Assembly (NCBI GenBank): GCA_030390025.1
Contig: CM059440.1
Coordinates: 44,640,001 to 44,704,000 of the forward strand
Source of the DNA: Squalus acanthias
Lineage: Eukaryota
Length of the DNA: 64,000 nt
Direction: 5' to 3'
Shown here one piece after another: positions 1-64,000 of this stretch. A program made the position numbers and the translations under genes. The first letter of the stretch is position 1, and the number at the start of each line of letters is the position of its first letter. The notes under the pieces were generated by a model. That model had not been told where the DNA came from, ran no database searches, and worked only from the letters and a program-made list of their open reading frames with translations.

Positions 1-210
1 GCTTGTCCTTCCTGGTAGTACAGGCTGTGATGGAGGGTGGGAGCTGCTTGTTGAAGTATCCTTGGTGAGTTGCCGCAGTGCGTCCTGTAGATCATACACA
101 CTGTAGCCACGGTGTGCCGGGGACGGGAGGGGGAGTAGAGTGGGCCTGGTGACAGGGACACCAAGCAAGCAAACTTCTGTGTTCTGGATGATAAGTTTCT
201 TGAGGTGTAC
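1..210 (-). mobile_element. Old, diverged LINE-B 3' RT fragment
   Basis: Resembles 720-930 (ccttggtgagttgccgcagtgcgtcctgtagat...acactgtagccacggt) with many mismatches. Confidence 0.6.
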
Positions 211-2096
211 ATTTCAGAAATACCCAGAAGAAACACTCTGAGGCTTTCCTTTATGGTGCCATCCAACATAGGATTGACAAAGACATCGAATGGGATTGGT
301 GGCAGTGAACCTTACCTCAGTCCTAGAGAGAGGTTGCGAGAGTCTCTCATCCTTACACAAGGACTGGGACCTGCAGTACACATTCTGGATAAAATCTAAA
401 CATTGGCCTTGTACTCCCTTAGCTTTCAGCTTCGTGATGAGGGCCACATTTTTTTTTAATTAGTTCATGGGATGTGGGCGACACTGGCAGGGCCAGCATT
501 TATTGCCCATCCCTAATTGCCCTCAAGAAGGTGGTGGTGAGCTGCCTTCTTGAACTGCTGCAGCCCGTGTGGTGAAGGTACTCCCACAGTGCTGTTAGGG
601 AGGGAATTCCAGGATTTTGACCCAGCGACGATGAAGGAACGGCGATATATTTCCAAGTCAGGATGGAGTGTAACTTGGAGGGGAACCTGCAGGTGGTGGT
701 GCTCACATGCGCCTGCTGCTTTTGTCCTTCTAGGTGGTAGAGGTCATGGTTTTTGGAGGTGCTGCCGAAGAAGCCTTGGCAAGTTGCTGCAGTGCATCTT
801 GTAGATGGTACACACTGCAGCCACGGTACGCCGGTGGTGGAGGGAGTGAATGTTTAAGGTGGTGGATGGGGTGCCAATCAAGCGGGCTGCTTTGTCCTGG
901 ATGGTGTCGAACTTCTTGAGTGTTGTTGGAGCTGCACTCATCCAGGCAAGTGGCGAGTATTCCATCACACTCCTGACTTGTGCCTTGTAGATGGTGGAAA
1001 GGCTTTGGGGAGTCAGGAGGTGAGACACTCACCGCAGAATACCTAGCCTCTGACCTGCTCTTGTTGCCACGGTATTTATGTGGCTGGCCCAGTTAAATTC
1101 CTGGTCAATGGTGACCCCCCCCGGATGTTGAGAGTGGGGGATTCGGCGATGGTAATGCCGTTGAATGTCAAGGGGCGGTGGTTAGACTCTCGCTTGTTGG
1201 AGATAGTCATTGACTGGCACTTCTGTGGCATGAATGTTGCTTGTCACTTATCAGCCCAAGCCTGAAAGTCGTCCAGGTCTTGTTGCATGCGGGCATAGAC
1301 TGCTTCATTATCTGAGGAGTTGTGAATGGCACTGAACACTGTGCAGTCATCAGCGAACATCTCCACTTCTGACCTTATGATGCAGGGAAGGTCATTGATG
1401 AAGCAGCTGAAGATGGTTGGGCCTAGGACACTGCCCTGAGGAACCTTGCAGCGATGTCCTGGGGCTGTGATGATTGACCTCCAACCACCACAACTGTCTT
1501 CCTTTGTGCTAGGTATGACTCCAGCCAGTGAAAGAGTTTTCCCCCTGATTCCCATTGACTTCAGTTTTACTAGGGCTCTTTGATGCCACACTCGGTCAAG
1601 TGCTGCCTTGATGTTTACGGCAGTCACTCTCACCTCACCTCTGGAATTCAGCTCCTTTGTCCATGTTTGTACCAAGGCTGTAATGAGGTCAGGAGCCGAG
1701 TGGTCCTGGCGGAACCCAAACTGGGCATCAGTGAGCAGGTTATTGGTGAGTAAGTGCTGCTGATTGAGAGTAGACTGATGGGGCGGTAATTGGCCGGATT
1801 AGATTTGTCCTGCTTTTTGTGGACAGGACATACCTGGGCAGTTTTCCACATTGTCGGATAGATGCCAGTGTTGTAGCTGTACTGGAACAGCTTGGCTAGA
1901 GGCGCAGCTAGTCCTGGAGCAGAAGTCTTCAGTACGACAACCGGGATGTTGTCGGGGCCCATAGCCTTTGCTGTATCCAGTGCGCTCAGCCGTTCCTTGG
2001 AGTGAATCAAATTGGCTGAAGACTGGCTTCTGTGATGGTGGGGACCTCAGGAGGATGCCGAGAAGGATCATCCACACGACACTTCTGGCTGAAGAT

Positions 2097-3272
2097 TTCC
2101 AAAAGGCATTCGATAAGGTGCCACATAAAAGGTTATTACACAAGATTAGGGCTCATGGGGTTGGGGGTAATATAGTAGCATGGATAGAGGATTGGTTAAT
2201 GGACAGAAAACAGAGAGTAGGGATAAACGGATCTTTTTCAGGTTGGCAGGCTGTAACTAGTGGGGTGCCGCAAGGATCAGTGCTGGGGCCTCAGCTATTC
2301 ACAATCTATATTAATGACCTAGATGAAGTGACCGAGTGTAATGTATCCAAGTTTGCTGACAATACAAAGCTAGGTGGGACAGTAAGCTGTGAGGAGAACA
2401 CAAAGAGTCTGCAAAGGGATATAGATAGACTAAGTGAGTGGGCAGTAAGGTGGCAGATGGAGTATAATGTAGGGAAATGTGAGGTTATTCACTTTGGTAG
2501 GAAGAATAGAAAAACAGAATATTTTTTAAATGGTGAGAAACTTTCAAATGTTGGTGTTCAGAGAGATTTAGGTGTCCTCATGCAAGAAACACAGAAAGCT
2601 AGCATGCAGGTACAGCAAGCAATAAGGAAGGCAAATGACATGTTGGCCTTTACTGCAAGGGGGTTGGAGTGTAAGAGTAAGGAAGTCTTGCTACAATTGT
2701 ACAGGGCCTTGGTGAGACCACACCTGGGGTACTGTGCAGTTTGGTCTTATCTAAGGAAGATACACTTGCCTTGGAGGCGGTGCAACGAAGGTTCACTAGA
2801 TTGATTCCTGGGATGAGAGGGCTGTCCTATGATGAGAGATTGTGTAGAATGGACCTATACTCTCTGGAGTTTAGAAGAATGAGAGGTGATCTCATTGAAA
2901 CATACAAGATTCTGAAGGGGATTGACAGGGTAGATGCTGAGAGGTTGTTTCCCCTGGCTGGAGTGTCTAGAACTAGGGGGCATAGTCTCAGGATAAGGGG
3001 CAGGCCATTTAAGACTGAGATGAGGAGGAATTTCTTCACTCAGAGGGTGGTGAATCTTTGGAATTCTCTGCCCCAGAGGGCGGTGAATGCTGAGTCTTTG
3101 AGTATATTCAAGGCTGAGATCGATAGATTTTTGGACTCTAGGGGAATCAAGGGATATGGAGATCGGGCGGGAAAGTGGAGTTGAGGTCGATGATCAGCCA
3201 TGATCTTATTGAATGGCAGAGCAGGCTCGAGGGGCCGAATGGCCGACTCCTGCTCTTATTTCTTATGTTCAT
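2097..3272 (+). mobile_element. CR1 LINE 3' portion nested in LINE-B
   Basis: [36 protein letters not shown]; ttcttatgttc tail; aagat duplicated at 2092-2096 and 3273-3277. Confidence 0.95.
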
Positions 3273-4787
3273 AAGATGGTTGCAAACGCTTCAGCCTTGT
3301 CTTTTGCACTCACGTGCTGGGATCTGCCATCACTGAGGATGGGGATATTCATAGAGCCTCCTCCTCCCATTAGTTGTTTAATGGTCCACTACCATTCACA
3401 ACTGGATGTGGCAGGACTGCAGAGCTTTGATCTGATCCGTTGATTGTGGGATCGCTTAGCCCTGTCTATAGCATGCTGCTTCCGCTTTTTAGCATGCATG
3501 TAGTCCTGTGTTGCAGCTTCCCCAGGTTGGCATCTCATTTTTAGGTACGCGAGGTGCTGCTCCTGGCATGTTCTTCTGCACTCCTCATTGAACCAGGGTT
3601 GGTCCCCTGGCTTGATGGTAATGGTGGAGTGAGGGATATGCCGGGCCATGAGGTTACAGATTGTGGTGGAATACAATTCTGCTGCTGTTGATGGCCCACA
3701 GCGCTTCATGGATGCCCAGTTTTGAGCTGCTAGATCTCTTCTGAACCTATCCCATTTAGCACGGTGGTAGTGCCACACAACACGATGGAGGGTGTCCTCA
3801 GTGTGAAGATGGGACTTCGTCTCCACAATGATTGTGCGGTGGTCACTGCTACCAATACTGTCATGGAGAGATGCATCTGTGACATTTAGATTGGTGAGGA
3901 CGAGTTCAAGTAGGTTTTTCCCCTCGTGTTGGTTCTCTCACCACCTGTCACAGGCCCAGTCTGGCAGCTATGTCCTTCAGGACTCGGCCAGCTCGGTCAG
4001 TAGTGGTGCTATCAAGCCACTCTTAATGATAGACATTGAAGTCCCCCACCCAGAGTACCTTCTGTGCCCTTGCTACCCTCAGTGCTTCTTTCAAGTGGTG
4101 TTCAACATGGAGGAGTACTGATTCATCAGCTGAGGGAGGGCGGTAGGTGGTAATCAGCAGGAGGTTTCCTTGCCCATGCTTGACCTGAAGCCATGAGACT
4201 TCATGGGGTCTGGAGTCAATGTTGAGGACTCCCAGGGCCACTCCCTCCCGACTGTATACCACTGTGCCGCCACCCCTGGCGGGTCTGTCCTGCCGGTGGG
4301 ACAGGACATACCCAGGGATCGTGATGGAGGAGTCTGGGACATTGGCTGAAAGGTATGATTCTGTGAGTGTGAGTATGACTATGCCAGGCTATTGCTTGAC
4401 TGGTCTGTGGGACAGCTCTCCCAATTTTGGCACAAGTCCCCAGATGTTTGTGAGGAGGACTTTGCAGGATGGACTGGGCTGGGTATACCGTTGTCATGTC
4501 CCTAGCCGGTGCCGAGGTGGGTGGTCCATCCGGTTTTATTCTTATTGTTTTTCATCGCGGTTTGTTACAACTGAGTGGCTTGCTAGAGGGCAGTTAAGAG
4601 TCAACCACATTGCTGTGGGTCTGACGTCACATATAGGCCAGAACAGGCAAGGATGGCAAATTTCCTTCCCTAAAGGATTTTAGTGAACCAGATGGGTTTT
4701 TACGAGAATCCAGTAGTTTCATCGTCACCATTACTTACACTAGCTTTTTATTCCAGATTTATTTAATTAACTGAATTTAGCTGCCAT

Positions 4788-5776
4788 AGAGTCATAGAGA
4801 TATACAGCACAGAAAGAGGCCCTTCGGCCCATCGTGTCCGCTCCGGCCATCAAGCCCTGTCTATTCTAATCCCATTTTCCAGCACTTGGTCCGTAGCCTT
4901 GTATGCTATGGCGTTTCAATTGCTCATCTAAATGCTTCTTGAATGTTGTGAGGGTTCCTGCCTCTACCACCCTTTCAGGCAGTGAGTTCCAGATTCCAAC
5001 CACCCTCTGGGTGAAAAAGTTTTTCCTCAAATCCCCTCTAAACCTCCTGCCCCTTACCTTGAAACTATGCCCCCTGGTTATTGACCCCTCTACTAAGGGG
5101 AAAAGTTCCTTTCTATCTACCCTATCTATGCCCCTCATAATTTTGTACACCTCAATCAGGTCCCCCCTCAGCCTTCTCTGCTCTGAGGAAAACAACCCCA
5201 GCCTGTCCAGTCTCTCTTCATAGCTGAAGCGCTGCAGCCCAGGTAACATCCTGGTGAATCTCCTCTGCACCCTCTCCAATGCAATCACATCCTTCCTGTA
5301 GTGTGGCGACCAGAACTGCACACAGTATTCCAGCTGTGGCCTAACTAGCGTTTTGTACAGCTCCATCATAACCTCCCTGCTCTTATATTCTATGCCTCGG
5401 CTAATGAAGGCAAGTATCTCATATGCCTTTTTAACCACCTTATCTACCTGTCCTGCTGCCTTCAGGGATCTATGTACATGCACACCAAGGTCTCTCTGAT
5501 CCTCTGTCCTTCCTAGGGTCCTACCATTCATTGTGTATTCCCTTGCCTTGTTCGTCCTCCCAAAATGCATCACCTCACACTTTTCAGGGTTAAATTCCAT
5601 TTGCCACTGTTCTGCTCATCTAACCAACCCGTCTATATCGTCCTGTAGCCTGAGGCTTCCCTCCTCGCTATTTACCACTCCACCAATTTTCGTGTCATCT
5701 GCGAACTTACTGATCATACCTCCTACATTCATGTCTAAATCATTAATGTACACTACAAACAGCAAAGCACCCAGCA
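4788..5776 (-). mobile_element. CR1 LINE 3' portion nested in the LINE-B 5' head
   Basis: ORF 4866-5600 (LVRPQLEYCVQFWSP, RVVGIWNSLP); TSD tgccat at 4782-4787 and 5777-5782. Confidence 0.95.
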
Positions 5777-7699
5777 TGCCATGGGAGGATTTGAACTCAT
5801 GTCGCTGGATTATTAGTCCAGACCTCTAAATTACTAGTCCATTAACATAACCACGATGCTACCGTTCCAGTGAGGCACCATATCAAAAGGCTTATGAAAC
5901 CTGTGTGAGCCTCACACGATTCCTTGCTGATTGCTTGTGCAGGCCTTCAAAGCATCTGTTACACAAGCCATGACAACCCCCAAGAGCCAGCTTAAGAACC
6001 ATTAATATCAGTAAAATGCCACACACGCAGATTTTGAGACAGTTTGGGGGACAACTAAGTTGAAGTGCCAGAGGCAGTAAAAGCACTGATTTCCATCAGC
6101 AAATGGTGGCCAGGTAGACAGCGCTTGGGAAACACTGAATGCCAGCGTGAAACACTGATCATTGGCATGTATGAACTATGGGCCACTAGGGTACGGTCCT
6201 GAGGAATGCAAACTACCAGGCACGGGAATCGGCTGAAGATGCAAAGGGAAAAATTTGCTAGGTTTTCATCACGCAATGGATTAGAAAAGCAGACTTAAGT
6301 CACATTTCTGAATTAAATTGAATATCGTTGCTGTGGGTGGAGGAAGAGGCAAGACCAGCCTGAAAAACTGTTCCCAGGGAAGCAAGCCTGTTTCTGGATG
6401 CAGAGGCTGATCAAGCTGAGGAGGCAAAAATACAAGTGACATTATTTACACCAAGAGTGTGGCTGACTCTCGCTTAAAAAAAACCCAGTTAAATGCAGAA
6501 ACCTGGCTTTGTGTTTTGGATGCCCTCTGATTTCTCTGCTCTACTTTTTTCTATGTCCTTTGGTCCCTCAAATAGCGGCTCCAACACTGAGGCAAAACTG
6601 TGTCTATTTCCAACCCAGCACCAAATGCAGGGCCATAAATTAACTTCATTCCCAAGCGAGTCTTTTCTCGGGGCTCTGGAGGCAACAGAAAGACAGATTA
6701 GCATCTACACGGTGGTGTGGTATTGTAGTGATGAAGATTCTGGATGAGCAACCCACCACGGCAAGTGAATTCAATGAATGTGTGGGTTGGCACGAGAAAG
6801 AATTTCCATAAAATCCCAAGTGGTTCACTTCAGAGAACCGACCACCCCAGCTAGTCTGGCCCACACGTAACTCCATTCCCACACTACATGGGGGCAGAAC
6901 TTGGTCCTCGTTGTGCTCGTTTTACAGGGTGCGAAGAGGACCAATTTGGACATTACTGCCAAAACACTGCCCGTTCACTCTGAAAGCAAATTGTTGGCAA
7001 CGATCAAAATGTTTGCTCCATATCACAAGGTCCAATTTTCTTCATAGATGTCTGGAAAAAAATTAATTTAAAAAAAGTAATTAATTAATTTCTTCAAAAA
7101 AACAGCATAATACAGAAAAAGTATTCACAGCCTGGCCCGTCTCACAGTTCCTTAACATGGGCTTAGACAAAGAGGAGGCCTTGGTCTCCAGTCCGCCAAA
7201 TTCATGGGCACAAGTACCACCTCCTCCTGTGCTGGAATTGGTTGCAGGACCATTGTCGCTGTGTTCTCCAATCCCTCTTCATCCTCCCCATTGGCCCTGG
7301 GGCGAATTAACCATGCAGTGGTCACATCAAGTTAGGTTCATGGGCCCAGGAAAAAAAACCTGAGGCCTGGTAGCTTCAGCTCAGAATGAGGGGCCGGAAT
7401 CCGGTTGGGGAACACATTTAGAAAATAAACTCAATTCATTAATCAAAAGAACAAATTGAAAACTATTTTGATTTAAAAGATCATGTTGTAAAGCTTCCTT
7501 AAGTGCAGCTCGTACATACATGCACCGAGTTTGTATAATGGCCATGGTAATGGTGCTCAACGTGGCTCTGCATGGCTGATAGTGTTTGGGGCCTCGGACT
7601 CTCGGGTTATTGGCGAATTTCTCAACTACCTCAATGAGTGCCATGAATTGGCATCCAGAATCCTGACTGCTCACTCAAAACTCAAGCGGTTGGCAACTC

Positions 7700-7860
7700 T
7701 GCAGAACCCGTTCTCATCATATTCCGGCACATATGTGTAGGGTTCAGGAACAGGAACCATGGTGATTCCCCCCTCCCTAGCCCGAGGCTACGGAGCCCAG
7801 CTGCATGGTGCTTGATGCTGCTCCAGCTTGAATCAGTTAACTCAAGTGCTCAACTCTTAA
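7700..7860 (-). mobile_element. Ancient SINE-like repeat fragment (other copies at ~9060-9190, 10940-11200, 26610-26820, 36840-37190, 47700-47900, 59500-59820)
   Basis: Recurrent degenerate motif 'ctagggagggg..cagggttcctgctcctgatcgcta.ccagtg' in several places. Confidence 0.5.
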
Positions 7861-8329
7861 GAATTAAATTAAAAACTAGGTTAATTATTGGTGTAATGTT
7901 CTGTCTGGTAAAATGCACTGTAACTTGCAGAATTACAGGATAGTACAGCGTTGGGTCATATTATAGGCGAGGGAACACCCTCTCTCCAGTGCTCCACTCC
8001 TGCTAAGACTGGTCAGCGTTTGTTTAATTAAATCATTTCCACAATACTTAATAATCAATTAGTATTAATCTTGGAATTGTACCAACGCTGGAATTCTAAG
8101 TGCGTCATGAAGTTTTGTGAGCAGCTGAGTCACGTAAACCAGAACGGTCTGAAGTTTGGGTCTTGGCTGGTGCTGAATTGGCTGATCTGGGGCTGGCCAG
8201 GGCACTATAGGTGGTGGATGGAAAACTCTCAGGTGGATGTAAAATATCCTGGGGCACTATTTCGAAGAAGAGGAGGGGAGTTATACCCGGTGTCCTGGCC
8301 AATATTTATCCCTCAACCAACATCACAAC

Positions 8330-8863
8330 GCGGAGATGCCGGTGTTGGACTGGGGTGGACAAAAATGAGAAGTCGCACAACACCAGGTTATAGTCCAACA
8401 GTTTTATTTGAAATCACGAGCTTTCGGAGCGCTGCTCCTTCGTCAGGTAAAGTGAAGGAATACAAATCAGCAAAGCATATATAGACAGAAAACAATGTGT
8501 AGCGTACAATGTCAGACGACTACAGTAAATCTTTCTGACTGCCCTCCATCACACCTCGGCAGAGAGACAATCAGGCCAGTCAGGAAGGCATTACATCAAA
8601 GACACAGCAAAATTCAGCTAAGACAATGAGGTGGGGTCACAGGGGGTCCAACGTGTCAAATGCTGCAGTCTGGATGGTTAAGCTTTTTACTTTTTTTAAA
8701 AAACTGGAAATCACATCTGTGAACAAGCCAACGACGACTCGAGTTTGGATGACTCTACGTCATGTAGCGTGACATGAAACCAAGATCCCGGTTGAGGCCG
8801 TCCTCATGGGTGCGGAACTTGGCTATCAGTTTCTGCTCGATGATTTTGCGCTGTCGTGTCTCG
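8330..8863 (-). mobile_element. Penelope-like element 3' end (GIY-YIG C-terminus, 3' region with hammerhead)
   Basis: Translates RKIIEQKLIAKFRTHEDGLNRDLGFMSRY, matching 62030-62139; 11-bp TSD aacatcacaac at 8319-8329 and 8864-8874. Confidence 0.92.
8414..8450 (-). ncRNA. Minimal type-I hammerhead ribozyme
   Basis: uuac-CUGACGA-a-ggagc/agc/gcucc-GAAA-gc-UC-guga: intact core, stem II and stem I. Confidence 0.8.
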
Positions 8864-9544
8864 AACATCACAACAACAGATGATCTGGTCATTATCACAT
8901 TGCTGTTTGCGGGAGCTTGCTGTGCACAAATTGGCTGTCGCGTTTCCTACATTACAACAGTGACTACGCCTAAAGTACTTCATTGGCTGTAAAGGGCTTT
9001 GGGATGTCCTGAGTTTGTGAAAGGTGCTATAGAAATGCAAGTCTTTCTTTTGTTTCTCTGGGTTGAGAGGAGGGGAAACTCACCAGGGTTCCCTGTCCTG
9101 ATCGCTACCCCGCCGCCTCTGCCAGTGTGGGCAGGATTAGGCTCCACACACTGCTTATAGGCAGCTTGCCGTTTGGGGAGGGCAGGGAATCGAGCAGGGC
9201 ACATACTATGTGGGCTTGCAGCAGCATCTTAAAGGGGAGGGCTGAAAAGATCAGCTCAACAGAGCAGCAGATTAAAGGAGCAGGGAAATATAAAGAGTGC
9301 AGCAAGTTAAACTGAGGAAAGCTTTTCAGTTTAAAAGTCCCAAAGAGAATGAAGAAACAGTCCTGCCTCCAGCTTTACCCAAATGCAGTTTCTGATTCTT
9401 TTAAGTAGAGCTGCAAATGGCCACCTCCATGCCTATACCACCCACGGTTTACGAGTGGGTTGAGCTGGCAGTGCCGATTGACACCAAAATTGCATCATTT
9501 GACACTTATTTAAATATATTAATGAGGCCCCTGCCTGCCCTACC

Positions 9545-10685
9545 TTCGACAGTGCAGCGCTCCCTCAGTACTGCCCCTCTGACACTGCAGCACTTCCTCA
9601 GTACAGCCCATCCGACAGTGCCGCGCTCCCTCAGTACTGCCCCTCCGACAGTGCAGCGTTCCCTCAGTACTGCCCCTCCAACAGTGCAGCCCTCCCTCAG
9701 TACTGACCCTCCAACAGTGCAGCCTTCCCTCAGTACTGCCCCTCCGACAGTGCAGCACTCCCTCAGTACTGCCCCTCCGACAGTGCAGCACTCCCTCAGT
9801 ACTGCCCCTCCGACAGTGCAGCACTCCCTCAGTACTGCCCCTCCGACAGTGCAGCACTCCCTCAGTACTGCCCCTCTCAGTACTGCCCCTCCGACAGTGC
9901 AGCACTCCCTCAGTACTGCCCCTCCGACAGTGCAGCACTCCCTCAGTACTGCCCCTCCGACAGTGCAGCCCTCCCTCAGTACTGCCCCTCCGACAGTGCG
10001 ACGCTCCCTCAGTACTGACCCTCCGACAGTGCGGCGCACCCTCAGTACTGTCCCTTCGACAGTGCAGCGATCCTTCAGTACTGCCCCTCCGACAGTGCGG
10101 CGCACCCTCAGTACTGCCCCTCCGACAGTGTGGCGCTCCCTCAGTACTGCCCCTCCGACAGTGCGGCGCTCCCTCATTACTGACCCTCCGACAGTGCAGC
10201 GCTCCCTCAGTACCGCCCCTCCGACAATGCAGCGCTCCCTCAGTACTGCCCCTCTGACACTGCAGCACTCCCTCAGTACCGCCCCTCCGACAGTGCGGCG
10301 CTCCCTCAGTACTGCCCCTCCGACAGTGCGGCGCTCCCTCAGTACTGCCCCTCTGACACTGCAGCACTCCCTCAGTACCGCCCCTCCGACAGTGCAGCGT
10401 TCCCTCAGTACCGCCCCTCCGACAGTGCAGCGCTCCCTCAGTACCGCCCCTCCGACAGTGCAGCGCTCCCTCAGTACTGACCCTCTGACAGTGCGGCGCT
10501 CCCTCAGTACTGCCCCTCCGACAGTGCAGCGCTCCCTCAGAACTGCCCCTCCGACAGTGCAGCGCTCCCTCAGTACTGCCCCTCCGACAGTGCAGCGCTT
10601 CCTCAGTACTGCCCCTCCGACAGTGCAGCGCTTCCTCAGTACTGACCCTCCGACAGTGCGGCGCTCCCTCAGTACTGCCCCTCCA
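9545..10685. repeat. 33-bp minisatellite (ccgacagtgcagcgctccctcagtactgcccct)n, ~34 units
   Basis: Direct tandem repeats with no spacers; explains the repetitive ORFs 9417-10736 and 9540-10367. Confidence 0.97.
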
Positions 10686-11261
10686 GTTCAGAGGCGGGAG
10701 TGCTGCCCCCGTTTAATCGGACCGGCGGGTCTCTAGCGGTGAGTCAGTGAAAGGTTTTCTTCCCGTTACGGCCCTTGTTTAGCGATGTAAGCGGTGCGGC
10801 AGCAAGTTTAAAATCAGCCCCATTGAGTTTCTCTCTTGTTTCATAACACAGTGAGAAGCTCTGATTACTCTCCTGGTCTATTTGTCCCTCCGAAGTCCTT
10901 CGTTACCCTACCTGCAAAATTGAATTTGTGCATTTTTTGAACTCTTCAATAAGCTGCACCCAGTGGAGCTCCCGCAATGGGTGCAGCAGGTAGAAGCATC
11001 ACCTCGTTAACTACTAAACCATACAGCCCAGGGCCCGGGCTGCTCCCCCGCTCTGTGCTGAGATTGCTGAATCCAGCCGCACAGCAGCTGAGATGTTACG
11101 ATTGGCGTCAGCATCTTGGGCTCGGGAGGGGGTTGCAAACAAAAAAAACGCCGCGGATCCTGCTCCCGATCGTTAATTAGTGACCCTGCAGGTCAGTGTG
11201 ACCGTGATGTGCAAACAGACTTGGGCTCAACTCTCTGGTCCTGGTGGTTGAAGACTGTCGA

Positions 11262-11655
11262 CATTTGCATTTATATCACGACATCAAGACGTCCCAAAGC
11301 CTTTACAGCCAATGAAGAACTTTTGAAGCCTAGTCACTGTTGTAATGTAGGAAACACGGCAGCCGAATTGCGCACAGCAAGCTCCCACAAAAAGCAATGT
11401 GATAATGACCAGATAATCTGCTTTTTTATAAATATTGTCCAGGAGGAACTTCCCTGATCTTCAAAATAGCGCCATGACATCTTTTATGTCCACCCGAGAG
11501 GGCAGACGGGGCCTCGGTTTAACATCTCACCCGAAAGACGGCACCTCCAACAGTGCAGCACTCCCTCAGCACTGCACTGAAGTGTCAGCCTAGACGAGAG
11601 TGAGACTCGGACCCACGACTCAAAGGCGAGAGTGCTACCCATTGAGCCATGGCCG
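11262..11655 (-). mobile_element. Deu-domain SINE with tRNA-like head and a single 33-bp unit
   Basis: Head tggctcaatgggtagcactctcgcc; Deu core; L2-type tail. Confidence 0.85.
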
Positions 11656-12504
11656 ATACCTTGGACTCTCAGGTGAAAACTGGCCACGTGGGTGAGGTAC
11701 CAGAGGAACATGGAATTGTACCTCTCGAGGGATCAGCGCCTTCAGGAGAAGCAATGGGGAAAAGAACTTACTAAAAAAAAATCTACTGAATAGAACAAAT
11801 TCTTGGGAGACATTAACATGTCTCAGCAACAGTGCATACCATCCCTCTTCACTTGGCTCTCCCTCGGTGTAGGTGAAGACAATATATGTAACAGGATACT
11901 ACGAAATACATAAAATATCCCAGAACATTGCATAAACCATTGTAACCATGGTCACCTGTGAGTTTGTTCTTGGGGAATATTTTCCATATTTCCCGGTTTC
12001 TGCTCTGCTCCCCACCCTCCCCCGCACACACACACGCTCTTTATTTTACATTTAGCTACGATAATGACAGTACAACACCACTGTGCCGGAGAATATTCCC
12101 AAAGTCTTGCGGAATGCCGCTATTCAGACCACACACAAGGTCTAAACATAAGGGCAGCACATTGGGAAACAAAAAATGTAGAAGAGAGAACTCTCGCCGC
12201 ATGTGATCCAAAAAAACTCCTAAATGTAAATGTAATTTGTTAAAGGGCGTCTCGAGCTTCCAGGAACTCCTACATAAAATTAGTACATGAATCCAACCCT
12301 TTCACCTCCTGTCAGTTCCCCACAGGGCAAGGGAAGCAGTGAGTGCAGAAACCAAGCACGATGACTAGAATAGTGCCACATGTCTTTGGACGGGTTGGCT
12401 GTAAGTCATTTTAGGTCAAAGCTAAATTATTGCTCGGGTTTGGGGGAGGATAGTGACGTACAAGTGCAGCGGGGGTGGTGGTGAGGGGAGAGAAACCTCT
12501 CTCG

Positions 12505-12835
12505 TAGAGATGCTGAGAGGTTGTTTCCCCTGGCTGGAGAGTCTAGAACGAGGGGGCATAGTCTCAGGATAAGGGGTCGGACATTTAAGACTGAGATGAG
12601 GAGGAATTTCTTCATTCAGAGGGTTGTGAATCTGTGGAATTCTCTGCCCCAGAGGACTGTGGAGGCTGAATCGTTGAGTATAGTCAAGGCTTTTGGACTC
12701 TAGGGGAATCGAGGGATAAGGAGATCGGGCGGGAAAGTGGAGTTCAGGTCAAAGATCGGCCATGATCTTATTGAATGGCGGAGCAGGCTCAAGGGGCCGT
12801 ATGGCTACTCCTGCTCCGAATTCTTATGTTCTTAC
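12505..12835 (+). mobile_element. CR1 3' end
   Basis: FPLAGESRTRGHSL...NLWNSLP; ttcttatgttctta tail. Confidence 0.92.
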
Positions 12836-13196
12836 ATGTTCTTGTGTAGCTCCTCACTCCACCACCCCAACATTCAGGCAGTAGCCGCTTTACAAATAAA
12901 GAAATCTTGTAAAGAAGCCAAACGCCTTCCTTGCGGTTTCCCCAAGGAGCATGCGAGTGCTACAAAAACATTTACAGAGAAAGTGTCCTATAATCTTCTA
13001 TCTATTAATATATTAAAAATCTGACACCTGCACGCATGTCCCATGAACATTTTTGCCGGTATAAATTCCTATTTCCATATTTACAGTAGAAACCGGCCCC
13101 CACCATGGAGGTGTTGCAGCACCACCACTGGCAGGAGGGTGTAATTACAGCGTGACAGGTTTACATAACCGGTTTCCATTCTAAATGTTTACATAA

Positions 13197-14664
13197 GGGG
13201 GCCAATCTTCACCCCTGTTTTGGGGCAGGAGCAGGGCAGTTTTCGCATATCGTGGTGCAGCTCTTACCGCCCCATTCCCACTGCCAGCCGCCTCCATTTT
13301 GGTGGGTCCTTGAGATGTGCGGCCCTGGTGGCCACCAGAAACAGGTGGGACTCGGAGCCTCATCACAGTCTGCGGATTGGTGTTCTATGACATAAGCAGG
13401 ACCCCAAAGCTATTTTCAAGTCAAATAGTGAGAGGACCAGGCAGTGCTGGACCTGCTCCGTAGTGCGGGATGGTACAGGCTGGAAATGCTTTTTAAAGGG
13501 GATCTCACTGGCAATGTACTCAGATCATTGGAATCTGTTTGGAGAAAAGAAAATCTGCTTAATCGGTATAGATGTTTTTGACTTGGAAATGGCTCAAGTT
13601 TTGATTGAAGTAGCTTCAAAACCTTCAGGAAGCTCAGGGAGGTTTCAGCTACTGCAGAATATGGCGTTGTCTTGGCCACTCCATTCTGGTTGGAGAAAGA
13701 GCAGCAACAGCAACAGGCGAGGGGAAGCGCAGAGAGCTGCAGTCGGGGCAGCTAGAAGCCCACAGATGAGGAGAGCTGCTCGCAGGTGTCTTTGCCCTGC
13801 CCATAGGGTCTATAGACCCAAAGTCTCCTACCTTCAATTTACCGAGGAGCAGTGCATTGGGAGACCTGTGCAGCCTCTTACAGCAAGGCTTGCAATGCAT
13901 TGGCACAGTTGGCAATGTATTTATTACCTGTGGCAGTGAAAGTCACTACAGCCCTCAGTTTTTTTCACCTTGGGCTCTTTCCAGATTGCAGCAGTCAACA
14001 TAAGTAATTTTAGTCAATCTGCTGCCCATGCCTTTATCAAGCAGGTCACTGACGCCCTCTTCGCAAATGCCAACCAGTATGTCACGTTCCCCATGGACAC
14101 CTGGAACTAGTAGGAAAGGCCTGTAGGTTTTGCAAACATAGCAGGCCTCGCCCAAGTACAGGGAGTGATTGACTGCACCCATATAGCATCAGGTCACCTG
14201 CCATTGAACCAGCAGCTTTCATGAGTAAGATCATGCAGGTCTGTGCTCACTTTCCTGGAAGCTGTCATGCTGCCTTCACACTCCCCCCACCCCACACTCT
14301 TTGACCCAGCACAGCAAGTCAAAGCCTGGCTGCTTGTGCCCATCCTGATACCACTCAGAAACCCCTGCTTGCCAGCTGCACAGTGATACAACCTGAGCCC
14401 TGGACCCATAACAGCCATCCTTGCCTCCCCTTTCAAGAGATGCAAGCTCGCTTTAACTGCCCGGCAGGCCTGCTGGAAACTCCACCCCCACCTCCAAAAC
14501 CTCGAGCTGACCATCCGCGCCGGAAACACGCAGGAAGCTCACCAATAGAATGTAAAGGAAGCCCAACCATCAAAATAGTTCGGGCCTCTCGCTGACGACA
14601 TCAGGTGGACGTCCTGTTTGCTCCACCCGACATTCGCCCGATGTCAAAGGTGAAAATCAATCCC
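13197..14664 (+). mobile_element. Degenerate PIF/Harbinger DNA transposon with HARBI1-like transposase remnants
   Basis: 14132-14188 translates ANIAGLAQVQGVIDCTHIA; downstream IMQVCAHFPGSCH; RVYRPKVSYLQFTEEQC; imperfect TIRs gggccaatcttcacc / ggtgaaaatcaatccc; TAA on the left flank. Confidence 0.75.
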
Positions 14665-15289
14665 AAGAAGTTAGAATGGAAATACAACAATTCAGGAGAG
14701 AATGTACGGCTGTAAACTGGGACTGGATTACATCTCTACACCTGGTCCAATAACCTCCGCCTTCCAACCTCACTTCACCTGAAGACTACATTTAGTCTCA
14801 ATTCCCCGTCTACAATGTCTGGGAGATCCACTGGTCTCTTCCTAAAAATTTGAAAGCTGGGGGAGGGAGAATAGAAGTTTTAAAGATTAGAATTTTAATG
14901 AAATACAGGTTGAATCATGTATGGTTGCTAATATAATGCCAAATTGAAAAGGAGATCTGTACTTGCCATCTGTACAGGGCTCCTTTTACATTCCAGAATG
15001 TGACACATTTATTGTCAAGAATGTTATGTATTCGTATTTATATTCTGATGCATTTAAGAGTTGAGAATAAGTATTTAAGTTTGGCATTTAAGTGAGTTCT
15101 GCTGAACAATTAAACTTTGTTCTCACGCGATGTATTTCTGCAATTTTCTGGCATTCAATATATTTAAAAGCAAAAACAAAAGCAATGTTTTCAAATGATT
15201 TTGTAATGTATGGCATCCCTCCCTTGATAAGCGTCTCAGCCTGAGGGTTGTGCTCACATAGTTCTTACTAGCTCCCTCTCTTTGCCCAG

Positions 15290-15511
15290 ACAGGGCAGGA
15301 CAGCTCAGACTTGCACACTGCACTCAACTCCAGCATGCTGTCGAAGAGAAAGGAAATAGCAAAGCAGATCCTGTCAGATTTGGCCACGGAGCGAATGCCA
15401 AGGAGTGAAACTGTGGGCAAGAGGCAATCGGTGAAACTTGAACTGAGGAGGAATGCTGCAGGCAGTCCCACCCATCAGACTGGCACCAGGACTGAGGACA
15501 AGACCCCTGTG
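15290..15511 (+). CDS. Putative internal coding exon of an unidentified gene (TGQDSSDLHTALNSSMLSKRKEIAKQILSDLATERMPRS...EDKTPV)
   Basis: Pyrimidine tract ctccctctctttgcccAG, donor gtg|GTatgt, 222 nt open, phase 0/0, non-repetitive. Confidence 0.6.
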
Positions 15512-15884
15512 GTATGTATGCTTTGTGGATGATGAATTGTTGGGTGAGCTAGGGGGAGTAACGCACTGTCAGAACAAAGGCCTTGGATTGACATTCAAAA
15601 TAAAAACACGTTTCCACAAACACAAAGAGAGAATTGGAGGCAATATATTTCTGTGCCATGATCATTTGACATAATGCATGAGATAGGAAGTGTCCTTATA
15701 GCGAGATGCTGATTCAGTTTACTGAAACCTGTTGAGCGCAGTCGTCCCATAGGTTGCGTCACAGTGAAAGTCATCCTTCCATACTCACCATTTTACATTT
15801 CAACTGCTTTGCTGGCCCACCTGTTCCTCCTGGGAGGTCGTTTAGATTGGGGGAGGCGGGAGGTTGTGTAAAAGAAAAAGAAAG

Positions 15885-16235
15885 AAACTTGCTTTTATCC
15901 AGCGCCTTTTACAACCTCAGGACGTCCCAAAGCGATTCACAGCCAATAAATTACTTTTGAAGTGTCGACGCTGTTGTAATGTAGGAAATGCGGCAGCCAA
16001 TTTGCGCACAGCAAGCTCCCAAATGAGCAATGAAATAAATGACCAGACAATCTGTTTTAGGTGATGGTTGAGGGATAGATGTTGGCCCGGACACCGGGGA
16101 GAACTCCCCCCTGCTCTTCTTTGAACAGTGCTATTGGATGTTTTACGTCCACCTGAGAGGGCAGACGGGACCTCAGTTTAACGTCTCATCCGAAAGACGG
16201 CACCTCCGACAGTGCAGCACTCCCTCAGCACTGTA
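15885..16235 (-). mobile_element. Deu-domain SINE (5' truncated)
   Basis: Collinear with 11262-11580 and 30380-30700. Confidence 0.85.
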
Positions 16236-16767
16236 GTCACCAGGAACAGTCTCAAGACTGCTTAGTATTTCCCCGAGTTCCAGATGGAGGCCAAACATCA
16301 TTCATTCTGATCAGTTATGTCCCCTCGCTGCTTTAGCCACACTGTCATTGTGGAGAGGACTACACTTCACCACAGTCAGATGATGGACCTTCTTGCAGCC
16401 AGCATTGAAAGCTGCGCTGTCCTGCACACTACGGGAGTCCCTTGCTCTCCCGTAATCAGGCCCAGCAAGTAGGGGGCTGGGTCCCTGGAACCGAGACATT
16501 GGTTATGGTGAATATGGTCTCTGGGACCGCAACAGCTGAAAGCTGTGGCATGACCAGAATAGGCTAAATATTTTGCTAGCACAGTCTAATTAAAAGTGAT
16601 GCAGAGTCTAACCACATGTCAGGCTGCAGTATAGGGCTTCTCAGAATAGCAGGAATGCCCCAGGATACTGGATTATCCAGGCAGTGAATTCATCATTTCC
16701 CAGACAAACCGCCCTGGCTTTTGACTCCATTACAACAAACACCATAACTTTGTACATCGCCCCTCTA

Positions 16768-17075
16768 CTGGGTTGCCAACTCTGGTTGGATATATTCCTG
16801 GAGGTGTCATCACGTGACCTCCTCCCTCCCACCGCCCCGCCCCCCACACTCCAGCCATTGGTCGCCCAACTTGTCCATCCTCGGGGCGCAGCGCGGCCAA
16901 TCGGAAAGTGAAGAGACTCTTCATTATCCGATTGGATGATTCTTGACTATCAGTCAAACAGACTTTTTACCCACATCCAATATTTTTCTAACTAGTAAAC
17001 AAAATGTTCAAAGTTACTGGCAGCAGTGCCCTGGAGATGAGTCTTTGATTCCTGGGGACTCCAGGGCAACTCTAG
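16768..17075. mobile_element. Short non-autonomous DNA transposon (MITE-like)
   Basis: Inverted ends gggttgcc / ggcaactc. Confidence 0.45.
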
Positions 17076-17402
17076 CCCCCGATGTGATGCAAGGTCACAC
17101 AGGAAAAACAACCACACTGGCAGCAGTGATTAGTAACTAAAAACCGGCAACAACGGAGCAAGTAAACTCCCAACAGCAAGACTCCCAACGAAAGGCTTGA
17201 GAGCAAGTAAAGAAAAAAATGGGAATCTGTACACAATATAAATAATGTAAACAAGCTTGGAACTGCAAGACATTTGAGGTTTTAAAGTATGCTTACAGGA
17301 ATCATTCAAATCCCTTGATCGTGTTACTGCCTTGCAACACTCACTCCAGTCTATTATTTTCTATTTAACCACAGAATGCATTGTATTGGAATCATCGAAA
17401 TG

Positions 17403-17415
17403 GTTGCCCAGCAAC
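17403..17415. promoter_or_regulatory. RFX X-box-like motif
   Basis: GTTGCC-C-AGCAAC fits GTNRCC(N0-3)RGYAAC; motif match only. Confidence 0.25.
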
Positions 17416-18108
17416 AGACGTGGTCATATAATATGTTAAAGCCCTGCATGTAAAGCTGTTGAGATACAGACCTCTGGGTGTAATTGGAAACACGCATGGA
17501 CGCTCTTTGCGAGATGTGTGTTACGCAATGTTAAAGGCAGTCTTGCAAACGTAAATGACGTTCAGTTGGCCACATCTGTGCAGAGTTTTTCCGTTCATCC
17601 CATCCTCGGAATTCTTTAAACCACTGCCTGAAAGTATTTTATCAAGCTGTGCCTGCTTGAACATGACCCGTTTAACCACTGAACTATTTTCGGAATCAAC
17701 TCGAAAGTTAAACAAAATATGGAAAAAAAAAAGAGAGAATCTGATTGACCTCCCAGTTTCATTTCGTGAGACACAGCAGGAGTTTTGCAGATGTTTTTCT
17801 GTTTTTTTTGTTAGTGTCATCAGCTGGAAGGGGACAACTTTGAAAGATGTATTTTTTTTAGATCTGTTTTTGTGTGTTCTTCCAACTCACCTGGTGATAA
17901 AGAGGATCCCCAATTTCTCCAACCATCTAGTGGAGGCAACTGGAGACATCCCCAAGCTCCCCTGCAGCTTACTGGAGAGGGGGGATATATCCAACGTCAA
18001 ATGGCCCACTGGGCCGGAGGGGATGCATCCAAGATTCCTGGTGATCTAGCGGGGGGAGGGGGGGCATGTATCTGAGTCATCTGGCAGTTAAGGTCTATCT
18101 CTGCTTTT

Positions 18109-18625
18109 GCTCTGACTATTCTAACACACTCCTGGCCGGCCTCCCACGTTCTACCCTACGTAAACTTGAGGTCATCCAAAACTTTGCTGCCCGTGTCCTA
18201 ACTCGTACCAAGTCCCGTTCACCCATCACCCCTGTGCTCGCTGACCTACATTGGCTCCCGGTCCCCCAACACTTCGATTTTAAAATTCTCATCCTTGTTT
18301 TTAAATCCCTCCATGGCCTCGCCCCCTCCCTATCTCTGTAACCTCCTCCGAGATCTCTGCGCTGCTCTAATTCTGGCTTCTTCAGCATCCCCGATTTTAA
18401 TCGCTCCACCATTGGCAGCCATGCCTTCTGCTGCCTGGGCCCCAAGCTCTGGAATTCCCTCCTTAAACCTCTCCACCTCTCTCTCTTCGTTTAAGACGCT
18501 CCTTAAAACCGACCTCTTCATCCACCCCAATATCTCTTGATGTGGCTCGGTCAAACTTTGTTCCTGTGAAGCCCCTTGGGACAATTTCCGACGTTAAAGG
18601 CGCTATATAAATACAAGTTGTTGTT
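18109..18625 (+). mobile_element. L2 LINE 3' end
   Basis: DYSNTLLAGLP...IQNFAARVLT...HWLPV...VFKSLHGLAP; tail gttaaaggcgctatataaatacaagttgttgttg. Confidence 0.92.
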
Positions 18626-18825
18626 GGCCTATTTGGTTGGGTGGGCCGGGGTTCTTCTATAGCTGTTCTTATGGTGGTGAAAGTATGAAACCCAAATCGA
18701 TCTAATTCCTTATCCCTGATAAATAGGCCTTTTGAGCTTCCAGTCCATAGCTTTCCTTTGCTACAGCCACTGTAAGAAATACTTTCAGTATCAGGCAAGC
18801 GGGAACACTAAATGCACTAAACCGT

Positions 18826-19327
18826 GGGGGGAGATTTTAACTCCCTCCGCCTGGAAGAAACGGGGTGGTAGCGGAGTTAAAATGGCGATGGTGGACTTAC
18901 CGCCCCAGCCAACACGACCGCCATTTCCCGGGGCCTTCCACTGGGTGACTGGGGTGCCTGCCTGCATCAGGCGGGAGCCTCATTAATCTCTGCAAACCGC
19001 ACAGAGGACCCCCAATGCAATGTTACTGGGCCGAGTGCAGGTCCAGAAGGAGGAGGAGTGCCCTTCCAGGCTCCTCAAGAATAATGTGGGCCGCTGCCTC
19101 CTCGGGTCTACCTGTACCCCCCCCCACTCTAAGGTCGCACCCTCTCTTCCGCACTTGCCTTCCTGCCTACTGGACTGGGCCTCCAGGCCACCCGATACTG
19201 CACCAGCCGAGAGCCAGCAATCAGCAGAGGGACGACCGCTTGGCACCTGCAGCTCTCCAGCAGCTTTGTAAAGAGGCCCAGTACATTCTGAGGGCCGGGC
19301 ACTCCTGCTGGCACTAATATTCACCCT
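18826..19327. mobile_element. Harbinger-type MITE remnant
   Basis: ggggggagatttt start, aatattcaccc end, GC-rich interior similar in style to other MITEs here. Confidence 0.4.
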
Positions 19328-19659
19328 TTCACGCTGCCATTTGAAAGATAACAAGATGTGGGTGGATGAAGACGAACGTTCAGCCCATTTGATGCCATCT
19401 TTCCAGAATACCAATCCAAGCATCTTATAACTTAAAAATCAGAGGAAAAAAGGCACATTTCCACCTCGGGGCCTCTGCTCGTTTTTTGGACTGCCCTAAT
19501 TAATGCCAGTACTGATTTTCAGATTATCCTCAGTCCTTACAGACCTGTTACTGCTCCAATAGAGCCGTGCACTGATGCTTTGTTACAGTGTGCACACCCA
19601 GACTAGATTGATGGAACTGGACGATAGAGGACTGGTCCTAGCGCTGGAGCCCTCCAGAT

Positions 19660-20021
19660 TGGCACAGGAGCCCTCACTACTGGGGCTGGAGTCCTCACTA
19701 CTGGGGCTGGAGTCCTCACTACTGGGGCTGGAGTCCTCACTACTGGGGTTGGAGTCCTCACTACTGGGGCTGGAGTCCTCACTACTGGGGTTGGAGTCCT
19801 CACTACTGGGGCTGGAGTCCTCACTACTGGGGCTGGAGTCCTCACTACTGGGGCTGGAGCCCTCACTACTGGGGCTGGAGTCCTCACTACTGGGGCTGGA
19901 GTCCTCACTACTGGGGCTGGAGCCCTCACTACTGGGGCTGGAGCCCTCACTACTGGGGTTGGAGTCCTCACTACTGGGGCTGGAGCCCTCACTACTGGGG
20001 CTGGAGTCCTCACTACTGGGA
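19660..20021. repeat. 21-bp minisatellite (ggggctggagtcctcactact)n, ~17 units
   Basis: Direct tandem repeat; gives (LGLESSL)n and (PAPVVRT)n ORFs. Confidence 0.97.
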
Positions 20022-20067
20022 CTGGTGTTGGTACAGATTGACCTTGTTATTTACACAGGAGGTCAGT

Positions 20068-21322
20068 AGAATCATAGAATGGTTACAGCACAGTAGAAGG
20101 CTATTCGGCCCGTCAAGCCCGTGCCGGCTCTCTGCAAGAGCACTTCAGCTAATCCCACTCCCCCGCCCTTTCCCCCGTAGCCCTGCAAAAAAAATTTCCT
20201 TCAGGATTTTTTTTCATTCGTTCATGGGATGTGGGCATCGCTGGCAAGGCCGGCATTTATTGCCCATCCCTAATTGCCCTTGAGAAGGTGGTGGTGAGCC
20301 GCCTCCTGGAACCGCTGCAGTCCATGTGGTGAAGGTGCTCCCACAGTGCTGTTAGGGAGGAAGTTCCAGGATTTTGACCCAGCAACGATGAAGGATCGGC
20401 GATATACTTCTAAGTCAGGATGGTGTGTGACTTGGAGAGGAACCTGCAGGTGGTGGTGCTCACATGTGCCTGCTGCCCTTGTCCTTCTAGGTGGTAGAGG
20501 TCACGGGTTTGGGAGGTGCTGCCGAAGAAGCCTTGGCGAGTTGCTGCAGTGCATCTTGTAGATGGTACACACTGCAGCCACTGTGCGCCGGTGGTGGAGG
20601 GAGTGAATGTTTAAGGTGGTGGATGTGGTGCCAATCAAGTGGGCTGCTTTGTCTTGGATGGTGTCGAGCTTCTTGAGTGTTGTTGGAGCTGCACTCATCC
20701 AGGCAAGTGGAGAGTATTCCATCACACTCCTGACTTGTGCCTTGTAGATGGTGGAAAGGCTTTGGGGAGTCAGGAGGTGAGACACTTGCCGCAGAATACC
20801 CAGCCTCTGACCCGCTTTTGTTGCCACAGTATTTATGTGGCTGGTCCAGTTAAGTTTCTGGTCAATGGTGACCCCCAGGATGTTGATGGTGGGGGATTCG
20901 GCGATGCTAATGCCATTGAATGTCAAGGGGCGGTGGTTAGACTCTCACTTGTTGGAGATAGTCATTGCCTGGCACTTCTGTGGCGCGAATGTTACCTGCC
21001 ACTTATCAGTCCAAGCCTGAATGTCGTCCTGGTCTTGCTGCATGCGGCCATGGAATGCTTCATTATCTGAGGAGTTGTGAATGGCACTGAACACTGTGCA
21101 GTCATCAGCGAACATCCCCATTTCTGACCTTATGATGGAGGGAAGGTCATATCCAATTCCCTTTTGAAAGCCGTGATTGAATCTGCCTCCGCCACCCTTT
21201 CAGGCAGTGCATTCCAGATCTTAACCACTCGCTGCGTAAAAAAGTTTTTCCTCACGTCGCCTTTGGTTCTTCTGCCAATCACCTTAAATCTGTGTCCTCT
21301 GGTTCTCGACCCTTCCGCCAGT
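20068..21322 (-). mobile_element. CR1 3' end split by a LINE-B insertion
   Basis: CR1 tail at 20068-20205 resumes at 21150-21322. Confidence 0.88.
20207..21150 (-). mobile_element. LINE-B 5'-truncated copy
   Basis: ORF 20501-20926 ILGVTIDQKLNW...VMEYSPLAW; highly similar to 449-1400. Confidence 0.95.
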
Positions 21323-22303
21323 GAGTTTTCATTTTAAAAATGCCAGCCCCATACTGCCCTCCTAATTAGTGTAAAGGTGAGTAATCGAATGCTATCCAAA
21401 GCCACCAGCAAGCACCACAGACAAACTTTTTCTTTGATTTTCAACTTTGTCACAATCATAAAACACCATTATATTCAGTCATTAAAATGGCTGGCAGCAA
21501 ACGGCAGTATTGAAGCTCTTGTATTATCTGCTATAGAAGACAATGACTCTATGCTTCAGCATCCCATTCAGTCCACCGCTCCTAACATCAGGATTTTATA
21601 AAGTATAATTACTCCTATAATTGACAGAAGTAATCACTTGGCCTCTCACTATGTGCCAGTGATTTCAGTATTCAAAGAGTTACTATCTACCAAATGAGAA
21701 GTTTAACATTGTTGATCTATTACCCTCCATGTTCACCCATAGACGGTGATATGGAACCTTTCAGCTACAAACACTTCCTGTGAATCGCCCACTCCTCCAC
21801 TTTACGGGCAGCCCACTGATTGTCTTCACCCATCAATACATGTTCGTTTTTTTAAATTAAGAAATGTAAATGATGAGCCAAGGGCCATAACACAGGACGG
21901 AACTAAGGTTGAAAACTGCAAGGATACATGAAGACGTTGTGGGAAGGTGGCGCTATGCTTAAGTTATGATTGTAGATTGTAGGTGGAAGGGGAGAATTAA
22001 GGAGGAGTATCACCGTTATCAGATCCTGGGAAAGAATACCCATGGAAGACAGTGGGATATGTCTTGATTCAGTACAATGAGGATGCGGGATGGGGAAAGG
22101 ACGTTGGAGCTATGGGCGTTCATTCTGTAAATAAGTGCAGTCACTCCTGGGTAACTGATGGGAAGAAGTTTCATTTATCAAGTTAGGAATCACAGGCACT
22201 AATTGTTGCATCTCTTGCAAGGGTTTAAAACCTCAAAAAAAGTCCCAAGTTAACTGTAACAGAATGAGTGTTTGGAAATGTAAAATTAAACAGAATATTA
22301 CAC

Positions 22304-22492
22304 CTCGCAGCCGAAGGACTAACATCGGTTTCCTTTCCTGTTCTAGGGTATTCTCTCCCAAATAAGGATGACCTCAAGACGGTGAAGCCTCCGTTACTGA
22401 TCTTCGAAGTCGCACTGCAGTTTTTAGCGTTAATAAAGCACTCTACAAGCTTCTGCAATATAGGGATCATTTCATCCTCTGCACTCTCTGAA
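22304..22492 (-). CDS. Putative exon, unidentified gene (SESAEDEMIPILQKLVECFINAKNCSATS...LRSSLFGREYP...AAR)
   Basis: tgctttAG acceptor, gag|GTgtaa donor, open frame, unique sequence. Confidence 0.45.
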
Positions 22493-24241
22493 CTAAAGCA
22501 ATCATATTACACCTATATTTTTCTAGAAATGATTACGTTTGGAAGTAGTTCTGCCAGCTGTTCGCAATAGACGGAGGGAGGCAACTGCAAATACTTCACT
22601 CAGGGGAAGGAGTGGTCCACCCTTCCACTTTCACCGCGTGGACTGAACTGATGGAGCCTATGGAAAAGTCAATGAGCCTGGGTGTAGCAGGATGCTCTTA
22701 AAGCTGTACCATTACTTTTGGGAGATGAGAAATCCAGATTAATGGAGTAGAGGCAAGAGTTCAAGGCCAATTCAATCAACCAGTGGTGACTTCCCCAGGT
22801 GAAAGTTGTACAAATATGCATATCTGATTTTAAAGGAAAAAAAGGATATGGCCTCAATAAGTATTACCTACCCAGTGTAATTCGGTGTGCTGAATAAGCA
22901 ACCAGTATGTATATAATTGTTCTTTGTACTTAGTGAAAGTTTTTTTTTAATGTTTTTAAAAAGAAATTAAATAAAAGAAACAGGGGTGACTTGGTAAAGC
23001 AGAATATGCAGGAGTACCACATTCGCCAGTTCGCTGTATGTACATCATGGGAGGAAGTTAGAATGGCCTCTGGGCATTAAAGATAAAAGGAATCTTAAGG
23101 TTATCAGGATATTCAGGCATTCAACTCTGTTCATAACACCCTTAACATTTGTGTTTCTTTGCATGTCTATGGCCATTCTAACTTTCGTTTTTTATGTTGT
23201 ATATACAGTGAGCAGGAAGCACCACAAGAACTCTTTGTAATTAAAAGCTTTGTCTTCATTGCTTCTGAGGTAAAGATACATGAATGACCTTTAACTTTTT
23301 CCCCTCAGACATTCCATAGTGAATATTGAGACCAGCTGGATTAACCGCAGTGGTCTTTTCCGGTCTTACACATTCCTATAACAAACACCTCCCCCCCGCC
23401 CCCCACCCTCACCCCGCCTCCACAGAAGGGAACAAGGATGGAACATCATGAACCTTGACCTCAGTAGACTGCAAACTAAGTGCTCATCACTGAAGAGCAT
23501 TTAGTGGCAGCACAACTCCGAGAATGAGCAAACAGCTATTATCAACAAGAGCAACATAGCACAGATAACATGTCTACTCCAGCACTCAGCAGCACGCAGG
23601 GTTGAATGGCAAATGCATTAGAGCTCTGATCAATCCTCTGCAGAACTCACATCTATTTCCCACAATTGAAATTACTTATTGCCCCAGAGTTAAATGTCCA
23701 TTGTTACATCCTCCACCACAGTTTCTCCTTCAGCGAGGAGGAGGCATGGTCTAGACTTCAAATGTCTCCACATTCCTCATCAGTGCCACATCAGCCTACA
23801 GTTAACCAGCCAGAGATGTACTTTTGTGGGACAGAACTACAGTGCTAATCTCCGACCCCCTCAGAGATGACGAATGAGAGTATATTCGAGACCTTTTGGT
23901 CCAAATGTTCACAGGGCTAATCCAGAAACATGGCCTTGAATCTCTCCAAAGTGCAGCCACATCTGATTTGCGTGCGTACACAAGACGCACACTTGTCCCA
24001 TCGGCCGCAGTGCTGCTGCGAGATTGAACCTTCATCAGTTATAAATCAGCATGCGGAACCCTAAGCAGATCATTGCAGATATTGTTACTGCACATACCTG
24101 ATCTCATAAATACTATTTCCTTGGGCAAATAGCACTTGTGCTGAAATGTTCAGGGCAAAATCATGCTCTTGTGTCTATAAAAGGAGTCACTCGGTTCTTA
24201 AAGGGTCACTTTCATCCTTATCAAAAGTAATACATACTCAC

Positions 24242-24390
24242 TTTTAGTCCAGGTAAAATTATTGCTGCAAATGAAGACACGTCATAGCTACACTGTACTG
24301 TCATATTCAACTCATTGGCTTTTATAGCATCTGCCTCTTCATAGTCATGTCCATCTCGGAAATAGACCCAAGATTCATAATCTCTCCACG
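24242..24390 (-). CDS. Putative exon (WRDYESWVYFRDGHDYEEADAIKANELNMTVQCSYDVSSFAAIILPGLK)
   Basis: Strong donor aaa|GTgagt, acAG acceptor after a pyrimidine-rich stretch, protein-like composition. Confidence 0.6.
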
Positions 24391-24654
24391 CTGTGTACCG
24401 ACAGGGAAGTGATGGGAATTTTGTTTTTAATGTAAAGATCAAGATCAAGGTAACATGCAGTTTACGTTCCAGTTCATGGCTTTTACCCATTGGAGGAAAA
24501 TGGACATATCTGAGCAGAAAGGCTTGAAAATATGAAGTGATCTTGTTTTTTTGAAACCTTCCAGTATACAGTTAGCACAGATTGTCACAGTATGTTCAGT
24601 GGGACATTTGGTCTTCCAATTTGTCATTAGTATCCCTGTAATGATAATTGATGT

Positions 24655-24715
24655 TATCATTAATTAATTAATCAATCAATCATTCATTCAGTCGTTCGTT
24701 CATTCATTCATTCAT
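24655..24715. repeat. Compound tetranucleotide microsatellite (ttaa/tcaa/ttca/ttcg)
   Basis: Directly visible. Confidence 0.8.
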
Positions 24716-25654
24716 GTCAAAGTACAAAATATCTGGTGAATATATTACAATTTTAACGAAAAATGGTGCAATATTTGGTTTAGAAAATGCACCTTAATAC
24801 TGGTGCAACCATTAGCCTGACCTTTTCAGAGGTGTTTAAATACAATTTTCTTCCCGAGGTGCTGGCGTGTTAGCTTATTCCAGCAGTTGGGATGCTAGAA
24901 ATGGCTTCCGTGTGAGTGAGCTAAGGAGGTGGAGAGTGAGCAAAAGAAACAAAAACATCAGCAGCTCTTGTCTGGTACCCAGTGACTCCTGATGAAAAGT
25001 GTGGGGGGGGGGGGACACCCGGTGAGGGCAGCATCAATTGCGATGCCCTCCATGACTGAATAGCCTTGCTGTCTTAAGCTCACACACGACGAATGGCCAA
25101 TCGGGTGAGGTTCTGGAGCGTTGGTGGTGTCTGTAGAACTTTGCCCCAATTAGAATCTGCACCGCCAGCAGAGGAGTGGAGGAAAGAATGGCAACAAAAA
25201 ACATTCTGAAAGATTTCTAAATGTCCCAAGTTTTTCCTCTCTGACAATTGGAAGTTTAGGATTTAATTTTGAGGCCGCCTTCTGGAGGTTCTATATCTGA
25301 CACAGAGACGCGATGGGCCGAATGGCCTCCTTCTGTGCTGTAAATTTCTACGATGCTATCTGAGTACATCTTCCTTCTATAAATGATTTCTAATAGGTCA
25401 GAAAATGTAAAAAAAAGCAAGAGCCAGAATTTGTCTTTGACTCATATTAAAAATGTTTCTGCAGTAACAGCTCCAAAATTAAAATAACCATCATCACCTC
25501 AGTGAGGAGATGCTTGGACAGCGTCAGTTTCTGGGGCAACCCAGAGCGACAAATGTCAGCTGCAAATATATCGCGTCCCACATTGTAAAAATTCCTCCGA
25601 CAGCAATTTGGGGTTTGTGAAATTATAAGATTAACATGTGCTGCAGGTGATATC

Positions 25655-26588
25655 ATAAGAACATAAGAAATAGGAGCAGGAGTCGGCCATTCGGCCCCTC
25701 GAGCCTGCTCCGCCATTCAATAAGATCATGGCTGATCTTCTACCTCATCTCCACTTTCCTGCACTATCCCCATATTCCTTGATTCCCTTAATATTCAAAA
25801 ATCTATCGATCTCTCTTGAATATACTCAACGACTGAGCCTCCACAGCCCTCTGGGGGAGAGAATTCCAAAGATTCACCACCCTCTGAGTGAAGAAATTTC
25901 TCCTCATCTCAGTCCTAAATGGCCGACCCCTTATTCTGAGACTGTGACCCCAGGTTCTAGACTCCCCAGCCAGGGGAAACATCCTCCCTGCATCTACCCT
26001 GTCAAGCCCTGTAAGAATTTTGTATGTTTCAATGAGATCACCTCTCATTCTTCTAAACCCCAGAGAATATAGGCCTAGTCTACTCAATCTCTCCACATAG
26101 GACAATCCCCCCCCCCCCCCCCCCCCATCCCAGGAATCAGTCTGGTGAACCTTCGTTGCACTCCCTCTATGGCAAGTATATCCTTCCTTAGGTAAGGAGA
26201 CCAAAACTGTACACAGTACTCCAAGTGTGGTCTCACCAGGGCCCCATATAACTGCAGTAAGACATCCTTGCTCCTGTACTCAAATCCTCTTGTAATAAAG
26301 GCCAACATAACATTTGCTTTCCTAATTGCTTGCTGTACCTGCATGTTAGCTTTCAGTGATTTGTGTACAAGGACACCCAGGTCCCTCTGAACACCAACAT
26401 TTCCCAATCTCTCACCATTTAAAAAATACTCTGCTTTTCTATTTTTCCTACCAAAGTGGATAACTTCACATTTTTCCACATTATATTCCATTTGCCATGT
26501 TCTTGCCCACTCACTTAGTTTGTCTATATCCCCTTGAAGCCTCCTTGCATCCTCCTCACAACTTACATTCCCACCTAGTCTTGTATCG
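25655..26588 (-). mobile_element. CR1 3' portion containing an expanded poly-C run (~26107-26126)
   Basis: ORFs 25803-26204 and 26084-26491 with CR1 C-terminal motifs; ataagaac tail. Confidence 0.95.
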
Positions 26589-27425
26589 GTCTGATATAAT
26601 CTATATTGTGCATGTCCCTCTGATTGCCATCCAGTGACTCCTGCTGTGTATATGGGCGATGCCCAAGGACAAGATCGGGATTAACTGTGAAGCCCTCCAC
26701 AGTCAAGTAGCCGACAGAGACTCACTGTCGAGGCTCATGTACATAACCAATTGGCTGAGGTCATGGATGACCACTGGTACCCTCGGCCTGACTAGCATCT
26801 TCAGAGGGGGGAAGGGGGCAATTAAACGAGAAAAGGAAAAGATCCTGTTCTAAAAGGGAGTATGATCACGCTTCTGTATTTATGCGAGGTAGCCTGAAAT
26901 TGCACTATAGCATCAAAATACAGTATAGACATCGGGCAAGAACAGGATCAGATTGGCTGTGTTGCCCTCTGTGGGCAAATAGCCTGCTCGCATTCACCAC
27001 CTTGGCTTGTGCACGGTAAGAGTAAAGCGAAGCTGTTCTTTAGTTATTAGCGCCTGGCCCGTGGTCTCAGGCGGTGCCCGGTTCTGATGCTGGCATCTAA
27101 CACTAAATGCCCACTTGTGGGTGGAAGCTGGTTTTAACCAGAGGCTGCCAGGCCTGATTGTCAGAGAGTCTCACAGCACCGAAGGAGGCCACTCGGCCCA
27201 TCGTGCCTGTGCCGGCTCCTTTGAAAGAGCTCTCCAATTAGTCCCACTCCCCCTGCTGTTTACCCCATAGCCCTGCAAATTATTCCGTATGATTATTCTG
27301 ACGGTTTTGATGACACCACAAATGTGGACATGTCAAAGGATCGTGTGTTTAACGTTGGTTGAAGGAAGAAAGATAAATAAATCTGGAAGTACTTCCGAGT
27401 GAAAGAAGTGTAAGGTAATGCCTAC

Positions 27426-27524
27426 CAGAGTGCTGCTTCTGTGTAATGACTCTAACCCATTCTCAACTGTTTTAAGTTGCAGGGCCCACAAGGTGGGCCT
27501 ACTTGACACAGTAACAGCGAAATG
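27426..27524 (-). CDS. Putative exon (HFAVTVSSRPTLWALQLKTVENGLESLHRSSTL)
   Basis: atcAG acceptor, ctg|GTaggc donor, 99 nt, phase 0/0, compatible with upstream candidate. Confidence 0.4.
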
Positions 27525-28209
27525 CTGATTACAATCGAAGCAATAGTTTCAACAAACCTGCACCATTGTAGAAATTCTCTGGCCAACATGAACTGCCTCA
27601 AGTTTTTGCACATCAAAAAGTCAACAATTTCCTTATCAATAACTATATCATAAATTGCTGTAAATGTGCAATACACTGTATACCGAAACCCACCGAGAAT
27701 TCTCCAACTTTTAATTTGCAAAAAAAAAAAATCAAGTGCCAAAAAGAACACGAATTGGAAAGAGAGATCCTTTTTGTCGATCTAACGGCCATTGCTTGAA
27801 GGCTGGGGTATCTGCTTCTGAATTTCCACCCATTCACTTTAACGAACGGGAAATTGCAGGCTGCCCAAGCACAGAAGGGGAACAACATTGGCCGAAATGT
27901 CAAAATTAAATCTCCACTTCAAGGCCTTTACTTTGCCATAATATTCACAGTATTTACATCAATCCGAAACAGCTCAGCAGAAGTGCATCAGCCATCTTGT
28001 TTCATTAGTTTCTCAAATCAACTCGGTGCCATATAAACCGAATTTTTCTTTTTTTTTAAAAAAAAAGGATATGTACAAATGCCCTGAGAAGATGGCCTTG
28101 TTTTAAAGGACATGTCGATAGATTTGATCTTTGATACTACTGAATGGGACGTTTGCATTGGGCATGCTCGACAGACCTCAATGCACCAGGAGTATCCACC
28201 CATAGTTAC

Positions 28210-28372
28210 CCATGAAGTTTTGGTAAAGAAGGAAAGGGACGCTCTCTCTAAGGATTCTGTCTGCGTGTTTGTGTTTAGATAGAACACTGCACTTGATGAC
28301 AAGGCGGGTTTCGGTGAGTTATTGGCATGTGTCAGGAGTGAAAGAGGATAAATCGAAGTGGAAACTAGTCCA
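28210..28372 (-). CDS. Putative exon (GLVSTSIYPLSLLTHANNSPKPALSSSAVFYLNTNTQTESLERASLSFFTKTSW)
   Basis: cattctactttctAG acceptor, tgg|GTaact donor, phase 2/0. Confidence 0.5.
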
Positions 28373-28865
28373 CTAGAAAGTAGAATGTGTATTAACATTG
28401 ATCTCCATAGCTCACAAACACAAGATGTTTTCTTTTTCACCAACCCATTTGCTCACAAGTCATTTCTCCAATTCAACCCACATTTTTGAAATGCAGCGTG
28501 GATGCAATCCCCCAACCTACACACGTTGCCTCTTCTCTGTATATTCACTGTGGTGATATCGAGAATCCATCGCACTGGTTTCTGCTCTGAGCTCATTCCT
28601 TCTCCTGACCTCAAAACTGTGAGGCGTCGTACGTCCCCTCAGGCTTCCCTACAATCGACAGGCTCTGAAAACCAAATCACTTCATGACTTCTTCCCGATT
28701 CGTCCCACCTTCTTCTCCCGTACTTTCTCGATCTCGCTGGTGTCCGCAACTTAGGCCCTTTGCCCAGGCTTGTGAAATGAAACATATGCGGCTAGATTCC
28801 GCACTCCCAGTGGGGAGCTGTGCTCCCGAGTCGGGAGAATCAGGACTACACCGCTCCAGCCTGAC

Positions 28866-29042
28866 CTTTGACCCGCATTCCCTTTGCGCGTGGCCGTGGC
28901 AAGGAATGGGTTTGCCCTGTGGTGATGACGCAGTGCCATTGGTGCAATATTCTGTTGGAATGAATATTTGGAGCTGGGTCTAAGAACGTTCTGGAATGTG
29001 GCGCATGATTCAGCCATAATTCGCTCAAGCGTGTTGTTCACT
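28866..29042 (-). CDS. Putative exon (VNNTLERIMAESCATFQNVLRPSSKYSFQQNIAPMALRHHHRANPF...)
   Basis: tgcAG acceptor, aag|GTcagg donor, phase 2/2, matches start phase of next candidate. Confidence 0.4.
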
Positions 29043-29226
29043 CTGCACGCAACCCCAAGCCATGAAAAGAGAAACACGCTCACTTCTGTAGAACAAAACT
29101 TGCACAACTGTTCGTTCCTATGAACAGCGTCTAAAATGTCATATAAAATGTATCATGATATATTGAAAAGATATTTTAAAATGAGATTATGATAATGTTG
29201 ACTAGCATTACAGCCTTAATTCACAC

Positions 29227-29384
29227 TGGCCCTGAAATTACATTGCGTACAATCACCTAATGTGTGCGTCTGAAATTACTCTCTGCTATTTTAGCTAAAG
29301 CATTAATCCGTTCATTTTAAACGGATTAACTCCTCCACTTTAGTGACAGACGGAGGAATTTCTGATGGTGTAATTTCAGAGCCA
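29227..29384. mobile_element. Small MITE
   Basis: TIRs tggccctgaaattaca / tgtaatttcagagcca. Confidence 0.7.
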
Positions 29385-30379
29385 TCATAGACTGGTACAG
29401 CCGTGACATTCACATTAAGCAGCGCTGGTGCCTGTTAATTGCATAGATGCACAGAGCCAGGGATTGGCTTGATGTAAAAGATTTTTTTTTAAAGCAGCAA
29501 TTTTAATAGTTTAAAAAAACAAGAAATGTAACAAAGTAGTTTCAATAACATTATTTATTTGGGAAAATGCATTCTATGTATTTTAAATAGCTTGCAATAT
29601 CATACTGTACTGGTCTATTCCACATGTGACTGCAAGAGACTTCCGGTCAGAAGCAGAAAGCAGCTTACACTTGGTGTCCAACGCATGTTTACCTGGTTTG
29701 CTCCTCCTGTGGAGTTTTCTGCATGTATTTCTCCTGACTTTAAACTGTCCACTGCACAATTAAAAAAATATATTAATCATAAGGTATTTGGTGACAATGT
29801 GTTTGTCTTTCTAGTTCAACAACTCCTAGAATGAGGGTAATACACATGGCCCTAGCTAGAGCGCCACTGTACTGTGCCACAGGGAGATAGAACACAGGCT
29901 CAGATCCACGATTCTCCACAAAACACTTCAAGATCTCAGTTGTTACTTCTTTGTGAGGCGACTGTCACAGGGAGAAAGGAAAAAAAACAACCTGACAGTC
30001 AGTTACCTCAGGTCGCGATCACACACCTGCTGCTTACAGCATTGGCAGAGGCATCGCAAAGTTCACCTGCTCAGTCTTTCTGCCCAGAGAGGAGCGGGAC
30101 ATGGGTGGGGGGGGGGGGGCGGTGAAGAGACCAAAGTAAAAGAAATCCTTACAAAAATAAAAGCATTCCCGAGAGGATGCTGCTAATCCTCTAATCCAGA
30201 TCAGAGCACTCCTTCTGGAGAAGAGTTAGCGTTTAGCAGGAAGCTGCAATCACTCAGCACCTCCTCAATTAAAACTGAGATGACTTGGCATTTCTCCAAA
30301 TAACAAAAGCCTCCAGAATTTGAGAAAAAAAAATTCTTCTTCAATAAGAATAAAAGAAAAACAATAATAAAAGAAAGAG

Positions 30380-31225
30380 CGACTTGCATTTATATAGCGC
30401 CTTTCACAACCACCAGGCGTCCCAAAGCGCTTTACAGCCAATGAAGTAACTTCACTGTTGTAATGTAGGAAACGCGGCAGCCAATTTGCGCACAGCAAGC
30501 TCCCACAAACAGCAATGTGATAATGAGCAGATAATCTGTTTTAGTGATGTTGATTGAGGGATAAATATTGGCCCCAGGACACCGGGGAGAACTCCTCTGC
30601 TCTTCAAAATAGCGGCCATGAGATCTTTTACGTCCACCTGAGAGAGCAGACGGGGCCTCGGTTTAATGTCTCATCTGAAAGTTGGCACCTCCGACAGTGC
30701 AGCAGGCTCCCTCAGTACTGACCCTCCGACAGTGCAGCCCTCCCTCAGTACTGCCCCTCCGACAGTGCAGCAATCCCTCAGTACTGCCCCTCCGACAGTG
30801 CAGCACTCCCTCAGTATTGCCCCTCTGACAATGCGGCGCTCCCTCAGTACTGCCCCTCCGACAGTGCAGCGCTCCCTCAGTACTGCCCCTCCGATAGTGC
30901 AGCGCTCCCTCAGTACTGCCCCTCCGACAGTGCAGCGCTCCCTCAGTACTGCCCCTCCGACAGTGCAGCGCTCCCTCAGTACTGCCCCTCTGACAGTGCA
31001 GCACTCCCTCAGTACTGCCCCTCCGACAGTGCGGCACTCCCTCAGTACTGCCCCTCCGACAGTGCGGCACTCCCTCAGTACTGCCCCTCCGACAGTGCGG
31101 CGCTCCCTCAGTACTGTACTGCAGTGTCAGCCTAGAATTTTGTGCTCAAGTCTCTGGAGTGGGACTTGAACCCTCAACCTCCATGACTAAGAGGCAAGGG
31201 TGCTGCCCACTGAGCCGTTGGCTGA
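30380..31225 (-). mobile_element. Full Deu-domain SINE with internal 33-bp array (~13 units, 30690-31118)
   Basis: tRNA head (ggctcagtgg A-box, ggttcaagtcc B-box), array, Deu core and L2-type tail in order. Confidence 0.9.
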
Positions 31226-31239
31226 CACCTAATAATATA

Positions 31240-31411
31240 AAAACACAGAATGGTGGAAGCAGGAAGCAGCTCCACCAGTGTGCGTGAGAGAGAAAGATAG
31301 GTTAACATTTCAGTGTAACCTTTCAGTTCTAATGAAGGGTCCCACCCAAAAGATTAATCTCTTTCAGTCACTGACTGACCTGCTGCACATTTCCAGCATT
31401 TAGTGTTTCTA
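31240..31411. mobile_element. Palindromic Penelope-terminus-derived element
   Basis: Inverted arms aaacacagaatggtggaa / ttccagcatttagtgttt; right arm resembles 53031-53111. Confidence 0.55.
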
Positions 31412-32778
31412 GTTTAGAGCCCGGTGCTGTTGGAGGGGGGGGGGGGGGTGAGGGAGGGGGAAGTTGGAGCAATTTGGATGGAGCGCTCAGGAAGTGTGCT
31501 CTGCTGGGACCGAAACTTCATTGCCCAAATTTCCTCTCGGACATAATTGACATAATGCAGGAACACTCCGGGAACACTGTAGGGCACCGGCCAAAAGGGA
31601 AGAGGAATTCTGGGAGCTTCCTGTGCCTCAAAGGCAGCAGCCACCTTAAAGGGGCGGGTACAGTGGAGGCCCCATTAAAGTAATATCAATTTTTCTGGCC
31701 GAGAGGATGTATCACATAGCAAATTGGCAAGCTGGCGCTGCGAATGATTATTGGATAATTGTTGAAATCTATTTTAGCCAACCAGAAGCTGTCATCTACT
31801 TGTTGTCCTTGTGAAGTGCCCCATGGCTGGGATCCCAGCAGCAGCCCAAGCTGGAGTCTGGGCGCCCTTAGCTAGTGTTGGAGGGGGTTGGTTAAAGGGC
31901 AGCACCGTGGTGAGAAGCAGCAGGTGGAGGGACAGAGAAAACAAGTGTGGGTGTGCAGAATGATGGTGCGGGAATAGGGGGCGAGTGCTCACTCAGTTGG
32001 AGCAGTTGTACGGTTGGGGGGGAGGGAAGATTATTGCTCTGCGACAGGAAGGAAGTTGCTCGTGGCTTAGGAGAGGGCCAGGTAAATATCTTCAGCAGCT
32101 GCCAAGGGGGCCTATTGGTTGCTTCCACTTCATCTGCCTTCAAATAAGCCATATTACAAGAGGAGGAATGGCACAGTGCTGAACACTACCTCCATCATCG
32201 GGTACAAGACTAGCAACATTCAGCAGCAGGTTCCGAAGCAGCACAGCCATTTTTGATCTTTAAAAAAACAGGGATAAAGCCCTTTCTTAACAAGACCAGC
32301 CTGTCACTATAGGCCCGAGAGCAGCTTGGGGCTTTCAGGAAAGAGTAGCGTCAGGTTCTTACAGGGGCAATGTACTCCTGATCGGCACCTGGTACAATTA
32401 GATGGAGTCTGTGTGCAGAGCCATTTGACACCATTCGCCAGTAATCTATATATTGTTGCAGTGCCTTCAGGTGCAGACACCAGAAAAGTCGTGGAAGTTG
32501 TCAGGGACAGAAAAAAATTCCCGCCCATTTCCCCTCTGCATTTCGCTTATTTTTTGGACTATTTGGGAATACAGCGATCTAAAATCAACCATTAGATTTC
32601 CAAGGTTCCCCCTGCTTTTGTAAAACCCCAATAATAAATTATTCCAACAATTGTTTACTCGTCAAATTTACGATTACTTCACAAATAATCAACCTTTGGT
32701 GTTCAGACATCAACATCCGAATGACCACCTTCGGTGCCATAAACTTCTAGAATTCTATCGGGCACATTGAGGGTGAAA

Positions 32779-35388
32779 ATAAGAATTAGGAGCAGGAGTC
32801 GGCCATTCGACCCCTCAAGCCTGCTCCGCCATTCAATGAGATCATGGCTGATCTTCTACATCAACTCCACTTTCCTGCCCGATCTCCATATCCCTTGATT
32901 CCCCAGAGAGTCCAAAAATCTATCGATCTCAGCCTTGAATATACTCATCCACTGAGCATCCACACCACTTGGGGCAGAGAATTCCAAAGATTCACAACCC
33001 TCTGAGTGAAGAAATTCCTCCTCATCTCAGTCCTAAATGGCCGACCCCTTATCCTGAGACTGTGACCCCTAGCTCTAGACTCTCCAGCCGGGGGAAACAA
33101 CCTCTCAGCATCTACCCTGTCAATCCCCCTCAGAATCTTATATGTTTCAATGAGATCACCTCTCATTCTTCTAAACTCCAGAGAGCATAAGCCCATTCTA
33201 CTCAATCTCTCCTCATAGGACAACCCTCCCATCCCAGGGATAAATCTAGTGAACCTTTGTTGCACTGCCTCGAAGGAACGTATGCCCTTTCTTAGATAAG
33301 GAGACCAAAACTGTGCACAGTACTCAGGTGTGGTCTCACCAAAGCCCTGTACAATTGTAGCAAGACTTCCTTACTCCTATATTCCAACCCCCTTGCAATA
33401 AAGGCCAAAATGCCATTTGCCTTCCTAATTGCTTGTTGTACCTGCATGCTAACTCTCTGTGTTTCTTGTACGAGGACACCCAAATCTCTCTGAACACCAA
33501 CATTCAATAGTTTCTCACCATTTAAAAAATATGGGGGGCGAAATTCCCCAAGACGGCCATTTGGGGCGCTAACTGCAAAAAGTTTGAAAAGTTAGCGCCC
33601 GGCGCTAATGATTCTGAACCTCACCTAAATTCCCTGACCTCGCCCCAGGAAGGGAGAGGGGCGCTAAATCAAGCGCTAATGTCCTCAGTTACAGGGGCGC
33701 TAACTCCAGAGAGCTGCTGAATTTCAGGTGAGTTCCAAACAGATTTGATCGCTCGCTCTGCTTCTTTCCAGCTCTTAAAGGGGAGGTCCGATCGTTCACC
33801 AGATGCTCATTTGCAGCTTTGCTTGCTCCGAGGAGAACACACACAGACTGCAGACCCTTTCATTGCTCTGAGAAAAACTGTCTAATAACCAACAAATCAC
33901 ACCCTGCTGCAAATGAAGATTCCTTATTCAGCAGCAAGCTCTGAAATCTCAAAAACGCTTCCAATAATCAAAAGGGCTCTTTGCTTCTGAGCTGCAAAGA
34001 GTTCGGTGTCCCGGCCGACACAAACAACATCCGGAAGTGGACGCCTTTAAACAGCGCCCCTCCACAGGCTTCCCGACTGGAAAACGCCTGCCGAGCCGGT
34101 CGCTAAAAAACAGAGGCGCACAGGCAGGCGAAAAACGGGAATTTTGCATCGGAATCGCTAACGGGGCGATGCGCCCGGAGATGACGTCATGATCTCCGGG
34201 CGCAGAAGATTGGGGCGAAAACCGGTAGCGCCGCCGCTAACCTCCCGCCGAATGTCACGGGAGGCGTGGTTATCGCCTCAGGAGGGGTCGCACCCGTTAG
34301 CATCTCCCGCCAGTGCAAACAAGAGGAATTTTGCCCCCATTCTGTTTTTCTATTCTTCCTACCAAAGTGAATAACCTCACATTTCCCTACATTATATTCC
34401 AGCTGCCACCTTAATGCTTACTCACTTAACCTGTCCATATCCCTTTGCACTCTCTTTGTGTTCTCCTCACAGCTTACTGTCCCACCTAGCTTTGTATCGT
34501 CAGCAAACTTGGATACATTACACTCGGTCCCTTCATCTAGGTCATTAATATAGATTGTAAATAGCTGAGGCCCCAACACTGATCCTTGCGGCACCCCACT
34601 AGTTACAGCCTGCCAACCTGAAAATGACCCGTTTATCCCTATTCTCTGTTTTCTGTCTGTTAACCAATCCTCTATCCATGCTAATACCTTATCCCCAACC
34701 CCATATGACCTTATCTTGTTAACAACCTTTTATGTGGCATCTTATCGAATGCCTTTTGGAAATCCAAATATACTACATCCACTGGTTCCCCTTTATCTAC
34801 TCTGCTAGTTACATCCTCAAAAAACGCTAATAAATTTGTCAAACATGATTTCCCTTTCATAAAACCATGTTGACTCTGCCTAATCATATTATGATTTTCT
34901 AAGTGCCTTGTTACCACTTCCTTAATAATGGATTCCAGCATTTTCCTGACAACTGATGTCAGGCTAACTGGCCTGTAATTCCTTGTTTTCTCTCTCCCTC
35001 CTTTCTTGAATAGCAGGGTTACATTTTCTACCTTCCAATCTGCTGGGACCTTTCCTGAATCTAGTGAATTTTGGAAGATCACAACCAATGCATCCACTAT
35101 CTCTGCAGCCACCTCTTTTAGAACCCTAGGATGTAGCCCATCAGGTCCAGGGGATTTGTCAGCTTTTAGTCCCATTAGTTTCTCAAGTACTTTTTCTCTA
35201 CTGATATTAATTACTTTAAATTCCTCGCTCTCCTTAGCCCCTTGGTTCCCCACTAGTTTTGGTACGCTTTTTGTGTCTTCTACTGTGAAGACAGATAAAA
35301 AGTATTTGTTTAAAGCCTCTGCCATTTCCTTGTTCCCCATTATAATTTCTCCTGTCTCAGCCTCTAAGGGACCAACGCTTACTTTTGC
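32779..35388 (-). mobile_element. CR1 LINE RT region to 3' end, split by a MITE
   Basis: ORF 34711-35421 KSPGPDGLHP, NYRPVSLTS, QHGF, YLDFQKAFD. Confidence 0.95.
33533..34338. mobile_element. GC-rich MITE (Harbinger-type ends) inserted in CR1
   Basis: TIRs gggggcgaaattcc / ggaattttgccccc; CR1 sequence aaaaatat|tctgtttt rejoins across it. Confidence 0.85.
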
Positions 35389-35949
35389 CCATTGACTATG
35401 GCAGCTCCTGCCAGAATACATATGGACTCGAAACGGAGTACAGTCTATCCCTGGTCATTTGAAATCCTTTTTTTGTGCTACAAAATGTAAAATTATCCAA
35501 TAATTTGAGTTAAGCAATGTAAACAACACAATTAATTGAGGATTCAGTACTACAATCAGATCATTTGAATTAGGCAACTTTGAATTGAAAGTATAAAGCC
35601 CCACCATTTTCTGTGTTGTATGGGTTATAACATAGAAAAGATGTCCTGCAGTGATATCATAGTCAACATCTCATTTGACAGTTCAGAAACTGTTAGAACG
35701 TGCTTTCACCTCATGCTCACAGCTCATGATATGCAAGCCTTTGATGTGATTACTGGTCTGTAATCAGTCTCAGCTATCCATTATTCTCTGCATAACCTAT
35801 TATTTTCAATTCACCAGCCAGTTATTTCAGTTACCTCTATTTTTTAATTGAATACCAGCTCTAACCACAACTGAAAAGCAAACAATATAAAATGGAACAC
35901 AATAAATTCAGCAAGATAACCGGGCAGTTATATGCATGACCCATGATCA

Positions 35950-36440
35950 AGATCATAGTCGTGGTTATATTATTGGACTAGTAATCCAGAGGCCTGGACT
36001 AATGATCCAGAGACACGAGTTCAAATCCCATCACAGCAGCTGGGGAATTTAAAATTCAGAATAAAAAGCTAGTATCAGTAATGGTGACCATGAAACTACC
36101 GGATTGTCGCAAAAACCCAACTGGTTCACTAATGTCCTTTAGGGAAGGAAATCTGCCGTCCTCACCCGGCCTGCCCTAATTTATCCTTATGTGGATCGGT
36201 GTCAAATTTTTTGTCTTGGGGCATTTTACAACGTTAAAGGCGCTTTATAAATACAAGTTGTTGTTGTTGTTATATGTGACTCCAGACCCACATGTGGTTG
36301 CCTCTTAACTGCCCTCCGAGATGGCCTAGCAAGACACTCAGTTGTATTCAAGAAGGTGGCTTCTTGAGGGCAATTAGGGATGGGCAATAAATGCTGGTCT
36401 TGCCGGCGACGCCCACATCCTGTGAATGAATAAAAGAAAA
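35950..36440 (+). mobile_element. tRNA-headed SINE = LINE-B 5' head/UTR fused to LINE-B 3' tail; contains a nested L2 tail (~36177-36270)
   Basis: B-box gagttcaaatcc 36017-36028; body matches reverse complement of 4567-4781 and 5783-5860; tail matches 449-555. Confidence 0.9.
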
Positions 36441-37194
36441 TGCAAAGTCAGTTAACAGGCAAATAGCAACGAACCATCAATAAGTTCAGACTGGATGAAG
36501 GTATTGTGGGAAGCAGGCAGACGTGCACAACTTAAAATCAAACTTTATTTTCACACTTCACTACACTGTAACTGTGCAGTAACTATAAAAACTACACACA
36601 CACAAATGTATATTCAGCTCCGAACACGCTCCAGGCTTAAGATGTATGAGTCATTACAGAAAATAGATAATGTTCTGCCCCCAAAAGATACCAGACAAAG
36701 CAGTGTCTTAAGGCACTTTAAACTGTAATAATATTTGCTTACAATTGGAGAAGGCACGCTATGTTCACAGCATATATTAGCTTGAGTATGTAACCATGGC
36801 AGCGTTCTGTAGCAGCAATAATAGATTTTTAGCTTCCCCATTGGCTTGTCCAGTGACCCATACAGAACAGGAACAATCCAGGTTTAATCTTCAGTTGGTG
36901 CTGATCTAGTTTACCTCAGCCATGATGGCCCTAGGGAAGCGACTGTTAGCCTCAGCGCCCCTAGGCCAGTGAGGATGAAAGAATAAGCCACGGGTTCTTG
37001 CTCATGATCGCTACCCAGTGTTGCCTGATGGATGGTGCTCGGTTTTGAATTAAACAACCTGCAAACACTGACTGTAAGGGCTCATGCATGAAGGATAGCC
37101 ACTTGGCCAGGATACCAGACTGGACAATGTTTGTGGAACTGTGATTCATCATGAGTCAGCACCTTCAGGACACAATGGGTAAAATTTGAGGGGG

Positions 37195-37320
37195 AACATA
37201 AGAACATAAGAAATAGGAGCAGGAGTCTGCCATTCGGCCCTTTGAGCCTGCTCCGCCATTCAATGAGATCATGGCTGATCTTCTGCCTCAACTCCATTCA
37301 CCGGCCCTTTCGCCATATCC
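37195..37320 (-). mobile_element. CR1 3' tail (similar short tails at 25295-25355, 27165-27285, 51065-51130)
   Basis: aacataagaacataagaaataggagcagg motif. Confidence 0.85.
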
Positions 37321-39489
37321 CTCGCTACAATGCAGCGAAGAAGCTGGAGATTGTATCTGTTATGAATGTAGGAGGTCGTGGTTATATTTTGGGGGTTTTT
37401 ACACAAGGTAGGATATTTGGGTTCAGTGTCATCAACCACTCCTGCAAGCAGACCTCACATCTCCTACAAACCAGAGGGTGCCTTTGCCTGCCCAATATCT
37501 GGCAAATGTAGCAAGACCCAAGGGTCAAACACAGAACCCTTGTCAGTGTATTCTGACTTAGTGGAATGTTTCACAGACTGCCGCGTGATCTCCTCAACAT
37601 CAGAAAACAGAAGAATATACATCCGATTAGATAAACTGATAAACAAATGTATTTAATATTAAACAAGTAAATGAACAAACAGTATATTACAATAATTACA
37701 AAACTTAATATTCGCCTCAAAATATCAAAGCAAGAAGACAGTTCTCCTGCATTAACTCGACATAACATTGATCCTTGAAACCAGTCACTCACATTGCAAA
37801 ACATTGCCACAGAGCTTTGGTCTGGCCCAGTTTCTCTGTTGGGTTCAGAATAAGTGCTGACTGGGAGAAATATTCTTTGAAATATTCAAAATTCTTTGAA
37901 GATATATTGGGAAAAAAAGTATATTAAAAACTGTATTTCTTTTAATTATATTGGACAGCCAGCCATTCACAAGTCCTGAATGACAATAGGATGTTCAACC
38001 ACTCAAGTACAGCTGCCATTGAAAGTTCAAATACAACTCAATCAAGGTGTCGAGATGGCCAAATGAATAGACCAACGCCTAAGCAGAACAACACACCTGA
38101 AGTGATCCTTTTGCATCTTAGACCATAATATATATTTTCTGCAGCTCACAGAACCAGCTTTAACAATAAATAAAGCATCACAGACAAAGATACTTCATTT
38201 CTGTCACAGTGGCATCAGACGAGCTCTCAGGATCAGGTTACCTCAGTACTCGAGTGGAACAAGCTTATTCTATAGTATAAATACTGGTAGGGGACTTCTC
38301 TCAGTACATTTGCTAGTAAGTCAAATTGCAAATGACTTTCAGATATGATCAGTGTCAGCTCATGATTGACTGTTTATTCAAGTGAAATCATTTGCATCAG
38401 CAGGGCACTACAGAACCTTTCTCCATCCACTCCAAATGGTAGTCTCAGTCAATGGGGTCTAAAAGCAGTGGGAAGTTACATCATTGAAATAATTTTACAC
38501 AACTGCAATAATGCTGATTGTTTTAGAAAGATCAAGATACGACAAACCTCTATGATAAAGATAACATTGTATCTGCAATTGTGCACTGATTTAAAAATTC
38601 CCAAACATTGTACAGTGCTTACTGTATCTAAAACAGGTCATTCCTGAATCAGCGATCTCTTCCTGTCTCAACCAGTACTCACTGCAAACCCCTCACAATT
38701 CCCACTCATGCCAACACATTGATGCATACAGGCTAAAACTACCGGGTCAGATTTATTTACCAGTTAAATAATACAGATAAACTAAATGATACAGCAAGGT
38801 ACTGAATCAGCACAATACTCAAAAAGAATACAATTAAAGTGAGTCAACAAAGGAAATTTATAGAATGTATTTTCTACAAAATCTGAAAATCAACTAGACT
38901 TTCGGGTTAAATAGTTGGGGTTGTTTCTTCGTAGATCTTCCAGATGTGACATATACATGCTACAAATCTCAGTTCATCGACAGAGTTTGGATCTCCTGCC
39001 AGAACTGGAGCTGAGCAACCACATTGTGACAAGGGATGTCTTTTAAGCAAGAACCATTTGTTGATGTAAACACACACAGTTTGACAGATCTCATTGTGAG
39101 GTGAAGTGCTAATGTCTGAATCTCACAACTTCCTCCACACTATTCCCCAACTGGCTCAGCAATCAGCCTATGCCATTGGCTGTCAATCTGCATCATTTAA
39201 TATTTCAAATTGGATGTTCTAGTACACCAAGTAACTTATTGACTTCATTCATGTCTGCGCAAAGACAATTAAACAAAGAAATACATTTCCATTTGGGAGA
39301 GATGTTCCCCATTGAATGCACAAAGTCAGTGTGTGCAGCCTGCAATGTGTATTGGTCACCGCTGCTAAAAAAGGTGGTCTTTCCAGAGACACAGCTAGCT
39401 GACGCCAACTGAAATCAGGTTTACCCTAAATATTGAACATAACATTAAATAAAATACAAAAATCCCCCTATTTTGTGAAAAACACACAA

Positions 39490-39840
39490 TCTAGGCTGGT
39501 GCTCTGGCGTACTAAGGTGGTGTTGTGTATTCTCAGAGGTGCTGCCCTTGAGATGAGACGTTAAACCAACATCTACCTATTGTGGTGGTTCAGCTGGACA
39601 TTAAAGAGGCCATGGCAATATTCGAAGAAGAGCAGGGAGTTCTCCCGGTTTCCTGGCCAACATTTATCTCTCCACCCAACACCCTAAAAACAGATTAATT
39701 AGTCATTCACCTTAAAGCTCTTTGTGGGTTCTTTCTGTCTGCAAAATGGTTGAACAATCAATGTATTTTGAAAGTCATTCACTGTGTGAAGTGCTCTAGG
39801 ATATTTCTGAGAGACAATGATAAGGTATTTTTTTATAAGC
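39490..39840 (+). mobile_element. Older diverged Deu-domain SINE
   Basis: gatgagacgttaaacc...cattaaag...gttctcccggtttcctggccaacatt. Confidence 0.7.
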
Positions 39841-40223
39841 GTTGTTTATATGGTCGAGAGAGGCCCCATTTTAAAAGCAGTAACACAAGCTCAGGATTTG
39901 GATTTAGATTTAGAAAGATTATTCTACAGCTCTGCATCATCTGAACACTTTAATTGTACTGAAGTCCTGTAATACTCGGACTGGAGGAAGGTATACAGTG
40001 GTGTTCCCCAGGGGTCGGTTCTAGGACGACTGCTTTTCTTGATATATATTAATGACTTGGATGTGGGTGTACAGGGCACAATTTCAAAATTTGCAGATGA
40101 CATAAAACTTGGAAGTATAGTGAACATTGAGGAGGAGAGTGATAGACTTCAGGAAGACATAAACAGGCTGGTGAAATGGGCGGACACGTGGCAGATGAAA
40201 TTTAATGCAGAAAAATGTGAAGT

Positions 40224-40446
40224 TGTGGCGGATCGCCACCTAAACGGGCATTATCCACTTTTCGTCCGTGGACAAATATCGATGCACCTTCCCTTTAAGG
40301 CAGGAGTGGGCGGGGCCTCAGGATTTTTCCAGAGAATTCTGGGAGCATTTCTGTTCAGCCATTTTGTGCCATGCAGTTGCATTAAAGAAGTCTCTTGTTT
40401 TATACACAGATTCAGCCTTAATTCGTGTTTCGCGGCAGCCTCAACA
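40224..40446 (+). repeat. 5' LTR (223 bp)
   Basis: tgtggcggatcgccac...gcctcaaca; attaaa at 40381. Confidence 0.95.
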
Positions 40447-40447
40447 T

Positions 40448-40461
40448 TGGTGACCACAACG
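40448..40461 (+). promoter_or_regulatory. Primer-binding site, tRNA-Trp-like
   Basis: tggtgaccacaacg vs TGGTGACCCCGACG expected for tRNA-Trp (12/14). Confidence 0.75.
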
Positions 40462-40486
40462 CTCAGAACGTATTCCAAGCACTGCA

Positions 40487-41095
40487 ATGGCGGACACGAA
40501 CGCAGTTTTCGTGAAACAGCCAGAGTTTTGGGAAAACCAGCCCGAAGCCTGGTTTCTCCAAGCCGAATCTCGCTTCCGGCTGCAACGCATCACCACAGAT
40601 GGGACGAAGTACGACTATCTCGTCATATCACTCAGTAGCGCCACAGTTTCGAAGGTTTGGACAATGCTGCAGAACCCACCAGAGGAAGGCAGGTACGCAC
40701 ATCTCAAGACAGCGCTCCTTAAAAAATTTACGGCCTCGGCATACCAGCGAAACTGCCACCTCCTCGACCTTCCAGGCCTCGGTGATGCCTCACCGTCAGA
40801 CCTCCTCTCCCACATGCTGTCCCTCACCGACGAGAGCCCACCCGGATCCCTCTTCCGCACGCTGTTCATCCGCCAGCTCCCTTTCAGCATCCGCCCAGCG
40901 ATCGTGGCGTCCGGCCTCACGAACCTGGAAGCCCTGGCCGATGAGGCCGACAAGCTGCTGTCCGCTCACTCCAGCCGCGACGTCACTCCGGACCTGGCAG
41001 CCAATGCCTGGGCGCGCCCCTCATCGGCCAGCACGCGGCCACAAGGGCCTGCCACCAGGCCCACGGGGCCTTCACGCCCCACTAACCCAGGGCCA
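40487..41095 (+). pseudogene. gag: Gypsy gag (N-terminal part; frameshifted just before the Cys-His box)
   Basis: KQPEFWENQPEAWFLQAESRF...KYDYLV...YAHLKTALL...PSDLLSHM. Confidence 0.9.
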
Positions 41096-44000
41096 CTGTC
41101 ACTACCACGCACGGTTAGGCACCAGGGCACAACGGTGCACACCTCCCTGCTCTTTCAAGTCCGCCCCCGTACCAGCCCCCGCGATGGCCGTGGGCCACGC
41201 GGGCTCCCTGCTGTTCGTCATGGATGACAAAACCGGCCGCCGGTTCCTGTGCAACACTGGGGCTCAGCACAGCATCATCCCGGCCTCCTCCCTCAACATC
41301 CAAAAGGGTGAACGAGGACCGGCGCTGGCTGCTGCTAACGGCTCGGAAATCCGGACGTATGGCACCCGGACAGTCACCCTCGACCTCGCTGGTCACCGCT
41401 ACCGATGGGAGTTCATCACTGCCAAGGTGCTCTCCCCTCTCATCGGCGCAGATTTCCTGTGCGCCCACGGCCTACTGGTAGACATCCCTCGTCACCGCCT
41501 CGTGGACATGAACACCATGTCCCCCATCCTGGGCGCCATGGCCCCTCTTCAACCCGCCGACATGGCGTCACAGTGCCACGCCCGGGCCACGGATGACTAC
41601 TCGGCACTCCTGGCCGAATTCCCGGCCCTTACCAATCCGACCTTCTCCGCGGAGGCCGCCAAACACGGGGTGGAACACTTCATCCCCACCACAGGCCCCC
41701 CAGTGTACGCCCACAGGCTGGACCCGACCAAACTGGAGATCGCGCGGACCGAGTTTGCCACCATGGAACAGCTCGGCATCATCCGCCGCTCCAACAGTCC
41801 CTGGGCCTCCCCACTCCACATCACCCCCAAACCAGGCGGAGGTTGGCGCCCCTGCGGGGATTACCGCCGCCTCAACGACACCACCACCCCTGATCGGTAC
41901 CCCGTGCCGCACATTCAGGACTTCTCGGCTAGACTGGCCGGCCGCTCAGTCTTTTCCAAGGTCGACCTGGTGCGCGGCTACCACCAAGTCCCCGTCCACC
42001 CCGCGGACGTCCCCAAGACGGCCGTAATCACCCCCTTCGGCCTGTTCGAGTTCCTGCGGATGCCCTTCGGCCTCAAAAATGCGGCCCAGGCATTCCAACG
42101 GCTCATGGACTCGGTCCTTCGGGACGTGAAGTTCCTGTTCGTCTACCTGGACGACATCCTGGTAGCCAGTTCCTCCAAGCAGGAACACCTCGAACACCTT
42201 CGCATCCTGTTCGGGCGCCTCAGCGACCACGGGCTCATCCTCAGCCCAGCCAAATGTCAGTTCAGCCTGGACAAGATCGACTTCCTCGGCCACCACATCA
42301 CCCATGCTGGGGCCATTCCCCTGCCCACCAAGGTGCAGGCCGTCCAACAATTTCCCCGCCCCACCACCATCAAAGGCCTCCAGGAGTTCCTCAGGATGGT
42401 GAATTTCTATAACCGCTTCATCCCCAAAGCGGCGTCCCTCATGAGGCCCCTGTATGAAGCCCTCTGGGGCGGGAGCGGCAAGATGGCGGTCGAATGGACG
42501 GCAGACGCATCCGCCGCCTTCGACTCCACCAAGACCGCACTCGCCAACGCCACCCTGCTCGTGCACCCACGGCCCAATGCCAGTGTAGCGCTCACCACGG
42601 ACGCCTCCGACCACGCGGTCGGCGCCGTGTATGAGCAGTGGGTCGACGGCGCCTGGCAACCACTTGCCTTCTTCAGCCGCCAACTACGCCCCCCGGAGGT
42701 CAAGTACAGCACCTTCGACCGCGAGCTCCTCGCACTGTTCCTGGCGGTCCGCCATTTCCGGTTTTTGCTTGAGGGCCACCCCTTCACTGCGTTTATCGAC
42801 CACAAGCCCCTGACATTCGCAATGGCAAAGACAACCGACCCCTGGTCCGCCAGGCAGCAGCGCCAGTTCGCGGCAGTGTCCGAGTTCACCACGGACATCC
42901 AACACGTCTCCGGCCGAGACAATGTGGTAGCCGACTGCCTCTCCCGCCCCGCCATCCACGCCGCATACCTGGCAGTCGACTACGCTCAACTCGCAGCAGA
43001 CCAGATCACCGACCCTGATCTGCTCTCCACACCCACCAACCTACCAGGGCTACGCCTGGCCGACGTCGCCTGTGGCCCGACCGCAGTCACGGTCAAGTGC
43101 GACATATCCCTATGTCAACCTCGGCCCGTCGTCCCAGCGTCCTGGCGCCGCCAGGTATTCGACATTCTCCACAACCTCTCCCACCCCGGCGTCTGCACAT
43201 CCATCAAATTGGTAGCCAACCGCTTCGTCTGGCGCGGCCTTCGCAAGGATGTGCGTACTTGGGCCAACTCCTGCCTAGCCTGCCAACGGGCCAAGGTACA
43301 GCAACACACGAAAGCACCCCTCGAGGAGTTTACCGTCCCCTCGCGGAGATTCGACCACATCCACGTGGACATCGTCGGGCCCCTGCCGCCGTCGCAAGGC
43401 CACACGCACTTGCTGACCATCGTTGACTGCACCACACGTAGGCCCGAGGCAATTCCACTAACCTCTACCACCACCGCCGACATCGCCAGAGCCTTCGTCA
43501 GCACCTGGGTCGCACGGTTCGGCGTCCCCTCCGACATGACGTCGGACAGAGGTCCGCAATTTACCTCTGAACTCTGGACCGCCGTCGCACGCAATCTCGG
43601 GGTGACCATTCACCGCACCACAGCGTACCACCCCCAAGCCAACGGACTGTGTGAGCAGTTCCACAGATCCTTGAAGGCATCTCTTCGAGCCAGCCTCCAG
43701 GACGGCGCCTGGACCGACCGACTTCCATGGGTCCTCCTCGGCCTGCGCACCGCGGTTAAAGAAGACCTCCACACATCGGCAGCAGAGCTCGGGTACAGTC
43801 AGCCGCTGCGCATACCTGGCGAGTTCCTGCCCACCGCCACGACACCCTGGTCAGCCGACCAGCAACGCCACGACTTCGCCTCACCGGCGCTGCAGTTCGC
43901 CCCGGTGCCCATTGCCCGACACGGCGAATCCACCTCACACGTCCCACTAAACCTGCACCAGGCACGGTTTGATTTCGTCCGGCACGACGCCCACCGCGGA

Positions 44001-44333
44001 CCCCTTCAACCCCTGTACTACGGGCCCTACAAGGTGCTACAGGCTGGGGACAAATTTTTCACCCTGCAAGTGGGCGACAGGACCGAAAAAGTGTCGGTTG
44101 ACCGACTCAAGCCAGCACACTCGGAGTCCGGTGAGCAGGTCCCTGTAGCTCGTCCACCTCCACGCGGCCGACCTGCCCTCAAGCCGGTTCACCCGGCTGC
44201 TCCACGCCCGGCTGTTCCACGTCCACCGGCGTCCTACAAGAGCCGCTCCGGCGGCCCATCAGACCGCCGCACCGTCTCGTCCACACCTCCTAAGCGGATT
44301 CTGGGGGGAGCTGTGTGGCGGATCGCCACCTAA
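41090..44333 (+). pseudogene. pol: Gypsy gag Cys-His box + pol (protease, RT, RNase H, integrase, GPY/F motif)
   Basis: CHYH..C...C; LCNTGA (catalytic D->N); SPWASP, GDYRRLN, MPFGL, YLDD; TDAS, RELLA, DHKPL; HHCC, VDIVGP, SDRGPQF; GPY...VDRLKP. Confidence 0.95.
44303..44310 (+). promoter_or_regulatory. Polypurine tract
   Basis: ggggggag three bases before the 3' LTR. Confidence 0.8.
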
Positions 44334-44555
44334 ACGGGCATAACCCACTTTTCCGTCCGTGGACAAATATCGATGCACCTTCCCTTTAAGGCACCTTACC
44401 TTTAAGGCAGGAGTGGGCGGGGCCTCAGGATTTTTCCAGAGAATTCTGGGAGCATTTCTGTTCAGCCATTTTGTGCCATGCAGTTGCATTAAAGAAGTCT
44501 CTTGTTTTGCACACATGGATTCAGCCTTAATTCGTGTTTCGCAGCAGCCTCAACA
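44314..44555 (+). repeat. 3' LTR (242 bp)
   Basis: Direct repeat of the 5' LTR with a 16-bp tandem duplication and small indels. Confidence 0.95.
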
Positions 44556-46892
44556 GTGATACATTTTGGCAGAAAGAATGAGGAGAGGACATATAAACTA
44601 AAGGGTACAATCCTGAAGGGGGTGCACGAACAGAGAGACCTAGGGGTATATGTGCACAAATCGTTGAAGGTGGCAGGGCAGGTTGAGAAAGCAGTTACAA
44701 AGGCTTAGGGGATCCTGGGTTTCATGAATAGAGGTATAGAGTACAAAAGTGTGGAAATTATGATGAACCTTTATAAAACACTGGTTCGGCCTCAACTGGA
44801 GTATTGTGTCCAATTCTGGGCACCGCACTTTAGGAAGGATGTGAAGGCCTTAGAGAGGGTGCAGAAAAGATTTACGAGAATGATTCCAGGGATGAGAGAC
44901 TTCAGTTACGTGGATAGACTGGAGAAGCTGGGGTGGTTCTCCTTGGAGCAGAGAAGATTGAGAGGAGATTTGATAGAGGTGTTAAAAATCATGAGGGGTC
45001 TGGACAGAGTAGATAGAGGGAAACTGTTCCCATTGGCAGAAGGGTCGAGAACCAGAGGACATAGATTCAAGGTGATTGGCAAAAGAACCAAAGGCGATGT
45101 AAGAAAAAACTTTTTTACTCAGCGAGTGGTTAGGATCTGGAATGCACGGCCTGAAAGGGTGGTGGAGGCAGATTCAATCATGGCTTTCAAAAGGGAATTG
45201 GATAAGTACCTGAAGGAAAAAAATTTGCAAGGCTACAGGGAAAGGGCGGGGGAGTGGGACTAACTGAAGTGCTCTTGCAGAGAGCCGGCACAGGCTCGAC
45301 GGGCCGAATGGCCTCCTCCTGCGCTGTAACCATTCTATGATTCTATGATGCGTCTTTCTGCACAAATAAGTAAGTAGGAAGCAAACCAACCCCCAAAACT
45401 CCCTCCCCACAAAATGGCAGATTAAAACGGCATGTCACCACAATCTCCTTTAATTCTGAAGTTGCTCCTAAAATAATCCTAAATTGACTGGGACCATAAA
45501 CAGCTATCAGATTGGAAACCATTCTCAGATAGTTGATTGACAGTTACAAAGGTAAATAAATACTTTTAATGGCCGTTCCCTAGCAATTAGAGTATTTAAA
45601 TCTATTTTTTCAAGTTGTGGGTTATCTTATGTCTAATTTAGAATTGAAAGAAAATGATAGCTCGGCCATGCACCGTGAAGCTATGGAATAAAAATCATAC
45701 AGTACTAATAAGCCCATCAACCCGCAGGAACAACAGCAGAAGGACCCACGGAGCGTGCAGCTGCCAACTCACTTCAGACATGAACCCTGCCAGCGGAGGA
45801 AGATGTCGATGCTGTCGGTGCGCGTTGGCTGTGTGGTCAGGTTCACTTGTGGTTCAAAAAAAGTCAAACGGCACAGCTGGGAGCCACATGCACTCCGTTA
45901 CAAACATCGCACGGTTCAAAGAGGGCTGTGCACACTGCAAGAAATTAAATGCCACAGGAATAGTTTTATCGCCACACAAAAGGAAAGCAAAAACTAGTAG
46001 AAATGAAAATTTCTTCACCCTGAGAGGGTCTGACTGATTGGTAACCAAAACCAGTTATCTACCAGAATAAGATGATTAAGATACCAACAAATGCAAAATT
46101 ATATAGAAATGAAGAGAAAGATATTTAACGTCTTTACCGTATATACGTGATGTGTACACATTATCTACATTTTAAGCAGTCGTGTTGTAGTTAATGGAAT
46201 TATCTGATTCACTAGTTCCATCTTTTAAATTGAGAAACCAAGGTGAAATGCCACAGTAGAACACCATCAAGATTGAAAAGATCAAACAACATAAATCAGG
46301 AATTAAAGTTTGGATGAGGCCCATCTTATGTTTTAAGAGCCTGAAGGTCGTACAAAGAACATGTTCCAGTTCGGGCTTCTTCCAGCAGGCCATGTCTGCT
46401 ATAACCTGAAATCTGCACACTTATACAAGCTGTGTGTGAGATAGCCTGCTCCAGATTAACAGCTACCCCCTAATTATGGTATCTGGCACACTGGAGATCA
46501 TGTGGGATGCATGCCATATTATCCTGTCTTCTCCAACAGCTAGAATTTCCAATCTACAGAGTTCAGCCAGAACTAAAGCCAAGTAGCCAAAGCTGTAGTT
46601 TATTATCATGGGAATCCTTTCAAGTACAATCAGGCCCCTCACACCTTGTGAGGTGGAGGGTTAATGTCCAGGTATTACCACCTTCCTGTAAAACATCACA
46701 TTGTAAAACCTCACCAATCAAACCGTCTTCCCTCTCCTTTCTCTTCTGCTTTAGCTGGGCGCCACTCCCCTGTGACTGGAAACCCCACCAATCCGCAGCA
46801 GCATTCAACGTCCTCCACTAACCAGCATGGCACAGTTGACCATATTTTGCTTGAGTGTGGCTTTGAACTGCTTGTACCAACCGCCAGTCTTA

Positions 46893-47228
46893 ACATAGAA
46901 ACATAGAGAAATAGGAGCAGGAGTCAGCCATTCGGCCCTTCGAGCCTGATCAATATGATCATGGCTGATCCTCTCTCTCAATACCATATTCCTGCTCTCC
47001 CCATACCCCTTGACGCCTTTTGCATCTAGAAATCTATCTATCTCCTCCTTAAATATATTCAGTGACTTGGCCTCCACAGCCTTCTGTGGTAGAGAATTCC
47101 ACAGGTTCACCACCCTCTGAGTGAAGAAATTTCTCCTCATCTCAGTCCTAAATGTCCTACCCCGTATCCTGAGACTGTGACCCCCTCGTTCTAGACCCCC
47201 CCAGCCAGGGGTAACATCCTCCCTGCAC
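46893..47228 (-). mobile_element. CR1 3' end
   Basis: MRRNFFTQRVVNLWNSLP. Confidence 0.92.
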
Positions 47229-48272
47229 TAACTTTCCCCTCCTCGAGCTCTCCACAAGACATAGGGGAGCTGAACCGCACCCATTCCCGCCACATGACAG
47301 ACCCAGTTCAGCTACCCATTGATGAGCATCAACTTAATGCTGGTTGTGTGTGCGTGTGACGGATATTGTGTTCTGCCTCTTCACATTCAGGATGAGATGG
47401 AAGCAGTGCATGTGGAATCTGAGGAATTCTGTAGGAAGTCCAAAAACCACAGCCACTCTTGCAACTGGGTATGCTCTTGCTGGGATATACTGCATGTGTC
47501 TAATGGGAGAAACAGCCATCCAAATGTATTTTAATACCTGCCCCAATTTTCTCTCCTGTTCTCTGTAAGGCACTAAGCTTTTCCGAGGTACAGTGTCCCA
47601 GGTGCCAGCAGTTCCACAGTTGCCGGAGGTTCCACAGGTGATGGCGGTTCCACAGGTGGAACTATTCCACAGGTATCAGCTCCTTGACAATGAAGGGCAT
47701 CACAGCTGAACCCCAGCTTCACACACCTGTACCTTCCATCAGCAATGAATGGCTAGTGATCCCCGTGTGATTGTTTTCCTTTCCCTCCTTAGCCCAGGGA
47801 ACTGAGGCAACTCTACCTAACTCTGCACTGGCGGAAATCCACACAGCGACATGGACCAGAGATCAAACACGGGATCTGCTGGTCTGTTTTAAGTTCAGTA
47901 CGCCACTACATGCTCCATTTCAGTTTTACTGAGACCTCTATATAATGGTTTGTCCACTTTTAGCCATTGATTTTACCATGTTGAATACAGAGTGAAACAC
48001 AGCCCTATGATGAATATTTAAAGTGACCAGGGTGGTTAGTAGCATCAAGTAAAATGAATTGCTGGCTGTCTCAGTCTAACTTTATGACTAAAGAATTCCA
48101 GACATGCACAAGGGGCAAAACTCGAATGGACTCGCCATCTGGGCCTGTGCATTAAAACCACATTTTTTAAAATCTAGCAGAAGACCAAGAAAGAGATGAA
48201 TCGCCAGAACAATAGAGGACAGAGGTCACTCCAAAACAGAGTGGATTCACAATGCACAAGATCAAAAAATAT

Positions 48273-50528
48273 TGGCCCGTAATTTGCGCTCAGTAGCAAA
48301 GCAAAGGCGCTCGCCCCGAAGAAAGCTTCCCACAACAATCTTGCAACCTCTGTGGCGACAAGTTTGGCTTTTCCGACGTTCAGTGTCGTGTAATGGGGAA
48401 TCCCTAGCGCGAGCTGCTGTGACATCAACAAGCTGTCTGAGCAGCCAATCACAGTGCAGAATTCTCACAGTCCAGGAACCAGGAAGTGAAGAAACTCCTT
48501 CTATTCAGACTTTTTAAAAATGTTACAGAACAAAACAAAGATTGGGGCCCTCACTGGGGAAAAGGTAAATTTGAAATAAATATGAACAAACTTTTAAAAA
48601 ATACAATTTTTTTAAAGTTTCTTAACAATTGTAATTTTTATTAAAATGGAGAAATTTGACACTCCACAAAATTAAAATTCGTTGTTCAGGGCCATAACAA
48701 TTCTGATCCGTCAACACGCTGTTAAAACACCTAATCCAACAAGGTCTAACTTTTAAAGGGGTTTTTAAGAACTAGCCGCGCCTCTAGCCAAGCTGTTCCA
48801 GTATAGCTACAACACTGGCATCTATCCGACAATGTGGAAAACTGCCCAGGTATGTCCTGTCCACAAAAACAGGACAAATCCAACCTGGCCAATTACCGCC
48901 CCATCAGTCTACTCTCAATCAAAGTGATCAGCAAAGTGATGGAAGGTGTCATCGACAGTGTTATCAAGTGGCACTTACTCACCAATAACCTACTCACCAA
49001 TGCTTAGTTTGGGTTCCGCCAAGACCACTCAGCTCCAGACCTCATTACAGCCTTGGTCCAAACATAGACAAAGGAGCTGAATTCCAGAGGTGAGGTGAGA
49101 GTGACTGCTCTTGACATCAAGGCAGCATTTGACCGAGTGTGGCATCAAGGAGCCCTCATAAAACTGAAGTCAATGGGAATCAGGGGGAAAACGCTCCACT
49201 GGCTGGAGTCATACCTAGCACAAACAAAGATGGTTGTGCTGGTTGAAGGTCAATCATCACAGCCCCAGGACATCGCTGCAGGAGTTCCTCAGGGCAGTGT
49301 CCTAGGCCCAACCATCTTCAGCTGCTTCATCAATGACCTTCCCTCCAACACAAGGTCAGAAGTGGGGATGTTCGCTGATGACTGCACAGTATTCAGGTCC
49401 ATTTGCAATTCCTCAGATAATAAAGCAGTCCATGCCCGCATGCAGCAAGACCTGGATGACATTTAGGCTTGGGCTGATAAGTGGCAAGTAACATTCGCGC
49501 CACACGAGTGCCAGATAATGACTATCACCAACAAGCAAGAGTCTAATCACCGCCCTTTGACATTCAATGGCTTTACCATCGCCGAATCCCCCAACATCAA
49601 CATCCTGGGGGTCACCATTGACCAGAAACTTAACTGGACCAGCCACATAAATACCGTGGCAACAAGAGTAGGTCAGAGGCTGGGTATTCTGCAGCAAGTG
49701 TCTCACCTTCTGACTCCCCAAGACCTTTCCACCATCTACAAGGCACAAGTCAGGAGTGTGATGGAATACTCTCCACTTACCTGGATGAGTGCAGCTCCAA
49801 CAACACTCAAGAAGCTCGACACCATCCAGGACAAAGCAGCCCGCTTGATTAGCACCCCATCCACCACCTTAAACATTCACTCCCTCCACCACCGGTGTAC
49901 CGTGGCTGCAGTGTGTACCATCTACAAGATGCACTCCAGCAACTCACCAAGGCTTCTCCGACAACACCTCCCAAACCCGCGACCTTACCACCTAGAAGGA
50001 CAAGGGCAGCAGGCGTGTGGGAACACCACCACCTCCAATTTCCCCTCCAAGTTACACATCATCCTGACTTAGAAGTATATCGCCGTTCCTTCATCGTCGC
50101 TGGGTCAAAATCCTGGAACTCCCTCCCTAACAGCACTGTGGGAGCATCTTCACCACACGGACTGCAGTGGTTCAAGAAGGTGGCTCATCGCCACCTTCTC
50201 GAGGACAATTAGGGATGGACAATAAATGCTGGACTTGCCAGCAATGACCACATCCTATGAATGAATTAAAAAAAAGATATTACTGCGGAAATGTCGAAGT
50301 TTTCATCAGTTTCACTGATTTCCCTGATTGCCAGCTATGGTGGGTGGGGAGGGTGGGGGGGAAGCACAGCGCAGCCCAGGTTGGAGCAGTGAATGACTGA
50401 CCGCAACTTCAGGATTTCCGTGTTAGGATGCGCCTGCGCTACATCCTGAAGTTGCGGTCAGTTTCAAAGGGGTAATAACGGCGAATGCTGTTTGTTCGCT
50501 GTTATTACCCACCGCAAATTCCGGGCCA
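48273..50528. mobile_element. MITE split by a LINE-B insertion
   Basis: TIRs tggcccgtaatttgcg / cgcaaattccgggcca. Confidence 0.8.
48771..50275 (+). mobile_element. LINE-B 5'-truncated copy (RT and tail)
   Basis: [35 protein letters not shown]; premature stops. Confidence 0.95.
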
Positions 50529-50689
50529 TAATTCAAATAAATCAAAGGTTTTCTGCACATGAACGGTGAGCACCCGGCACGTCTACACTGCACACTCTTC
50601 AACGCAAGAAGCGAAATTCATTTGTAGCTCTGAGCCTCTCTCTCTTGTTGGTTGAAAGCATAACGTATCTCATTGTGTGCCACGTTAGT

Positions 50690-50935
50690 CTTTTAGTTGA
50701 GGCCAAGTCATTAAATATATTCAAGAATGAGGTAGATATATTTCTTAAAACTAAAGGTATCAAGGGATACGATAGCAAAATACTGCAGATGCTGGAAATC
50801 CGAATATGGGGAGAAGGCAGGGACAGGGTACTGAGTTTGGATGATCAGCCATGATCTCATTGAATGGCGGAGCAGGCTCGAGGGGCTGAATGGCCTACTC
50901 CTGCTCCTATCTTCTATGTTTCTATCTTCTATGTT
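50690..50935 (+). mobile_element. CR1 3' tail with a ~34-bp foreign insert
   Basis: gaggccaagtcattaaatatattcaag...ttctatgtttctat. Confidence 0.85.
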
Positions 50936-51598
50936 AGTTATAAATGTTTCTTTCGTGAACATCAGAGAATTTACTAATACGCATAAAGCCACAAATTGAG
51001 ATCTGAATCAATCAGACTTTGCAATGGAATGTCTGATGAACGGATTTATAGAATAAGACTAAACTAGAATCTCACAGCACAGGAGGAGGCCATTTGGCCC
51101 ATCGTGCCTGTGCCGGTTCTTTGAAAGAGCTGATAGCAGATTGATTTTTTAGAGATGTTTCTGAGCTTCTGACAGTACAACCCTTCCACCATGATGTTAG
51201 TGCACTGCCGCCAAAGGATTAGAATCAACATTCACCCATTCCCTTTAAAAACATTCTGGATTTCTTGCATTCTCTATCGGCAATGACACTATATGATATC
51301 ACCATACATCGGATATTTTTCCTGCTGTTTTATCAGAGGTAGTAAGCTGCTCATTTTAAAATAGCACAAGGAGCAGCATCACAGAAACTTGTTAAGCACT
51401 GGTTTGGCATTATCATCAAAAGTCATTTATAGCCTCAAGTCTTTTAGGGATTTAATAACAGGTAAAGTTTGAAAATCAACAGCTAAAAGAGGAAAGGATT
51501 AGTAACTCAGGTGTGACCCAGGGTTTGGTTCGAAGGTTTTGTTTTGAGGATGTTGACTCACCTTCATCCCTGCTGGACGACTTAAAAATAGAAATTGT

Positions 51599-52395
51599 CA
51601 TAGAAACATAGGAAGGTCCGTCTAGTTCGCCTTCTCCCATCCTGGTAGTCGCACCATACAGCGATAATGGAGTTGTTGACCAATCACAGCGATCAATCTC
51701 TGTCAATGAGTCTACAACAGACCCAGACATGAGGCGAGGGAAACCCCCAGTGGTGGAGAGCTTGTGGAACCAGAGGTCCAAAGTCACCTCTTCCTCCCGA
51801 GCTCGCTGCACTCCCCACACGTCATGACTCAAATTACTCAGATACTGGATCCCAAACTGTTATTTTGTGAAAGAAATCTCTTTCATTTATATTTGAATGA
51901 ATCAATACTAACTGCTTCCACCGTCTCCCTAGGGAGCCTGTTCCATAGATTGACCACTCGCTCACTGAGATATTCCACAGATTAGTTTTGAATTGACCCC
52001 ACTTCAAGCGCAGGCCGTGTCCTCTGTGTCTATTGTTCTGGACACGGTGAAGTAGCTTGTTATGGTCGACGTTATCTGGTCCCTTTAAATTAGTTAAACC
52101 AGCATACTTTTAATCAAGTTCATCTCCCGCCTGCCCTATGGCTGCCATGGAGGTCAGGACGGGGACAGATACCTGTGGTGAGAATGTGGAACTCGCTATG
52201 ACAGGGAGTGGTTGAGGTGAATAGCATAGATGCATTTAAGGGGAAGCGAGAGAAACACATGTGAGAGAAAGGATTAGAAGGATATGCTGATGAGGTGAGA
52301 TGAAGAGGGGTGGGAGGAGGCTCGTGTGGAGCAGAAACACCGGCACGGACCTGTTGGGCCGAATGGCCTGTTTCTATGCTGTAGATTCTGTGTAA
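51599..52395. mobile_element. Two diverged CR1 3' ends (minus 51599-52090; plus 52172-52395)
   Basis: WNxLP-type ends and CR1-like tails. Confidence 0.7.
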
Positions 52396-52789
52396 TTTGT
52401 CTTGTGACTGTAGAACACACTGCCAATTGGGATCATTGTCAGTAATGGAACAGATCAACCTGATGTATACGGGGTTAATTTCCTCGTGAAAGGAACTGAA
52501 CTCTTAAAAAAAACCAGAAAATTCATCCGCAGTATTTTGCTTTTGAACTCTGTAAAGTTGCTTTGAAGTCCCAACAAATCCTATTAAGTTCAAATATTTG
52601 TAACCCAGCCAGGAGAAATTATTTTTGGCTTGATATGCAGAATCACAGCAAACTTCCAAATGTTGAAAAATGCATTAAATAAAATTCAGGGGGGGGGAAA
52701 TTCACACCCCTCTGGGGGTCGCACACTCCAAGACTCCTCTGGAAAGTAACAATAGTCTTGCCTTCAGCAATCTCACTCCCATCACCAAT

Positions 52790-53240
52790 TTCAAAATCTG
52801 CTAGACTCATCTCCAAGTCCGAGGGTTGCAGGCTCAAACTCCACAGCCTGCAGTCCTGAAGTGCAGATCCATTGCTGTCGTTCGGGTAAGTTAAACCTAG
52901 TTCCTGCCTCTCCGTTCAGGTGGACATTAAAGATCACATGGCACGATGGGAAGGAACGGAGAAGCTCTCCTGATGTCTTGGCCAGCCTGACACCCTCAAC
53001 CAAGACCACAAAAAGCAGATGAATTGTTCGACCCGAAACGTTGACTCTGTTTCTCTCTCCTCGATGCTGCCTGACCTGCTGAGTGTTTCCAGCACTTTCT
53101 GTTGTTATTTTAGATTAACTGTTCGTTCATCTTGCTGTTGTTTGTGGAACAACTGTGCACAAAATAGCTGCTGTGTTTGCCTACATCACAACAGCGGTGG
53201 CAGTAGTGATGAGGTGTAAAATAAATTCAAGACTTTCTTT
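52790..53240 (+). mobile_element. Old Deu-SINE interrupted by a Penelope terminal fragment (53031-53111)
   Basis: caggtggacattaaagatcacatggcac core; insert acccgaaacgttgactctg...ctgacctgctgagtgtttccagca. Confidence 0.7.
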
Positions 53241-53549
53241 CCACTGTTGCAACTTAACTTTAGCTTTTTTATTGTGCTATAAAAATGATGGACAGTTACG
53301 TAGAGCTGCTGCTTAAGTTATAAGGTGGGGTCCCGTTGCACTTTCGATGTATTGATTTTCCTGTGTTTTTTTGCCAATGGCATCGCTGAGAAAATTGCAA
53401 ACAGAGTTGGAAAGCTGGGACACTCGGCCTTTAGTCTAATCTTCACCTAAACAGTTTTCTGGTTGAGCTCTGCTGCCCGCTGAAACGGCTCTTGCCGTTT
53501 AATGCAAGAACCTTATGAATTCTTCAATCCCTATTGTAATAAGAAAGAA

Positions 53550-54958
53550 AGAACTTGCCTTCCACAACCTCAGGACGCCCCAAAGCACTTTACAGCCAAT
53601 GAAGTACTTTTTGAAGTGCAGTCACTGTTGTAATGTAGGAATCGCAGCAGCCAATTTGTGCACAGCAAGATCCCACAAACAGCAATGTGATAACGACCAG
53701 ATAATCTGTTTTCGTGATGTTGATTGAGGGATAAATATTGGCCCCAGAACACCGGGGCGAACTCCCCTGCTCTTCTTCGAAATAGGGCCAGGGGATCTTT
53801 TACATCCACCTGAGAGCAGACGGTTTAACGTCTCATGCGAAAGACGGCACCTCCGACAGTGCAGCACTCCCTCAGTACTGCCCCCCCGACAATGCGGCGC
53901 TCCCTCAGTACTGCCCCTCCGACAATGCGGCGCTCCCTCAGTACTGACCCTCTGACAGTGCGGCGCTCCCTCAGTACTGCCCCACTGACAGTGCGGCGCT
54001 CCCTCAGTACTGCCCCTCCGACAGTGCGGCGCTCCCTCAGTACTGCCCCTCCGACAGTGCGGCGTTCCCTCAGTACTGCCTCTCCGACAGTGCGGCGCTC
54101 CCTCAGTACTGACCCTCCGACAGTGCAGCACTCTCTCAGTACTGCCCCTCCGACAGTGCAGCAATCCCTCAGTACTGACCCTCTGACAGTGCGGCGCTCC
54201 CTCAGTACTGACCCACCGACAGTGTGGCGCTCCCTCAGTACTGACCCTCCGACAGTGCAGCGCTCCCTCAGTACTGACCCTCCGACAGTGCAGCACTCCC
54301 TCAGTACTGCCCCTCCGACAGTGCGGCGCTCCCTCAGTACTGACCCTCCGACAGTGCGGCGCTCCCTCAGTACTGACCCTCTGACAGTGCGGCGCTCCCT
54401 CAGTACTGCCCCTCCAACAGTGCAGCGCTCCCTCAGTACTGCCCCTCCAACAGTGTGGTGCTCCCTCCGTACTGCCCCTCAGACAGTGCGGCATTCCCTC
54501 AGTACTGCCCCTCCGACAGTGCGGCGCTCCCTCAGTACTGCCCCTCCGACAGTGCAGCGCTCCCTCAGTACTGACCCTCTGACAGTGCGGCAATCCCTCA
54601 GTACTGACCCTCTGACAGTGCGGCGCTCCCTCAGTACTGACCCTCCGACAGTGCAGCGCTCCCTCAGTACTGACCCTCTGACAGTGCGGCACTCCCTCAG
54701 TACTGACCCTCTGACAGTGCGGCGCTCCCTCAGTACTGACCCTCCGACAGTGCAGCGCTCCCTCAGTACTGACCCTCTGACAGTGCGGCACTCCCTCAGT
54801 ACTGCCCCTCTGACAGTGCAGCACTCCCTCAGTACTGCCCCTCCGACAGTGCAGCGCTCCCTCAGTACTGACCCTCTGACAGTGCGGCACTCCCTCAGTG
54901 CTGCCCCTCTGACAGTGCGGCACTCCCTCAGTACTGCCCCTCTGACAGTGCGGCACTC
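53550..54958 (-). mobile_element. Deu-SINE with ~33-unit 33-bp array (53850-54958)
   Basis: SINE tail and core run directly into the array. Confidence 0.93.
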
Positions 54959-54973
54959 AATGGGGTACATTAC

Positions 54974-55024
54974 CTGCTCAGCTCCATTTCCCAACATTCT
55001 CCGAGGAAATGTTCCAAAATCTTT
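54974..55024 (-). CDS. Putative 51-nt exon (KDFGTFPRRMLGNGAEQ)
   Basis: Strong donor cag|GTaatg, ttgttctttttatcgaggcctAG acceptor, phase 0/0. Confidence 0.45.
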
Positions 55025-55599
55025 CTAGGCCTCGATAAAAAGAACAAATCTGCTAAGTCAGTTCTTGGTCTTGGAGAGCTTGTATTTTGAGCGTGTTTTC
55101 ACTGGTTTCTGCTCAGAGTTCCTGTTGTGGGATTGTTGGGTTTTAAAATTAGTTTTATCGCATTTTATTTGTTGCTTTTTGCCATATTTTCTGTTTTAAC
55201 CACCACTGCATTGATGGGAGCTCCAATTATATTTTAAAACATTTTTATGTAAATTAAACTTTTCTCTGAATTTTTGTGTTCAATCAAGTTGAGGGATGAG
55301 AGAGCTGGGAATCCAACTCTTCCTATTTCAGGAACCCAGTTTCAGCACCAAGCACTCCCAGCTGAGGTAAAGCACACGCAGATACAGAGTGAAGCTCCCC
55401 CTACGCTCAACAACAATATGCCCAGCCCCAACATCAAAAGCGCACTTCCTGCAGCGGTGTGACATGTTTCCCATTCCCCACACCAGCCATCCTGCAGCTT
55501 GAGAAAAACTGCCAATTGTTGACGAATGAGGGACAGTTTAGTGCTATTGCTCAATGCCCACTAGAAATTGAATCAAGACGGCCCAGGTCAGTTCACAGA

Positions 55600-55700
55600 G
55601 GACCTTATGACCAGCAGACATCAGTCTGGGCTGAGATTTCAATCCTGGACCTAGAGATGAAAGGCCAGTGTCTTGGCCACTGCACCACCCAGTTCACCCT
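55600..55700 (-). mobile_element. LF-SINE-like tRNA head
   Basis: gtgcagtgg...gcctttcatctctaggtcc...cagcccag resembles the LF-SINE 5' region as I recall it. Confidence 0.45.
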
Positions 55701-56009
55701 TCAATCTCATTTCAAGCACCTTAAAATCTTAGGACGGGCATTCCTCAAGGGTTTCCTCTCACCCACATAGATTGATGGACCAAGAGGTGTTTCTGAGGAG
55801 AGTTCCGAAGCAGGCCTGCTGCCCATTGATTGTCTGCCCGCACCCACTGTACCCGGGACGTGTAGACCTAGGCTCAAGTATTGGGGATGTCAGAGGAAAT
55901 CTGCCTTTGCCTCACCAGGGAGGCCGTCAGTGAACTATGCCGTTCCCTCCAGGATGACCTGCAGACTAAATCAAGGTCAGGGATGACTCAATCTGCAACT
56001 GTGAAAGTA

Positions 56010-56640
56010 ACCTTGAATATATTAGCCGAGGCATAGAATATAAGAGCAGGGAGGTTATGCTTGAACTGTATAAAACACTAGTTAGGCCACAGCTAGAGTA
56101 AAGTGTACAGTTCTGGTCACCACATTACAGGAAAGATGTGATTGCACTAGAGAGGCTACAGAGGAGATTTACAAAGATGTTGCCGGGAGTAGAGAATCTT
56201 AGCTATGAGGAAAGACTGGATAGGCTGGGTCTGTTTTCCTTGGAACAGAGGACGCTGAGGGGAGACTTGATTGAGGTGTATAAAATTATGAGGGGCCTAG
56301 ATAGAGTGGATAGGAAGGACCTATTTCCCTTAGCAGAGAGGTCAATAACCAAGGGGCACAGATTTAAAGTAATTGGTAGAAGGATTAGAGGGGAGTTGAG
56401 GAGAACTTTTTTCACCCAGAGGGTGGTGGGGGTCTGGAACTCACTGCCTGAAAGGGTGGTAGAGGCAGAAACCCTCATCGCATTTTAAAATACTTGGATA
56501 TGCACTTGAAATGCTGTAACCTGCAGGGCTATGGACCAAGAGCTGGAAAGTGGGATTAGGCCGGATAGCTCTTTTTTGGCCGGCACGGACACAATGGGCC
56601 GAATGGCCTCCTTCTGAGCTGTAAATTTCTATGATTCTAC
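56010..56640 (+). mobile_element. CR1 3' portion
   Basis: ORF 56138-56488; ttctatgattcta tail. Confidence 0.93.
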
Positions 56641-56919
56641 TCCTGCACTATTCAAACAGGCACAGAACGGGGACTGATCCTGGGACTTTCTATATATGAC
56701 TTTGCCTCACACTAAGCAAGATGTTAACACTTCAATCCTGCCCGATTAAAGTTAAGCCAATCAATTTCTAAAAACGATTACAGTTGTGCTGTTTATGGCT
56801 AAACATTGCTGCTCCATGGTGTGGGTTATTCCAGATAATTGGGCAAAAAGATTTTGTAAAAATTTAGATGGAAAAGCCTGAAACAGTTTGGTTGATAAGG
56901 CTCACTGAATAAGGTATCA

Positions 56920-57185
56920 AATTCTTTCTTTATTTACAGGATGCGGGTAAGGTCACATTCATTGCCCATCCCTCATTGCTCCGGCAACTCAGTAAATATG
57001 TAGGTGAGACTGGGTAAGGGTGGCAGATTCACTTCCTTGTCGGACATGAATAAACCGATTGGTTTTCACAACAATCCTGCAGCTTTCTGCTCACAAATTA
57101 CCAGATTTTACTGAATTCGATTCACAATTTACTGTGCGGGGATTTGAATCCATTTTCTGGGTGACCACTCCACTACCATGCTGAG
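56920..57185 (-). mobile_element. Degenerate copy of the LINE-B-derived SINE
   Basis: attgcccatccct tail, ggcagattcacttcc body, gggatttgaa B-box. Confidence 0.6.
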
Positions 57186-57426
57186 GGCGGTACATGTACA
57201 TCCAGTCACTGTGTCCCGTGGTTATAGGATAAGGTTGCACCAGTCGCTTCCCTACTCAGTGAGGTTTTAGTCTTAACCAAGGATTTGTGGAGCGAGAGGA
57301 GAAACTGGTGATCGAGAAACCCCAGGACACTGTCACATACCTAACAAATTTACAGCATAAGCAAAGGTCAAAGAGCAGGTCATTCAAGAGCCTCATCAAA
57401 TGAGAAATTGGCGAGAAAGGGATATA

Positions 57427-58495
57427 CATAGAACATAGAACAGTACAGCACAGTACAGGCCCTTCGGCCCTCGATGTTGTGCCGAGCATTGTCCGAGACC
57501 AAGATCAAGCTATCACACTCCCTATCACTCTGGTGTGCTCCATGTGCTTATCCAATAACCGCTTGAAAGTTCCTAAAGTGTCCGACTCCACTATCACAGC
57601 AGGCAGTCCATTCCACACACCAACCACTCTCTGAGTAAAGAATCTACCTCGGACATCCCTTCTATATCTCCCCCCATGCACCTTATAGTTATGCCCCCTT
57701 GTAACAGCTGCCTCTACCCGAGGAAATAGTCTCTGAACATCCACTCTATCTATCCCCCTCATCATCTTATAAACCTCTATTAAGTCGCCTCTCATCCTCC
57801 TCCGCTCTAAAGAGAAAAGCCCCAACTCCCTCAATCTTTCCTCATAAGACCTCCCCCCCAAACCAGGCAGCATCCTGGTAAATCTCCTTTGCACTCTTTC
57901 CAATGCTTCCACGTCCTTCCTATAGTGAGGTGACCAGAACTGCACACAATATTCCAAATGTGGTCTCACCAAGGTCCTGTACAGTTGCAGCATAACCTCA
58001 CGGTTCTTAAACTCAAACCCTCTGTTAATAAACGCCAACACACCATAGGCCTTCTTTACTGCTCTATCCACTTGAGTGGCAACCTTCAGAGATCTGTGGA
58101 TATGAACCCCCAGATCCCTCTGCTCCTCCACGTTCCTCAGAACCCTGCCGTTGACCCTGTAATCCTTATTCAAATTTGCCCTACCAAAATGAATCACCTC
58201 GCACTTATCAGGGTTAAATTCCATCTGCCATTTTTCGGCCCAGCTCTGCATCCTATCAATGTCTCTTTGCAGCCTACAACAGCCCTCCACCTCATCCACT
58301 GCTCCACCAATCTTGGTGTCATCAGCAAATTTACTGATCCACCCTTCAGTCCCCTCCTCCAAGTCATTGATAAAAATCACAAACAGCAGAGGACCCAGCA
58401 CCGACCCCTGTGGCACACCGCTGGTAACTGGTCTCCAGTCCGAAAATGTTCCATCCACCACCACCCTCTGCCTTCTATGAGATAGCCAGTTACTT
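57427..58495 (-). mobile_element. CR1 3' portion with open frame
   Basis: ORF 57505-58464 [22 protein letters not shown]. Confidence 0.95.
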
Positions 58496-58908
58496 TTGAT
58501 GAAATATTAGTATAAATAATAATAACGCTCACCAAAATTGAGATATTTGAAAAGAGATTTTCTTTTTTGAAATGACCAATAAAAGGTTTAAGACTGGTGT
58601 CAAACAAGGAGTGGTTCAATTCTGCTGCCTACAATTGTGAAAGCAGCTTGAAGTGTGATGAAAATGTACGACTTCCCCAGCTGCATGTTAAATCCTGACG
58701 GATCAGTTACACGAGGCTCTGCTCACTGAGGTGCAACAACTCGTTTGCAGAAACATTCCACTTTTTTTGGTTGCACCTTTCAAAGTCTGTAGTCCAGTTC
58801 CTTCCCTCCACTTGTTGTCACAGGCTGCAGGTCATAACCGCAAAAAATGCGTTTAGCTATTTTATTTGAAACTATCATCTATCTTTCTCTTCAGTTTCCA
58901 CCCCTTAC

Positions 58909-59077
58909 CCCACCTTCCTTCAGACCCGGTGATATATTGGGGTGCAGTTCCACAGTTGGTAGAAGCCTCGCCTCCAGTAGCCGCACTTCAGAAGTTCTTT
59001 GCCAATCATTAGCTTGTGTCAGCTGTTTATAGAATGGCTGTTTAGAAACCTGCGGCCCATACTCTCCTCCCTTGCAG
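58909..59077 (-). CDS. Putative exon (CKGGEYGPQVSKQPFYKQLTQANDWQRTSEVRLLEARLLPTVELHPNISPGLKEGG)
   Basis: Long pyrimidine tract ...ctttgtcattcAG, donor ggg|GTaagg, only one frame open. Confidence 0.6.
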
Positions 59078-60179
59078 CTGAATGACAAAGTAGTGAGCAA
59101 CAAAACAAAGGCTAGTGGGTTAACTGGCTGAACGCAGTCGGATGCACTCAAATTAAAAAAATATGGGCAGACGAATAACCAAATATTTTTAACTTTTGAG
59201 ACATGGCTGAGGCTCCTGTGAATAACAATTCAATGGGTCATATATTGTGCCCGGTACATGTTCAGACAATGCAAAGCAACAGTACCTCAAAGAAACGCAA
59301 TCTGCCATGCAGTTGCTTGACAGGACATGCCCAGTCTATTTGTATTAGGTCTGTAAACTGACATTTGTGTATTGCACTGGGAGCCTGCTCAATCAGATTA
59401 TACAAGTTTTTGTTAAAAATAAAATCTTCTTACTTCATTTGGAGTACAATCTTTCTGACATCTTACTAAGGTTGTTGCTATAAAGACTTGGAACTAGTTA
59501 AATGTTTGTGTGCATTTTGCACTGATCAAGGTGAGCGAGGTTAATATGGGGATCTCGAGCACCCAAAGAGAGAAGCAGTTACCCAGGCTCCCGTGTCAGA
59601 CATGAAAGGTGAGGTGGAGGTTCAGCGATTGGCATTTCGTGGATTCTAGCATCGAACAATCCCAGGTCAGGCAAAGCATGGTCCGATGCAGAATACCTCA
59701 GGAGATCCACTTCATACTGCTTCAGAATGATATTTTTCCATTTCTCATTCCAGCTACCCTGTGGTCCCTCGGAGAGAGATTGCTAATTTATTGCCCATTA
59801 CTGCTCACTTAGGGGCAGTTTTATACTGTGGACCAGGTTACCTAGGAACTGGATCGAGGCTATCCAAACTTATTTCACATTGAGCCCTTACAGCCATACC
59901 TTACATAATGTTTTGAGTACGCATCATACCGCCTTTGCATGGATCGCAAGTTCGGGCATGACAGATCATCCGCTCCGCCTTGGAAATTCCAATTGCTGGT
60001 ACAGAGTTGGGTTAACTGCCCAGCAATTACATACGGAAATTTTGCGTAGGGCCTGTTTGCATCAGCGCAAGGGGTTACCGGCATGTTTTAACATCATTTT
60101 CATCTCAGAAATCGGACTGTTTAATTTTCTGCGAGCTGAGTATACCTTTTGAGGTGTTTGAATTGATCCATAGATCGTC

Positions 60180-62490
60180 ATCCCCATTCATAACTCAACT
60201 TTGACATGTATGCTCAAGCTGTCAGGAAATGCATCAACGCCAGATTCATCAGCCGCAATCACAAGACAGTCCAGAATGTCACCCGAGCACAACGCAACGC
60301 CATCCACGCTCTCAAGACCAACCGCAACATCGTCATCAAACCAGCGGACAAAGGAGGAGCCATCGTCATACAGAACAGAATGGACTATTGCAAAGAAGCA
60401 TACCGACAACTGGACAACCAGGAACACTACAGACAGCTACCCGCAGATCCGACCAAAGAACACACCCGCCAACTCAATAGACTGATCAAGACCTTCGATC
60501 CAGACCTTCAAAGCATCCCACGCGCTCTCATCCCACGTACTCCCCGCGTAGGAGACTTTTACTGTCTCCCAAAGATACACAAAGCCAACACACCCGGACG
60601 TCCTATCGTATCAGGCAACGGAACCCTGTGTGAGAACCTCTCTGGGTACGTCGAGGGCATCCTGAAACCCATCGTACAGGGAACCCCCAGCTTCTGTCGT
60701 GACACTACAGACTTCTTGCAGAAACTCAGCACCCATGGACCAGTTGAACCAGGAACACTCCTCGCCACGATGGACGTATCGGCACTCTACATCAATATCC
60801 CCCATGATGACGGCATCGCTGCAACAGCCTCAGTACTCAACACCAACAACAGCCAATCTCCAGACGCCATCCTACAACTCATCCGCTTCATCCTTGACCA
60901 CAATGTCTTCACCTTCGACAACCAGTTTTTTACCCAAACACACGGAACAGCCATGGGGACCAAATTCGCACCCCAATACGCCAACATCTTCATGCACAAG
61001 TTCGAGCAAGACTTCTTCGCTGCACAGGACCTCCAACCAACGCTGTACACCAGATACATCGACGACATCTTCTTCCTTTGGACCCACGGCGAAGGATCAC
61101 TGAAAGGACTACACGATAGCATCAACAGGTTCCATCCCACCATCAAACTCACCATGGACTACTCCTCAGAATCGGTTTCATTCTTGGACACACGAATCTC
61201 CATCAAAGACGGACGCCTCAGCACTTCACTCTACCACAAGCCCACAGACAACCTCACGATGCTCCACTTCTCCAGCTTCCACCCTAACCACGTTAAAGAA
61301 GCCATCCCCTATGGACAAGCCCTGCGAATACACAGGATCTGCTCAGATGAGGAGGAACGCGATGGACACCTACGGACACTGAAAGATGCCCTCGTAAGAA
61401 CGGGATATGACGCTCGACTCGTCGATCGACAGTTCCGACGGGCCACAGCGAAAAACCGCATAGACCTCCTCAGAAGGCGAACACGGGACACAACCAACAG
61501 AGTACCCTACGTCGCCCAGTACTTCCCCGGAGTGGAGAACTTAGCCATGTTCTCCACAGCCTTCAACATGTCATCGATGACGACGAACACCTTGCTAAGG
61601 CCATCCCCACGCCTCCACTACTCGCCTTCAAGCAGCCGCCTAACCTCAAAAGTACCATCGTTCGCAGCAAATTACCCAGCTGTCAGGAGAACAGCGACCA
61701 CGACACCACACAACCCTGCCACGGCAACCTCTGCAAGACATGCCAGATCATGAACACAGATACCGTCATCACACGTGAGGACACTACCCACCAGGTACAT
61801 GGTACATACTCATGTGACTTGGCCAACGTTGTCTACCTGATACGTTGCAGGAAAGGATGCCCCAGAGCATGGTACATTGGCGAGATCATGCAGACACTGA
61901 GACAACGTATGAACGGACACCGCGCAACAATCGCCAGGCAGGATGGTTGCCTCCCAGTCGGGGAACACTTCAGCAGTCAAGGGCATTCAGCCTCGGATCT
62001 GCGGGTAAGCGTTCTCCAAGGCGGCCTTCGAGACACTCGACAACGCAAAATCATCGAGCAGAAACTGATAGCCAAGTTCCGCACTCATGAGGACGGCCTC
62101 AATAGGGATATCGGGTTCATGTCACGCTACAGAACGTGACTTGACATCGTTGTCTGTCTTTCCAGTTTTTAAAAAACAAACACAAAAAAACAAACCCAAA
62201 AAGGACGGAGAGAGAGGAAGGGATATGGAGAGGATATGCAGACAGCAGGATTTGACACGTTGGACCCCCTGGGACACATCTCATTGTCTTGGCTGTGCTC
62301 TTGGTGTGTCTTTGATGTAAGGAAAGATTGTATCTCTGCATTTTTTCTGTGTTTATATTCTGTGAACTTTTGTAGATTCACTCATAGTAACTTTACCTGA
62401 AGAAGGGGCGATCGATAGCTCCGAAAGCTTGTAATTTTAAATAAATCTGTTGGACTATAACCTGGTGTTGTGCGACTTCTCATTTTTGTT
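60180..62490 (+). mobile_element. 5'-truncated Penelope-like element (Neptune-type): RT, Cys linker, GIY-YIG endonuclease
   Basis: IKPADKGG, LPKIHK, GRPIVS, MDVSALY, GTAMG, RYIDD, FLD; frameshift ~61540; CHGNLCKTC; VVYLIRC...YIGE...RMNGH...VGEHF. Confidence 0.96.
62393..62434 (+). ncRNA. Minimal type-I hammerhead ribozyme
   Basis: uuac-CUGAAGA-a-ggggc/gaucgaua/gcucc-GAAA-gc-UU-guaa. Confidence 0.75.
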
Positions 62491-63015
62491 AATTAAACAC
62501 ACACAAAGTATAATCTGCTCCTCTGTCCTTACACACTGCTGAAACTATATCAGATGAGTTTTTCTTGTTTCTGCAAAGATTGGAGTTTTAATGATGCTGG
62601 TAATTACCAGCAAATTAAAATTTTTACCAACAGAACTAAGCTGTAGTAAAGTTGGTGGAATGAAGCTAATTAGGAATTAAATTCCAATCCTGTAAAGTAA
62701 TTGTAATTAAATCTGATTACGGGATTCGATTCTGAAATGATCTAAAATCTAATTCTGTTTGATGACTGGAGCACCAGCCCCCGTGATCCCAGGTACGCTT
62801 CCACACACACTGCGCCCCTGGGATGCACGGGCCATTACGCTGCCCTCGAGTACACAGTGTCGGAGAGCAAGTTCGCGAAGGAGGGCACCCATCAGGTCAG
62901 TTCGGATTCAGGCACCGTACTCTGTAGGTACGCCACTGACCACAAAATCTGCCCCAATATATATATATTAAAAATCTTAAATCCGCGCACACGAGCTGTC
63001 AAATTGTTTCACTAA

Positions 63016-63839
63016 GGGGGGAATTTTCCCAGCCCTGGGGAGGCGGGACTGCTGGGAAAATGGCAGAAACTGGGAGCGAATACCAACCCCGCTCCCAACC
63101 CGCCTCCGTGCCATCTTCCCGGGAGGCGAGTCCCCGACTCGCGCAGGGACCCGTCTCCTCGAGGCAGGAAGGGGATTCGAGCCAATTAACTGCCTGTTAC
63201 CCGGTAGTTAACAGGCAGTTTTGAGGCTTTTCCCTATTTTACGCCTGCAATTGCGGGCTTCCCAACGGCTGTGAAACTCGCCAGGGTCAGCGAGGCGAGC
63301 AGTGGGTCTGCGGGGGTGAGAGGGGTCGAAATATCAGCTGTAGAGGTGAGTGATGGGTGCAAGTGTGGACAGGTAAGTATGAGAGGTGAGTGTAAAGTGT
63401 TAGAAAAAGTTTCCTTACCTTTGCTTCTTCCTGCAGGCTTCAACCTTTGAGGATCTGGAGGTGCCTCATCTCAACGGCAGAGATGACAGAATGGCTGCTG
63501 CATTCTCAGATGTAGCAGCCATCTGCTTTCTGCTGAGGAAAGGGGTCTTGGTGAGCCTTCTGTGCAAGGGTTCACCTTAGAACAGAGATTGTCAGTGTTT
63601 GACAGCTTCTCAAAGCTGACAATTCATCTGTCAAAAAATTTGACACAGATGAAGCGTCATGCGCTGACGTCATCTGTCACCAGCTTTCTCTTAATTGGTC
63701 GGTAAGCCCGCAGGGCGGGCTTAACAATGCCAATCAAGGGAAAATAGCGTGGGTTGTTCAGACGTTGCTGGGGGCGAGACAGAAACCCGGAAACCAGAAG
63801 TCCCGCTTACAGCACGTCTCCATTGATAAAATCCAGCCC
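63016..63839. mobile_element. Harbinger-type MITE
   Basis: TAA on both flanks (63013-63015, 63840-63842); imperfect TIRs ggggggaatttt / aaaatccagccc. Confidence 0.7.
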
Positions 63840-64000
63840 TAAGTTCCTATGTCCACAATGGAAACTTGCTAAATGAACACAGGTGGAGGCACTGCATTGC
63901 CTCCACTGAAGCTCTAATTACAGTTTGGCAAATTTATATAGGCAGTTTCAATCATAAATGTGGTATAAGAATATAAAATGGAAATATAAAATGAGGATAG

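What the first reader, a model, noticed from the sequence alone, without database searches (positions are those of the whole stretch)
449..5868. ORF1-less LINE with a tRNA-derived (Pol III A/B-box) head
Seen: removing two CR1 inserts bounded by TSDs (aagat; tgccat) leaves one ~3.2-kb minus-strand element. It runs tRNA-like head (A-box tagcatcgtgg 5861-5851, B-box gagttcaaatc 5798-5788), ~300 nt of UTR, then directly APE endonuclease (NIWGL..ILTES..YRPP..GDFN), RT and 3' tail. There is no room for an ORF1. Established: CR1/L2-group LINEs normally use internal Pol II promoters and usually carry ORF1, while tRNA heads are the hallmark of SINEs. Inference: this may be an autonomous retroposon driven by a SINE-type Pol III promoter. 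I cannot tell whether the family is already catalogued.
Basis: partly seen in the sequence, partly recalled or inferred. Interest (0 to 1): 0.85.

Follow-up and report, generated by a model that had tools for sequence, protein, structure and literature searches.

The report
Protein-coding LINE with a tRNA head
This is a dead copy of an abundant 3.3-kb jumping gene from a shark-like genome that codes for its own copying enzyme, yet starts with a tRNA-derived head normally seen only on short non-coding repeats, lacks every stop signal of RNA polymerase III and has no normal start codon, so it was likely copied by polymerase III and likely translated in an unusual way.

Summary
Confirmed, and it is a family, not a one-off chimera. 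Removing two CR1-type inserts leaves a 3,244-nt element: tRNA-Thr(AGT)-derived head, 235-nt body, one endonuclease-RT frame, hairpin/A tail. In three searches (88 loci, some shared), 47 copies reach the A box and 41 are 5'-truncated in register; none shows an ORF1 or another 5' end. The frame was under purifying selection (P 7e-6). The family majority has 0 Pol III terminator motifs on the sense strand and 21 on the antisense (P 0.02 to 0.0007); seven control LINE frames have 3.7-11 per kb. The first in-frame Met is residue 286, after the endonuclease. Of 58 head-bearing loci, 41 are SINEs that look like this LINE minus its middle. The body is not the Deu domain and the head is not SacSINE1's. 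Lacking ORF1 is known (ZfL2-2). A tRNA-headed coding LINE was not found in 10 paper searches; Repbase/Dfam could not be checked. Pol III transcription is inferred; there are no RNA data. The scan noted this family before on other copies in this genome.

The parts
5777..5868 (-). tRNA-Thr(AGT)-derived head; family 5' end at 5868
   Evidence: aligns to the host tRNA-Thr(AGT) gene, 0 of 1,000 shuffles reach the score; same start in other copies
5851..5861 (-). A box (one mismatch to the family majority in this copy)
   Evidence: box consensus recalled
5805..5842 (-). two tandem anticodon-arm-like stem-loops (5842-5826 with a Thr AGT loop; 5821-5805 a duplicate); older family members have one arm
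5788..5798 (-). B box
   Evidence: box consensus recalled
4788..5776 (-). later insertion 1: 5'-truncated CR1-type LINE, young family (98-99% identical copies), 6-nt target duplication
   Evidence: CR1 label recalled
4566..4781 (-). non-coding body shared with the derived SINEs; not the Deu domain; origin unknown
4449..4564 (-). basic N-terminal extension of the coding frame (41 codons), starting after an in-frame stop, with no ATG
   Evidence: similar basic extension in homologues; 5 of 6 old-versus-young changes synonymous
3829..4460 (-). APE-type endonuclease
   Evidence: Pfam PF03372/PF14529; landmarks
2097..3272 (+). later insertion 2: 5'-truncated CR1-type LINE, opposite strand, 5-nt target duplication
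   Evidence: CR1 label recalled
1123..1893 (-). reverse transcriptase (approximate bounds)
   Evidence: Pfam PF00078
449..515 (-). stop codon, short 3' UTR with a long hairpin and AATAAA (504-499), short A tail
35959..36442 (+). SINE form of the same family: head and body joined to the LINE's last ~100 nt (with an unrelated insert at about 36179-36270)
48768..50282 (+). second, 5'-truncated copy of the LINE
20207..21150 (-). third, 5'-truncated copy of the LINE

Best explanation
The element is a high-copy, single-frame LINE whose 5' end is a tRNA-Thr-derived head, and its one RNA was likely made by RNA polymerase III from the internal A and B boxes, likely translated without an AUG start, and then likely copied back into the genome by its own endonuclease-RT. 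Shown: the anatomy, the shared 5' end, selection on the frame, no terminator motif on the sense strand, no in-frame ATG before residue 286, and SINEs with the LINE's two ends. Inferred: Pol III reads the whole 3.3 kb because T runs were purged. The ribosome starts somewhere in the first 41 codons at a non-AUG codon (re-initiation after one of the short upstream ORFs is the simplest route). The protein binds the 3' hairpin and primes reverse transcription at a nick, as for stringent L2 elements. SINE subfamilies arose repeatedly by internal deletion, which needs no new promoter here. The head probably replaced the ancestral 5' UTR and its AUG by a template switch before several cartilaginous-fish lineages split.
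For: (1) 5' ends: 24 of 29, 18 of 29 and 5 of 30 other copies reach the A box in three searches, the last seeded with a foreign endonuclease protein; all others stop in register; none of 31 truncated copies shares an in-register alternative 5' flank. (2) The column majority of 35 copies is 3.3 kb with one stop-free frame of 972 codons. Changes shared by 5 or more copies are 32 synonymous to 24 non-synonymous, against 375 to 975 for private non-CpG changes, P 7e-6; older versus younger copies 17 to 10, P 3e-4. (3) TTTT or TVTTT (terminators as defined in PMC8466645, passages): 0 sense, 21 antisense. For the frame, P 0.019 (synonymous permutation), 0.002 (base shuffle), 0.0007 (third-base resampling). 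Two CR1 frames from the same genome have 7.3-7.7 per kb, five metagenome LINE frames 3.7-11.4 per kb. TTT observed/expected 0.28; Phe 1.9% against 2.9-4.2% in 16 of 16 homologues. (4) First in-frame Met is residue 286; an in-frame TAA precedes the frame in 31 of 35 copies; 8 of 9 close homologues have a Met at or before the first endonuclease strand. (5) 41 of 58 head-bearing loci are head and body joined to the LINE 3' end; 40 of 41 resume inside the coding frame and 19 of 41 keep the first bases of the frame. (6) Older copies (78-88% to the majority) have the same layout, some with a one-arm head. Contigs from two other coded organisms bridge the body-to-frame junction. (7) Pol III transcripts retrotranspose without ORF1p (PMC2666806, abstract).
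Against: No RNA evidence of any kind. TTTT alone is not significant against synonymous permutation (0 versus 1.9, P 0.12); the low T content (19%) explains part of the effect, and the nulls were chosen after the absence was seen. C-type runs are also somewhat depleted (18 versus 27.7). About 12 of 30 older one-arm heads (counted by eye) and 3 of 15 older LINE copies carry four or more T just behind the head. No conserved start codon candidate exists: ACG at codon 4 is in 21 of 35 young copies but reads ACA in older ones, where the upstream TAA is mostly TAT. The leader folds no better than shuffles (z -0.5). Pol III RNAs are uncapped (established knowledge), and SINE-type elements are short, which PMC10886601 ascribes to weak processivity (passage). 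No intact copy was found (longest true frame 789 codons among 10 picked). No named L2 element could be used as a T-run control.
Confidence: 0.55

Rival explanations
1. Split labour: Pol III makes the template RNA from the head, but the protein comes from capped Pol II transcripts of some copies (read-through or spliced to a host exon that supplies an AUG) and acts on family RNAs through the 3' hairpin.
For: Explains head, terminator purge and missing AUG together without cap-independent initiation. Fragments of the frame occur inside elasmobranch gene models. Stringent LINE proteins recognise the 3' stem-loop and can act in trans (PMC4176376, passages).
Against: Purifying selection along the master lineage is easiest to keep when each RNA uses its own protein. 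The frame-0 extension is conserved upstream of any obvious splice acceptor (acceptor judged by eye).
Confidence: 0.2
2. The head is a captured relic, or serves as a Pol II promoter or RNA element; the element is an ordinary Pol II LINE with non-AUG or leaky initiation, and its T-poor strand has another cause.
For: All characterised LINEs are described as Pol II products (PMC10886601, PMC5786205). AATAAA lies about 50 nt before the A tail. T runs follow some older heads. TTTT alone gives P 0.12.
Against: Seven control frames, including the nearest headless relative, keep 3.7-11 terminator motifs per kb. Both boxes are kept in old and young subfamilies. A capped mRNA would meet eight upstream AUGs, none of which opens the frame.
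Confidence: 0.2
3. One-off SINE-LINE chimera, or a non-autonomous long SINE carried by another LINE.
For: SINEs with the same head are common in the genome.
Against: The same junction occurs in every copy that reaches it, across three searches; the frame is under purifying selection; a search with a foreign endonuclease returned only this family in 30 of 30 fetched loci.
Confidence: 0.03

Closest known systems
Single-ORF stringent L2-clade LINEs (zebrafish ZfL2-2; PMC4423928 and PMC4176376, passages)
   Same: One EN-RT frame, no ORF1, 3' stem-loop.
   Different: No tRNA head is described for them in the passages read; the element here has one, lacks an AUG before the endonuclease and lacks T runs. 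Clade identity was not tested against ZfL2-2.
Bipartite-LINE-derived SINEs: Bov-B/Bov-A/Bov-tA, Vingi-2_ACar/SINE2-1_ACar, CoeSINE4 (PMC5786205 parts 2-4; PMC4494074 passages)
   Same: SINEs made of a LINE's 5' and 3' parts with a tRNA head.
   Different: There the head is added after the deletion and only RTE and Vingi clades contribute; here the head is already on the coding LINE, so one deletion gives a SINE.
RTE-1_DAn and relatives (one sentence in PMC5786205)
   Same: A LINE reported to hold a tRNA-like sequence.
   Different: RTE clade, Drosophila; position and function of that sequence are not given, and no other held paper matched the search. The nearest precedent, unresolved.
SacSINE1 / Deu-SINEs with the L2-2_CM tail (PMC5499810 parts 1-3)
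   Same: tRNA-headed SINE of cartilaginous fish with a LINE-type tail.
   Different: Tested and different: Deu core motifs are absent, the genome's own Deu-type SINE is a separate family, and the published SacSINE1 head differs.
Cassandra, Helenus, Ajax (TRIMp3; PMC10886601 passages)
   Same: Retrotransposons other than SINEs that carry a Pol III promoter from a small RNA gene.
   Different: They are short, non-coding LTR elements; this one is 3.3 kb, non-LTR and coding.
Unnamed single-frame LINEs from metagenomes, and a Branchiostoma belcheri protein (P0001-P0020, L171, L174)
   Same: 40-46% identical RT region; sister group in a quick tree (SH-aLRT 92); similar basic N-terminal extension.
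   Different: The two loci with upstream DNA have their own leader of about 200-270 nt, no match to the head or body, no B box, an in-frame ATG and ordinary T runs.

Membership tests
APE-type non-LTR retrotransposon (LINE) | APE endonuclease and RT in one frame | tested here: met
   Pfam; 972-codon frame
APE-type non-LTR retrotransposon (LINE) | Fixed 3' end with tail, variable 5' truncation | tested here: met
APE-type non-LTR retrotransposon (LINE) | Target-site duplications | tested here: inconclusive
   no consistent duplication in 27 copies examined
APE-type non-LTR retrotransposon (LINE) | Pol II transcript with an AUG-initiated or ORF1-coupled frame | tested here: inconclusive
   no ORF1 and no in-frame ATG before residue 286; polymerase not testable here
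CR1 clade proper | RT groups with CR1 elements | tested here: not met
   the genome's own CR1-type frame lies outside the group on a long branch in a quick tree; its CR1 label is recalled
L2 / Crack / Daphne clades | RT groups with named reference elements | not testable with these tools
   no Repbase or Dfam references available
SINE2 (tRNA-derived SINE) | tRNA-derived head with A and B boxes at the 5' end | tested here: met
SINE2 (tRNA-derived SINE) | Short and non-coding | tested here: not met
   3.3 kb, frame under purifying selection; met only by the deleted derivatives
SINE2 (tRNA-derived SINE) | Transcribed by Pol III | not testable with these tools
   no run on record as RNA; indirect support only
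Deu-SINEs / SacSINE1 | Deu domain in the body | tested here: not met
   0 of 3 core motifs from the PMC5786205 supplement in the family; alignment to 8 host Deu-type loci not above shuffles, P 0.115-0.865
Deu-SINEs / SacSINE1 | SacSINE1 head sequence | tested here: not met
   published positions 2-78 differ, compared by eye
CORE-SINEs | Conserved CCTTGGG motif | tested here: not met
   absent from the first 340 nt (motif from PMC5786205); a loose look-alike near family nt 211-222 was not scored
V-SINEs (HE1) | V domain and CR1-type (HER1) tail | not tested
   no reference sequence at hand; by recall alone the body does not look like the V domain
Bipartite LINE-derived SINEs | 5' and 3' parts both match one LINE | tested here: met
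   41 of 58 head-bearing loci

The most novel reading that the evidence does not exclude
An autonomous, protein-coding retrotransposon transcribed by RNA polymerase III: one uncapped 3.3-kb RNA serves as mRNA for a 970-residue endonuclease-RT started without AUG and as its template, and it spawns SINE families by simple internal deletion. It would be LINE and SINE in one, kept through successive subfamilies in cartilaginous fish.
Probability: 0.5. Interest if true: 0.93.

Novelty: new variant of a known kind. Interest (0 to 1): 0.8.

Why it matters
The working definition in the papers read is that LINEs are Pol II products and SINEs Pol III products (PMC10886601, PMC4494074). A coding LINE run from a tRNA promoter would break that split, give a natural case of a long Pol III RNA translated without cap or AUG, and show a one-step route to new SINEs. 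PMC5786205 notes that no LINE sequence like a conserved SINE body had been found outside RTE and Vingi leaders; here a whole SINE head and body sit on the partner LINE. The leader is short, so both claims can be tested with simple reporter assays.

Tried and rejected
Deu/SacSINE1 identity: my first reading from recall, rejected. ARAGORN and Rfam: no tRNA call on the head. Expression: no RNA holder listed among 24 runs; contigs cannot show start or strand. DNA context of the 59 protein homologues: the look-up tool for encoding contigs was closed, so the 5' ends of P0001-P0061, including the Branchiostoma element, were not seen; only 22 metagenome loci were, two of them close relatives with usable upstream DNA. 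A second homologue search with the endonuclease gave 2 unnamed proteins. Intact copies: none among 40 fetched or 10 picked for long frames; the 1,004- and 875-aa 'open frames' listed were 789 and 661 codons when read. Target duplications: none consistent. IRES-like structure: leader not more stable than shuffles. A conserved near-cognate start or a frameshift from the 75-codon +1 upstream ORF: neither is conserved in older copies. Shared flanks of L215, L231, L032: out of register and antisense CR1-like sequence, not an alternative 5' end. T run before the A tail (T1 24, T2 3, T3 2, T4 4, T5 2, T6 1, T10 1; 43 of 80 motif hits unclassified or unrelated): resembles T+ SINE ends, but such runs also grow with age (PMC8466645), so not counted. 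The careful tree did not finish; a quick tree was used. Literature: 10 searches found no description of this element. Nishihara 2006 was not retrieved; the supplement of PMC5499810 and file 1 of the PMC4824008 supplement could not be read and may hold named consensus sequences that match the SINE.
Full report
Observation. The minus strand from 5868 to 449 reads: head, CR1-type insert, body, endonuclease, second CR1-type insert on the other strand, RT, tail. Without the inserts the element is 3,244 nt. The genome is 3.7 Gb. Pieces of the frame match gene models of Heterodontus, Heptranchias, Cetorhinus and Mobula at 57-83% identity, so the host is likely a shark.

It is a family. A query of body plus endonuclease gave 7,984 first-look candidates, 40 scored; an endonuclease-only DNA query gave 1,890; a foreign endonuclease protein gave 150 scored hits. 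These are not copy numbers. I fetched the best 29, 29 and 30 other loci; a few are shared between sets and two look like duplicates. The 5' ends fall at or before the A box in 24, 18 and 5; inside the head in 4, 1 and 5; in the body in 1, 5 and 12; and in the first codons of the frame in 0, 5 and 8. The first set favours long copies by construction; the third does not, and all 30 of its loci belong to this family (93-97% to the majority). Among the 31 copies that stop short of the head, 13 pairs share some flank sequence, none in register. The only long one is antisense CR1-like DNA into which the copies inserted. No ORF1 and no second kind of 5' end appeared.

The head. It aligns to this genome's tRNA-Thr(AGT) gene (found, confirmed by ARAGORN) with score 56.5 against 31 +/- 4. 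It keeps the A box, a perfect anticodon stem-loop and the B box. In the young subfamily the anticodon arm is duplicated, which may be why ARAGORN and Rfam miss it. Older members have one arm.

The frame. From 40 copies fetched at length I aligned 35; five with large rearrangements or inserts were left out. The column majority has one stop-free frame of 972 codons from nt 334; copies differ from it by 3.2-6.5%. No intact copy was found. Shared variants are enriched for synonymous changes (32:24 versus 375:975 private, P 7e-6; older versus younger 17:10, P 3e-4, where CpG sites were not removed). So the lineage that carried the head needed its protein. The first in-frame Met is residue 286, while the endonuclease spans about 38-245. 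An in-frame stop precedes the frame in 31 of 35 copies. The leader has eight ATGs; six are in frame but all are closed by stops, and one opens a 75-codon +1 frame overlapping the start. The 41 codons before the endonuclease are basic, resemble the N-terminal extension of homologues and change mostly synonymously (5 of 6), so they are probably translated. No start candidate is conserved between old and young copies, and the leader is not unusually structured. How translation starts is the weakest step of the model.

Terminators. The joined window copy and the majority have no run of four T on the sense strand. Using TTTT and TVTTT, the shortest terminators tested in PMC8466645 (passages), the whole element has 0 on the sense strand and 21 on the antisense. 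For the frame the three nulls give P 0.019, 0.002 and 0.0007. Controls run at 7.3-7.7 per kb (two CR1-type frames of this genome) and 3.7-11.4 per kb (five metagenome LINE frames, the nearest relative lowest). Phe is 1.9% against 2.9-4.2% in 16 homologues. Against this: TTTT alone gives P 0.12, the strand is T-poor, the nulls were chosen after seeing the absence, C-type runs are also somewhat low, and about 12 of 30 older heads carry T4-T5 behind the head (by eye). The young copies hold 20 T4 runs in 107,716 nt and the older ones 11 in 16,943 nt, scattered as expected from decay.

SINEs. A SINE with the same head, body and tail lies at 35959-36442. Two head-based searches gave 58 other loci: 41 join the body to the LINE's 3' end, 9 run on into the frame, 8 are unclear. 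Junctions vary and some recur (332 to 3211 four times; 350 to 3171-3174 three times; BLAST ends are approximate). 19 of 41 keep the first bases of the frame and 40 of 41 resume inside it. That points to repeated internal deletion of the headed LINE, in both an older and a younger generation. Older LINE copies at 78-88% have the same layout.

What the SINE is not. I first took the body for the Deu domain of SacSINE1, from recall. The Deu alignment in the supplement of PMC5786205 shows other motifs. They are absent from this family and mark a separate SINE in nine fetched loci; eight were aligned to the body and none scored above shuffles. The published SacSINE1 head also differs. Three earlier notes of this scan that name Deu/SacSINE1 as closest are therefore not supported on that point. 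I could not assign the SINE to a named family.

Other organisms. Runs of at least nine coded organisms hold the sequence. Four were laid: each covers 30 of 30 bins at 80% likeness; of 32 pieces shown, one in run X10 and one in run X5 bridge the body-to-frame junction; joints matching the SINE form appear in three runs. None is on record as RNA, so they say nothing on expression. The nearest outside relatives are 40-46% identical. Two metagenome loci with upstream DNA have a different short leader, an in-frame ATG and ordinary T runs. On two loci only, the head looks like a later replacement of the ancestral leader.

Literature. Read: PMC5499810 parts 1-3 of 6; PMC5786205 parts 2-4 of 5 and supplement passages; PMC7245038 part 1 of 4 and a supplement search; passages of PMC10886601, PMC3747384, PMC4824008 (plus a supplement search), PMC4176376, PMC4494074, PMC8466645, PMC4423928, PMC2746220; the abstract of PMC2666806; a supplement search of PMC5804259. 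Single-ORF L2 elements are known. LINEs are stated to be Pol II and SINEs Pol III products. [quoted passage not shown] Ten searches found no account of this element. Repbase, Dfam and subscription journals were out of reach, so it may be catalogued.

Verdict. Real, a family, autonomous in its day, with a tRNA head as its true 5' end. Pol III transcription in some role is likely (about 0.75, adding the first rival); that one Pol III RNA was both message and template is my best single model (0.55). New variant of a known kind on present evidence; categorically new if the polymerase is confirmed. Interest 0.8. The scan recorded the same family from other copies in this genome; those notes are not independent support.

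Noticed in passing
L171:440-709 and L174:350-561: The two closest metagenome relatives share a conserved leader of about 200-270 nt upstream of their single frame, with no B box; it could be an internal promoter or a structured RNA of this LINE clade.
   Followed up: no
window 4788-5776; L152-L170: The CR1-type family of insert 1 is young (copies 98-99% identical) with long open frames, and has more T4 runs than synonymous permutation predicts.
   Followed up: partly
L036, L043, L068, L193, L257, L004, L010, L154: A separate Deu-type SINE with an L2-type tail (SacSINE1-like by the published motifs) is common in this genome.
   Followed up: partly
G000 C4:30111204 and C6:25311647 (L205, L206): Two identical tRNA-Thr(AGT) genes, the likely source class of the head.
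   Followed up: yes
L253:1731-2066 and L256:1857 (positions in the element's orientation): Young LINE copies sit inside older SINEs of the same family; whether the family prefers its own copies as targets was not tested.
   Followed up: no
window 36179-36270: About 90 nt of unrelated sequence, with a TTG repeat, interrupts the SINE copy.
   Followed up: no
proteins P0044, P0045, P0051, P0055, P0056: Pieces of this RT frame are built into annotated gene models of four sharks and a ray, as exonised repeats or annotation errors.
   Followed up: no
3' ends of family copies: AATAAA about 50 nt before the end and a T run of variable length (1-10) just before the A tail, like T+ SINEs, which PMC8466645 reports only from mammals.
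   Followed up: partly

Follow-up and report, generated by a model that had tools for sequence, protein, structure and literature searches.

LINE-B of Squalus acanthias, a tRNA-headed coding LINE and candidate Pol III transcript with few terminator-like sites on its coding strand

LINE-B, a retrotransposon family in the genome of Squalus acanthias, carries a tRNA-like head at its 5' terminus, encodes an endonuclease and a reverse transcriptase (RT) in one frame, shares head and tail with a short SINE, and is depleted of T-runs specifically on its coding strand. Pol III normally makes only short non-coding RNAs, and T-rich signals stop it. We propose, with a probability of roughly 0.55, that LINE-B is an autonomous LINE transcribed by Pol III, with a tRNA-derived head and a coding strand kept near-free of terminator-like signals. 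The terminal head and the wider avoidance of T-runs together tip the balance slightly towards Pol III transcription; polymerase, termination and translation are what we infer from these features.

The window, the whole analysed stretch of 64,000 nt, contains a full-length LINE-B copy on the minus strand, running from 5868 to 459 and broken by two CR1 insertions. The features are:

2..120, minus: older-wave fragment of the LINE-B lineage, 76% identical to the young majority
459..2096, minus: LINE-B 3' half with RT domain, C-terminal part, 3' stem-loop and A tail, 92.2% identical to family positions 1617-3302
1244-1798, minus: RT domain of the 3' half (Pfam RVT_1, E 3e-16)
2097..3272, plus: CR1 insertion inside the LINE-B frame, foreign to LINE-B; the flanking LINE-B halves overlap by 5 nt
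3273..4781, minus: LINE-B 5' half, the remainder of the SINE-shared 328-nt region and then the frame start, 93.8% identical to family positions 105-1621
4023-4388, minus: AP-endonuclease domain of the 5' half (Pfam Exo_endo_phos, E 7e-4, below the Pfam cut-off)
4782..5775 (ends approximate), minus: CR1 insertion between head and body, foreign to LINE-B, with a CR1-type frame at 4866-5615
5776..5868, minus: tRNA-like head of the full-length copy, 88% identical to family positions 2-99
5787-5798, minus: B-box-like motif in this head, by fit to the box consensus
5851-5861, minus: A-box-like motif in this head, with one core change in the window copy
20216..21150, minus: 5'-truncated LINE-B copy, 0 sense T4, family positions 2368-3302
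35961..36436, plus: partner SINE, interrupted by an insertion at about 36180-36270; its head and 5' region (family positions 16-328) run into the LINE-B 3' tail
48768..50275, plus: 5'-truncated LINE-B copy with A tail, 0 sense T4, family positions 1808-3302 (Pfam RVT_1, E 2e-20 for 49068-49466)

The stretches 460-2096 and 3273-4781 are the halves of the single full-length copy, interrupted by the first CR1; the second CR1 (about 4782-5775) parts the body from the head at 5776-5868 and sits in the gap of this copy between family positions 99 and 105. The original prediction held that the LINE-B sense strand lacks runs of four or more T (T4), and this was borne out in all four stretches for which it had been made (460-2096, 3273-4781 and 20221-21150, with the sense on the minus strand, and 48771-50275, on the plus strand). 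The full-length copy, head and both halves included, has no T4 over 3,249 nt, and its 5' half (3273..4781) is likewise free of T4 and of the wider terminator-like sites defined below. Sense A4+ runs are frequent, as had been said (7, 11, 2 and 6 in order of position), and CR1 families, neighbouring ones in the window as well as those at fetched loci, are rich in sense T4+ (2.9-4.8 per kb). The warning that the copies are not independent tests was justified too, each of the 22 copies used for the family majority being 94-97% identical to it.

A search of the genome (3.7 Gb) with the LINE-B 5' region gave 6,059 candidates, of which 40 were scored; the majority was built from the 22 contiguous copies among 39 fetched, the 17 non-contiguous ones being left out. 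This majority of 3,302 nt comprises the tRNA-like head, the 328-nt 5' region, a single frame, a 3' stem-loop (folding z -2.8) and an A tail. The frame is stop-free over 972 codons (330-3245) and holds endonuclease and RT together, no ORF1 being present in the majority, and its earliest in-frame ATG comes only at codon 285. One real copy, L032, has an open stretch of 727 codons. A single frame that combines AP endonuclease with RT (both matched by Pfam in the window copies), 5'-truncation, an A tail and the lack of LTRs place LINE-B among APE-type non-LTR elements. The motif AATAAA occurs 45 nt before the 3' end, at the 3' end and three more times in the first 360 nt. What had looked like another young family (L175/L176) was dismissed, its near-identical copies being clustered on C10 and C3630 and read as duplications. 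None of the sequence sets found to contain LINE-B is recorded as RNA; four contig sets that we guess to be RNA cover it, but contigs show neither start, strand nor level.

In total, 44 LINE-B-linked heads were found. Four copies were scanned with the Rfam tRNA model, which reported only the head of copy L067 (28.8 bits, E 0.028), just under the gathering cut-off of 29, and left the other three unlisted. The A- and B-box-like motifs were assigned by their fit to the box consensus. ARAGORN predicted no tRNA gene in the window, and single heads gave no cloverleaf by folding energy (z 0.5 and -0.6). A lower mismatch in the A and B cores (4.1% and 6.2%, against 9.9%) was not counted, because deletions and subfamily variants confound it. 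Like a SINE2, LINE-B begins at its 5' terminus with a head derived from a tRNA and bearing A and B boxes, at an Rfam match just under the cut-off, but with 3,302 nt and a 972-codon frame it is neither short nor non-coding; of the pair, only the partner of 425 nt is both. Among the 39 copies chosen by their 5' region, 26 start within 5 nt of family position 1; of 29 chosen by the endonuclease region alone, 8 do so, the others being truncated or interrupted, and no alternative common 5' sequence was seen in the 40-nt flanks of these 29 copies. Target-site duplications of at least 6 nt were absent from all nine copies with a matched head (unmatched, 2 of 11).

The partner SINE of about 425 nt consists of LINE-B positions 1-328 fused to the LINE-B 3' tail. 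Of 20 copies, 18 leave the LINE-B 5' sequence at 328 and one at 325, and the window copy carries an insertion; the junction is fixed across the genome copies.

Taken by itself, the lack of T4 is weak evidence and does not carry the Pol III claim. The majority has 0 sense T4 and 7 T3 at 19.7% T and a TT observed/expected ratio (o/e) of 0.71, where 4.0 T4 are expected from base-composition shuffles (P 0.017) and 3.7 if the protein is fixed and codons are drawn from the composition of four-fold sites (P 0.011). The count is not significant in the dinucleotide shuffle (1.5 expected, P 0.19), the synonymous shuffle (1.8, P 0.11) or the CpG-aware synonymous shuffle (1.1, P 0.31), and an RTE-like family of the same genome (17.1% T) has only one T4 in 2,548 nt; it is for these two reasons that we rate it as weak. 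A depletion beyond base and codon composition, one of the points raised beforehand, therefore stands for T4 against base composition and fails against the codon and dinucleotide nulls. Across 126 young LINE-B segments (199,859 nt) there are 24 T4 runs (0.12 per kb) at 21 positions, each in only one or two of the 33-85 segments that cover it, so these runs arose after insertion. The mutation rate at 39 sites one step from T4 was left unused, since hidden CpGs and subfamilies confound it. In the older wave, covered by 51 segments from 33 loci, T4 runs number 0.69 per kb. The 692-codon majority of that wave shares 87.5% identity with the young majority (12.5% different) and again has 0 T4 and a TT o/e of 0.70, but it is not independent of the young wave, three of its four T3 being common to both. 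The two majorities differ by 117 synonymous and 108 non-synonymous codon changes, and the frame looks conserved between the waves. No old-wave copy extending into the head was found among the genome copies examined.

Stronger evidence than the T4 count is a wider depletion of T-runs in LINE-B, which is specific to strand and family. We counted T4, T3VT, TVT3 and T2[AC]T2 as terminator-like sites, all of which terminate human Pol III in vitro, an isolated T3 being inactive, according to the available part of PMC3141230. The majority (3,302 nt) contains a single such site in sense, a weak T2CT2, versus 32 in antisense; base shuffles gave an expectation of 11.4, and none of 3,000 was as low. As in a type-2 Pol III unit, the non-template strand has no internal T4+, the weak T2CT2 being all that it contains. 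Site density is 0.3 per kb in LINE-B and 2.35 in the RTE-like, 2.4 in the Gypsy-like, 3.3 in a further LINE, 3.9 in the Penelope, 7.4 in the CR1 and 12.2 in the L2-like family, and at least 4.7 in 71 LINE-B relatives from metagenomes.

With P values that are nominal and come from many overlapping statistics, and with a motif set chosen after the first results, the CpG-aware synonymous null gave one site in the majority frame versus 3.7 expected (P 0.07, the strictest site test) and none in the real copy L032 versus 3.9 (P 0.005). Under the same null LINE-B has 74 TT versus 83.1 (P 0.003), 5 T3 versus 9.2 (P 0.03), one case of four T in 5 nt versus 5.4 (P 0.04) and 4 cases of five T in 8 nt versus 8.1 (P 0.17). 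Its ratios for TT, T3, four T in five and four T in six lie below the minimum of the 71 metagenome relatives. The CR1, Penelope, Gypsy-like, RTE-like and L2-like frames are at or above their own CpG-aware nulls, and the further LINE family shows a slight dip in T3 (7 versus 9.8, P 0.07). The suggested avoidance of TTT-T codon junctions shows in its direction: at synonymous third positions T is rarer before T, with odds of 0.48 relative to a following A or C (P 0.054) and of 0.36 relative to a following C (P 0.008), as compared with a lowest value of 0.54 in the 71 relatives and 0.94 in CR1. A first estimate for these junctions (odds 0.23, P 1e-4) was inflated by CpG decay and discarded. Phe makes up 1.9% of the LINE-B protein versus 3.2-7.5% in the 71 relatives, and the strict nulls, which fix Phe content and codon use, hide any selection acting through either. 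Avoidance of polypyrimidine tracts was rejected, as TC (o/e 1.18) and CT (o/e 1.16) are not low.

Selection for Pol III read-through, as proposed in the original prediction, is probably the best explanation of this depletion: TT, TTT and interrupted T-runs, depleted only in LINE-B, speak for it, while the T4 count alone does not. We suggest that TFIIIC would bind the A and B boxes of the head and that Pol III would initiate at the first base. An internal T4 or interrupted T-run would truncate the RNA ahead of the 3' stem-loop required by the RT, so that only terminator-free master copies would keep spreading, and termination would take place in flanking DNA past the A tail, as in SINEs. The uncapped RNA would be translated without an AUG by a cap-independent route, a near-cognate ACG at family position 339 being a candidate start, and its protein would copy its own RNA in cis, as well as the partner SINE, by target-primed reverse transcription without ORF1. 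As far as the available text of PMC2666806 goes, Pol III RNAs retrotranspose using ORF2p alone, which by analogy would fit the missing ORF1 of LINE-B, and T4 runs have been used there as an argument against Pol III transcription of SVA. Further observations count against the Pol III reading: the avoidance of TT and T3 goes further than the terminator rule strictly requires, and the AATAAA near and at the 3' end is compatible with Pol II polyadenylation, though the motif also recurs close to the 5' end. Pol III transcripts are, moreover, as a rule non-coding (PMC2666806, PMC5786205, in the parts available). The fuller version of our proposal, a "coding SINE" in which the 3.3-kb LINE-B would be made entirely by Pol III and translated uncapped and without AUG, its frame, codon junctions and Phe content long shaped by terminator avoidance, is a tentative one that falls a little short of even odds.

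The best-surviving alternative, which we regard as unlikely though well short of negligible, is an ordinary LINE transcribed by Pol II or by host read-through, which took over the 5' end of a SINE through template switching. On this view the head would be a passenger or act only in the SINE, and the lack of T-runs would come from low T, CpG decay and the codon bias of the lineage. A fusion of this kind predicts that the LINE-B frame (from 330) opens exactly where the SINE-shared part (to 328) stops, as it does. LINEs are taken to be Pol II-transcribed in the available text of PMC5786205, and the AATAAA close to the 3' end, the absence of T4 within codon-aware nulls and the almost equally T4-free RTE-like LINE agree with such an origin. 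It is at odds with the depletion of TT, TTT and interrupted runs on one strand and in LINE-B only, beyond codon and CpG context, and with the low Phe content relative to the 71 relatives. Nor was another 5' end seen in the endonuclease-selected copies, and the first 330 nt (GC 44%, CpG o/e 0.38) form no CpG-island promoter. In a cycle of two polymerases Pol III would make the template RNA, and the protein would come from capped Pol II read-through transcripts of other copies. We consider this improbable, although it accounts for the head, for the T-run avoidance and for the translation problem of an uncapped RNA, and the partner SINE shows the LINE-B protein acting in trans; the conserved-looking frame is easier to reconcile with action in cis, and the missing in-frame ATG is equally unhelpful for a capped RNA. 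RNase L cuts after UU and UA. Selection against UU steps in the RNA that is unrelated to Pol III, exerted for instance by a host nuclease or through U-rich decay elements, would explain a depletion that reaches down to TT, beyond the T4 rule, together with a low TA (o/e 0.64), but is the least probable reading, as within this genome TT o/e is 0.94-1.32 for CR1, RTE-like, Penelope and Gypsy-like elements and 0.87, above its codon null, for the L2-like one, while their TA o/e is equal to or below that of LINE-B.

A demonstration of both its transcription by Pol III and its translation would make LINE-B categorically new. In that case, a family with thousands of candidate copies would be coding from a Pol III unit, the division into Pol II-made LINEs and non-coding SINEs would no longer hold, and LINE-B would be a natural multi-kilobase Pol III template that implies cap-independent translation in a vertebrate. 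The loss of ORF1 would be tied to the choice of polymerase, and SINE heads and bodies could arise by simple internal deletion of a LINE-B-type element. In the available parts of the literature on tRNA-headed SINEs and their partners (PMC5499810, PMC4824008, PMC3747384, PMC11481361, PMC10294476, PMC7245038) we found no LINE that is both coding and tRNA-headed, and literature searches brought up no article about one; Repbase, Dfam, subscription papers and supplements could already hold one.

Named homologs of LINE-B are limited to those of a shark (71%) and of a ray (79%). Metagenomes contributed 80 related loci, of which 71 with frames of at least 400 aa (24-41% identity) were used and 9 shorter ones left out. 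These 71 contain 1,626 T4 versus 1,550 expected, none having zero, and no tRNA head was seen in their upstream DNA, which is short for many; ARAGORN calls at 2 of the 80 loci were antisense and within frames, and hence not heads. Among seven pattern matches in viral contigs there was no LINE-B relative. In a tree of 28 rows the LINE-B RT groups with six unnamed proteins of 930-1043 aa (support 100/99), apart from the CR1 and L2-like RTs of the same genome, the CR1 rows being part-filled and the L2-like one long. The reference labels in this tree are presumptive ones given by motifs, as is, from the C-terminal motifs, the label "CR1-Zenon-like" for LINE-B. Its protein is about 31% identical to the RTE-like protein and 22% to a CR1 C-terminus.

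With CR1-group LINEs LINE-B shares AP endonuclease and RT, the 3' stem-loop and 5'-truncated copies. It is shorter than bivalve CR1-Zenon elements (3.3 kb versus a mean of 5.2 kb in the available text of PMC10294476), and it differs from the metagenome relatives, in which no tRNA head was seen and T-runs are normal. The SINE2 elements of cartilaginous fishes (SacSINE1, CmiSINEs, HE1) resemble it in the 5' tRNA-like head with A and B boxes and in a LINE-shared tail, the tails being L2-2_CM, CR1-4_DR-like or HER1 (PMC5499810, PMC3747384, PMC4824008, as far as available). The 425-nt partner is a SINE of this tRNA-headed, LINE-tailed type, whereas in LINE-B a coding frame of 2.9 kb sits between head and tail. 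According to the accessible portion of PMC5786205, SINEs cannot encode protein, Pol II very likely transcribes LINEs, bipartite ones included, and ORF-less bipartite forms are restricted to the RTE, Ingi, Vingi and R2 clades. Such pairs also combine an ORF1-less LINE with a short derivative of both its ends. LINE-B is, however, not an RTE element. In those pairs it is the non-autonomous member that has gained the small-RNA head, its LINE being regarded as Pol II-transcribed, whereas in LINE-B the coding element has the head.

Over family positions 1-100 (numbered along the LINE-B majority sequence), the LINE-B copies fall into two head subfamilies, which are distinguished by linked changes at positions 13, 21, 26 and 32. 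The changes at 13 and 32 retain pairing of the D-stem and the anticodon-stem as G-U, and none of the four linked changes touches the A and B box cores. Downstream of the head, a TAA occupies family positions 327-329 and the LINE-B frame starts directly after it with an Arg-rich leader. At position 339 an in-frame ACG is replaced by ATG in 5 of 22 copies, reflecting either CpG decay or a start variant. An ATG at position 365 is out of frame.

At the 3' end of four genomic copies (L048, L067, L301 and L315) a T-run replaces or precedes the A tail; it may belong to the target site or be what is left of a terminator. Four other copies (L034, L042, L056 and L061) carry internal deletions with breakpoints differing between copies, in L042 with one deletion present twice in tandem; all four exceed the SINE in length. 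A LINE-B-like stretch also lies inside P0003, a shark gene model annotated as aldo-keto reductase (71% over one third of the query). This is probably a mis-annotation, possibly an exonization.

Further repeats and mobile elements of the window and genome are as follows:

Window 9405-10736, 30642-31169 and 53622-55028: three tandem arrays with one common ~33-nt unit
Window 19563-20069: tandem array, 21-nt unit
Window 40454-44333, + strand: Gypsy-like LTR element, 1,272-codon pol-type frame with a 257-codon gag-like frame upstream
Window 60194-62139, + strand: Penelope-like element, RT followed by a GIY-YIG-type region
L302:457-2443, - strand: low-copy LINE family of another lineage, 19 candidates genome-wide

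The Gypsy-like element looks nearly intact and served as a counting control only. The element at 60194-62139, which we take to be Penelope-like from its RT and GIY-YIG-type motifs, contains 17.7% T and two sense T4 runs.
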